46,808 nt of DNA from an uncultured Methyloceanibacter sp. (GTDB taxonomy: Bacteria > Pseudomonadota > Alphaproteobacteria > Rhizobiales > Methyloligellaceae), in assembly GCA_964458245.1 (NCBI GenBank), contig CAYWIA010000001.1, forward strand, positions 33,540-80,347, given 5' to 3'. This document shows positions 1-46,808 of this stretch, piece by piece (position 1 is the stretch's first letter; each line of letters starts with the position of its first letter). A program made the position numbers and the translations under genes. The notes below the pieces were generated by a model. It saw only the letters and a list, made by a program, of their open reading frames with translations. It made no database searches and was not told where the DNA came from.

Positions 1-89
1 TTGGAGGCGTGATCGCAAACGACCACAAACTGTCCGGCGCCACCCGGATTTTCCACCACGACCAGGCTTTGTTCTTCTGGACCCCTCAC
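1..89 (-). CDS. N-formylglutamate amidohydrolase (FGase) family protein, 5' end only (runs off the window)
   Basis: Manual translation from GTG at 89: VRGPEEQSLVVVENPGGAGQFVVVCDHAS(N). The ENPxG...CDHASN pattern is typical of the family. GGAGGGG RBS at 94-100. Not in the ORF track. Confidence 0.75.
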   Translation of the reverse strand, partial: MRGPEEQSLVVVENPGGAGQFVVVCDHAS

Positions 90-373
90 ATCGCCCCTCC
101 GAACCCACGAGGAGTGGGCCAGCCGTCTAAGGCTAGCGGCAATTGGGGCAAATGCCTATCATCTTCGAAGCTGCGAACTACCGCCGCCCTAGGGTGGCCA
201 TGCCGCCCAACAGCCCAAGCTCGATGTCGCGCTGCCGCGGGAATAAGGAGTTTCGATCAGCCCTGCACGATTGTTCGCCAATCGTGGTGCGCCGGCCAGA
301 AAAGGGCCACATCATCGCCATTTAGACGTTGCATGTTAAGGACTTGGCTAACAAGCATGGGGGAATTGGATAG

Positions 374-493
374 ATGCGTTTACTTCTAGCGGCAGCTATC
401 GCCGTTGCGGCCACGGTTGGCCTTGGCGGTTGCTTCGGGCACCATCAAAAGGCGTCTTACGTCGAGCCTATCGGGGTGCCGCCGCTAAAATAA
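374..493 (+). CDS. Small 39-aa predicted lipoprotein
   Basis: MRLLLAAAIAVAATVGLGGC-FGHHQKASYVEPIGVPPLK: basic N-terminus, hydrophobic core, lipobox LGGC. GGGGGA RBS upstream and a terminator downstream. Confidence 0.7.
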   Translation: MRLLLAAAIAVAATVGLGGCFGHHQKASYVEPIGVPPLK

Positions 494-521
494 CCTGCAG
501 AACTTCTCTGGTAATAGCCTT

Positions 522-549
522 GGCCCCGCCGTCACCGGCGGGGCCTTTT
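522..549 (+). terminator. Rho-independent terminator between the convergent lipoprotein gene and serB
   Basis: GGCCCCGCCG-TCAC-CGGCGGGGCC-TTTT, a perfect 10-bp stem. Confidence 0.8.
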
Positions 550-593
550 GAATTTGCGGTGCCTGCCATCGGGCGATAGCGAACCGGCCTCCC

Positions 594-1265
594 TTAGCAA
601 CCCCTCACGTCTAATAGCGGGCCGAGAACCCCAATGAGGTCGGGGCCGTCAATGAAGATGTCGGCGCCTTTTACCAGAGCGTCTCGCCGGCTGACGCCGC
701 CGAAACCGACGACGAACACGCCACATGCCTGCGCGGCGAGATCGGTGGCGCCGTCGCCGACTAAGGCGATCGAAGCGCGGCGCTCCGCCAACGAGCGGCA
801 TACGACCGCCTTGCCGTCCGGGCGCGACAGCGGCGACCCACGATCGAAATCGCGATAAGTCCCGTCGTCTTCGAAGAAAACATCGACGGCGTGGACATTG
901 GACGCGGGAACCGCAAGCGCGCAGGCCAGGGGGGCCAACGCGGGTCGCAGGCCCCCGCTGACGATGTGCACGGATGCACCCGCGCGAGTTAGCGCGGCGA
1001 TCGTCTCAAATGCGCCCGGGACCATTTCCTCGACATAGCGCTGGGCCAACCAATCGAGTGAAGCACGGTCGGGCCGAATCATCGAGAGCCGCTCTGCGTA
1101 CACGGCATCGAGCGGGATCGTTCCCGCCATGGCGGCGGCGGTGAGCGGCGCGACGTCCTGCTCGAGGCCGAAGCGGAGGGCGAGCTCGTCGATCCCCTCG
1201 ATGCGGCTCAAGGTGCTGTCGCAATCGAAGCAGACGATGTCGAACCGGCGCCGCGTCCGCGTCAC
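594..1265 (-). CDS. serB: HAD-IB phosphoserine phosphatase
   Basis: FDCDSTL motif I, VSGG, K and GDGATD motifs. GTGA overlap with the serA stop. Confidence 0.85.
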   Translation of the reverse strand: MTRTRRRFDIVCFDCDSTLSRIEGIDELALRFGLEQDVAPLTAAAMAGTIPLDAVYAERLSMIRPDRASLDWLAQRYVEEMVPGAFETIAALTRAGASVHIVSGGLRPALAPLACALAVPASNVHAVDVFFEDDGTYRDFDRGSPLSRPDGKAVVCRSLAERRASIALVGDGATDLAAQACGVFVVGFGGVSRRDALVKGADIFIDGPDLIGVLGPLLDVRGC

Positions 1266-2854
1266 AGCTCGAATTCCACGGCCTGCTCGATTGGCGGCAG
1301 GGCTCTGATTTCGGTCAGCGCGCTCGCCGATAGCGAAGCGGACGTGCTGATCAAGGCGATCGCCATTTTTGAAGAATCGCCAACGCCGACATGCATTCGG
1401 GAGATGTTGATTTTCTCCCGGCCGAAAATGTCACCGAGAGCGCCGACGACGCCGGGCTGATCGTGGTGCCGCGTAAAGAGAAAGTGCCCTTCCGGCACCG
1501 CCTCCACGTCATAGTCGTCGATGCGCACCAGCCGGGCATGGCGTTCGCCGAGCAGAGTGCCGGCGACGGTCGTGCTTTTGTCGCCGGAAATCGCACAGAT
1601 CTCGACCAGGGAAACGAAATCTCGCGCGTTCTCCGTCCGCGACTCTCTGACCTCGATACCCTGCAATTTTGCGAGGTGGCCGGCGTTGACGCGATTGACG
1701 CGGCCGGTCATGCGCCGGCTCAAGAGCCCGACCAAGGCCTCCGCCGTGATCGGCCGCGAATCCAACTCGGCGACACGGCCGAACAGCCGCACTACGAGCT
1801 CCGTTATAGGTCCCTCGTAAAGTGAGCCCACGAGCCGGCCGAGGGCATTGGCGAGCTGCTGGTAAGGGATCGTGCGTACGAGCTGGTCCGATGTGACGCG
1901 CGGAAGATTGACCGCCGTCTCCGCAGCGCCCGTCGCGAGGAACCTGATCACATCCTGGGCGATCCTGAGGCTGACGGCCTGTTGCGCCTCCTCGGTGGAG
2001 GCGCCGAGATGGGGCGTCAAAACGACGTTGTCGAGCGCGAGCAGCGGGGAGCTGACTGGAGGTTCCGTCGAATAGACGTCAAGAGCGGCTCCCGCGATCT
2101 GCCCGCTCTTGAGCGCATCGGCCAGAGCCGCTTCGTCGATGAGCCCGCCCCTGGCACAATTGATGATCCGGGCGCCCGGCTTCATCATCGCCAATCGGCT
2201 CGCGTCGATCACGTTGCGCGTCTTGTCCGTCAGCGGACAGTGAAGCGTGATGTAGTCGGAACTGGCGAGAAGCGCGTCGAGCTCGGACGGCTCAGCCGCA
2301 GATTGCTCCATGATCTCCGGCGCAACGAACGGGTCATAGGCCAAAACCCGCATCTTGAGCCCTGCACAGCGGCGGGACACCAAACGTCCGATCGTACCGA
2401 AGCCGATAATACCGATGGTCTTTCCGGAAAGCTCCACGCCGGAGAAGCGGGCCGGCTGCCACTCTCCCTGGCGGACCGACCGGTCGGCCTGAGGCAGGTG
2501 ACGGCTCAAAGAGAGCAGATGCGCAAGGGTGAGCTCGGCGGTTGTCGTCGCGTTGGCGTCGGGTGTGTTGAACACCACGATGCCGCGCTCCGTGGCCGCG
2601 GCCACGTCGATATTGTCGACGCCGATGCCGGCTCTGCCGATGGCCCTCAGTCGTGAGGCGGCAGCGATCACCGGTCTCGTGACGCGCGTCTTGGAGCGGA
2701 TGATGAGAGCATCGTAGTCCGGAATGCGCGCGGTCAGCGCCGCCTCATCAAGTCCGCTTTCAACATCGACGCGGAGTCCGGCCTCCGCCGCGAGCAGTGC
2801 CCGGCCGTCGGCATGAATCGGATCGGCAATCAGGACTCTATAGGGGGCATTCAT
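1262..2854 (-). CDS. serA: D-3-phosphoglycerate dehydrogenase (type I, with ASB and ACT domains)
   Basis: GRAGIGVDNID, GFGTIG, INCARGG, TPHLGAST, and C-terminal ACT domain (HDQPGVVG...INIS). Start set at MNAPYRVL; the upstream extension overlaps gcvP. Confidence 0.93.
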   Translation of the reverse strand: MNAPYRVLIADPIHADGRALLAAEAGLRVDVESGLDEAALTARIPDYDALIIRSKTRVTRPVIAAASRLRAIGRAGIGVDNIDVAAATERGIVVFNTPDANATTTAELTLAHLLSLSRHLPQADRSVRQGEWQPARFSGVELSGKTIGIIGFGTIGRLVSRRCAGLKMRVLAYDPFVAPEIMEQSAAEPSELDALLASSDYITLHCPLTDKTRNVIDASRLAMMKPGARIINCARGGLIDEAALADALKSGQIAGAALDVYSTEPPVSSPLLALDNVVLTPHLGASTEEAQQAVSLRIAQDVIRFLATGAAETAVNLPRVTSDQLVRTIPYQQLANALGRLVGSLYEGPITELVVRLFGRVAELDSRPITAEALVGLLSRRMTGRVNRVNAGHLAKLQGIEVRESRTENARDFVSLVEICAISGDKSTTVAGTLLGERHARLVRIDDYDVEAVPEGHFLFTRHHDQPGVVGALGDIFGREKINISRMHVGVGDSSKMAIALISTSASLSASALTEIRALPPIEQAVEFEL

Positions 2855-2904
2855 TTGGCAACCGTTACATTGAATAGAATAAACAAGGCTCTCGCCAGTG
2901 GCGG

Positions 2905-5802
2905 TCAAGTGCCGGAAGCCAGCACGTCCGCTTCCACCGACTCGTGGGTTTTGACATAAGAGTCTAGCGGTGGACACGCGCACACGAGGTTGCGGTCGCC
3001 ATAGACATTGTCGACCCGGTTCACCGGAGGCCAGTATTTGTCGACGCGGAACGCTCCCGCCGGGAAACACGCGCGCTCCCTGGAATATGGCCGGTGCCAT
3101 TCGCCGATAAGGTCCTCGACGGTGTGAGGCGCGTTCTTCAAGGGATTGTTGGTGCGATGAGACAGGCCTTGCTCGATGGCCCGGGCCTCCTCGCGTATAG
3201 CCAGCATGGCGTCGCAGAACCGGTCCAACTCTCCCTTGGTTTCCGATTCCGTCGGCTCGATCATGAGCGTGCCCGGCACCGGCCAGCTCATGGTCGGCGG
3301 ATGGAAGCCGCAATCGATAAGCCGCTTGGAAATGTCATCCACCGTCACGCCGGCGCTCGCGTTGAGCGGCCGCGTATCGATAATGCACTCATGGGCGACC
3401 CGTCCGTCGCGTCCCGTGTAGAGGACATCATACGCACCGGCCAATCTCTGAGCGATGTAGTTCGCGCTCAAGATCGCGACGCGGGTTGCTTGCGTAAGGC
3501 CGGCCCCGCCCATCATCAGGATGTAGCTCCACGGGATCGCCAGAATGCACGCGGAGCCGAACGGTGCTGCCGAGACCGTCATGGCGCTGCCGCCGGTCTC
3601 GGGGTGGCCGGGGAGGAAGGGAGCCAAGTGCGCCTTGACGCCGATCGGTCCCATGCCCGGTCCGCCGCCGCCATGCGGAATGCAGAAAGTCTTATGCAGA
3701 TTGAGGTGGCCGACATCCGCGCCGAGATCGCCCGGTCGCGCAAGGCCGACCAGGGCGTTCATGTTGGCGCCGTCGAGATAGACCTGCCCGCCATTGGCAT
3801 GCGTAAGGTCGCAGATCTCCTGCACCGTTCCTTCGAACACCCCGTGGGTTGACGGATAGGTGATCATCGCCGCCGCAAGGTTCGCGGCGTTCGCTTCCGT
3901 CTTGGCGCGAAAATCTTGAAGATCGATATTGCCGTGTGCGTCGGTCCCCACCACCAAGACCTTGAAGCCACACATGGTGGCCGATGCGGGGTTGGTGCCG
4001 TGCGCCGAGGCTGGGATCAGGCAGACATTGCGATGGGGTTCTCCGCGACTCTTGTGGTACGCGCGGATGGTGAGCAGCCCGGCAAGTTCCCCTTGCGCAC
4101 CCGAATTGGGCTGCATCGAGAAGGCGTCGTAGCCCGTGATCTCGCAGAGCTTCTTCGAGAGATCTCCGATCATCTCGGCATAGCCCAGTGCCTGATCGGC
4201 CGGTGCGAACGGGTGAATCTCCGCAAATTCGGGCCAGGTGATCGGCAGCATCTCGGCCGTCGCGTTGAGCTTCATGGTGCATGAGCCAAGCGGGATCATG
4301 GCCCGGTCGAGCGCGAGATCGCGGTCGGCGAGGCGGCGCATGTAGCGCGTCATCTCGCTTTCCGCCCGGTTCATGTGGAAGACGGGATGAGTGAGATAGG
4401 TGGACGTACGGGTCAAGTTTGCGGGCAGCCGGTATGCCGGATATTCGTCGCGATAGACAAGATGGTCGCCACCGAACGTCAGCCAGACGGCCTCGAGGGT
4501 GGCCGGCCGCGTGCGCTCGTCGACGCTGATGCCGACCCGGTCGGTTCCGACTTTCCGCAGGTTCACGCCGTTGTTGACGGCATTCGTCATGACGAGACCC
4601 TGATAGGGGCCAACCTCAACGGTGATCGTATCGAAGAAGGCATCGGGGCTGATCTTGAAACCCAGCGCTTCGAGGCCGTCCGCCAAGCGCGCCGCCTTGC
4701 GATGCACGCGTTCGGCGATCGCTTTCAAGCCTTTGGGTCCATGAAACACGGCGTACATGGATGCGACCACGGCCGGAAGCACTTGCGCGGTGCAGATATT
4801 GGAAGTGGCGCTCTCACGCCGGATGTGCTGCTCGCGGGTCTGTAGCGCCAGCCGGTAGGCGCGGTTTCCGCGCGAGTCGATGGAAACGCCCACGAGGCGT
4901 CCCGGCAGCGCGCGCCTATAGACGTCCTTGACGGCGATATAGGCGGCATGCGGACCGCCATAGCCCATGGGCATGCCGAACCGCTGCATGGACCCGACCG
5001 CGATGTCCGCGCCCATCTCGCCGGGCGTTTTCAGGAGCGTCAGCGCGAGCGGATCGGCTGCAACGACGGCAAGCGCCTTGGCTGCATGCAGCTTGGCAAT
5101 GAGGTCCGAGAAGTCATGAAAGCCGCCCTCCACGCCCGGGTACTGGAAGAGGGCGCCGAACACGTTCTCGGGCTGCAAGTGCTTGAAGGGATCGCCTACG
5201 ACAATCTCCCACCCGAGCGGCTCGGCGCGCGTCTTCAGGACGGCAATCGTCTGCGGCAGGCACTGCGCATCGACGAAGAAGGCGTTCGCCTCGGACTTGG
5301 TGACGCGATGCGCGAGCGCCATGGCTTCGGCGGCGGCGGTCGCTTCATCGAGGAGCGAGGCGTTGGCGATATCCAGCCCGGTCAGATCGGCGACCAAGGT
5401 CTGAAAGTTGAGCAGCGCTTCGAGCCGGCCTTGGCTGATCTCCGGCTGGTAGGGCGTGTAGGCCGTGTACCATGCCGGGTTCTCCAGGATGTTGCGCTGG
5501 ATGGCGGGGGGTAGGATCGTGCCATGATAGCCCTGGCCGATGAGCGAGGTGAGGACGCGATTCTTGTTCGCCGTCTCGCGCAAGCGGTCGAGCGCCCCGC
5601 GCTCGGATAGCGGCATGCCGAAATCGAGCGGCGTGGCCTGACGAATTTCCGCCGGCACGGTTTCGTCGATGAGCTTATCGAGGCTCGCCACGCCAACCAC
5701 CTCCAACATCGCCGCCATCTCCTCGGGCGACGGCCCGATGTGCCTTCGGTTTGCGAAGTCGTATGGCTCGTAGCGCTCCTGTGGTGCCATGACCTGTTCC
5801 AT
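2905..5802 (-). CDS. gcvP: Glycine dehydrogenase (decarboxylating), P protein
   Basis: [25 protein letters not shown]-lysine, [15 protein letters not shown]. Confidence 0.97.
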
Positions 5803-6165
5803 TCAGCCGATGAGTTCCTTGTAGGCGGCTTCGTCCAGGAGGCCGTCGAGGGAACCCAAGTCGGCGAGCTTCAGCTTGAAGAACCAGCCGGCCTTCTCCG
5901 GATCTGAATTCACGATCGAGGGGTCGTTTACGACGGCCTCGTTGATCTCGACGACCTCGCCGGCGAGTGGGGCATAGACGTCGGAGGCCGTCTTCACGGA
6001 TTCGACGACGGCAACCTCTTGGCCCTTGTCGAGCGTGGAGCCGATCTCCGGCAGCTGCACGAAGACGAGATCGCCCAATTGCTCCGTCGCATAAGCTGTG
6101 ATGCCGACCGTTGCGACGTCTCCATCGATCTCAAGCCACTCATGGTCTTTGGTGAATTTCAGCAA
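5803..6165 (-). CDS. gcvH: Glycine cleavage H protein
   Basis: [12 protein letters not shown] lipoyl-lysine motif. TTG start with AGGAGG RBS. Confidence 0.96.
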
Positions 6166-6192
6166 GGTTGCCTCCTTGTTAGGGCGGGGAAT

Positions 6193-7344
6193 TCAGCGTT
6201 TGTAGTGGTGCTGGACAAAGGGAAGGGGCGTGATCGTCGCCGGCAGCCGCTTGCCGCGAACTTCGGCGAAAAATTTGGTTCCTTGCGCCGACAGGGACGT
6301 GGGAACGTAACCCATGGCGATTGGCCTTCCGAGGCTCGGCCCGAAGCCGCCGGATGTGACGTGCCCGACTGGTGCCTCGTCATCCTCCTCGACGAAGAGT
6401 GGCGTCCCGGCGCGGACCGGCATCCGACCTTCAGGCACCAAGCCGACGCGATGCATTGCCGAGCCGCGCTCCAGCTCATCGAGAACGATAGGGGCGCCTG
6501 GGAATTCGCCGACGCGCTCACCGCCATGGCGGCGGACTGACTGGATCGCCCAGGTGAGCCCGGCCATCACAGGAGTCGTCCCCGCGTCGATGTCGGCTCC
6601 ATAGAGGCACAACCCCGCCTCGAGCCGCAACGTGTCGCGTGCGGCGAGGCCGACCGGCGCCACGTCCGGGTTTTCCAGTAAACCTTCCGCGATCTCGCGG
6701 GCGACATCTGACGGCATGGAAATCTCGAATCCGTCTTCGCCCGTGTAGCCGGAACGCGTGACGATGCAGAGCTTGCCCATGATCGACAACTCTCGCACGT
6801 CCATGAAGCGCATGCCGGCGCAGTCTGGGGCGAGGTGAGCCAGCACCGGCTCCGCCTTCGGACCTTGCAGTGCGATCAACCCGCGCTCGCATTGCTCGAC
6901 GTCGCAGTTCCGGGAAACGTTGTTGCGCAGCAGGGATTCGTCGTTCTCCTTGCACGCTGCATTGACCACGAGGAGATAGGACTCGCCGCAGTTGGCGACC
7001 ATCAGGTCGTCGAGGATGCCGCCATTCTCGTTTGTGAAGAAGGTGTAGCGCTGGCGTCCCTGCGCCAGTCCGAGGATATCTGCGGGCACAAGGCGCTCGA
7101 GCGCGCGCGCGGCGTCGGTAAGCACGCCGGCCTTCGGGCGCAGCAGAATTTGCCCCATGTGCGAGATGTCGAACAGGCCCGCCGCGGTTCGCGTATGCCG
7201 GTGCTCGGCCAAAACGCCGGCCGGATAGCTCAGCGGCATGTCGTACCCGGCGAAAGGCGCCATGCGGGCACCCAAATCCAGGTGCAGGGCGTGCAGCGGC
7301 GTGCGCTTTAGAGAGTTAGGCGACGTCTTGGCTTCGGCACTCAT
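6193..7344 (-). CDS. gcvT: Glycine cleavage T protein (aminomethyltransferase)
   Basis: TPLH, FDISHMG, RSGYTGEDGFE, ARDTLRLEAGLCLYG. Start at MSAEAK with GGAG RBS. Confidence 0.96.
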   Translation of the reverse strand: MSAEAKTSPNSLKRTPLHALHLDLGARMAPFAGYDMPLSYPAGVLAEHRHTRTAAGLFDISHMGQILLRPKAGVLTDAARALERLVPADILGLAQGRQRYTFFTNENGGILDDLMVANCGESYLLVVNAACKENDESLLRNNVSRNCDVEQCERGLIALQGPKAEPVLAHLAPDCAGMRFMDVRELSIMGKLCIVTRSGYTGEDGFEISMPSDVAREIAEGLLENPDVAPVGLAARDTLRLEAGLCLYGADIDAGTTPVMAGLTWAIQSVRRHGGERVGEFPGAPIVLDELERGSAMHRVGLVPEGRMPVRAGTPLFVEEDDEAPVGHVTSGGFGPSLGRPIAMGYVPTSLSAQGTKFFAEVRGKRLPATITPLPFVQHHYKR

Positions 7345-7396
7345 CTCTAAGGCTCCATCGGGTCGCGCATGGTGCTCGCCATGCGACGACAAGAAG

Positions 7397-7578
7397 CCCC
7401 CTCTGTCACGAAACCTGAAAGATTTGGCGCGCTGTCGCGGCGCCTTTCCTCTTCGGTGGACCGGGCTTGAGCACGGCCGCTTTCCAGAGTGTCAGTGGTC
7501 TTGCGGTCCTTGTTGCCTGAGAGTTTCCGGGGCGGTTGCTCCTTCGGCGCCAGCCTGAGCCGGTCTCTTCCGCAAGAT
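7397..7578 (-). ncRNA. Tandem (two-aptamer) glycine riboswitch
   Basis: Minus strand, aptamer 1 (~7499-7577): GGAAGAGA...CGCCGAAGGAGCAA...AACTCTCAGG...GGAC. Aptamer 2 (~7398-7492): CTCTGGAAAG...CACCGAAGAGG...ATCTTTCAGG...GACAGAG. Located directly upstream of gcvT. Confidence 0.95.
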
Positions 7579-7592
7579 GAAACGACGCCTAA

Positions 7593-7621
7593 AGAATGGT
7601 GATTCTCGAGCAGATGGTCAA
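7593..7621 (-). promoter_or_regulatory. Sigma70-type promoter for the riboswitch-gcv transcript
   Basis: TTGACC-17 nt-CATTCT, ending about 15 nt before aptamer 1. Confidence 0.65.
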
Positions 7622-7743
7622 CTGCCGGGGGCGTCATTTGTCCGGTCAACCGAGAGTTTGCTCAAGACGGACTGGCCGACGGCCAGGCAGGTGTTGAAGG
7701 CGAGACCGATTTTGCCGTGCACAAGAGACCCTGTACGAAAGTA

Positions 7744-7941
7744 TTAGCCGCCGTGCGGACCTTCGAGCTTCCAGCGCTCGAGCACTTTCTCGACCTCATC
7801 GAGGGTCAAGTCGTCTCTGCGCGCATGGTCCCCGATCTTTCTGCGGAGCGAGAAGCGGTCGCCGTGCTTCTCAAGTTCAAAGAAGAGCCGCTCCGCCAAA
7901 TCATGGGCCGCTCGTTCCCGGTCCGTGTCTGTGTCTTGCAT
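7744..7941 (-). CDS. 65-aa hypothetical protein ending ...LEGPHGG
   Basis: GGAGGG RBS 6 nt before the ATG, protein-like composition, same strand as moeA and 62 bp downstream of it. Confidence 0.7.
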   Translation of the reverse strand: MQDTDTDRERAAHDLAERLFFELEKHGDRFSLRRKIGDHARRDDLTLDEVEKVLERWKLEGPHGG

Positions 7942-7957
7942 AGAGAACCCTCCATCG

Positions 7958-7984
7958 AAAAAACGCTCAAAAGCGTGAGGCGTT
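7958..7984 (-). terminator. Possible weak terminator after moeA
   Basis: Minus strand AACGCCTCACGCTTTTGAGCGTTTTTT: short hairpin plus U-tract. Confidence 0.4.
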
Positions 7985-8003
7985 CCGCGTGCTCGTGCCG
8001 TCT

Positions 8004-9302
8004 CTAGCCTTGGCCAAGCCCAAACTCGGAGAACGGGATGAAGTCCACAATCTCGCCGATGCGGATTTCATCCACATCCTCTTCTACCTCGATGAACCCA
8101 TCGGCTTCGCGGAGAGAAGAGATAAGCCCAGACCCGTCACGCGGAAACTTATCGACCATGAGACGCCCATCCTTGCGAATGAGCTTCGCACGCCAAAATT
8201 CCCGGCGCCCCGGTTTCTTCTTCTGGGTAAAAGCCGCCGGTACGGGAAATCGTGCGGGCTCAGGCCAGGCGCCGCCGGCGAGCCGGGTGAGAACGGGCCG
8301 AACATACATCAGGAAGCACACAAACACGGCCACCGGGTTGCCCGGCAGGCCGAGCACGACGCAATCGCCGATCTGCCCGAAGCTCATCGGCCGGCCCGGT
8401 TTGATGGCGATTTGCCAAAGATGCCGCTGACCCAACGCATCGATGCTCGCGACCACGTGGTCCTCCTGGCCTTGGCTGGCTCCGCCGGAGATCACGATGA
8501 CGTTGAAGGTGTGGCTCGCGTCGGAAAGGGCACGTTCTACGCTTTCCCGCGTATCGGGGAGCACGCCGAGGTCCACGGCTTCGGCGCCGGCAGCCCAAAT
8601 GAGCCCGTGCAGCATCGGCGCGTTGGCGTCATAGACCTTGCCGTCGACGAAAGCTTCACCCGGCCGCAGGATCTCATCGCCGGTCGAGAGCACCGCCACC
8701 TTGAGAGGTGTATGGCAATGCACGGCGCCGAGCCCTGTGGCGGCCGCGCTCGCGATATCCTGAGGCCTGAGCCGCGCACCCGCCGCGACGAGCGTTTCGC
8801 CCGGTTGCGTATCCTCGCCCGCGAGCCGGCGGTTGGCGCCTGCTTTCAGTCCCGGCGGAACAACCGCCCAGCGCGCGCCTTCACGCTCCTCGACGCGAAC
8901 GTCTTCCTGCATCGCGACCGTATCGAGACCCGCCGGCACAACCGCGCCCGTGAAGATGCGGACCGCACCGCCCGAGAGCAAAGACCCTTGAAAGGGGTGA
9001 CCCGCCGCCGCCTCGCCGATGACCCGAAACGCCGCTCCCTCCGCCGCGTCGTAGTCCGATGACGCAAAGGCATAGCCGTCGACGGCCGCATTGTCGTGCG
9101 CGGGGATCGATCGCGGGGCGACGATCGGCGCCGCCAGGAATCGTCCGCAAGCTTCGGCGAGCGCGACCTGCTCCGTTCCGGTGACCGGATGCACGCGCGC
9201 CTTGAGGATGCCGATGGCCTCCTGATGCGGAAGCCGGTCCTTGTCGAGGATGAAGCAATCGTCGATCAGCTTGGAGTCCGGCTTCGCCGACGTGGCTGTC
9301 AT
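8004..9302 (-). CDS. moeA: Molybdopterin Mo/W-transferase (gephyrin-like)
   Basis: AAVDGYA, RIFTGA, STGDE, SGGAS, IKPGRP, LPGNPV. Confidence 0.95.
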   Translation of the reverse strand: MTATSAKPDSKLIDDCFILDKDRLPHQEAIGILKARVHPVTGTEQVALAEACGRFLAAPIVAPRSIPAHDNAAVDGYAFASSDYDAAEGAAFRVIGEAAAGHPFQGSLLSGGAVRIFTGAVVPAGLDTVAMQEDVRVEEREGARWAVVPPGLKAGANRRLAGEDTQPGETLVAAGARLRPQDIASAAATGLGAVHCHTPLKVAVLSTGDEILRPGEAFVDGKVYDANAPMLHGLIWAAGAEAVDLGVLPDTRESVERALSDASHTFNVIVISGGASQGQEDHVVASIDALGQRHLWQIAIKPGRPMSFGQIGDCVVLGLPGNPVAVFVCFLMYVRPVLTRLAGGAWPEPARFPVPAAFTQKKKPGRREFWRAKLIRKDGRLMVDKFPRDGSGLISSLREADGFIEVEEDVDEIRIGEIVDFIPFSEFGLGQG

Positions 9303-9814
9303 GGGCGCCTCAGCCCCAGTGTGGTGATGATGAAATCCACGATATGTTCCGTGGCATCGATGTGGAAGACGGGCAGGGGCTCCGTCTCGTCCTCTGGCTT
9401 ATCCGAGGCGATGGCCACGACCTCGGGAAATTCCGCGGATAGCGGCGCGCGCGATGCGGCGCCATCCCTGCGGATCTCGATCTTGGGATAAGCCTCGCGC
9501 TTGTAGCCTTCGACCAGGATGAGATCGCAGGCCCCTGCGTACGGCAACAGCTCTTCGAAGGTCATCTCCGGCGCGTTCCCGAGTTCCCGCATCAAGGCGA
9601 AGCGGCGTGGCGAGGACAGTATCACCTGACGTGCCCCTGCCTCGCGCATCTTGAAGGAGTCGCGTCCCGGATGGTCGATCTCGAATTTTTCATGGGCATG
9701 TTTGATGACCGAAATCTCATAGCCTCGCTGACTGAAGTCATGGATCAAGCACGACATGAGCGTGGTCTTGCCCGAGTTTTTCCAGCCGACCACGCCGAAG
9801 AGGGGAGGGCTCAT
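9299..9814 (-). CDS. mobB: Molybdopterin-guanine dinucleotide biosynthesis protein B
   Basis: GWKNSGKTT P-loop, IKHAH, LVEGYK. Confidence 0.93.
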   Translation of the reverse strand: MSPPLFGVVGWKNSGKTTLMSCLIHDFSQRGYEISVIKHAHEKFEIDHPGRDSFKMREAGARQVILSSPRRFALMRELGNAPEMTFEELLPYAGACDLILVEGYKREAYPKIEIRRDGAASRAPLSAEFPEVVAIASDKPEDETEPLPVFHIDATEHIVDFIITTLGLRRP

Positions 9815-10446
9815 GATGTTCTCTCGCTGAGAAGGGCCTCGGCCGCGGCGAGGTCCTCGGGCGCATTGATGTTGAAGAAGGGATCGATGCTTTGTCCGCC
9901 GACATCGACCGTCGAAAAGAACACCGGCACCGCCCCATGATCCTTCGTCCAGGCCGTGACCTTCCGTTCGCCGCGCGCGAGCGAGGTCTCGAGAGGCTCA
10001 CTGAGCCCGATAGGCCAAAGCCCGATCACCGGATGCACGCCCATGTCGGATTGCGCCACGCGGAAGGCGGAAGCGTCTCCCGCCGCGTCGAGAAACCGGT
10101 GCACGAGATCGGCGGGAAAGAACGGCGTATCCGTCGCGACCGTCACAATGTGCTCGACGCCAGGCCGGTTGGCCTTGACCCATTCGAGTGCGGCGTGGAC
10201 GCCGGCGAGCGGCCCCTGATATCCGGCGACGCTGTCGGAGACGACCGGAAGCCCGAAGGCATCGAAACGCGCAGGGTCGCCATTTGCATTGATGACGATC
10301 TCGGAGACCTGCGGCTGAAGCCGTTCGATGATCCGGGTGAGGATCGGTTTGCCGCCAAGCTCCCGCAGGCACTTGTCGCCGCCGCCCATGCGGCTCGATT
10401 TGCCGCCCGCGAGGAGAACACCGACGACGCTATCGGGCAGAGCCAT
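9811..10446 (-). CDS. mobA: Molybdenum cofactor guanylyltransferase
   Basis: LAGGKSSRMGGGDK, GPLAG, DTPF, FFNIN. Confidence 0.95.
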   Translation of the reverse strand: MALPDSVVGVLLAGGKSSRMGGGDKCLRELGGKPILTRIIERLQPQVSEIVINANGDPARFDAFGLPVVSDSVAGYQGPLAGVHAALEWVKANRPGVEHIVTVATDTPFFPADLVHRFLDAAGDASAFRVAQSDMGVHPVIGLWPIGLSEPLETSLARGERKVTAWTKDHGAVPVFFSTVDVGGQSIDPFFNINAPEDLAAAEALLSERTS

Positions 10447-10460
10447 GCCGAATTTTACGG

Positions 10461-13274
10461 CTACAGGCCCGACGCTGTCACTTCGAGACTGGGCTTGGGC
10501 ACGCGCTGAGGCGGACCGTCCGCGCGGCCGATCTTGACCGCACAGTACTTGAACTCGGGGATCTTGCCGTAGGGGTCGAGCTGCGGATTGGTCAGGATAT
10601 TGGCCGCGGCCTCGACATAGGCGAACGGAATGAACACGGTGCCTTCCTGCACGGCCATATCGGCTCGCGCCGTCAGCTCGATCGAGCCGCGGCGGGTCGT
10701 GACGCGCATGAGTTCGCCGGGGACGAGATCGTATCGCGCGAGCGTGTTGGGGTGCAGGCTTGCGGTGGGACCGGGCTCGAGCGAGTCGAGAACATCGGCG
10801 CGCCGCGTCATGGCGCCGGTATGCCAGTGCTCCAGCTGCCGCCCCGTCATCAGCACGAACGGATATTCGTCATCCGGGACCTCGGCTGGCGGCAACAGAT
10901 CGGCCGGCACCAGAAGCGCGCGCCCGGTCTTGGTCGGGAAGCCGTCGCCGAAGACCACCGCATCGCCGGGATGATCGGGCTCGGGGCAGGGATAGATGAC
11001 AGACGATTCGTTCTCCAGACGCTCCCAGGTGATGTTGTCGAGCGACGGCATGGCCCGCTTCATCTCCGCGAAGACCTCCGAAGGATGGGTGTAGTTCCAG
11101 GGCAACCCCAGCCGCTTGGCCAGCTCGATGATGATCCAAAGATCTTCGCGCGTATCTCCGGGCAGGTTGAGCGCCTTGCGGCCCATCTGCACCTGACGAT
11201 TGGTGTTGGTGACGGTTCCGGTCTTCTCGGGCCAGGCAGAGGCGGGTAAGACGACGTCGGCCATCATCGCCGTTTCGGTCAGGAAGATGTCCTGCACCAC
11301 AAGATGCTCGAGCTTGGCAATGCCTGCGCGCGCGTGATCGAGGTCCGGATCCGACATGGCAGGGTTCTCGCCCTGAATGTACATGGCTTTGATCTTGCCC
11401 GCGTTCGCCGCATTGATGACTTCGACCACCGTAAGGCCCGCCTTCTTCGAAAGCGGCGTCTGCCAAAGCTCCTCGAACCTCTTGTAGACGGGCTCGGCTT
11501 CGACGTCGGCATAATCCGGATAGAACATGGGGATGAGGCCGGCGTCCGATGCCCCTTGCACGTTGTTTTGCCCGCGCAAGGGATGCAGACCTGTGCCGGG
11601 ACGGCCGACCTGACCACACATCAGAGCGAGAGAAATCAGGCAACGTGAATTGTCGGTACCGTGTACGTGCTGGGAGATGCCCATGCCCCAGAAAATCATA
11701 GCGCGTCCGGCAGTGCCGAAGAGCCGAGCAACCTCCCGAATTGTCTTGGCGTCGATCCCGCAAATCGGAGCGACCGATTCCGGGCTGTAGGCAGCAAGTT
11801 TCTCCTTCAAGCGATCGAAATTGTCGGTGCGCGCTTGCAGGTATTGAACGTCATAGAGACCCTCTTCCACGATCGTGTGCATGATGCCGTTCAAGAGCGC
11901 CACGTCGCTTCCCGACTTGAAGCGCAGCATGTGGGTCGCGTAGTTGCGGAGCGCCTGGCCGCGCGGATCGATCACGATCAGCTTGGCGCCGCGCCGCGCC
12001 GCTTGCTTGAAAAAGGTCGCGGCGACCGGATGATTCTCGGTGGGGTTCGCGCCGATGATGACGATGACGTCGGCATGCTCGACCTCGTTGAACGTGGCCG
12101 TCACCGCGCCGGATCCGATCCCTTCGATCAGCGCCGCGACCGACGAGGCGTGGCACAGCCGTGTGCAGTGGTCGATGTTGTTGCTCTGAAAGCGCGTGCG
12201 GATCAGCTTCTGGAACAGATAGGCTTCCTCGTTCGAGCACTTGGCCGAGCCGAACCCGGCGATGGCTTGGCCGCCATGCTCATCGGCGATGCGCGCCAAG
12301 CCCGACGCCGCGGCGTCGAGCGCTTCTTCCCAGCTTGCCTCGCGAAAATGGGTGTAAGGATCGGACGGATCGACGTTCACGCCCTTGGGCATGCCCGGCT
12401 TGCGGATCAGCGGCTTCATCAGCCTCTGGGGATTGCTGACATAGTCGAAACCGAAACGGCCCTTCACGCACAGCCGGTTCTCGTTGGAGTAGCCGTTGCG
12501 GCCCTGAACGAACGCGATCTTTTCGTCCTTGATCTGATAGCTGATCTGGCAGCCAACGCCGCAATACGGGCAGACAGAGTGGACTTCGCGGTCGACCTCG
12601 CGGGAGCCGTGCTGCGTGATCGGATCGACGATCGATTTGGGCATGAGCGCCCCGGTGGGGCACGCCTGAACGCATTCGCCGCACGCCACACAGGTAGAGT
12701 CGCCCATCGGGTCGTCGAAATCGAACACGGGCTTGGCGTCGAAGCCGCGGAAAGCCATGCCGATCACATCGTTCACCTGGACGTCGCGGCAGGCGCGCAC
12801 GCACAAGCCGCACTCGATGCAGGCATCGAGGTTGACCGCCATGGCCGGGTGGGACAAGTCCGGCTTGATGATGTCGCTGGCCGGAAAACGCGAAGTCTCG
12901 ATGTGTTGTGCCTCGGCCCAATGCCAGAACGGCGAGACGCGGTCTGGTGAATCCTCGTGTGGCGGTTGATCCGCAAGAAGCAACTCCATCACCATGCGGC
13001 GGGCCTTCACCGCGCGACCGGTCGCCGTCTTGACGACCATGTCGGGGGCGGGTTTCCGGATACACGACGCCGCCAAGGTGCGCTCGCCGTCGATTTCGAC
13101 CATGCAGGCACGGCAGTTTCCGTCGGCGGCGTATCCCGGCTGAGGGAGCCAGCACAGGTGCGGAATATCAATGTTGTGGCGTTTGGCCACCTGCCAGATG
13201 GTTTCACCGGGCCTAGCCGAGACCTGTTTGCCGTCGAGGGTGAATTGCAGCTCGTCTGTCATGGCGTCATCCAT
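10461..13274 (-). CDS. fdhA: NAD-dependent formate dehydrogenase alpha subunit (bis-MGD enzyme, Fdh1A-like, probably tungsten)
   Basis: N-terminal 2Fe-2S and 2x4Fe-4S motifs, CPYCGVGC, DHCTRLCH (Cys ligand), RGQNNVQG. ATG overlaps the fdhB TGA. Confidence 0.93.
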   Translation of the reverse strand: MDDAMTDELQFTLDGKQVSARPGETIWQVAKRHNIDIPHLCWLPQPGYAADGNCRACMVEIDGERTLAASCIRKPAPDMVVKTATGRAVKARRMVMELLLADQPPHEDSPDRVSPFWHWAEAQHIETSRFPASDIIKPDLSHPAMAVNLDACIECGLCVRACRDVQVNDVIGMAFRGFDAKPVFDFDDPMGDSTCVACGECVQACPTGALMPKSIVDPITQHGSREVDREVHSVCPYCGVGCQISYQIKDEKIAFVQGRNGYSNENRLCVKGRFGFDYVSNPQRLMKPLIRKPGMPKGVNVDPSDPYTHFREASWEEALDAAASGLARIADEHGGQAIAGFGSAKCSNEEAYLFQKLIRTRFQSNNIDHCTRLCHASSVAALIEGIGSGAVTATFNEVEHADVIVIIGANPTENHPVAATFFKQAARRGAKLIVIDPRGQALRNYATHMLRFKSGSDVALLNGIMHTIVEEGLYDVQYLQARTDNFDRLKEKLAAYSPESVAPICGIDAKTIREVARLFGTAGRAMIFWGMGISQHVHGTDNSRCLISLALMCGQVGRPGTGLHPLRGQNNVQGASDAGLIPMFYPDYADVEAEPVYKRFEELWQTPLSKKAGLTVVEVINAANAGKIKAMYIQGENPAMSDPDLDHARAGIAKLEHLVVQDIFLTETAMMADVVLPASAWPEKTGTVTNTNRQVQMGRKALNLPGDTREDLWIIIELAKRLGLPWNYTHPSEVFAEMKRAMPSLDNITWERLENESSVIYPCPEPDHPGDAVVFGDGFPTKTGRALLVPADLLPPAEVPDDEYPFVLMTGRQLEHWHTGAMTRRADVLDSLEPGPTASLHPNTLARYDLVPGELMRVTTRRGSIELTARADMAVQEGTVFIPFAYVEAAANILTNPQLDPYGKIPEFKYCAVKIGRADGPPQRVPKPSLEVTASGL

Positions 13275-15019
13275 CAATATCTTGCCGGCCGTCCAGCGGC
13301 CTCCTGCGGCACGGGCTCGTCGGAGAAGAACTCCATCGCGGTGACAAAGGCATTCGGGGCGGCTTGACCCAGTCCGCAGATCGAGGCATCGCGCATCGCC
13401 TGTGCGAGCTCACCTAAGAGTTCGCCGTCCCACTCGTCCTTCTCGAGCAGGGCCACGGCCTTGTCGCACCCCACGCGGCAGGGCGTGCACTGGCCGCAGG
13501 ACTCGTTCTTGAAGAACTGGAGCAGGTTGATCGCGACGTCCGCCACGCGATCTTCTTGCGAAAAGATGACGATGGCGTGGCTGCCGACGAACGATCCGTA
13601 CTTGTCGAGCGTGCCGAAATCGAGGGGCACGTCGCCGAGGCGCGCCGGAAGAATGCCGCCGGAGGCGCCGCCTGGAAGGTAAGCCTTGAACTCCTGTCCG
13701 TCCTCCATGCCGCCCGCGCGCTCGATCAATTCATTCACGGTGATGCCGGCGGGCGCGACGATGACGCCCGGCTTCTTCACGCGGCCTGATACGGACCAGG
13801 ACCGGAAGCCCTTGCCGCCGTTCATGCCGTGATCGGCGAACCACTTGGCGCCTTTCTCCAGAATTTCCGGTATCCAATAGAGCGTCTCGACGTTGTGGTT
13901 GAGCGTCGGACGTCCGAACAGCCCCACTTCGGCGATATAGGGCGGGCGATTGCGCGGATAGCCGCGCTTGCCTTCGATGGATTCGATCATCGCCGACTCT
14001 TCACCGCAAATATATGCGCCCGCGCCGCGGCGCAGCTCGATATCACCCTTCTTGATGATGCCGGCCTTTTCGAGCGCGGCGATCTCGCGCGCCAGAATAT
14101 GGAGCACGGCGGGATATTCGTCGCGCATGTAGAGATAAATGCGCTCGGCCTCGACGGCCCAGGCGCCGATCAAGGCGCCTTCGAACATTTGATGCGGATT
14201 GCGCTCGAGGTAATACCGGTCTTTGAACGTGCCGGGCTCACCTTCGTCGCCGTTGATCGTCATCAACCGGGGGCCGGGAAAAGAGCGGACGATCTGCCAC
14301 TTCTTACCGGCCGGGAAGCCGGCGCCGCCAAGGCCGCGCAAGCCGGCGTCTGACATCTCGCTGATCACGTCTTCGACGCTGCGTTTTCGGGCGCGGCACT
14401 CTTGGAGCATGGTGTAGCCGCCCTTTTCGCGATAGGCGGCCAGATCGGTATAGTCCGGGATACGGGCGTCGTGCTTGCCGCGCCCGAGATCGGCCTGGAC
14501 GCGATCCGGCGTGGCGTGGTCGACGAAGTGGTGTCCGATCTCGCACACCGGCGCGGTGTCGCAGCGCCCCATGCACGGCGCCTTCACCACGCGAACCTTC
14601 GACGGCTCGACCCCGGACTTCAGCGCGTCGTAAAGCGCATCGGCGCCCTTGATCGCGCAGGTGATAGAATCGCAAACGCGGATCGTCGTCGGCGGTGGCG
14701 GTGTCTCGCCTTCCTTCACCACGTCGAAATGTGCGTAGAAGGTCGCGACCTCGTAGGCTGCCGCCTGCGGCAACTTCATCTCGTCACACAGGGCGCGCAG
14801 GTGCCGGCTGGAGATGTAATGGTAGCGATCTTGAATCAGATGAAGGTATTCGATGAGGAGATCGTGACGGCGGGGACGATCGCCCAACAGCTCACGGACT
14901 TGCTCCAACGCGGCGAGGTCGAGTTGTCGTCCCTTAGGGAAACCTCGTGCACGCTTACGAGAGCCGACATTTCTTGCGGGCCGTTCAGGCCCACCGTTCA
15001 ACGGTGCTTCCTGCTCCAC
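13274..15019 (-). CDS. fdhB: Formate dehydrogenase beta subunit (NuoE+NuoF-like FMN/NADH module)
   Basis: CDSITC...CMGRC 2Fe-2S, GLGGAGFP, DEGEPGTFKDR, GAGAYICGEE, ESCGQCTPCR. Confidence 0.92.
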   Translation of the reverse strand: MEQEAPLNGGPERPARNVGSRKRARGFPKGRQLDLAALEQVRELLGDRPRRHDLLIEYLHLIQDRYHYISSRHLRALCDEMKLPQAAAYEVATFYAHFDVVKEGETPPPPTTIRVCDSITCAIKGADALYDALKSGVEPSKVRVVKAPCMGRCDTAPVCEIGHHFVDHATPDRVQADLGRGKHDARIPDYTDLAAYREKGGYTMLQECRARKRSVEDVISEMSDAGLRGLGGAGFPAGKKWQIVRSFPGPRLMTINGDEGEPGTFKDRYYLERNPHQMFEGALIGAWAVEAERIYLYMRDEYPAVLHILAREIAALEKAGIIKKGDIELRRGAGAYICGEESAMIESIEGKRGYPRNRPPYIAEVGLFGRPTLNHNVETLYWIPEILEKGAKWFADHGMNGGKGFRSWSVSGRVKKPGVIVAPAGITVNELIERAGGMEDGQEFKAYLPGGASGGILPARLGDVPLDFGTLDKYGSFVGSHAIVIFSQEDRVADVAINLLQFFKNESCGQCTPCRVGCDKAVALLEKDEWDGELLGELAQAMRDASICGLGQAAPNAFVTAMEFFSDEPVPQEAAGRPARY

Positions 15020-15233
15020 ACTCTACCAATCTTCCTCTCAGACGAACTGAGGCCCAGCGGAAAATTTGAAGACTTATAATTACCTGATACCAGCCACTGA
15101 TGTAGGAGAGCAAGGCAAGCGGGGCAACCTGCTTCGGTTGGCACCGAGGAGGTATACTTTCGTTGATAGAACGATCGGAAAAGCTGAATGACCGATCGGA
15201 AATCCTGATCAATAACCACCGGCCGGTTTTGCA

Positions 15234-15941
15234 ATGACCGACTTTATTGACGCCTTCCGCACAGCCCTCGGCCTCATCGTCACGCTCGACCCGGATCTGG
15301 TCGAAATCCTCGTCCTCTCCATCAAGGTCAGCTTGTCGGCGGTAGTGATTGCTAGCCTGCTCGGATTTGCCATTGGCGGAGCCTTGGCGGTCTACCGTTT
15401 CCCGGGGCGCGGCGCCGTATCAGCCGTGCTCAGCGCTCTGATGGGGCTTCCGCCGGTTGTCGCCGGGCTTGTTGTCTATCTGCTGTTGTCCAATGTAGGG
15501 CCGCTCGGTGTGCTTCAGCTCCTCTACACGCCGACAGCCATGATCATCGCCCAGGTCGTTCTGGTCACGCCAATCATCGGCGCCCTGACGCGGCAGGCCT
15601 GCCAGGACCTGCTTGAGGAATACGACGAGCAGCTGCGCTCGCTGGGCGCTTCATCCAGTGCTATTGTCGCCACACTGCTTTGGGACGGTCGTTATCGCCT
15701 GATCACCGCAGTGCTCGCCGGCTTCGGCCGTGCGATTGCCGAGGTTGGCGCCGTCATGATCGTTGGCGGCAATATCGATCACGTGACGCGGACGATGACG
15801 ACCGCCATCGCCTTGGAGACCTCGAAAGGAAACATTGCGCTCGCGCTGGCGTTGGGGATCGTGCTTCTGACTATTGCCCTGGCCGTCAACGCCTCTCTGA
15901 TTTGGGTCCAGCGTCTTGCCAATCGTCTCGCCTATGCTTGA
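15234..15941 (+). CDS. tupB: Tungstate ABC transporter permease
   Basis: LMGLPPVVAG, GFGRAIAEVGA, TRTMTTAIALE. Confidence 0.88.
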   Translation: MTDFIDAFRTALGLIVTLDPDLVEILVLSIKVSLSAVVIASLLGFAIGGALAVYRFPGRGAVSAVLSALMGLPPVVAGLVVYLLLSNVGPLGVLQLLYTPTAMIIAQVVLVTPIIGALTRQACQDLLEEYDEQLRSLGASSSAIVATLLWDGRYRLITAVLAGFGRAIAEVGAVMIVGGNIDHVTRTMTTAIALETSKGNIALALALGIVLLTIALAVNASLIWVQRLANRLAYA

Positions 15942-16698
15942 TCCGACCTCCCCACTTCGAGGCGTAAGCGATCGTCTCGCCAGCCCACCTTTGCCGGTCG
16001 AAATCAAAGGGCTCGTTTATGAGACGGGCGGCAAGCGGGTCATCGACGACGTTGATGCAACCATCGAGTCGCGCCGCATCACGGCGATCATGGGGCCGAA
16101 CGGCGCCGGAAAAAGCATTCTCCTCAGACTGATGCACGGGCTGATCGCGCCCACGCAGGGCGAGATCCTCTGGGCCGGGCGCCCCGCGGACAGGCCGATG
16201 GCCTACCGGCAAGCCATGGTCTTTCAACGTCCGGTGCTGTTGCGCCGTTCGGTGGCGGCGAACGTTTCCCATGCGCTCGGCTTGCGGGGCGTCGGGCGCG
16301 ATAAGCGCGCGATTTGCGTCGACGAGGCGCTTAAGCTCGCAGGTCTGGAACGCCAGGCGTCGATGCCGGCTCGAGTCTTGTCGGGCGGGGAACAGCAACG
16401 CCTCTGCCTTGCCCGGGCCCTGAGCTTGGACCCCGACGTATTATTTCTGGACGAGCCCACTTCGAGTCTCGATCCCGCGTCGACGCTGGCTATCGAGCGG
16501 CTGCTGCTTGACGCTCAGCGTCGCGGCATCAAGGTCATTCTCGTGACGCACGACGTTGGTCAGGCGCGGCGGCTGGCACACGATGTCATGTTTCTGCACC
16601 ACGGCCGCGTTATCGAGCATCAAGACTCTCAGGATTTCTTCGATAATCCGCAAAGCGAAGGCGCGCGCGGGTTTTTGAGCGGCGGCTTGGTGCTTTGA
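15934..16698 (+). CDS. tupC: Tungstate ABC transporter ATPase
   Basis: GPNGAGKS, VFQRP, LSGGEQQ, LDEPT, VTHD. Start overlaps the tupB stop. Confidence 0.88.
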   Translation: MLDPTSPLRGVSDRLASPPLPVEIKGLVYETGGKRVIDDVDATIESRRITAIMGPNGAGKSILLRLMHGLIAPTQGEILWAGRPADRPMAYRQAMVFQRPVLLRRSVAANVSHALGLRGVGRDKRAICVDEALKLAGLERQASMPARVLSGGEQQRLCLARALSLDPDVLFLDEPTSSLDPASTLAIERLLLDAQRRGIKVILVTHDVGQARRLAHDVMFLHHGRVIEHQDSQDFFDNPQSEGARGFLSGGLVL

Positions 16699-16717
16699 GC
16701 AGTTCAGGAGGTGTCCG

Positions 16718-17557
16718 GTGAATATTCATAGACGACTGCTGCTAGGCCTTGGCGCCGCATTCCTGCTCGCCTCTCTTGCGTCGACGGGATTCGCGGCGGA
16801 AGACGACTTCATCATCGTGCAGTCCACCACATCCACCCAGAACTCGGGGCTGTTCGATCACATCCTGCCGAAGTTCACGGAGAAGACCGGGATTGACGTG
16901 CGTGTGGTCGCCGTGGGCACGGGCCAGGCCCTCAAGAACGGAAGAAACGGCGACGGCGACGTCGTGCTCGTCCATTCCAAGCCCGATGAGGAAAAGTTCG
17001 TCGCCGAAGGCTGGGGGGTGAAGAGACACGACGTGATGTACAACGACTTCGTCATCGTGGGGCCGGCGTCCGACCCGGCTGGGATCGCGGGATTGAAGGA
17101 CGCCGACCAGGCGCTGGCCAAGATCGCCGAGGCGGAGGCGCCGTTCGCCTCACGCGGCGACGACTCCGGAACGCATAAGGCGGAGCGCGATCTATGGGAG
17201 CAGGCCGGGGTCGATCCAACCAAAGGGAGCGGTGACTGGTACCTCGAAACCGGCTCAGGCATGGGCGCCACGTTGAACACCGCCGTCGGTAAGCATGCGT
17301 ACACGCTCGCCGACCGCGGCACGTGGCTGAGTTTTGCCAACAAAAACGGCTTTGAAGTCCTCGTCGAGGGCGATCCCAAGCTCTTCAATCAGTACGGCGT
17401 CATCCTCGTCGATCCGGCGAAGCACCCACGTGTAAAAGCTGAGAAGGGGCAAGCCTTCATCGACTGGTTGACCGGCGCGGAAGGGCAGAAGGCCATTGCG
17501 AGTTACAAGATCGACGGGCAGCAGCTCTTCTTCCCGAATGCGCGTCCGGGCACTTAG
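16718..17557 (+). CDS. tupA: Tungstate-binding periplasmic protein
   Basis: STTSTQNSGL (TTTS-type motif), GTGQAL, SRGDDSGTH, DRGTW, signal peptide, AGGAGG RBS. Confidence 0.92.
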   Translation: MNIHRRLLLGLGAAFLLASLASTGFAAEDDFIIVQSTTSTQNSGLFDHILPKFTEKTGIDVRVVAVGTGQALKNGRNGDGDVVLVHSKPDEEKFVAEGWGVKRHDVMYNDFVIVGPASDPAGIAGLKDADQALAKIAEAEAPFASRGDDSGTHKAERDLWEQAGVDPTKGSGDWYLETGSGMGATLNTAVGKHAYTLADRGTWLSFANKNGFEVLVEGDPKLFNQYGVILVDPAKHPRVKAEKGQAFIDWLTGAEGQKAIASYKIDGQQLFFPNARPGT

Positions 17558-19152
17558 CCGGATCGTTCGCGCGTCTCCAAAAATTCGATGGCGGGCCATT
17601 TGTCCTTGGTATGGCTCAATTCCCAAGCGTTCCGCGCGAGAAACACCGGCTCGCCGTCCCGGTCTCTCGCGATCGAGTGCCGCTCGCGCTCGATGAACAG
17701 CTTGAAAGCGGATTCATCGTTGCTTCTGACCCACCGGGCCGTCGCATAGGGCGCCGGCTCCAGACCCACGCGGATGCCGTACTCCGATTGCATGCGGTCG
17801 GAGAGCACATCCAGTTGCAGTTGGCCGACCGCCCCGATGATGGCCCCGTTGCCGGAGACCAGATCGAAAACCTGAGTCACGCCTTCTTCCGCGAAGTCGT
17901 TGAGCGCCCGCTTCAATTGCTTGCCGCGGATCGGATCGTCGAGCCGGATGCGGCGCAGCACCTCGGGGGCAAAATTCGGCAGACCCGTAAAGCGCACGTC
18001 GTCGCCTTCGCACAGCGCATCGCCCACGCGCAGCGTCCCATGATTGGGGATGCCGATAATATCGCCGGGATAAGCCTCTTCGGCGAGGTCGCGCTCCCGG
18101 GCGAAAAAGAAGATCGGATTGTTGACGGCGAGGGCGCGGCCGCTTCTCACGTGCTTGAGCCTCATGCCCCGGCGAAAGCGCCCGGAGCAGAGGCGGACGA
18201 ACGCCACGCGGTCTCTATGGTTCGCATCCATGTTCGCCTGCACCTTGAACACGAACCCGGTGACCCTGTTCTCTTCCGGCCGGATGGGACGCGGCTCTGC
18301 CGGTTGCGGCTGCGGTGCGGGCGCATACTCGGCGAGCACCTCCAAGAGCCGGGGCAGGGGGAAATCCTTGAGGGCGCTCCCGAACAGGACCGGGGTCATG
18401 TGGCCCTGCAGGAAAGATTCAGGATCGAACCCCGGATAGACGCTGAAAGCGAGTTCCGCCGAGTCGCGGAAGGCGCTGACCACGTCGGGCGGCACTATCC
18501 GGTCCAGCTCAGGGTCTTGAATGCCAGCCAGCATCAAGTCCCGGTCATACGCCCCGCCGCGTCCGGCCGACGAGGTGTAGAGCTTCGACTTGAGCAGGTC
18601 GAAGCTGCCATAGAAATTGACGCCGCTGCCGACCGGCCAGGTGATCGGCGAGACATCGAGCGCCAGCGTGCTCTCGATCTCGTCGAGCAGCTCCAGCGGA
18701 TCGCGGCCCTCCCGGTCCATCTTGTTGATGAAGGTGATGATGGGGATGTCCCGGAGTCGGCAGACCTCGAACAGCTTGCGCGTCTGGCTCTCGATGCCCT
18801 TGGCGGCGTCGATGACCATGATCGCCGAGTCCACCGCGCTCAATGTCCGATAGGTATCCTCGCTGAAATCATGGTGCCCGGGCGTGTCGAGCAGGTTGAA
18901 CGTCAGCCCGGCATGCTCGAAGGTCATGACGGAGCTCGAGACCGAGATGCCTCTGGCGCGCTCCATGTCCAGCCAGTCGGATTGCGTCCGGCGCTGTTCG
19001 CCGCGCGACCTGATATGACCCGCCAAACGGATCGCGCCGGCGAAGTAGAGAAGCTTCTCCGTCAGGGTGGTCTTGCCGGCGTCCGGATGCGAAATGATGG
19101 CGAAGGTCCGCCGATCGGCGCCTGCGTCTGAACTGATCGTGTTGGTTGTCAT
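17554..19152 (-). CDS. prfC: Peptide chain release factor 3
   Basis: RRTFAIISHPDAGKTT, DTPGH, NKMD, GAVGQLQ. Confidence 0.95.
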   Translation of the reverse strand: MTTNTISSDAGADRRTFAIISHPDAGKTTLTEKLLYFAGAIRLAGHIRSRGEQRRTQSDWLDMERARGISVSSSVMTFEHAGLTFNLLDTPGHHDFSEDTYRTLSAVDSAIMVIDAAKGIESQTRKLFEVCRLRDIPIITFINKMDREGRDPLELLDEIESTLALDVSPITWPVGSGVNFYGSFDLLKSKLYTSSAGRGGAYDRDLMLAGIQDPELDRIVPPDVVSAFRDSAELAFSVYPGFDPESFLQGHMTPVLFGSALKDFPLPRLLEVLAEYAPAPQPQPAEPRPIRPEENRVTGFVFKVQANMDANHRDRVAFVRLCSGRFRRGMRLKHVRSGRALAVNNPIFFFARERDLAEEAYPGDIIGIPNHGTLRVGDALCEGDDVRFTGLPNFAPEVLRRIRLDDPIRGKQLKRALNDFAEEGVTQVFDLVSGNGAIIGAVGQLQLDVLSDRMQSEYGIRVGLEPAPYATARWVRSNDESAFKLFIERERHSIARDRDGEPVFLARNAWELSHTKDKWPAIEFLETRERSG

Positions 19153-19481
19153 TATAGTGGTGCTGTTTAAGCGGAATTCGAACTTTGAAAAGGCTCGCCC
19201 GAACTGCTGCCGCATCAATGCGGCATCGACGGGATCGTTGAATGGGAGAGAAAGACCGTTCTCGACCGTCGACGCGGCGGAGCGCTCAGGGAAATACCGG
19301 ACGTCTCAAGGTGCGGTGAACTTAATGGCGGGCTGGGCCTTTGTGTAGTCCTTTCTCGAAAGGAAGGCGGCGTCAGGCCCGCTGCCGTCAGACCTCGATA
19401 GCTAAAACGTGATGCCCCCGCTCCGTAGCCACGCGGCCGGGGGCGGTGCTACGGTTGGGGTCTCCAATTCAAGAGGGCGCC

Positions 19482-20330
19482 ATGGCCCTGTCTGAAGCGC
19501 ATCGCGACTCCGAGACTGCAAGGCCGCTGGTCTATCGGCAGTCGATCTGGACGCGGGCGACCCATTGGATCTGGGCCATATCTCTGTTCTTTCTCTTGTT
19601 GTCGGGCCTCCAGATCTTCAACGCCCATTCCACGCTCTATATCGGCAAGCAGAGCGGCTTCGGCTTCGACAATTCGGTTCTCAGCATGGGAGCGGTCAGA
19701 ACGCCCCAAGGCCTCGAGGGCCGGACCACGATCCTCGGCTATCAGTTCGACACGACGGGCGTGTTTGGCGTCAGCGGCACGTCTGAGAATCCGCAAGCGC
19801 GCGGATTTCCAGCCGCCCTGACCATCCCGTCCTATCGCGATCTGGCCACGGGCCGTGTGGTCCACTTCTTCTTTGCCTGGGTGTTGGTCGCCACGTTGTT
19901 CGTCTGGCTCGTCGCCAGCCTCGTGAACGGTCATCTCCGCCGGGATCTCAGGCCGACGGGCAGGGATCTTGCGCAGCTGCCGCGGGACGTCGCTGATCAC
20001 GCCCGGCTCCGCTTCCGCCACACGGGCCGCTACAACGTCCTGCAGAAACTGAGCTATTGCATCGTGTTCTTCGTGCTGTTCCCGCTCATCGTCTTGACCG
20101 GACTCACCATGAGCCCGGGCATGGATGCGGCGTGGCCGTGGCTTCTGGATGTCTTTGGCGGGCGGCAGACGGCGCGCACCATTCACTTCGTGACGATGAC
20201 GCTGCTCGTCCTCTTCTTCCTCGTACACATTATAATGGTGTTCGCCGCCGGCCCCATCAACGAGCTGCGGTCCATGATCACCGGGTGGTATCGCACCGAC
20301 CCTGAGACCAAGGGGGACGCGGGCTCATGA
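19482..20330 (+). CDS. Membrane cytochrome b/b6-domain protein (YdhU/PhsC-like)
   Basis: Heme-ligand His residues in RATHW, VVHFF, RTIHF and LVHI; YNVLQK; several TM helices. Confidence 0.85.
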   Translation: MALSEAHRDSETARPLVYRQSIWTRATHWIWAISLFFLLLSGLQIFNAHSTLYIGKQSGFGFDNSVLSMGAVRTPQGLEGRTTILGYQFDTTGVFGVSGTSENPQARGFPAALTIPSYRDLATGRVVHFFFAWVLVATLFVWLVASLVNGHLRRDLRPTGRDLAQLPRDVADHARLRFRHTGRYNVLQKLSYCIVFFVLFPLIVLTGLTMSPGMDAAWPWLLDVFGGRQTARTIHFVTMTLLVLFFLVHIIMVFAAGPINELRSMITGWYRTDPETKGDAGS

Positions 20331-21115
20331 GCAAGACGATCCTCACCCGCAGGACATTTCTCGGCGCCGGCGCCGCCGGTGCCTCGTCCCTGATGCTTGG
20401 CGGCTGCGATGCGTTCAATTTTCTGGCCGATCGCGACGGCACGGTCCGCGACGTGCTCGAGAAAGCAAATGATGTCACGTACTACGTGCAGCGCGCCTTG
20501 ATCGGCGATGCGCTGGCGCGGGAGTATGCGGAAAGCGAGATCCGCCAGGGTCAACGGCCGAATGGATCGACCGATCCGCAATCGGCGGAGTACCTTGCTC
20601 TGAAGGCGAACGATTTCGCCGACTATCGCCTGTCCGTGACCGGACTGGTGGAAACGCCCAAGAGCTATTCCCTGGCCGAGCTGCGGAACATGCCGTCGCG
20701 GACGCAGATCACACGGCACGACTGCGTCGAGGGCTGGAGCTGCATCGCGAAATGGACGGGGCCGCCGCTGTCTGTGGTGCTCGATGAGGTGAAGCTGAAG
20801 CCTGCCGCGCGCTACATCGTGTTCCATTGCTACGACAACATGGGCAGCGGAGCATCGGGGCCGAATTTCTACTATGAAAGCTGCGATCTCGTGGATGCTC
20901 GTCATCCTCAGACGATCCTCGCCTACGGTCTCAACAACGAGGCACTGCCTGTTCCCAACGGCGCGCCGATGCGCGTGCGGATCGAGCGGCAGCTTGGGTA
21001 CAAGCAACCCAAATACGTCCACACCATCGAGGCTGTGAGCAGCTTTGCCGAGATCGCCCGGGGGAAGGGGGGCTATTGGGAAGATCGCGGCTACGAGTGG
21101 TATGCCGGGATCTGA
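20327..21115 (+). CDS. Tat-exported sulfite-oxidase-family molybdopterin oxidoreductase (MsrP/YedY-like)
   Basis: TRRTFL Tat motif plus LGGC lipobox, HDCVEGWS Mo-Cys, HPQTILAY, GAPMR, LGYK, GYWED. Confidence 0.88.
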   Translation: MSKTILTRRTFLGAGAAGASSLMLGGCDAFNFLADRDGTVRDVLEKANDVTYYVQRALIGDALAREYAESEIRQGQRPNGSTDPQSAEYLALKANDFADYRLSVTGLVETPKSYSLAELRNMPSRTQITRHDCVEGWSCIAKWTGPPLSVVLDEVKLKPAARYIVFHCYDNMGSGASGPNFYYESCDLVDARHPQTILAYGLNNEALPVPNGAPMRVRIERQLGYKQPKYVHTIEAVSSFAEIARGKGGYWEDRGYEWYAGI

Positions 21116-21273
21116 CCTAGAACGAGCGCGTTCAAACCGGCTTGCGGGCGGTCCGGGTGACCGACGATGTCACGCAACCGTCATGGGTCCCCGGCGTGGC
21201 CCGGCTTCGGTTCTTCCGCCGGCGTTCCTTTTGATGCCGCAATGCTGGTGGAATGTCCTCTCTTTCGAGGAGG

Positions 21274-21453
21274 TTCGAGTACGCGGGCGAGTCGCGGGAG
21301 TTCCGCGAGGCGAGCGCCAATATGTATCTCACCTTCCTGCTTGCGCTCGCCGGCGCCGAGAGCCGCCAGGATATCGGCTGGGTCATCGTCGGTGGTCTTC
21401 TGGTGGGCACCCTGTTCACGCTGTTCGTGATCCCGGTGGTCTACGCCTACCTG
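21274..21453 (+). pseudogene. Remnant of an AcrB/RND transporter gene (two fused C-terminal pieces)
   Basis: FEYAGESREFREASANMYLTFLLALA (pre-TM8/TM8-like) joined in frame to GAESRQDIGWVIVGGLLVGTLFTLFVIPVVY (TM12-like). Confidence 0.75.
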
Positions 21454-21724
21454 CCAGACGCGCGTCCATCGAGTCCGATGAGACGGTGCCCGGCCCGGAA
21501 GGTGGCCACGGCAAAGAGGGCGCTGCCGCTTCGCACCCGGTCCCTGCGGCGGAGTAGTATTTGCGCCGCAATAAGCGCGGAAAGGCGCGCACAATCTGCA
21601 TTATTTGCGCGTATTCGACGGGCAGGATGTTGAATCTTTAGGCATTCAAGAGCCGAGCGCTGTTTCGCAAGATTTCGTGCACGGAAACCTGCCAATTGCT
21701 CGGCCGACCCAGCCTTTTTTTGCG

Positions 21725-21754
21725 TACCCCCTAATAGTTACTCCCTCAAGAGGA
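21725..21754. promoter_or_regulatory. NarL-type 7-2-7 boxes upstream of the ABC substrate-binding gene
   Basis: TACCCCC-TA-ATAGTTA (21725-40) and a weaker overlapping TACTCCC-TC-AAGAGGA (21739-54). Confidence 0.55.
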
Positions 21755-21992
21755 TTGTCTCCGAAGGGCATAAATCCCGAAACTCCTAGGTGAATTCGTA
21801 TTCTCAGCCATGCGGCGTGGCTGTGAAATGGTGGTGTGGACGTTACTTGAAGCAAGGACGCCATGAGCAACAGGTCTGAGCCTTCTACCGCCTTGCCCGC
21901 TGCAACCGCCGCAATCCCGTTCGTAGGCAAATGAGTGTCAGGCCGGTCGCCCGTCTCCACGGTCGTCCCGCCCTTCGACGTGGAGGGACCAC

Positions 21993-23282
21993 ATGACAAA
22001 GTTTCAGATCAATCGCCGCGATTTCCTTTCGACCACCGCCGCCGCCACGGTCATGGCCGGCGTTTCCATGCCGAAGCTCGCCTTCGCGGCCGACAAGGTC
22101 GTGAAGATCGGTTTCCTCGCGCCGCTTACCGGCGCGGTTGCCGCGTGGGGCAAACCCGGCCTCGACGGCTGCAAGATCTGGGCTGACTGGGTCAATGCCG
22201 ACGGCGGCATCAAGATCGGCGACGATGTCTACAAGGTCGAATTCGTCGCCTATGACGACGAGTACGATCCCAGCATCGCGCGCACCGGCGCGGTCAAGCT
22301 TATCAAGGAGGATGACGTCAAGTTCATCATGATGCTTGGCGGCGACCCTTGGCCGGGCGCGGCTCCGGTGGCGGAAAAGGAGAACATGCTGGTCTCGACG
22401 CTCCTGCCGAGCGACCTGTCGCCCGAGACGAAAATGCTGGTCGCGCCATGCGAGGTGCACCCGATCTATAATGTCACCGGTGTCGAGTGGTTGGCCGAGA
22501 ACAAGCCCGACCTGAAGACCGCGGTCATTTGCGCTCAGGACGACTCGCTCGGCAAGCCGTCGGTCGCGACCTATCTGGCCGCATTCGAGGCGGCGGGCAT
22601 CGAGGTTCTGGGCGATCCGATCTTCTTCGATCCGGCAACCACCGACTTCGCGCCGATCATGTCGAAGATGCTGGCGCTCAAGCCGGACATCATCTGCCTC
22701 GACACCTGCTACGCCGATTACGTGCACCCGCTCACCGAGCAGGCCTTCCAGCAGGGCTTCAAGGGACAGATGATCTCCTGCACGGCCGACTTCTATCAGA
22801 AGATGGTCGAGAAGACTTCGAAGGAGTTCATGGAAGGCTTCATCTTCCAGTTCCCGGACTTCGACGATCCCAAGCTCAACGAGCCTCACGTCAACTTCAA
22901 CAAGCCGAACGAGTTCTACGCTGAATACGTGAAGCGCTTCGGCGAGGGCGAGTGGGGCGCCGTGTCGTGGGAATATGCCTCGATCATGGATCTTTGGTCC
23001 GACGCCGCACAACGCGCCGACAGCACGGACCCGGAGAAAGTGCTGGAGGCCATGAAGGTGGGCGGCACTGGCAAGCAGGCCTTCGGCGAGGCCGACTGGT
23101 GGGGCAAGGAGCTCTTCGGCATCGACAACGCGCTCGTCGGCCTCTGGCCCGTGGTCGTCATCAAGGACGGCAAGGCCAAGATCCAGGATTTCAAATCCAT
23201 CCCGGCGTGGTGGGACAAGCACAAGGATCTTCTGATCAAGCACATGGAAGCGCTCGATCAGATGTACTATCAGCGCAGCTGA
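21993..23282 (+). CDS. HAAT/LivJ-family ABC substrate-binding protein with Tat signal
   Basis: NRRDFL Tat motif, KIGFLAPLTG..AAWG, YDDEYDP, TTDFAP. Confidence 0.88.
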   Translation: MTKFQINRRDFLSTTAAATVMAGVSMPKLAFAADKVVKIGFLAPLTGAVAAWGKPGLDGCKIWADWVNADGGIKIGDDVYKVEFVAYDDEYDPSIARTGAVKLIKEDDVKFIMMLGGDPWPGAAPVAEKENMLVSTLLPSDLSPETKMLVAPCEVHPIYNVTGVEWLAENKPDLKTAVICAQDDSLGKPSVATYLAAFEAAGIEVLGDPIFFDPATTDFAPIMSKMLALKPDIICLDTCYADYVHPLTEQAFQQGFKGQMISCTADFYQKMVEKTSKEFMEGFIFQFPDFDDPKLNEPHVNFNKPNEFYAEYVKRFGEGEWGAVSWEYASIMDLWSDAAQRADSTDPEKVLEAMKVGGTGKQAFGEADWWGKELFGIDNALVGLWPVVVIKDGKAKIQDFKSIPAWWDKHKDLLIKHMEALDQMYYQRS

Positions 23283-23337
23283 GCACGTCCTGCTGGGTGC
23301 AAGGTCTGGTCTAGCGTCCGAGACGGGATTTCCTGCG

Positions 23338-23372
23338 CTCCGCCACTGGCGGAGGGGCTGTTCATGCCCCTC
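23338..23372 (+). other. Intercistronic hairpins after the substrate-binding gene (possible mRNA stabiliser or attenuator)
   Basis: CTCCGCCA-C-TGGCGGAG and an overlapping GAGGGGC-TGTTCAT-GCCCCTC. Confidence 0.4.
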
Positions 23373-23431
23373 GCGCTAACCGGTATAATGCGTCCGGCAC
23401 CGAGCCCAAACCTGGCGCATCACGGAGCCTT

Positions 23432-24307
23432 GTGATGACCGTTGAGTTGTTCCTTCAAACCGTCGTCAATGCGACCTACGCGGCGAGCTACATGGCGCTC
23501 ATCGCCGTCGGCTTCGTGCTGATCTTCGGCGTGATGGGCGTGGTCAACTTTGCCCATGGCGAGCTCTATATGGCGGGCGCCTACGTGGTTGTTGCACTCT
23601 ATGCCGATCAAGCCCTCCCATTCTTTGTTGCCGTCGCCGCCGGCCTGGTCTTTGTCGGGCTGCTCGGACTTCTCATGGAGTTCGCTCTGTTCCGACCATT
23701 GCGGGACAATCCACTGGGAGGGCTGATCGCCTCGATCGGCTTCCTTCTGATTCTCCAGACGATTGCGGTGCTCGGCTTCGGCGTTCGCATGGAGAACGTC
23801 CCGCCTTCGACTCAGGACAAGATCGTGTTCCTGGACGGTGCGGTGCTGACCTATCAGCGGCTCTACGTCATCCTGGCCGCGGTTGGGTTGCTGACGGCGC
23901 TTTGGCTGTTTCTACGCAAGAGCAAGTTCGGCTGGGCGTTGCGGGCTTGCGCGCAAGATCGTGAGGCCGCCGTCCTGCAAGGCATGTCGATCAACCAGAC
24001 CGCACGGCTTGCGATGTTCATCGGCGCGGCCCTCGCCGGGGTAGCCGGTGCGCTGACCGCGCCGCTTGTCTCGCCCACGCCGTTCATGGGGCACTCGGTC
24101 ATCGTCACCGCCTTCATCATTATCATTGTCGGCGGCTTGGGCTCCCTCGAAGGCGCGGTGCTCGTCGCCATCCTCTATGCCTTCGTCCACACCTTCGTGA
24201 CCACGCTCTACGACGGGACGCTGGCCAATATCGTCGGCCTGCTGTTGATGCTTGCCGTCCTGATCGTCAAGCCGACGGGTCTGTTTGGAGCGAAAGAACG
24301 TGCCTAA
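23432..24307 (+). CDS. Liv-type ABC permease (LivH-like)
   Basis: FGVMGVVNFAHGE, GWALRACAQD, GGLGS. Confidence 0.9.
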   Translation: MMTVELFLQTVVNATYAASYMALIAVGFVLIFGVMGVVNFAHGELYMAGAYVVVALYADQALPFFVAVAAGLVFVGLLGLLMEFALFRPLRDNPLGGLIASIGFLLILQTIAVLGFGVRMENVPPSTQDKIVFLDGAVLTYQRLYVILAAVGLLTALWLFLRKSKFGWALRACAQDREAAVLQGMSINQTARLAMFIGAALAGVAGALTAPLVSPTPFMGHSVIVTAFIIIIVGGLGSLEGAVLVAILYAFVHTFVTTLYDGTLANIVGLLLMLAVLIVKPTGLFGAKERA

Positions 24308-25313
24308 GCCTGAGCCCAGTTCGACGATTGCCTGGATACTCGGCTTCGGCCTGCTCGCGGTCGTTCTGGTCGTGCTTCCGCACCTGCTCTCGTTCTCGCA
24401 GCAGGAGATCCTGGTCTTCCTGGTCATCAACGTGCTGCTGGTCTGCAGCTACCGCCTGCTGACGCTGACCGGCGAATGGTCTTTGGCGCACGCGGTCATC
24501 ATGGGCGTCGGCGCCTACACATCGGCGCTGGCGGCCAAGGAGCTTCAGGTTCCTGTGCCTGTTGCCATGCTCCTCGGGGCGTCCATGGCGGGTTTTCTCG
24601 CCTTCCTGCTGAGCTTTCCGCTGTTCCGGATGAAAGGCTTTTACTTCCTGATCGGCTCGTTTGCCGCGGGCGAGGTGATCCGGCTCATGTGGAAGTGGAG
24701 CGATCTCACCTTCTTGTTCGGCGGACCGAAGGGCATCAAGCGCATCCCGTCAATGCCGGACATCTTCTCGATCGATTTCTACGAGCCGGTGAACTACTAC
24801 TATCTCTGCCTCGTCGTTGTGGCGGTGTCCCTTCTCATTCTCTATCGCGTCGAACGCTCGCGGATTGGCCTGACCTTTCACGCCATTCATTGGCAGGACA
24901 AGCTTGCCGAGTCCGTCGGCGTCAATACGTTCCGCTATCGCATGCTGGCCTTTGTGATTTCGGCCTTCTTCGCCGGTCTCGCCGGCGCGCTTTATGCCCA
25001 CTATGTGGGTGCGGTCGCCCCGAACAGGTTCGGGGTGGAGGAGATGGTCTACATTTTGATCTGGGCCATCGTCGGTGGAACCGCGACCTTCTACGGGCCG
25101 ATCATCGGCGTGGTGGCGCTCACCATCCTCAACGAGGTGATCCTGCGCTCGCTCGACGTAGACGAGATGCGGCCGATGTTTTACGGCGCGATCCTCATCA
25201 TCTCCATCTTGTTCCTGCCGAACGGACTGGAAAGCCTGCTGCCGAAGATCAAAGGGTGGTTCGCCGGCCGCAAGGAGCGGCGCGACGCCCTGGCGGAGCA
25301 GCCGGCCGAATAG
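24300..25313 (+). CDS. Liv-type ABC permease (LivM-like)
   Basis: GEWSLAHA..GVGAY, RMKGFYF, GGPKG, AESVGVN. GTG start overlaps the upstream stop. Confidence 0.9.
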   Translation: MPKPEPSSTIAWILGFGLLAVVLVVLPHLLSFSQQEILVFLVINVLLVCSYRLLTLTGEWSLAHAVIMGVGAYTSALAAKELQVPVPVAMLLGASMAGFLAFLLSFPLFRMKGFYFLIGSFAAGEVIRLMWKWSDLTFLFGGPKGIKRIPSMPDIFSIDFYEPVNYYYLCLVVVAVSLLILYRVERSRIGLTFHAIHWQDKLAESVGVNTFRYRMLAFVISAFFAGLAGALYAHYVGAVAPNRFGVEEMVYILIWAIVGGTATFYGPIIGVVALTILNEVILRSLDVDEMRPMFYGAILIISILFLPNGLESLLPKIKGWFAGRKERRDALAEQPAE

Positions 25314-25317
25314 TCTC

Positions 25318-25908
25318 TCAGAGGTCCGATACCGGCGGTGCCAGGAGCAGGAGCGCCGCCGCCATCAGCTTCCGCGTATCGTTGAGCATGGCGGGACGCT
25401 CGCGTCGCCAGACAATGAGCGTGTCGCCGGCCGGGGCCGTAACAGCGGCATCCGGAGCGTTCAAGGCCTCGAGGCGCTTGACCGTTTCGGCGGCGATTTC
25501 CCGCCAGCGCTGCTGCCACAGGCCGCGATAGGTGTCCCGGTGGCGCGCCTCCATGCGCAAATGGAACATCGAGCTGCGCGCAACCCGCGGAGCGTCCATG
25601 CGGGCGATCCAGGGACCGGAGCCTTTCCAAGCCTCCAGGGCCTTGGCGAACAGCGAGGCCTTGGCTTGGTCGTCTGCCGCGAGGCTCAAGCACACGCCGT
25701 AGTTCGCGAGGCTCGTGCCGAGGCGTGGATCGATCGGCTCGAAATTCGCGCGAGCCAGCTGGAGCGCTTGTCCGGCTTCCTCCTTGGCGCGAAGGTAATC
25801 GTTCTGCACGGCCGCGTCGGCCGTGGACTCGGCCGCCGTTTCCCAGGCGAGATCGGTCTCGCTCCAGCCGGCGTTGACGAGTTCTTTGAGGTCCCAGGTC
25901 TCAGGCAC
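25318..25908 (-). CDS. Hypothetical helical protein with one TPR-like repeat
   Basis: ALQLARANFEPIDPRLGTSLANYGVCL resembles a TPR repeat. GTG start overlaps the livF-like stop by 8 nt. Confidence 0.75.
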   Translation of the reverse strand: MPETWDLKELVNAGWSETDLAWETAAESTADAAVQNDYLRAKEEAGQALQLARANFEPIDPRLGTSLANYGVCLSLAADDQAKASLFAKALEAWKGSGPWIARMDAPRVARSSMFHLRMEARHRDTYRGLWQQRWREIAAETVKRLEALNAPDAAVTAPAGDTLIVWRRERPAMLNDTRKLMAAALLLLAPPVSDL

Positions 25909-26608
25909 CGAGATACGCGCGCCTCACATGCTCGTTGTCGTGCAACTCGGGGGCAGGGCCTTCGAGGGCGATCTTGCCCGTCTCCAGTACATAAGCATAG
26001 CGCGCTAGCCTGAGCGCAAGTTCGGCATTCTGCTCGACAAGCACCACGGGCACGCCCCGCTCCACGATATCGCGGATGATCCGCGCCATCTCCTGGACCA
26101 TGACCGGCGACAAGCCCATCGAGGGCTCGTCCATGATCAGCATCTTCGGCCGGGACATGAGCGCCCTGCCGATCGCCAGCATTTGCTGCTCGCCGCCGGA
26201 AAGCGACCGGGCCCATTGTCCGCGGCGCTCTTTCAGGCGCGGGAAGCGCTTGAAGACGTCTTCGAGATCGGATTCGATGGCTGGCCTATCGGAGCGCAGA
26301 AAGGCGCCGGTGCGGAGATTCTCCTCGACCGTGAGGTCCGGGAATACGCGCCGGCCTTCGGGAACATGGGCGATCCCGAGCGCCACGATTTTTTCCGGTG
26401 CGAGCGTGTCGATGCGCTTGCCCGCGAAGATGATCTCGCCTTGGCTGAGGCGCGCGAGCCCTGAGATGGCCCGCAAGGTCGTGCTCTTTCCGGCGCCGTT
26501 GGCGCCGATGATGGTGACGATGCCGTCGTCGGAGACAGCCATGTTGACGCCTTTGAGGGCCGCGACCTTGTGGTAGTGAACCGTGACGTCGTTGATCTCA
26601 AGCAGCAT
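25901..26608 (-). CDS. Liv-type ABC ATPase (LivF-like)
   Basis: GANGAGKS, VPEGRRVF, LSGGEQQM, VEQNA, AYLG. Confidence 0.92.
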   Translation of the reverse strand: MLLEINDVTVHYHKVAALKGVNMAVSDDGIVTIIGANGAGKSTTLRAISGLARLSQGEIIFAGKRIDTLAPEKIVALGIAHVPEGRRVFPDLTVEENLRTGAFLRSDRPAIESDLEDVFKRFPRLKERRGQWARSLSGGEQQMLAIGRALMSRPKMLIMDEPSMGLSPVMVQEMARIIRDIVERGVPVVLVEQNAELALRLARYAYVLETGKIALEGPAPELHDNEHVRRAYLGA

Positions 26609-27380
26609 CGCTCGCGCTCCCGAGATAGGCTTCGATCACGGCGGGATTGTTGCGCACTTGCTCGGGCGTTCCTTCGGCGAGGAGCGTGCCGAAATTCATG
26701 ACCGTGATCGCGTCGCACAGGCCCATCACGGCCTGCATGTCGTGCTCGATCAGCATGATGGTCACGCCTTGCTCTTCTCGCACGAGCTTGACCAGTTCGA
26801 TCATCCGTCTCGTTTCTTCCGGGTTCATGCCGGTGAAGGGCTCATCGAGCAGCATCAGTTTCGGATCTGCGGCCAGCGCGATGGCCAGGCCGAGGGCGCG
26901 CTGATGGCCGTGGGACAGATTGGCGGTGAGCTCGTCGGCAAGTTTTTCCAGTCCTAGAAATTCGAGGATGCCGTGGGCCTTCTGCTCCGCGGCCTCTTCG
27001 GAGGCCCGGTCGGTGCCGAGGATGCGCTTGACGAGACCGGCCTTGGCGCTGCGGTGACAGCCAAGACAGACATTGTCGTGTACGCTCAGCTCGTGAAACA
27101 GGGTCGTGCCCTGAAACGTCCGGATCAGCCCGAGCTCGGCCAATGCGCTGGTCGCGCGCCCCGAGATGTCCTCTCCGAGATAGACGACCTTGCCCCGGGA
27201 GGGTGCATAGAAACCGCTGATGACGTTGAACGTGGTTGTCTTGCCGGCGCCGTTGGGTCCGATCAGGCCATGGATCGAGCCGGCTTGAACATCGAGATTG
27301 AAATCGTTCACGGCGACGATGCCGCCGAAAGTCCGAGCCAGGCCGTGGACCTGAAGAATGGATTGCTCGGCGGTTGTCAT
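26598..27380 (-). CDS. Liv-type ABC ATPase (LivG-like)
   Basis: FGGIVAV, GPNGAGKTT, RTFQ, LDEP, IEHDM, VIEAYLG. Confidence 0.92.
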   Translation of the reverse strand: MTTAEQSILQVHGLARTFGGIVAVNDFNLDVQAGSIHGLIGPNGAGKTTTFNVISGFYAPSRGKVVYLGEDISGRATSALAELGLIRTFQGTTLFHELSVHDNVCLGCHRSAKAGLVKRILGTDRASEEAAEQKAHGILEFLGLEKLADELTANLSHGHQRALGLAIALAADPKLMLLDEPFTGMNPEETRRMIELVKLVREEQGVTIMLIEHDMQAVMGLCDAITVMNFGTLLAEGTPEQVRNNPAVIEAYLGSASDAA

Positions 27381-27459
27381 CGGCGCGGTCGGCCCCTTTG
27401 AGCAGGCAGATCGAGGTGATTACCACACCTCACCCGGCCCATGCATTCTTCCAAGATCG

Positions 27460-27679
27460 TACCTCCTTGGGGTTAGGAGCAAGGGGATGCGATCGGCAAA
27501 TCCGCCTCAAGGCCGGACGGACCCGGACAGACTTTTGTCAGCCCCGATAAGGGAACAGTCAGTGTCCAAGCGCTCCGGACAGAAGACAATTACTCTCCAA
27601 GAGGTAGGCCGCTTGTCAGCCAAGGCCAAAGGCCGATCCGAAGCCAAAAACGGGGCTCTCGCCTAACCCTTTTGGGGTA
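27460..27679. promoter_or_regulatory. Three NarL-type 7-2-7 boxes in the divergent livG/tmm promoter
   Basis: TACCTCC-TT-GGGGTTA (27460-75), TACTCTC-CA-AGAGGTA (27591-606), TAACCCT-TT-TGGGGTA (27664-79). NarL consensus is TACYYMT-N2-AKRRGTA. Confidence 0.7.
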
Positions 27680-27754
27680 ACTAACCGAGGGAATTGTGAA
27701 GAAAGCTTCGCCGCGAGCAAGATCGAAAAGCGACAAGAAGGGGAGATGCAGTCG

Positions 27755-29143
27755 ATGGCGAATGACTCGAAAGATGCGCGGCCGATCAAGGATCAGCGCG
27801 TATGCATCATTGGGGCGGGCCCGAGCGGCACAGCCCAGCTTCGTGCTTTCGAGGCGGCTAAGAAAAACGGAGCAGAGATTCCCGAACTCGTCTGTTTCGA
27901 GAAGCAAGCGAACTGGGGCGGCCTGTGGAACTACACGTGGCGCACGGGACTCGACGAATATGGCGAGCCGGTCCATTGCTCGATGTATCGGTATCTCTGG
28001 TCGAACGGACCCAAGGAGTGTCTGGAGTTTGCCGACTACTCATTCGAGCAGCATTTCGGCCGCGCCATCCCGTCTTACCCGCCGCGCGAAGTGCTTCACG
28101 ACTACATCATGGGTCGGGCCGAGAACAGCGGCGCCAAGAAATTCGTCCGTCTCCAGACGGCCGTACGCTGGGTTCAGTATTCACCGGAGACAAAGAAGTT
28201 CACGGTCACCGTGAAGAACCTTCCCGAGGACCGCATCTATTCGGAAGAGTTCGACTATGTCGTCGTGGCGAACGGCCACTTCTCGACGCCCAACATGCCG
28301 GAGTTCGAAGGGCTCAGCATGTTCCCGGGCCGTGTCCTTCACGCACACGATTTTCGCGATGCGCTCGAATTCAAGGGCAAGGACGTCCTGTTGGTCGGGT
28401 CCTCATACTCTGCCGAGGACATCGGCACGCAGTGCCATAAATACGGCGCCAACTCGATCACCTTCAGCTATCGCACCAAGCCGATGGGCTTCGATTGGCC
28501 CGAGGGTTTCGAGGAGAAGCCGCTCCTGAAGAAGACCGTCGGCAACGTCGCCCATTTCTCGGACGGCTCGACCAAGAAGGTGGATGCCATCGTGCTGTGC
28601 ACGGGCTATCTGCATCACTTCCCCTTCCTGCCCGACGACCTTCGTCTGAAGACGCACAACAGGTTGTATCCGCCGGACATCTATAAGGGCGTCGTCTGGA
28701 TCAACAATCCAAAGCTGATGTATCTCGGCATGCAGGACCAGTACTACACCTTCAACATGTTCGACGCGCAGGCTTGGTATGCGCGCGACGTGATCCTAGA
28801 CCGGATCAAATTGCCGGACCGGGCCGCCATGAAAGCCGACAGCGAGGCATGGGTGAAGCGGGAAGAGGCCTGCAAGACCGAAGAGGAGAAGATCGACTTT
28901 CAAACGGAGTATGTCCGTGATCTCCTCCAGGCGACCGATTATCCGCCTCTGGATGTCGATCATGTCGGTGAGCTGTTCAAGGAGTGGGAGCACCACAAGG
29001 AGGAAGGTATCCTGACCTATCGGGACAGGTGCTATCCTTCGACACTCACGGGCACGATGTCGCCGCAGCACCACACGCTTTGGATGGACGCATTGGACGA
29101 TAGTCTTGGTGCGTTTTTGAAAGCGCCTGAGGCCGCCGAGTGA
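27755..29143 (+). CDS. tmm: Trimethylamine monooxygenase (bacterial flavin-containing monooxygenase)
   Basis: [49 protein letters not shown] motif, GSSYSAEDI. Adjacent to tdm. RBS spacing favours the ATG at 27755. Confidence 0.92.
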
Positions 29144-29212
29144 ACGACGCGCGACGGCGACGAGAAGCGGGTCTGCACGAGAGATCGGCCGGGCGCGCCT
29201 AAGGAGATAGCC

Positions 29213-31528
29213 ATGAGCCTCGTAGGGAGGGAGGTCCTGCCTGCCTCCTCCGTCAAGACGACCACACGCGTCCGCCGCATGCGCGTCGCGGGCGGCGGCG
29301 TGGTCGCCGTCGGTGTGCGTGCGGGCGACAAGCTCAAGATCGTCGACCCCGAAGGTCTCCAGCCGGGCCTGCTCTACGCCATCTCCGAGAAGGAAGGCGG
29401 CCAGGCGGTGATCCCGGCCTTGAGCCGGCTCGACGCACCGACACTCGATCAGGCGCTGGCGGCGGCAATGGACGGCAGAGCCGCCGCGGCCAACGCGGTG
29501 GCGACCCGCGGCGTCGCGGCCGAAGACGTGCGCGGCGCCAATGTCTTCGGCGAGGAGACGGCGCCGGGTACGCAAGTGCGGTTTGACATCGAGGCGGATG
29601 GCACGTTGCTCGTCTTCGCGCCCGGCGAGGCCATGACGCCGGACGCGCAGAATCCGCCGACCGAGCTCCTCGTGGAGATCACCCACGACCACGATGCGGA
29701 GCTCGACCCGCCGCCGCCGCTCGCCGAGCCGAAGCTCGACCTCAGGGTCGATGCGGCAACGGCCTCGGCCTACCGGGTAAAGGCGGGCGACTACATCCAA
29801 ATCGTCGACGTCGAGGGCCGCCAATGCTCGGACTTCCTCGCCTTCGACGCGGCGGCGCTGGAGAGCGGCACGGAGAACGGTCTCGACGCCACCACGACAC
29901 ACTCATTGATGGGCACGGCGGCGCCGGGCCCAGGCCTCCATTCGAAATATTTCGACCAGACGCAGAAACCTCTGGTGGAGGTCGTCCAAGACACCGTGGG
30001 CCGGCACGATACGTTCATGCTCGCCTGCAACGCCAAATATTACGAGGACATGGGCTATCCGGGGCATTCCAACTGTACCGACAATTTCAACAACGCCCTG
30101 TCGTCCTATGGGATCGCGCCGCGCAAGGGGTGGCCGGCGATCAACTTCTTCTACAACACCTTCGTCGACGATAATGACGGCATCGGCCTGGATGAGCCGT
30201 GGTCGCGGCCCGGAGATTACGTGCTGCTTCGGGCGCTGACTGATCTGGTCTGCGCCTCCTCGTCCTGCGCCGACGATGTCGATCCCGCCAATGGCTGGCT
30301 GCCCACCGACATCCAGGTTCGGGTCTACGATAAGGACAACTCGTTTCCCAAGGGGAAGGCTCACCGCATGACGCCCGACGCCCAGCCGCGCATGACGCGC
30401 GAAAGCGGGTTCTACCCCCGTTTCGCGGAGCTCACGCGCAAGTTCGAAGATTATCGCGGCTTCTGGCTGCCCTCCTGCTTCTCCGACGTGGAGCCGATCG
30501 AGGAATATTGGGCTTGCCGGGAGAAGGCGGTGATCATGGATCTCAGTGCCCTCCGCAAGTTCGAGGTGACAGGTCCGGACGCCGAGACCCTGTTGCAGCT
30601 CGCCGCCACCCGCAACATCCGCAAGCTGAGTCAGGGCCAGGTGGTTTACACGGCGTTCTGCTACGAGCATGGCGGCATGATCGACGACGGGACCATCTTC
30701 CGGCTATGCCAGAACAATTTCCGGGTTGTTTGCGGCGACGAATATCTGGGTGTCTGGCTGCGCCAGCTTGCCGAGGATCGCGGCTTGAAGGTGTGGGTCC
30801 GCTCATCGACCGATCAGTTGCACAACGTCGCGCTGCAGGGCCCGAATTCTCGAGACATCCTCAAAGAGATCGTGTGGACGCCGCCGCACCAGCCGACCAT
30901 GGCGGAACTGAAATGGTTCCGCTTCACCATCGGGCGCATCGCCGAGCAGCCGGTCGTGATCTCACGGACCGGCTATACGGGCGAGTTGGGTTTCGAGATC
31001 TGGTGTCATCCGGATGCCGCGACCAAAGTGTTCGACGCAATCTGGGAGGCCGGTCAACCTTTCGGGCTTCGCCCCTTCGGCCTTCTGGCGTTGGATATGG
31101 TTCGCATCGAGGCCGGGCTGGTCTTCTTCGGCTACGAGTTCTGCGATCAGACCGATCCCTTCGAGGCCGGCATCGGCTTCACCATCCGAAAGGACATGGA
31201 AGACGAGCCGTTCATCGGCTCCGAGGCGCTGATCCGCCGCAAGGCCAATCCTCAGAGAAAGCTGGTCGGTCTCGATATCGACAGCAATGAGTCTATCCAT
31301 CACGGCGACCCCGTCTACAAAGGGCGGGCGCAGGTGGGCGTGGTGACCAGCTCCACGCGCTCCCCGATTCTGAAGAAGAACATCGCGCTCGCGCGACTGG
31401 ACATTTCGGAGTCGGAGCTCGGCACCGGCGTCGAGATCGGCAAGCTGGACGGCCATCAGAAGCGCATCCCGGCCAAGGTCGTCGGCTTTCCGCATTACGA
31501 TCCGCAAAAGACCCGGGTGCGGGCGTAA
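29213..31528 (+). CDS. tdm: TMAO demethylase (DUF1989 + GcvT-like)
   Basis: DUF1989 motifs EGRQCSDF, RHDTFMLAC, HSNCTDN, SSCADD; C-terminal GcvT fold (DLSALRKFE, SRTGYTGELG, RIEAG); downstream of tmm. Confidence 0.88.
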   Translation: MSLVGREVLPASSVKTTTRVRRMRVAGGGVVAVGVRAGDKLKIVDPEGLQPGLLYAISEKEGGQAVIPALSRLDAPTLDQALAAAMDGRAAAANAVATRGVAAEDVRGANVFGEETAPGTQVRFDIEADGTLLVFAPGEAMTPDAQNPPTELLVEITHDHDAELDPPPPLAEPKLDLRVDAATASAYRVKAGDYIQIVDVEGRQCSDFLAFDAAALESGTENGLDATTTHSLMGTAAPGPGLHSKYFDQTQKPLVEVVQDTVGRHDTFMLACNAKYYEDMGYPGHSNCTDNFNNALSSYGIAPRKGWPAINFFYNTFVDDNDGIGLDEPWSRPGDYVLLRALTDLVCASSSCADDVDPANGWLPTDIQVRVYDKDNSFPKGKAHRMTPDAQPRMTRESGFYPRFAELTRKFEDYRGFWLPSCFSDVEPIEEYWACREKAVIMDLSALRKFEVTGPDAETLLQLAATRNIRKLSQGQVVYTAFCYEHGGMIDDGTIFRLCQNNFRVVCGDEYLGVWLRQLAEDRGLKVWVRSSTDQLHNVALQGPNSRDILKEIVWTPPHQPTMAELKWFRFTIGRIAEQPVVISRTGYTGELGFEIWCHPDAATKVFDAIWEAGQPFGLRPFGLLALDMVRIEAGLVFFGYEFCDQTDPFEAGIGFTIRKDMEDEPFIGSEALIRRKANPQRKLVGLDIDSNESIHHGDPVYKGRAQVGVVTSSTRSPILKKNIALARLDISESELGTGVEIGKLDGHQKRIPAKVVGFPHYDPQKTRVRA

Positions 31529-31581
31529 GTCGCTCCGCGCGCGGGGTCTGCCCGGAAGACATCGACAATCGGCGGGAAAGC

Positions 31582-32988
31582 TTAGCCGCTCGCGCGTACG
31601 CTTCGCGCCGGCTTCGAGAGTGACTCGATCTCGACCGTCTCGATGCGACCCACGCCCACATTCCTGGCCCGCGCGGCTGCCGTCGAGGCCAAGGAAACGA
31701 GCTCATCGGCGGATTCATTGCCCGTCGGCTTCGTGACGACCCCGATGCTGGCGGTCAGGAACATCTCGTTGTTGCCGTCCACGACCGGCCGGCGCAGCGC
31801 CTGTTGGATTTCTACGGCGACGGCGGCGGAGTCTTCATTGGCCTCCGCACTTTCTTGCAGGATCGCAAACTCGCTGTCGGTCCAAAGGCAAAGCGAATCG
31901 ATGGGGCTGAGCATCGTTTCGATGCGCTTGCCGACATCCAGGAGCGCGCGTTCTCTAAACTCGGTTCCCAGACTCTCGCGCCACTTGGCGAACTGGTCGA
32001 GATGGACCACGAGCACGACGAAGGAATCGTGCGGACGGGACTTTCTCCGGCGCAAGGCCATCTCGAGTCGATCCAAGAACAGGGTAGGGGTCGGCAGGCA
32101 GGTTCCCGGGTCGAGCAGGCTGTCGCTTCTCAGGCGAAGCTGCTCATGCTTCTCCCGCGTGACGTCGGTGATGAAACCCTCCACGCCGAGAAGTTCGCCG
32201 CTGATGGAGTAATTCCCCCGGCCGCGCTCGAGGACCCACTTCTCTTCGCCGCGCGCCGTTCGTATCCGGTACATCAGCTCGAAAGAGCGATGCTCGCGCA
32301 ACGAGACCTGGACGTTCTGCCAAACCTGCTCCCGGTCTTCCGGTACGATCAGATCGGCATAGGTCAGGCGCTCGCTGTTGATCAACGCCTCCGGCGGATA
32401 GCCGGTCAGCACCTCGCAGCCCTTGCTCATATATTCCATGGTCCACTGACGGTCGTTGCGGCAGCGATAGACGAGGCCGGGCAGGTTGTTGATCAACGTT
32501 TCCAAGGTGCGATGGCTTGCTTCCTTGAGGCCCTCCGCTTGCACGCGATTGCCCACATCGAACAGCGTTCCGACAAAGCCCATGCAGCGCCCGTTGTCGG
32601 CCACCACGGCCTGTGCGCCGGCCTCCAAATGGACGGTTTTGCCGGAGCTCGTCAGGAAGCGCAGCACGAGCGCGGCAGTCCTTTGCGGGTCTCGCTTGCG
32701 GGCCTCCAAGAAGCGGAGCCAACGCTCTTCATCCTGCGGATGCAAATAGGCGGAGCGGCCCAGCGAGCGCGTCTCTTGGAGGGAGAAGCCGGTCAGCCGC
32801 GTCCAGGCCGCGTTCACGTAGCGGAGGCTGCCGCTCGGACCTGTGACGAAAACCACGATGTCGATCGCATCGACAAGTGGCGCAACGAGCGGCGTTGAGC
32901 CGGTGCAGAACTCGCTCGTGAGGCTGGTCGCCAACTCGTCACTTTCGACCAGGAGTTCGGTGAGGACCTCAATCTGCGCAGTCGACAT
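31582..32988 (-). CDS. PAS-PAS-GGDEF-like protein with degenerate active site
   Basis: Two PAS/PAC domains (YVNAAW..LTG..HPQD; MEYMS..LTGY..PEDR..W..ERG), then DPGTCLP..., TASIG. The GGDEF position reads TDSEF. No EAL domain. Confidence 0.82.
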   Translation of the reverse strand: MSTAQIEVLTELLVESDELATSLTSEFCTGSTPLVAPLVDAIDIVVFVTGPSGSLRYVNAAWTRLTGFSLQETRSLGRSAYLHPQDEERWLRFLEARKRDPQRTAALVLRFLTSSGKTVHLEAGAQAVVADNGRCMGFVGTLFDVGNRVQAEGLKEASHRTLETLINNLPGLVYRCRNDRQWTMEYMSKGCEVLTGYPPEALINSERLTYADLIVPEDREQVWQNVQVSLREHRSFELMYRIRTARGEEKWVLERGRGNYSISGELLGVEGFITDVTREKHEQLRLRSDSLLDPGTCLPTPTLFLDRLEMALRRRKSRPHDSFVVLVVHLDQFAKWRESLGTEFRERALLDVGKRIETMLSPIDSLCLWTDSEFAILQESAEANEDSAAVAVEIQQALRRPVVDGNNEMFLTASIGVVTKPTGNESADELVSLASTAAARARNVGVGRIETVEIESLSKPARSVRASG

Positions 32989-33077
32989 GCTTGTGGCTTC
33001 TAAATGGGTTCGATGGAGCGTAGCCAAGTTACACCATTGCAGTATGCGCGGTGAGAAAATGAAGCAGGCAAGAGTAG

Positions 33078-33093
33078 TACTACCTTGGAGGTA
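33078..33093. promoter_or_regulatory. NarL-type 7-2-7 box upstream of the PAS gene
   Basis: TACTACC-TT-GGAGGTA, about 90 bp upstream of the ATG at 32988. Confidence 0.6.
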
Positions 33094-33247
33094 GCGCGGC
33101 GGGTCAGCTGGTCTGACTATTGTCAAGAATAGTGGGGGGTAATGTGCCAGGTCTTTGCAATGAAGGTGGGACTGAGCACAACTGAGACGCGCATCAGAAG
33201 CAAGATAACGTCAGACGAGGTCTTCTCGATCCGAGTATCGCCGGGCT

Positions 33248-33892
33248 TCAGGCCGTGGTGAGTGCCCAGACGGCGGCCTCGAGCCGCGATTGCAGGTTCA
33301 GCTTCCGCAGCAGGTTTTTCACATGCACTTTCACGGTGCCGTCGCTGATATCCAGCTCGCGCGCGATGTGCTTGTTGCTCTTGCCGGCGGCGATCAAGCG
33401 TAGGATCTGCCGCTCGCGTGCCGTCAGGCACTCTTCGTCTGTAGGCGGCGCCGCCGGCGTGCCGTCCCGCATGGTTTCCAGCAGCATGCTCATCAACGGC
33501 TCGGTAAATACGGTTTCGCCGCGGGCCGCGAGCCGGAGCTTGTCGAGAATCTCTTCGGGCTCCGAGCCCTTGAGCAGGTAGCCTTCGGCGCCTGCGCGGA
33601 CCGCCCTGATGAAGTCCTGCTCGGCGTCGGACACCGTGAGCATGATGACCTGGGTGTCCAGTCCGCTATCCTTGATCTGCTTGAGGGCGCTGAGACCGCT
33701 GCTTTCTCGCATGTTGAGATCCATCAGCACCAGATCGGGCTTGAGCGAGGAGGCCAGCTGAACGCCTTCCTCGGCGGAGGCTGCCTCGCCGACGACTTCG
33801 AAGCCTTCTTGTGCCGCGATGAGCTGGGCCACGCCGCATCGAAACAGCGGGTGATCGTCGACCAGCAATACTCTGCATGACTCCGTGTTCAT
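33248..33892 (-). CDS. NarL/NarP-like response regulator (REC + LuxR HTH)
   Basis: VDDHPLFR, LMDLNM, LTVSD, GYLLK, SNKHIARELDISDGTVKVHVKNLLRKL..SRLEAAVW. Confidence 0.92.
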   Translation of the reverse strand: MNTESCRVLLVDDHPLFRCGVAQLIAAQEGFEVVGEAASAEEGVQLASSLKPDLVLMDLNMRESSGLSALKQIKDSGLDTQVIMLTVSDAEQDFIRAVRAGAEGYLLKGSEPEEILDKLRLAARGETVFTEPLMSMLLETMRDGTPAAPPTDEECLTARERQILRLIAAGKSNKHIARELDISDGTVKVHVKNLLRKLNLQSRLEAAVWALTTA

Positions 33893-33902
33893 GGCAAAAT
33901 CC

Positions 33903-35105
33903 TCAGCCTACGATGGTACCCGATAATGTGCTTCTTTCGCGACAGCATTGGACATAGAGGCGCGTGCCGCCTCCCTCGCGATCCTCGACGCGCAAGACTC
34001 CGCCGAGACTCCGCGCCCGCTCCTGCATGATGATGAGTCCATGATGCGGTTCGGCGTCCTGCATCGTCAGGCGCATGCCGATGCCGTTGTCCTCCACGCT
34101 CAAACAGACGGTGCCGTCTTCCTTGAGACGGGCCGAGACCCAGCAATAGTTGGCGTGGGAGTGACGCACCACATTGCACAGGGCCTCGCGAAGGATGAGC
34201 AGAAGCTGCATCTCTTCGGCCACTGTCAGCACGCCGACGGGAAGGCGATTGTCCAGATCGAAGGCAATGGAGCTGCGCCGCTCGAATTCGTCGATGGAGT
34301 CTTCCAGAGCCTGGGCGAAAGTCCTTCCATGCATCGTCAAGCGGAAGGTCGTGATCAGCTCGCGCAGTTGCAGATTCGCCGTGCTGAGCGTGCTGCGTAC
34401 CTTCTGCAGTGCTAAATCGACTTCCGAAGCATGATCGCCGTCGCTCTTGAGCATGGTTTGCAGCAGGCTGACTTGCACTTTCAAGTAAGACAGCGATTGA
34501 GCCAGCGAGTCGTGCAACTCACGGGCGATGGCGGCGCGCTCCTCGCTCTGGGCATTGCGCAGCTTCATGCGCGCGCAGCGCGCGCTGTAGAGAATGCCGG
34601 CCAGGTACTCGCCGTAGCCCGGCAAGGACTCCAAGGCCGATGGCGGCACGGTGCTACGGTCGCCGGAGATCCGCAGCAGCAGCAGCCCGTGGCCGCACGG
34701 CCCCTGGTCGAAGAGTTGCGCTAGGATGGTCGATCCCGCATCTTCAGGATCGGCGAACGCTTCCGACGCCGTGGCGCTGCCGTTTTTCTGGTAGAGGCCG
34801 CGGTCGTCGGCGATGCGCATCCAGCGATCGCGATCGTCTGGCCCTATACAGGCAAGAAGTGTGAGTTGGCGTCCGCTTTCGGTGCTGACGAAGATCGTGC
34901 CGGCCTCGGCGCCCGACAATTCGAGGATGTGGGAGAGCACCAGATCGAACGGCTCCGCGGAGTCCGGATCGGCGATCAGTTGCGTCAGCACCTTGTGAAG
35001 TAGGTCGATCGCGCCTCGCGCGCCGCGCGCGCCCGGATCGTCCAACGGCAAGAGCCCGGCCGGCTTCTCCGCTATGGCGAGCTTCATGCCGCCACCGCCA
35101 GTCAT
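33903..35105 (-). CDS. Soluble NarX/NarQ-like histidine kinase (GAF-like + HisKA_3 + HATPase)
   Basis: EERAAIARELHDSLAQSLSYLK, QLRELITTFR, REALCNVVRHS, DNGIG, HHGLIIMQERA. No transmembrane segments seen. GGGAGGG RBS. Confidence 0.88.
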   Translation of the reverse strand: MTGGGGMKLAIAEKPAGLLPLDDPGARGARGAIDLLHKVLTQLIADPDSAEPFDLVLSHILELSGAEAGTIFVSTESGRQLTLLACIGPDDRDRWMRIADDRGLYQKNGSATASEAFADPEDAGSTILAQLFDQGPCGHGLLLLRISGDRSTVPPSALESLPGYGEYLAGILYSARCARMKLRNAQSEERAAIARELHDSLAQSLSYLKVQVSLLQTMLKSDGDHASEVDLALQKVRSTLSTANLQLRELITTFRLTMHGRTFAQALEDSIDEFERRSSIAFDLDNRLPVGVLTVAEEMQLLLILREALCNVVRHSHANYCWVSARLKEDGTVCLSVEDNGIGMRLTMQDAEPHHGLIIMQERARSLGGVLRVEDREGGGTRLYVQCCRERSTLSGTIVG

Positions 35106-35260
35106 CTGCGGTACCCTCCCGTCCTCTTATGGTCCGGGATACACAGTCCTCATTGTCCGGCGCTGCCGCTTATGGGGGTCCTTCAGAAGCTCTGTCCAGG
35201 ACTCCGAACGAGCCCAAAGTGGCATCGATTTCAGACAACGACCCGGCTCACTGCCAGTGG

Positions 35261-35285
35261 ATTCAATATCATTGAATGATATTCA
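35261..35285. promoter_or_regulatory. AT-rich perfect palindrome, candidate operator
   Basis: AATATCATT-G-AATGATATT (35265-83), overlapping ATTCAAT-ATC-ATTGAAT (35261-77). Confidence 0.5.
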
Positions 35286-35416
35286 TGACCAGGAGTTACC
35301 GTTTCGACCAGCCGCGAAACCGGTTTGACTGGTCAATACATGCTCGAGAGCAAGACGACCGCCGCGGGGATACTGGAGATCACGATCGAGCCAGGCTGCG
35401 AGACATCCACTGCTCG

Positions 35417-35836
35417 CTATGCATCCGGCTCGTCTCCGCTGGTCATGCTGCCGAGATATTTCACCAGATCGTCCGCGAGAACATAGTAGTCGCCGGCATC
35501 GGCGACATAAATATGAGCCACCGTCTGCAGCCCGGTTGGCTCATCGAGTGTGCCCGCGGCGATCGCCACATAGTCGCCGCCGGCCGGCTCCCAGAACAAG
35601 CTCGCGCCGCAACGTGCGCAGAAGCCCCGCCGCGCCCGTGTCGATGATTGGTACCACTGCAGGCCGCTACTCGATGTCAGCGAGAAATCGGTCAGCGCCG
35701 CCCCAGTATACGCCGCGAAATGACCATGGGTCCGGCGGCATTGCCCGCAATGGCAATTCACCACCTCGCGCAGTTCGCCGCTGACCGCATATTGGACCGC
35801 ACCGCATAGGCAGCCGCCGCTATGATGCTCGCTCAT
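35417..35836 (-). CDS. GFA/CENP-V family Zn protein
   Basis: GGCLCGAV, CHCGQCRR, FCARCG. Confidence 0.9.
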   Translation of the reverse strand: MSEHHSGGCLCGAVQYAVSGELREVVNCHCGQCRRTHGHFAAYTGAALTDFSLTSSSGLQWYQSSTRARRGFCARCGASLFWEPAGGDYVAIAAGTLDEPTGLQTVAHIYVADAGDYYVLADDLVKYLGSMTSGDEPDA

Positions 35837-35910
35837 CTCTGGTCACCTTTCTCGCCGGGGCGCCAATGTAGCAATTCGGCCCCGCGACGAAAGCGGGAAC
35901 GCATAACGCG

Positions 35911-36642
35911 TCACGCGACCCGTTCGCGCCGCGCGTAGGCCCGGATCCGTTCCAGCCAAGCATCGTAAAGCCGGTCGGTGAACTGGCTATGCATGGTGGC
36001 GCAGCGTTCGGCGAGGCGCTCGCGGATCTGCTCGATGGTTTGAACGCTGTCGGACGCGGGCGCGATGTCATAGCCGTAGAGGCGCAGCCATTCTTCCAGC
36101 ATCGCGGGTGTAACTTCCGCATGCGCCACCGTGGTGACGCTGTTGCCCAGCGCGTAAGCTTGCTCCGGACAGTAGTCGCTGGAGTAGAGCGGCGCCGCGC
36201 CGGGCGGTAGGCTGAAGGCGTCGTGGTGCCAGATCAAGATGTCAAAGCGGTCGGGCACGGCTTGGAGCCACGCCTTGGCGACCGGATTGTCGGCCTTTTG
36301 CACCGCGTACCAGCCAATCTCCTTCGCCGGCATTGGCGCGACGGTGCCCCCCAGCGCTTTGGCGATAAGCTGGCTGCCCATGCAGTGGCCCAGCATCGGA
36401 AGGTCTTTCGCCGCGGCCGTGCGGATCAGCGCCATTTCCTCGGCGAGCCACGGATAATCGTCGTTGACGCTCATCGTGCCGCCCAAGAAGGCCAGTCCGG
36501 AGACGTCGTCGATCTGCTGCGGCACCGCATCGCCCCGATCTAGGCACACCAGCTCAACAGGGACGCCGTGGTTCGCCAGATACTCCTCGAGGCGTCCTGA
36601 CTGGATCCAGTCCTCGTGGCGGAAGATGCGAATGGGTTTCAT
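35911..36642 (-). CDS. Class I glutamine amidotransferase-like protein (stand-alone)
   Basis: LGGTMSVND, GHCMGSQL nucleophile, EIGW, WHHDAF, HAE triad. Confidence 0.88.
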   Translation of the reverse strand: MKPIRIFRHEDWIQSGRLEEYLANHGVPVELVCLDRGDAVPQQIDDVSGLAFLGGTMSVNDDYPWLAEEMALIRTAAAKDLPMLGHCMGSQLIAKALGGTVAPMPAKEIGWYAVQKADNPVAKAWLQAVPDRFDILIWHHDAFSLPPGAAPLYSSDYCPEQAYALGNSVTTVAHAEVTPAMLEEWLRLYGYDIAPASDSVQTIEQIRERLAERCATMHSQFTDRLYDAWLERIRAYARRERVA

Positions 36643-36713
36643 GCCGAAGTCGCTCCACGTCCCTTGATGATATATGAGCGGTCCATGTTTCTCTCCAGAT
36701 CAAGAGAGTCGGA

Positions 36714-38105
36714 TCACTGTGTTATGCGCGCGATGCAATCGCGATAAGCCGCATGGATCGAGGCCTTTTTGGGATGCCGCCCGTCGCGGATGATCCATTT
36801 TCCGGCGACCATGACGTCGCGCACGGGGTTCTGCGTGCCCCCGAGGATCCAGGCATCCAGTGCCGTTTGAGGGCCATGACCCAGAAGGACGTTTCTTTCG
36901 CCGTCTAGCATTACGAGATCTGCGCGTCGCCCAGGGACCAACGCTCCGCCGCCTTGGCCCGAGGCCTGTTCGCCGCCCGCCAGCGCGCTGTCGAACAGCA
37001 CCCGGCCGCTATGGGCGCCGGGGCCGTCTGCGGGGCGAGCGATCACGTTGCGGCGCTCAAGTTCGAGCCGCTTGCCATACTCGAGCATGCGGAGCTCCGC
37101 GGCGATGGAGGTGGAACACTGGCTGTCGGTGCCGATGCCCCAGCGGCCGTTCGCTGCGCGATACTCCGGCGATGCGAAGAACCCGTCGCCCAGATTGGCC
37201 TCGGTGATCGGGCATAGCCCAGCGACGGCACCGCTGGCGGCGGTTCCCGCAAGCTCGGTTGCGTCGAGATGAGTGGCATGCACCAAGCACCATCTGTCAT
37301 CGAGACCGGTGTTATCGAGCAGCCATTGCACGGGACGAGCGCCCAACGCAGCCTCGACCTCGGTGACCTCCCGGGTCGTCTCCGAAACGTGAATATGGAG
37401 CCGCGCCGCCGGATCGATGGCGGTCACGCCCGCGAGTGTGGCGTGCACCTCATCCGTCGCCACGGCCCGCAAGGAGTGCAAGGCAGCGCCGACCTGCAGC
37501 TTCGCGCAGGCGTCGCGGCGGCCGCGCGCCGTGTCGAGGAGGGCGAGATATTCCTCCACCCCGTGGACGAAGCGTCGTTGCGCGTCCCCCGGGGGCTTGC
37601 CGATACCGCCGTGGGCATAGAGCACCGGCAAGAGCGTCAGCCCCACGCCCGTCCGATCCGCGGCGGCGATCAGCCGGTCCGACATTTCGGCCGGATTGTC
37701 ATAGCGGTCGCCGCCACGCTGGTGGTGGACATAGTGAAATTCACAAACCGCGGTGAAGCCGAATTCCAGCATCTCCAAATATGCCAGCGAGGCGATTGCC
37801 TCGTAGTCCTCCGGCGTCAAGCGGTCGACAAAGCGATACATCTGTTCTCGCCACGTCCAGAGATTGTCCGCGGCCCGCTCCCCGGTGACGTGCTCGGTGC
37901 GGCCGGCAAGCCCCCGTTGGAAGGCATGGGAATGGAGGTTCGACAGACCGGGGACGCCGAAGCCCGCGAGCCGCTGTGCCTTTTCACCTTCGGCGAGCTG
38001 GTCGGACACGCGGGCGATCAAGCCGAGGTCGTCGACTTCGAGATATCCGGGCGAGAGCCAGCCGTCTGGCTGGTGTAGATGCTCGACCTCGAAAATCGTT
38101 GGCAT
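36714..38105 (-). CDS. hutF: Formimidoylglutamate deiminase-like amidohydrolase
   Basis: NLHSHAFQR, WTWRE.MY, EFHYVHH, HSLRAV, HIH.SE, CPITEANLGDG, GTDS. Confidence 0.82.
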   Translation of the reverse strand: MPTIFEVEHLHQPDGWLSPGYLEVDDLGLIARVSDQLAEGEKAQRLAGFGVPGLSNLHSHAFQRGLAGRTEHVTGERAADNLWTWREQMYRFVDRLTPEDYEAIASLAYLEMLEFGFTAVCEFHYVHHQRGGDRYDNPAEMSDRLIAAADRTGVGLTLLPVLYAHGGIGKPPGDAQRRFVHGVEEYLALLDTARGRRDACAKLQVGAALHSLRAVATDEVHATLAGVTAIDPAARLHIHVSETTREVTEVEAALGARPVQWLLDNTGLDDRWCLVHATHLDATELAGTAASGAVAGLCPITEANLGDGFFASPEYRAANGRWGIGTDSQCSTSIAAELRMLEYGKRLELERRNVIARPADGPGAHSGRVLFDSALAGGEQASGQGGGALVPGRRADLVMLDGERNVLLGHGPQTALDAWILGGTQNPVRDVMVAGKWIIRDGRHPKKASIHAAYRDCIARITQ

Positions 38106-38234
38106 GGCTAGAGATGGCTCCATCGCCGTCGAGCGAAAGTCTTAGGTCGGCGGGCCGGCCATTGCCAGACTTTGAAAAACCGGCTGATTCCGGGCGCCTC
38201 AGGATCCCGGGGCGTCTGTCGCTAACTATCAGAG

Positions 38235-38254
38235 TGTTCAGTCTTGACTGAACA
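38235..38254. promoter_or_regulatory. Palindromic operator, probably for the adjacent GbsR/MarR regulator
   Basis: Perfect TGTTCAGTC-TT-GACTGAACA, 25 bp before the regulator ATG; extra half-site ACTGAACA at 38292. Confidence 0.7.
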
Positions 38255-38279
38255 AACAGGATGGACCATATCTTCAACC

Positions 38280-38786
38280 ATGGAACATGACACTGAACAG
38301 GCGATCTCCGAATTCGTCGAGCGCATGGGTCTGATCACCCAGGCTGACGGTCTGCCCCGCATTGCTGGCCGCATTATGGGCTTGATGATCGTGCATGGGG
38401 GGCCGTTCGGTTTCACCGAAATGGCCGAACGCTTGAGCGTAAGCCGGGCCAGCATCAGCACGAATACGCGGCTGCTGGAAGACTTGGGCGTTCTCGAGCG
38501 CATAGCCGTACCCGGCGACCGGCAGGACTATTTCAGGCTGAGCCGCCAGCCTTATGCGCGGATGTTGAGGGGATTCGTCGAGCGGATGCACCGTGCGCGC
38601 GAGGTGGTAGGCGGCGCGCAAGAGGCGCTTCCGGATGATCTGGTTGGTGCGCAAGAGCGGCTCGCGGAACTCGATGCTTTCTACGAGGCGCTAATCGAAA
38701 GTTTCGTGACTGTCATCGAAGAGTGGGACAAGAAGCGGGTGAGCTTGGCTCCCCAAAGACGGGAAGGCGCGACGCAACCTGCTTGA
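38280..38786 (+). CDS. GbsR/MarR-family transcriptional regulator
   Basis: GLPRIAGRI, LSVSRASISTNTRLL, PGDRQDYF. Confidence 0.88.
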   Translation: MEHDTEQAISEFVERMGLITQADGLPRIAGRIMGLMIVHGGPFGFTEMAERLSVSRASISTNTRLLEDLGVLERIAVPGDRQDYFRLSRQPYARMLRGFVERMHRAREVVGGAQEALPDDLVGAQERLAELDAFYEALIESFVTVIEEWDKKRVSLAPQRREGATQPA

Positions 38787-38811
38787 ACGCGACGCCGTAG
38801 GAGTTTGGTCT

Positions 38812-39957
38812 GTGAACAAGTCATATGTCATCGCTGCGCTTTTGACCCTCGGCATCGCCGCATGGGTACTCGGCGGCTATGCCATGAAGTCGGCGGGCAA
38901 AGAGACCCCCGATGAGCCGGCTGTCGCCAAGACCGTCGCGCCGGTCACCGTCTCGGTGCGCACCCAAGAGGCCAAGCCGGTCGAGCAGTTCATCGTGGCC
39001 CAGGGGCAGGCGGAGCCGAATCGGACGGTGACGATCCGTGCCGAGACCAAAGGCCAGATCGCCGAAATACTTGCGGACGAGGGCGCCAGCGTCGCTGCCG
39101 GCGACGTCATCGTCAGGCTTGAAGCCGATGATCGCAAGGCAATGCTTCTGCGCGCCGAGGCGCGCGTCCGCGAGCAGCAGAGCGCGTTCGAAGCCTCGGA
39201 GTCTCTCGGCAAGAAGGGCTATCAGACCCAACGGCAGGCAGATCAGATCTTTTCCTCGCTACAGACCGCCAAGGCTGAGCTGGAGGAGGCGCGCATCGAG
39301 CTCGAGCGTATCGACATCAAGGCGCCGTTCGAGGGTGTCGTGCTGTCGAGCCCCATGGAGCTCGGCGCCTATGTCGATGTGAACGGCGAGGTGGCGACCA
39401 TTGTGGACAACGATCCCTTGGTGGTCAGCGTCAGGATTCCCCAGCAGGACGTCTCCGCCCTGAAGCTCGGCCAGCCCGCGAACGTGACTTTCGCCACGGG
39501 TCAGCAGCGCGACGGCAAGATCCGCTACATCGCGGCGCGAGCCGACGAGGACACGCGCACGTTCCGCGTCGAGGTCGAGCTGCCCAATCCGAACGGCGAG
39601 ATTCCTTCGGGCATCAGCGCCGAGGCCAAGGTGCCGACCGGAGCCGTCATGGCGCATTTCGTTTCGCCGGCGGCCCTGTCGCTCAACGACGAAGGCAAGC
39701 TCGGCATCAAGACGGTCGACGAGCACAACAAGGTCACCTTTCATACGGCATCCATCGTGCTGTCGGATGTGGACGGCGCCTGGATCACGGGGCTGCCGCC
39801 CCAGGCGCGCATCATCACCCTCGGCCATGGCTTCGTTCAGATCGGCGAAGAGGTCGAGGTCGCCGAGGAGCAGGGCCTAGCCGACCCCGACGGGTCGCGG
39901 GAAGCGGCTGCTCTTCTTCCCACGGGAAGCGTCAAAGAGCCGACGTCCAGACGATGA
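38812..39957 (+). CDS. RND efflux periplasmic adaptor (MFP)
   Basis: N-terminal membrane anchor, lipoyl-like and coiled-coil segments, IKAPFEG, TRTFRVE. Confidence 0.92.
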   Translation: MNKSYVIAALLTLGIAAWVLGGYAMKSAGKETPDEPAVAKTVAPVTVSVRTQEAKPVEQFIVAQGQAEPNRTVTIRAETKGQIAEILADEGASVAAGDVIVRLEADDRKAMLLRAEARVREQQSAFEASESLGKKGYQTQRQADQIFSSLQTAKAELEEARIELERIDIKAPFEGVVLSSPMELGAYVDVNGEVATIVDNDPLVVSVRIPQQDVSALKLGQPANVTFATGQQRDGKIRYIAARADEDTRTFRVEVELPNPNGEIPSGISAEAKVPTGAVMAHFVSPAALSLNDEGKLGIKTVDEHNKVTFHTASIVLSDVDGAWITGLPPQARIITLGHGFVQIGEEVEVAEEQGLADPDGSREAAALLPTGSVKEPTSRR

Positions 39958-42900
39958 ATGCCCTGATCGACGCTGCCTTTACGCGCACCCGCACGGTGGC
40001 GCTGGCTTTCGTCATGATCATCGTGATGGGGACGGTCGCCTATATCTCGATCCCCAAGGAGTCCGAGCCGGACATTCCGATCCCCGTCATCTACGTCGCG
40101 ATGACCTATGAGGGCATTTCGCCCGAAGATTCCGAGCGACTTCTCGTCCGTCCGATGGAGAAGGAGCTTCAGTCCATCGAAGGCATCAAGGAGATGCGCG
40201 CCGTCAGCGCGGAAGGCTACGGCTCGGTCACGCTCGAATTCGATGCGGGCTTCGACCCCAATCAGGCGCTCCAGGACGTGCGCGAGAAAGTCGACATCGC
40301 CAAGGCCGAGCTGCCGCCGGAGACCGACGAGCCGCGTGTCCACGAGGTGAACGTGGCGCTGTTCCCGGTGCTGACCGTCGGCCTGTCCGGCAATGTGCCG
40401 GAGCGCACCTTGGTCAATATCGCTCGCGACCTGCAAGACACGATCGAAGGCCTCAGTGGCGTGCTTGAGGTCGATATCGGCGGCGACAGAGAGGAGCTGC
40501 TTGAGATCATCGTCGATCCGATGGTGCTCGAGACCTACAACGTGTCGTTTGCCGATGTTCTGAGTACGATACAGCGCAATAATCGGCTGGTGGCCGCGGG
40601 CGCGCTGGAAACCGCGGCGGGGCGCATGGTGCTGAAGGTGCCGGGCGTCATCGAGGAGGTCACCGATGTGCTCAACCTCCCCGTCAAGGTTTCGGGCAAC
40701 ACCGTGGTCAAGTTCAGCGACGTCGCGTCCGTGCGCCGGACCTACAAGGATCCGCAAGGGTTCGCGCGGGTCGGCGGCAAGCCCGCGCTGGCTCTCGAGG
40801 TCAAGAAGCGCGTCGGCTCGAACATTATCGAGACCATCGAAAGTGTCCGCGAGGTCGTAACGGCGGAGCAGGCAAGCTGGCCTGCCGGCGTCAAGGTGAC
40901 CTTCATGCAGGACAAGTCCGAGAATATCCGCGACATGCTCGGCGACCTCCAGAACAACGTAATTGCGGCAATCGTTCTGGTGATGATCGTCATCGTCGCG
41001 GCCATGGGCGTGCGGCCGGCCATACTCGTCGGTCTCGCTATCCCCGGATCCTTCCTCGCCGGCATCCTGGTCATCTACGGGATGGGCCTCACGCTGAACA
41101 TCGTCGTCCTGTTCAGCCTCATCCTCGTGGTCGGCATGCTGGTGGACGGCGCCATCGTCACCGTGGAGCTGGCCGACCGCAAAATGGCCGAAGGCAAGGA
41201 CCGCAAGGTCGCTTATGCCGAGGCGGCAAAGCGCATGGCCTGGCCCGTCATCGCCTCCACGGCCACGACACTTGTCGTTTTTCTGCCGCTGCTGTTCTGG
41301 CCGGGCGTCGTCGGCGAGTTCATGAAGTTTCTGCCGATCACGGTTCTCGTGACGCTGGCAGCGTCGCTGGCCATGGCGCTGGTATTCATTCCGGTGCTCG
41401 GCGGCATCATTGGCCGCGCCAACAAGGATGACGGCAAGTTGCTGGCGGCGATCAAAGCTGCCGAGGATGGCGATCTCGACTCGATAAAGGGCCCGGCGGG
41501 GTTTTATCTCGGCACGCTGAAGCGCCTGCTCGCGCATCCGGCGAAAATCCTTGCTGTCGCCGTGGTGTTTCTGATCGGGACTTACGTGGCGTTCGGCATG
41601 TTCGGCCGTGGCGTTGAGTTCTTTCCGGACGTCGAGCCCGACCTGGCGCAAGTCCAGGTGCGGGCCCGTGGCGATCTATCGGTCCTGGAGATGGACGCCG
41701 TGGTGCGCAAGGTCGAGAGCAGAATCTTGGCGCTGCCCTATTTCGAGGCGGTGTATGCGCGGACAATGGGATCCGGGGCCAAGCCGTCGCAGACGGAAGC
41801 GCCCGAGGACGTGATCGGCATCATTCAGTTCGAGTTCGTCAACTGGCGCACAAGACCGCCCGCATCGCAAATCCTGCAAGAGATCCGCGAGCTGACCGCC
41901 GACATTCCCGGCGTGATCCTGGAAGTGCGCAAGCAGGAGGGCGGACCGTCAGCCGGGAAGCCGGTCGAGTTGCAGGTGAGTTCCCGCACTCCGGAGAAAA
42001 TGCCGGAGACCGTCGAGCAATTGAGGCAGATGATGCAGCAGATCGGCGGCTTCGTTGATGCGCAGGATAGCCGGCCGCTACCCGGCATCGAATGGCGGCT
42101 CAAAGTCGACCGGGAAAGGGCGGCGCGTAACGGCGCCGATGTCGCCGTGCTCGGCGATGCGGTCACCATGTTGACCAACGGCATCAAGGTCGCGGAATAC
42201 CGGCCCGACGATGCCGATGAGGAGGTCGACATCCGCCTGCGCTTCCCGCTTGCCGAACGCAATCTGGAGCAGCTCAACCGGCTGCGCGTGCCGACCGCAA
42301 AGGGGCAGGTTCCTATCGGTAATTTCGTCAGCTTCGAGCCAGCGCCGAAGACCGGCAACCTGAACCGAACTGATGGCCGTCGTGTCATCACAGTCCAGGC
42401 CGATGTGGCCGAAGGTCTGTTGGTCGACGATCAGGTGCGCAAGCTGAAGGCAGCGGTGGCAGAGGCCGATTTCGACCCGGCGGTGACCGTGCGCTTCAAG
42501 GGTCAGGACGAGGATCAGCGCGAGGCGGGCAATTTCCTTCTCAATGCCTTCGTCATCGCGATTTTTGCCATGACCGTAATCCTGCTGACCCAGTTCAACA
42601 GTTTCTATCAGACCGGACTTGTGCTGAGCGCGATCATCTTTTCGACCGCTGGCGTCATGTTGGGCCTGCTGGTCACCGGCCAGCCTTTCGGCATCGTAAT
42701 GGGCGGTATCGGCGTCATCGCGCTGGCTGGCATCGTCGTGAACAACAACATCATTCTGATCGACACATATAATGACATGAAGGCGCAAGGGTTGCCGCCC
42801 AAGGAGGCCATCCTGCGCACCGCCGCCCAGCGTATGCGCCCGGTGCTGCTGACCTCCATCACCACCGTTCTCGGTCTCATGCCGATGGTGTTCAGCCTCA

Positions 42901-43130
42901 GCATCGACATTATCGGTCAGGATGTCTCGATCGGCGCACCGTCCACGCAATGGTGGACGCAGCTTTCCAGCGCCATCGCCGGCGGGCTGACATTCGCCAC
43001 CGTGCTGACGCTCGTGCTTACGCCCTGCCTCCTCATGATGGGGGAGAATGCGTCGGCATGGTTGCAGCGGCGCCGGCAACGTTGGACGGAGCGATCCGGC
43101 CATGGCGCCCGACCGCAGGCGGCCGAGTGA
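39954..43130 (+). CDS. RND efflux permease (AcrB family)
   Basis: 1058 aa, GMLVDGAIV, GIVVNNNI, RMRPVLLT. ATGA overlap with the MFP gene. Confidence 0.95.
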   Translation: MNALIDAAFTRTRTVALAFVMIIVMGTVAYISIPKESEPDIPIPVIYVAMTYEGISPEDSERLLVRPMEKELQSIEGIKEMRAVSAEGYGSVTLEFDAGFDPNQALQDVREKVDIAKAELPPETDEPRVHEVNVALFPVLTVGLSGNVPERTLVNIARDLQDTIEGLSGVLEVDIGGDREELLEIIVDPMVLETYNVSFADVLSTIQRNNRLVAAGALETAAGRMVLKVPGVIEEVTDVLNLPVKVSGNTVVKFSDVASVRRTYKDPQGFARVGGKPALALEVKKRVGSNIIETIESVREVVTAEQASWPAGVKVTFMQDKSENIRDMLGDLQNNVIAAIVLVMIVIVAAMGVRPAILVGLAIPGSFLAGILVIYGMGLTLNIVVLFSLILVVGMLVDGAIVTVELADRKMAEGKDRKVAYAEAAKRMAWPVIASTATTLVVFLPLLFWPGVVGEFMKFLPITVLVTLAASLAMALVFIPVLGGIIGRANKDDGKLLAAIKAAEDGDLDSIKGPAGFYLGTLKRLLAHPAKILAVAVVFLIGTYVAFGMFGRGVEFFPDVEPDLAQVQVRARGDLSVLEMDAVVRKVESRILALPYFEAVYARTMGSGAKPSQTEAPEDVIGIIQFEFVNWRTRPPASQILQEIRELTADIPGVILEVRKQEGGPSAGKPVELQVSSRTPEKMPETVEQLRQMMQQIGGFVDAQDSRPLPGIEWRLKVDRERAARNGADVAVLGDAVTMLTNGIKVAEYRPDDADEEVDIRLRFPLAERNLEQLNRLRVPTAKGQVPIGNFVSFEPAPKTGNLNRTDGRRVITVQADVAEGLLVDDQVRKLKAAVAEADFDPAVTVRFKGQDEDQREAGNFLLNAFVIAIFAMTVILLTQFNSFYQTGLVLSAIIFSTAGVMLGLLVTGQPFGIVMGGIGVIALAGIVVNNNIILIDTYNDMKAQGLPPKEAILRTAAQRMRPVLLTSITTVLGLMPMVFSLSIDIIGQDVSIGAPSTQWWTQLSSAIAGGLTFATVLTLVLTPCLLMMGENASAWLQRRRQRWTERSGHGARPQAAE

Positions 43131-43143
43131 TCGGTAGCACGTC

Positions 43144-44667
43144 TTAAGACCGACCAGTCTTTTCGTAAGTCTCGCGAAGGCGCTGCCGCAGCAACTTGCC
43201 GTTCGCGCTTTTAGGCAAGGCTTCGACGCGGGCATAAACGCGCGGACATTTGTAGCGGGCGAGGCGGCCGGCGACGAAATCTTCCAGCAGGTGCGTATCG
43301 ATCCGGTCTTCCGAGACATAAAACGCGGCGATGACCGTGGTGTCGGCCTTGACCGTCACTTCCGCGGCGGCGCTTTCCAGGATCGCGGGATGGGCGTTCA
43401 GCGCAGCCTCGACCTCGATGGGCGAGACCCGCACGCCGCCCGCGTTCATCATGTCGTCGCTTCGGCCGAGATAGGTGAGCGCGCCGTCTTGGTCCATGCG
43501 CACGTGATCGCCGGTCAGGAACCATTCGCCCTGAAAGCGCTGGGCCGTTTCCTCTTCGGCGGCCCAATAGCCCAGCATCAGCCCTGGGTCGCGCTTCGAG
43601 ACGCCGAGAATCCCTGACACGTCGAAATCGACAGGCCCATCGTCGCCGAGCACCGCCACGCGGCGGCCATCTTGCGGATAGCCCAACGTGCCGGGCGGGG
43701 CGGGACGGTTGGGCGAACCGGACACGAAGGTCGAGCACTCCGACATGCCGAACGCCTCGTAGACCGGCGTGCCGGTGGCGGCCTCCCAGGCCGCGCGCGT
43801 GCCCTCCGGCAGTTTCTCGCCGGCGGACAGTCCGTGGCGCAGCGTTGTTAACGGCGGCAGCTTCGTTCTGAGGACTCGGCGGTAGATGCCAGGCGCCGCG
43901 GCGAAGATGCTCGCCTCGTGCTGCTGCATTAGGAGACCGAGGTGGTCCGGGGTCACCCCCTTGCCCGGGATCAGCGCCGTCGCGCCGCGCGTCCAAGGGT
44001 CAAGCAGCCCCGTCCCGAGCGTATAGGTCCAGTTGAACGCCCCGGCATGCAGCAGCCGGTCGCTCTCGGTGAGCCCGTACCAGCCTTCCCACATCATGCG
44101 GCGGGCCCAGATCGCGCGATGGGCATGGGTTACCGCACGCGGCTGCCCGGAGGTCCCCGACGTGTAGACGATGTAGCCGACGCGCTCCGGGTCGCCCATC
44201 GCGTAAGGCGCAGGTGGAAGTGCATACATGGTGCGCAAGGCGTTCGCATTTAGGACCGGGCAGGGCAGGTTTTGAGGAAGCGCAATATCGTCCTCCGCCA
44301 CGATCAGGCTCGGTGCGATATCTTGGGCGATCTGGGCGACCTCGGGTGCGGTTAAGAGCGATGAGCTCGGCACCGGGACGATGTCGGCGGCGAGCGCGGC
44401 GAGATAGCAGATCGGGAATTCGACGCTGTTGCCGAGCCGCATGAGCAGGCGGTCGCCGGGTTGCAAGCCCGCGTCGAGCAGGCCGCGCGCGGTTCCCAAG
44501 ACGGCCGCTTCTAGTCTCCCATAGCTCCACTGCTCGGCACCGTCGGGAGCGATGACGCTGAGCGCGATCTTGTCGCCATGCGTTGAGGCATGTCCGAGCA
44601 CGTAGGCCGCCAGATTGAAGGGCGCCGGGCAGGGCGGCGGCGGGCCGTGGTCGAAGATCGCGTGCAT
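43144..44667 (-). CDS. Class I adenylate-forming enzyme (acyl/aryl-CoA ligase-like)
   Basis: YTSGTSGQPR, SAGE, FGMSE, TGD, GRSDD, LPKSANGK. Confidence 0.9.
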   Translation of the reverse strand: MHAIFDHGPPPPCPAPFNLAAYVLGHASTHGDKIALSVIAPDGAEQWSYGRLEAAVLGTARGLLDAGLQPGDRLLMRLGNSVEFPICYLAALAADIVPVPSSSLLTAPEVAQIAQDIAPSLIVAEDDIALPQNLPCPVLNANALRTMYALPPAPYAMGDPERVGYIVYTSGTSGQPRAVTHAHRAIWARRMMWEGWYGLTESDRLLHAGAFNWTYTLGTGLLDPWTRGATALIPGKGVTPDHLGLLMQQHEASIFAAAPGIYRRVLRTKLPPLTTLRHGLSAGEKLPEGTRAAWEAATGTPVYEAFGMSECSTFVSGSPNRPAPPGTLGYPQDGRRVAVLGDDGPVDFDVSGILGVSKRDPGLMLGYWAAEEETAQRFQGEWFLTGDHVRMDQDGALTYLGRSDDMMNAGGVRVSPIEVEAALNAHPAILESAAAEVTVKADTTVIAAFYVSEDRIDTHLLEDFVAGRLARYKCPRVYARVEALPKSANGKLLRQRLRETYEKTGRS

Positions 44668-44676
44668 CGCCGTCTG

Positions 44677-46020
44677 CTAAATCTTCATCGTGTCGCGGAA
44701 ACGATACCAGGCGGCGACAATCGGGACGGCGCGCTTGGCGATGGAGTGAAACGGAAAAGCCGGGAAGGCGAGATCGTCGAAAGCCGTCCGCCCGTCCGGG
44801 TCGCCCACGATCTGCAAGGCGATCTTGTGCCCGAAATACGTGGCGCGCGAAACACCGGTGCCGCAATAGCCGACCGCGTAGTGCATGCCGTCCGCCATCC
44901 GCCCCAGATGAGGCAGCGCGTCGTGAGTATAGCCGATCTGTCCGTCCCAAGCGTGGGTTACGGCGATGTCGCCGACGTCCGGGAACACGGTAAGGAGATC
45001 GTTCGCCAAATGGCGGAACGCGCGGGCGCCGGTCGCTCCCGCCGCGCGGCCCCCCCAGACGATCCTGTTCTCGTCCGGCGCGACGCGGAAATAATAGAAC
45101 ACGCGATTGGTATTCCCGTAGACGCGGTTCTTGGGCATCAGCCTTGCGGTCAGGTCCGCCGGAAGCTCATCAGTCGCGATCAGTGCGGATCGGATGGTGA
45201 CGATGCGGCGCTTGAGCGTGTCGACGAGGTTCTCGGTATAGCCGTTGGTGGCGACCAGAACGTCCCGGCACTGGATTGGCCCTGCGTCCGTCTTGAGGCG
45301 GAAGCCGTCCGTATCGCGTGCAATGTGCCGAACGCCCGCCTGACCGATGATGGCGCCGCCGCGGGCCTCGACCCGTTGCATCAAGCCGGAATGATAGAGT
45401 GCCGGATGGAGCGAAGCGTCGTTCGGCAGGACCGAGCCCCCGAAAAAGACCTCCGAGCCGATTTCGCTTTGCTGCTCGGATCGCGGAACCATGAAGCTCT
45501 CCACGCCGGCGACACGCTTGAGGTCTTTCATGTCGGCCGCCATCGCTTCGTAGTGTTCCGGACGCATGGCGCCGCGGAAGCGCCCGCAACGGCGGAAGTG
45601 GCAGTCGATCTTCTCGGTCTCCACGAGATGCTCGATGTAGTCGAGCATGCGCGTGCCCTCGCGCAGAAGAGCGGCCGCCTTTTCTTCGCCCCGCAACGCA
45701 ATCAGGCGCTTGACGCTGAACTTCTGGTTGCCGCTGCCGATCTGGCCGCCGTTTCGCGTGCTGGCGCCGTAGCCCGGCACGCCGCGATCGAGAACCACGA
45801 CCTCGCGCCCTTTGTCGAGCAGCGTCAGCGCGGCGGAGAGGCCGGTAAATCCGGAGCCGATGATCGCCACGTCGGCCTTGGCCGGCAGCGCCGGACCCTG
45901 CGTTTCCAGGCGCGGTGCGGCATCCCACCAATACGGCGCATAGGTCACCGACGACTCGTTGCCAAGATGGCCGGCAGCGAGATCGCGAAGCGAGAGGGGC
46001 TCGGGCGGCGTGGCGGTCAT
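44677..46020 (-). CDS. FAD-dependent oxidoreductase, DadA/PuuB family
   Basis: IIGSGFTGLSAA, GASTRNGG, ATNGY, GYCGTGV. Confidence 0.9.
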   Translation of the reverse strand: MTATPPEPLSLRDLAAGHLGNESSVTYAPYWWDAAPRLETQGPALPAKADVAIIGSGFTGLSAALTLLDKGREVVVLDRGVPGYGASTRNGGQIGSGNQKFSVKRLIALRGEEKAAALLREGTRMLDYIEHLVETEKIDCHFRRCGRFRGAMRPEHYEAMAADMKDLKRVAGVESFMVPRSEQQSEIGSEVFFGGSVLPNDASLHPALYHSGLMQRVEARGGAIIGQAGVRHIARDTDGFRLKTDAGPIQCRDVLVATNGYTENLVDTLKRRIVTIRSALIATDELPADLTARLMPKNRVYGNTNRVFYYFRVAPDENRIVWGGRAAGATGARAFRHLANDLLTVFPDVGDIAVTHAWDGQIGYTHDALPHLGRMADGMHYAVGYCGTGVSRATYFGHKIALQIVGDPDGRTAFDDLAFPAFPFHSIAKRAVPIVAAWYRFRDTMKI

Positions 46021-46056
46021 GGGGCGGTCGAGCGCATTGCTTGGCTTGAATCTGGC

Positions 46057-46808
46057 CTAGCCGGCGGGCTCCAGGATCAGCGTCGCGAGCGGCGGCAAGG
46101 TCAGGTCGAGCGAATAGGGGCGGCCATGCCACGGATTTGAATCCGCCTCGACGGCGCCGCCATTGCCGACACCGGAGCCGCCATAGTCCGCCGAGTCCGT
46201 GTTGAGGCGCTCGGCCCAGCGCCCGCCTTGAGGCACACCGACCCGATAATGTTCGCGTGGGACCGGCGTGAAGTTGCACACGACCAGAACCGGCGGGTCG
46301 TCATCGTCTCCCCGCCGGAGAAACGAGATCACGCTCGCCTCGTTGTCGGATGCGTCGACCCATTCGAAGCCGCGGCTTTCGGTGTCGAATGCGTGCAGCG
46401 CGGGGATCTCCCGATAGAGCCGGTTGAGATCGCCGATCAGCGCTTTTACGCCGCGATGCAGGGCGTCGTCGAGCAAATGCCAGTCGAGACTATGGTCGTG
46501 GTTCCATTCGGCCTCTTGAGCGAACTCGCCGCCCATGAAAAGCAGCTTCTTGCCGGGATGGCCCCACATGAATCCGTAATAGGCACGCAAGTTCGCGAAT
46601 TTTTGCCAGCGGTCTCCCGGCATCTTGCCGATCAGCGAGCCTTTGCCGTGCACCACCTCGTCGTGCGACAGCGGCAGCACGAAGTTTTCCGAGAAGGCGT
46701 AGAGGAGGCCGAAAGTCAGCTTGTCGTGGTGATACCGGCGATGGATCGGATCCTCTTGCATGTAGCTCAGCGTGTCGTGCATCCAGCCCATGTTCCATTT
46801 GAAGCCGA
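46057..46808 (-). CDS. glgB: 1,4-alpha-glucan branching enzyme, 3' part (5' end outside the window)
   Basis: [39 protein letters not shown]. Confidence 0.95.

What the first reader, a model, noticed from the sequence alone, without database searches (positions are those of the whole stretch)
21725..35105. Candidate undescribed regulon: a NarXL-derived system apparently rewired to trimethylamine uptake and oxidation
Seen in sequence: five good 7-2-7 inverted repeats of the NarL type sit in intergenic DNA. They lie upstream of the ABC binding protein (21725 TACCCCC-TA-ATAGTTA), in the divergent ATPase/tmm-tdm promoter (27460 TACCTCC-TT-GGGGTTA; 27591 TACTCTC-CA-AGAGGTA; 27664 TAACCCT-TT-TGGGGTA) and upstream of the PAS gene (33078 TACTACC-TT-GGAGGTA). 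The local regulator keeps the NarL recognition helix TVKVHVK. Established: E. coli NarL binds TACYYMT heptamers in 7-2-7 geometry through these residues, and the tmm/tdm regulator I know (Ruegeria TmoR) is GntR-type. No nitrate or nitrite reductase gene lies in the window. Inference: this two-component pair controls TMA import and catabolism, a role I do not know to be described.
Basis: partly seen in the sequence, partly recalled or inferred. Interest (0 to 1): 0.82.

Follow-up and report, generated by a model that had tools for sequence, protein, structure and literature searches.

The report
Nitrate-sensor offshoot beside methylamine breakdown genes
A two-protein switch descended from the classic bacterial nitrate sensor has lost its nitrate-binding part but kept its DNA-recognition residues, and its conserved DNA boxes sit in front of trimethylamine and dimethylamine breakdown genes in several methylotroph lineages, so it likely switches on methylamine catabolism, a role we found no description of.

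Summary
All five boxes are present and non-random. The regulator passes the NarL model and keeps K188/V189/K192. The kinase is NarX from the GAF domain onward, without transmembrane helices, HAMP, nitrate P-box or cysteine cluster.

The kinase occurs in 13 of 117 Methyloceanibacter genomes, all beside a TMA-oxidising cassette: tmm-tdm in 8, the unrelated TMA dehydrogenase-ETF cassette in 5. The box stands upstream of the enzyme in 12 of 12 inspected. Seven tmm loci from kinase-less congeners have no box, even with the same ABC transporter adjacent. Distant relatives (37-47% identity) and a second P-box-less clade (Methylophilaceae, Methylophaga) sit beside tmd, tmm/tdm, tmoP or dmm genes with the same boxes. 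None of 60 other NarX loci has such genes; 20 have narG. Boxes form a strong+weak tandem abutting a TTG, a class II activator layout.

Untested: binding, induction and the signal (likely TMA or DMA). 'Uptake' rests on gene neighbourhood. A few members sit beside other genes. Ten literature searches found no description. Verdict: likely a NarXL offshoot regulating methylated-amine catabolism; a new variant of a known kind.

The parts
21725..21740 (+). strong 7-2-7 box upstream of the ABC binding-protein operon
   Evidence: conserved 253-258 bp before the gene in 7 of 7 genomes shown
21739..21754 (+). weaker tandem box (+14), directly followed by TTGTCT (21755-21760, putative -35); conserved GAAACT at 21779-21784 (putative -10, 18-bp spacer)
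   Evidence: promoter assignment inferred from conservation
21993..23282 (+). Liv-type ABC periplasmic binding protein; substrate inferred (methylated amine or TMAO)
   Evidence: Pfam Peripla_BP_6; 83-89% orthologues lie beside tmm also in kinase-less genomes; no close solved structure
23432..25313 (+). two ABC permeases (23432-24307, 24285-25313)
   Evidence: BPD_transp_2
25318..25908 (-). 196-aa conserved hypothetical protein that travels with the transporter
   Evidence: no Pfam hit; 58-71% orthologues in related loci
25901..27380 (-). ABC ATPases LivF-like (25901-26608) and LivG-like (26598-27380)
27460..27475 (-). strong box 80 bp upstream of livG-like gene, with weak +14 tandem box (27446-27461)
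   Evidence: 80-83 bp from the gene in 6 of 6 genomes shown
27561..27606 (-). box 27591-27606 abutting leftward TTGTCT-N17-GACACT (27589-27561); in TMADH loci the same element precedes the gcvT/dmmD-like gene
   Evidence: 4 of 4 loci shown
27664..27699 (+). strong box (27664-27679) + weak tandem box (27678-27693) + TTG, upstream of tmm; same element precedes tmd in relatives
27746..29143 (+). tmm, trimethylamine monooxygenase
   Evidence: NF058570 833 bits, cut-off 675
29213..31528 (+). tdm, TMAO demethylase
   Evidence: NF053776 1299 bits, cut-off 1100
31582..32988 (-). PAS-PAS protein with degenerate GGDEF domain, co-inherited with the kinase in both P-box-less clades
   Evidence: GGDEF motif replaced by WTDSEF
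33078..33093 (-). box 90 bp upstream of the PAS gene
   Evidence: present in most carriers, not detected at threshold 10 in G017
33248..33892 (-). NarL-type response regulator (D58; K174, R178, K188, V189, H190, K192 as in E. coli NarL)
   Evidence: NF007935 270 bits, cut-off 250; best PDB hit 1a04; residue roles from PMC10853779 section read
33903..35105 (-). soluble NarX-derived kinase: GAF (24-185) + HisKA_3 (H198) + HATPase; no TM, HAMP, P-box or CxxxxCxxC
   Evidence: below NarX/NarQ cut-offs; max 19-residue hydropathy 1.36; GAF fold, 4g3k Z 12.5, rmsd 3.8, 152 aligned; aligns to a P-box NarX from its residue 263 on

Best explanation
The kinase and regulator are a NarXL offshoot without the nitrate-binding domain that likely activates genes for importing and oxidising methylated amines, by binding the conserved NarL-type 7-2-7 boxes upstream of them. 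Shown: box presence and conservation, retained DNA- and alphaCTD-contact residues, loss of the nitrate sensor, co-occurrence with tmm-tdm or TMA dehydrogenase. Inferred: a cytoplasmic signal, most likely TMA or DMA (about 50%; otherwise a downstream C1 product or flavin/redox state), acts on the GAF domain or the co-inherited PAS protein; H198 passes phosphate to D58; dimers fill a strong upstream and a weak promoter-proximal box that abuts the -35 (about -44, as at E. coli yeaR) and recruit RNA polymerase. Predicted targets in this genome: the ABC binding-protein operon, the ATPase operon, tmm-tdm and the PAS gene.
For: Boxes non-random. Kinase in 13 of 117 congeners, each beside tmm-tdm or tdm (8) or TMADH-FeS oxidoreductase-ETF (5). 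All 5 near-identical TMADHs (>=90%) in the genus are in kinase carriers. Box upstream of the enzyme in 12 of 12 carriers inspected, versus best scores <=6.1 upstream of tmm in 7 kinase-less congener loci, 5 of which have the same ABC transporter with no box. Distant clade members L032 and L033 (37-41%) carry boxes before tmd and a gcvT-like gene. Second P-box-less clade beside tmm/tdm/tmoP/dmmABC/tmd with boxes. Of 80 metagenome loci, 10 of 20 P-box-less ones have methylamine or ETF genes and 0 have narG; 0 of 60 others have such genes and 20 have narG. Tandem box mean score +5.2 at +14 versus -8.6 at -14. narG promoter of G024 has no box.
Against: No binding, expression or genetic data; the metatranscriptome contigs could not show regulation. 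No ligand pocket could be identified in the GAF domain; its conserved residues are mostly structural. Three second-clade loci sit beside other genes: L049 beside NnrS, a copper oxidase of NirK type and Crp/Fnr; L099 beside urocanase and wax-ester synthase; L085 beside a DAO-family enzyme. In this window the tmm promoter lacks the -10-like hexamer seen in relatives and is shorter. A generic sigma-70 scan did not pick these promoters. The genomes are related, so counts are not independent. 42 congeners use tmm-tdm without this system.
Confidence: 0.76

Rival explanations
1. The pair controls the same genes but senses redox, oxygen or flavin status (through the PAS protein or GAF) rather than an amine, tuning flavoprotein and ETF synthesis.
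For: Targets are mostly flavoproteins; a box lies in the divergent region before ribBA in TMADH genomes; L049 lies beside denitrification regulators; E. coli NarQ responds to aeration (PMC8199190, passage read).
Against: Targets include O2-requiring Tmm/Dmm and O2-independent TMADH alike, plus transporters; the NarX cysteine cluster is lost; the narG promoter has no box; the ribBA-side box may instead serve the divergent DAO-gmaS-mgsABC operon.
Confidence: 0.12
2. The system still responds to nitrogen oxides or general nitrogen status and uses methylamines as an alternative nitrogen source.
For: Regulator passes the NarL equivalog; Amt-family and gmaS genes lie near some members.
Against: [quoted passage not shown]
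Confidence: 0.05
3. The regulator acts as a repressor, or the boxes are bound by another transcription factor.
For: E. coli NarL also represses some promoters (recalled); -35/-10 assignments are inferred only; no binding data.
Against: Boxes lie just upstream of, not over, the putative -35; alphaCTD contacts K174 and R178 are kept; other NarL-family proteins of this genome lack KVxxK; no second close NarL in 5 near-complete carriers; boxes are lost where the pair is absent.
Confidence: 0.06
4. The boxes are chance or non-functional relics carried along on a mobile cassette.
For: The cassette is patchy in the genus (13 of 117), so co-inheritance alone could link boxes and kinase.
Against: Boxes are kept at fixed distances while flanking DNA diverges, across an enzyme swap and in 44-67% GC contigs of other lineages.
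Confidence: 0.01

Closest known systems
NarX/NarQ-NarL/NarP nitrate two-component systems (PMC8199190, passages read; PMC10853779, passages and one section read)
   Same: Regulator passes the NarL model; K188/V189/K192 kept; 7-2-7 boxes; box next to the -35 as at yeaR (-43.5); kinase GAF-DHp-CA homologous to NarX (34% over 372 aa); nested among P-box NarX sequences in the tree.
   Different: No periplasmic nitrate sensor, TM, HAMP or cysteine cluster in this kinase; degenerate or absent periplasmic region across the clade; boxes precede methylamine genes and not nar; a PAS-domain gene travels with the pair.
TmoR (GntR repressor of tmm) and TmaR (AraC master regulator) of Ruegeria pomeroyi (PMC13390433, abstract and Results read; GntR type from PMC13199381 Introduction)
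   Same: Same pathway (tmm, tdm, dmm, gmaS-mgs).
   Different: One-component regulators of unrelated families; the paper's main text has no occurrence of 'two-component' or 'NarL'.
SecR of Aminobacter (PMC13199381, abstract and Introduction read)
   Same: NarL/FixJ-family regulator needed for growth on methylamines.
   Different: Orphan, phosphorylation-independent, RcsB-like; controls serine-cycle genes, not amine oxidation. The regulator here has D58 and an adjacent kinase.
TorS-TorT-TorR (recalled, no call)
   Same: Two-component control linked to TMAO, with an accessory sensing protein.
   Different: OmpR-family regulator, periplasmic sensing, controls TMAO respiration rather than catabolism.

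Membership tests
NarL response regulator | Whole-protein match above the NCBIfam NarL equivalog cut-off | tested here: met
   270.2 bits vs 250; second-clade regulators also pass
NarL response regulator | Base-contacting K188, V189, K192 in helix 9 | tested here: met
   alignment to 1a04; residues from PMC10853779
NarL response regulator | Binds 7-2-7 heptamer sites | not testable with these tools
   sites conserved and non-random; binding not assayed
NarX/NarQ nitrate-sensing kinase | Periplasmic NarX-like sensor domain with P-box | tested here: not met
   no PF13675 in the protein or in 5 genomes; alignment to a P-box NarX begins at its residue 263
NarX/NarQ nitrate-sensing kinase | Two TM helices and HAMP | tested here: not met
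   max hydropathy 1.36, no in-frame upstream extension; model shows GAF directly
NarX/NarQ nitrate-sensing kinase | GAF-like + HisKA_3 + HATPase cytoplasmic core | tested here: met
NarX/NarQ nitrate-sensing kinase | Whole-protein NCBIfam cut-off | tested here: not met
   NarQ 206 vs 553, NarX 177 vs 578
Nitrate regulon | Boxes upstream of nitrate reductase genes | tested here: not met
   G024 narG upstream best score 1.6; G024/G043 flanks have only a 9.3 site about 6 kb away; no narG/napA over cut-off in G000, G057, G097
Trimethylamine monooxygenase / TMAO demethylase | NCBIfam equivalog cut-offs | tested here: met
Trimethylamine dehydrogenase (relatives' cassette) | Full-length match to TMADH with C30, Y60, S74, W105, W264, W355 | tested here: met
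   1djn 1266 bits; residues read; their role in TMA versus DMA specificity is recalled
Active diguanylate cyclase (PAS gene) | GG(D/E)EF motif | tested here: not met
   WTDSEF-type in all clade members aligned; domain absent in Methylophilaceae-type members
TMA/TMAO ABC importer | Substrate binding by the periplasmic protein | not testable with these tools
   neighbourhood only; PDB hits weak, E 4e-11

The most novel reading that the evidence does not exclude
A single ancient NarXL duplicate lost nitrate sensing, kept the NarL DNA code and became a dedicated methylated-amine-sensing three-part system (kinase, regulator, output-less PAS co-sensor). It controls interchangeable, non-homologous modules (TMADH-ETF, Tmm-Tdm, DmmDABC, TmoP) across alpha-, beta- and gammaproteobacterial methylotrophs, and is routinely mis-annotated as nitrate-sensing NarXL.
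Probability: 0.45. Interest if true: 0.82.

Novelty: new variant of a known kind. Interest (0 to 1): 0.7.

Why it matters
Regulation of methylamine oxidation is known only from one-component regulators in Ruegeria and SecR in Aminobacter; in our searches no regulator of TMA dehydrogenase was described. This gives a named, testable candidate with predicted binding sites, in loci that include cultured Methyloceanibacter, Methyloligella, Methylovorus and Methylobacillus by source names. It is a clean case of a two-component system changing input and targets while keeping its DNA motif. It warns that 'NarXL' annotations in methylotroph genomes do not imply nitrate sensing. If the signal is TMA or DMA, a soluble NarL-compatible sensor would be a ready biosensor part.

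Tried and rejected
Complex prediction of the kinase dimer with the PAS-PAS region returned no verdict (score 0.03, mark 0.32), so it is not used either way. Single-sequence fold of the GAF domain was low confidence (pLDDT 46) and not used. Foldseek on the full model was dominated by the kinase domains. Public RNA runs held only short contigs at small shares and cannot show expression or regulation. Generic promoter scan was uninformative (2 found, 2.8 expected). A draw of 400 phylum genomes gave no member of this kinase clade, only weak kinase-core hits. Secondary matrix hits elsewhere in G000 (<=13.7) were not near recognisable methylamine genes and were dropped. Isolated strong boxes at G024:605025 (between chvI-like and PEPCK region genes) and G097:C9:231856 (near hemE) were not interpreted. 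Single origin of the two P-box-less clades is neither shown nor rejected by the kinase tree (p-AU 0.485); the regulator tree puts them on one side of a branch at 78/98, unstarred. The binding protein's substrate could not be assigned (no Atlas answer obtained). Three look-ups of earlier findings returned nothing. Ten paper searches found no description; the library lacks most subscription journals and I opened no supplements.
Full report
Observation. The five 16-mers are at the stated positions and lie between genes. Three are within 2 mismatches of a TACYYMT 7-2-7 site, of 27 such sites in the 2.23 Mb genome. In the three intergenic stretches 3 were seen against 0.048 expected, and 0 of 1000 shuffles reached 3. 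Leave-one-out matrices rank the held-out site 1, 1, 4, 4 and 6 genome-wide. With the full matrix (circular by construction) the five score 16.7-19.5 and the next best 13.7; other spacer lengths give 0-2 sites at >=16. Close relatives of the kinase are titled Methyloceanibacter.

Genes. tmm and tdm pass their curated cut-offs, and the regulator passes the NarL model. It aligns best to E. coli NarL and keeps K188, V189, H190 and K192, plus alphaCTD contacts K174 and R178; R179 is replaced (roles from PMC10853779, section read). Three other NarL-family proteins of the genome lack KVxxK. The 400-aa kinase falls far below NarX/NarQ cut-offs, has no hydrophobic helix and no upstream extension, and aligns to a P-box NarX only from the GAF region on, without the CxxxxCxxC cluster. 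Its model shows GAF, a long helix, DHp and CA (4g3k Z 12.5, rmsd 3.8 over 152; Atlas GAF neighbours for a homologue). About 40 homologues of near 400 aa head the search, so this is not a truncation artefact; more distant ones keep one or two TM helices with no P-box. PMC8199190 (passages read) calls the sensor domain the defining feature of nitrate kinases and selected its sequences by it, so this clade lay outside that survey. No such domain was found in 5 of 5 genomes and no second close NarL in 5 of 5 near-complete carriers.

Natural experiment. The kinase is in 13 of 117 congeners. In eight it lies beside tmm-tdm (G000, G016, G057, G090, G097, G124, G130) or a tdm fragment at a contig end (G041). 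In five (G017, G021, G024, G043, G132) the same slot holds TMA dehydrogenase (1djn, 1266 bits; Y60/S74/W105), an Fe-S oxidoreductase, ETF, a gcvT-like gene and tmoP. These five are the only genomes with a >=90% TMADH; three others have 45-47% homologues. The box upstream of the enzyme was found in 12 of 12 carriers inspected; G041's promoter was not fetched. Conversely, 42 congeners have a 62-65% tmm and no kinase hit. I fetched 7 of these 42: the best score upstream of tmm was <=6.1, and five carry the same ABC transporter (binding protein 83-89% identical) without boxes. Three loci from other families gave 0.5, 4.1 and 10.4. G024 and G043 have narG with no box nearby.

Wider distribution. 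Of 80 NarX-like metagenome loci, six belong to this clade and 14 to a second clade that has TM helices but no P-box or cysteine cluster. Named homologues of the second clade are Methylophilaceae, Methylovorus, Methylobacillus and Methylophaga. Methylamine or ETF genes were found in 3 of 6 and 7 of 14 loci (7 of 10 over 8 kb) and narG in none; the other 60 loci had none of those genes and 20 had narG. Caveats: one locus counts by etfA alone, some loci are near-duplicates (L042/L043, L053/L054, L044/L045), and four fragments too short for the tree were counted with the 60. Boxes precede tmd (L032, L033, L071), tmm, tdm, tmoP (L047, L054) and gcvT-like-dmmABC (L043, L047, L057, L088). Against the reading: L049 lies beside NnrS, a NirK-type copper oxidase and Crp/Fnr, L099 beside urocanase and wax-ester synthase, L085 beside a DAO-family enzyme. 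Each clade is well supported in the kinase tree (100, 99). Their union is not rejected (p-AU 0.485) and appears at 78/98 in the regulator tree. Both share an orthologous PAS gene with a dead or missing GGDEF; some gammaproteobacterial forms also have an EAL domain.

Promoter layout. In 24 promoters for the binding protein, livG and tmm/tmd, a second weak box lies 14 bp downstream of the strong one (mean score +5.2, versus -8.6 at -14, which shares the same TA, and about -20 at most other offsets). In the binding-protein promoters (7 of 7) and tmm/tmd promoters (10 of 11) it is followed at once by TTG. The 27591 box abuts TTGTCW-N17-GAMACT in 4 of 4 loci. This matches class II activation at about -44, as at E. 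coli yeaR. It is inferred: a consensus scan did not find these promoters, and the window's own tmm promoter lacks the -10-like hexamer of its relatives. Because distant members have tmd and the 27591 element serves a gcvT-like gene there, tmm-tdm probably replaced the TMADH cassette in place (inference).

Mechanism. Most likely a cytoplasmic methylamine signal (TMA or DMA) changes the GAF-DHp helix directly or through the PAS protein, the regulator is phosphorylated at D58, and it activates transport and oxidation genes. The signal is the weakest step: the GAF domain's conserved residues are a DPDSxEPF loop, F72 and W95, with no demonstrable pocket. Redox or flavin sensing is the main rival.

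Known systems. PMC13390433 (abstract, Results) describes TmaR (AraC) and TmoR; PMC13199381 (abstract, Introduction) describes SecR and calls regulation of methylamine oxidation fragmentary. Passages of PMC11526790, PMC6417678 and PMC6256518 mention no such system. Ten searches found no description, within an open-access library and without supplements. Verdict: observation confirmed, interpretation supported and broadened; it works like NarXL, is not a nitrate-sensing NarX by the defining feature, and is a new variant of a known kind. Confidence 0.76, interest 0.70.

Noticed in passing
window 21253-21560: Short remnant of an AcrB-type RND gene just upstream of the ABC operon; a full RND gene occupies this position in G016 and G132 loci, suggesting a local deletion.
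   Followed up: partly
L015:5782; L024:3799-5925; L109:2410-4517: A 676-aa molybdopterin oxidoreductase of unknown function is divergent from the ABC operon or has its own strong box in many carriers, and lies near tmm in some kinase-less genomes; no orthologue (>32%) was found in this genome. Candidate regulon member.
   Followed up: partly
window 35911-36642; L109:14355-15053: A class I glutamine amidotransferase lies directly downstream of tdm in four relatives and near the locus in others; possibly a gamma-glutamyl-methylamide-type hydrolase (guess).
   Followed up: no
L117:2364-4039: In TMADH genomes a box sits between ribBA and a divergent DAO-family gene heading gmaS-mgsABC, so the regulon may reach riboflavin supply or the N-methylglutamate pathway.
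   Followed up: partly
G000 whole genome: No dmmABC and only about 30%-identical gmaS/mgsC hits, so the fate of dimethylamine made by Tdm is unexplained; the assembly is 88% complete. A tmoP homologue lies on contig C180.
   Followed up: partly
window 27746-29143: tmm has 58% GC against about 63% for neighbours and belongs to an 84-99% cluster distinct from the 62-65% tmm of most congeners.
   Followed up: partly
window 8004-17557: Formate dehydrogenase, molybdenum cofactor genes and a tungstate ABC transporter, with glycine cleavage and serA/serB genes further left: a C1-metabolism neighbourhood, without boxes.
   Followed up: no
L023:7725-9146: A leucine-rich-variant repeat protein is conserved between the Fe-S oxidoreductase and ETF genes of TMADH cassettes in both clades; role unknown.
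   Followed up: no
L114 (G124:C22): Kinase, livF, tdm and amidotransferase are split by apparent frameshifts, probably assembly errors.
   Followed up: no
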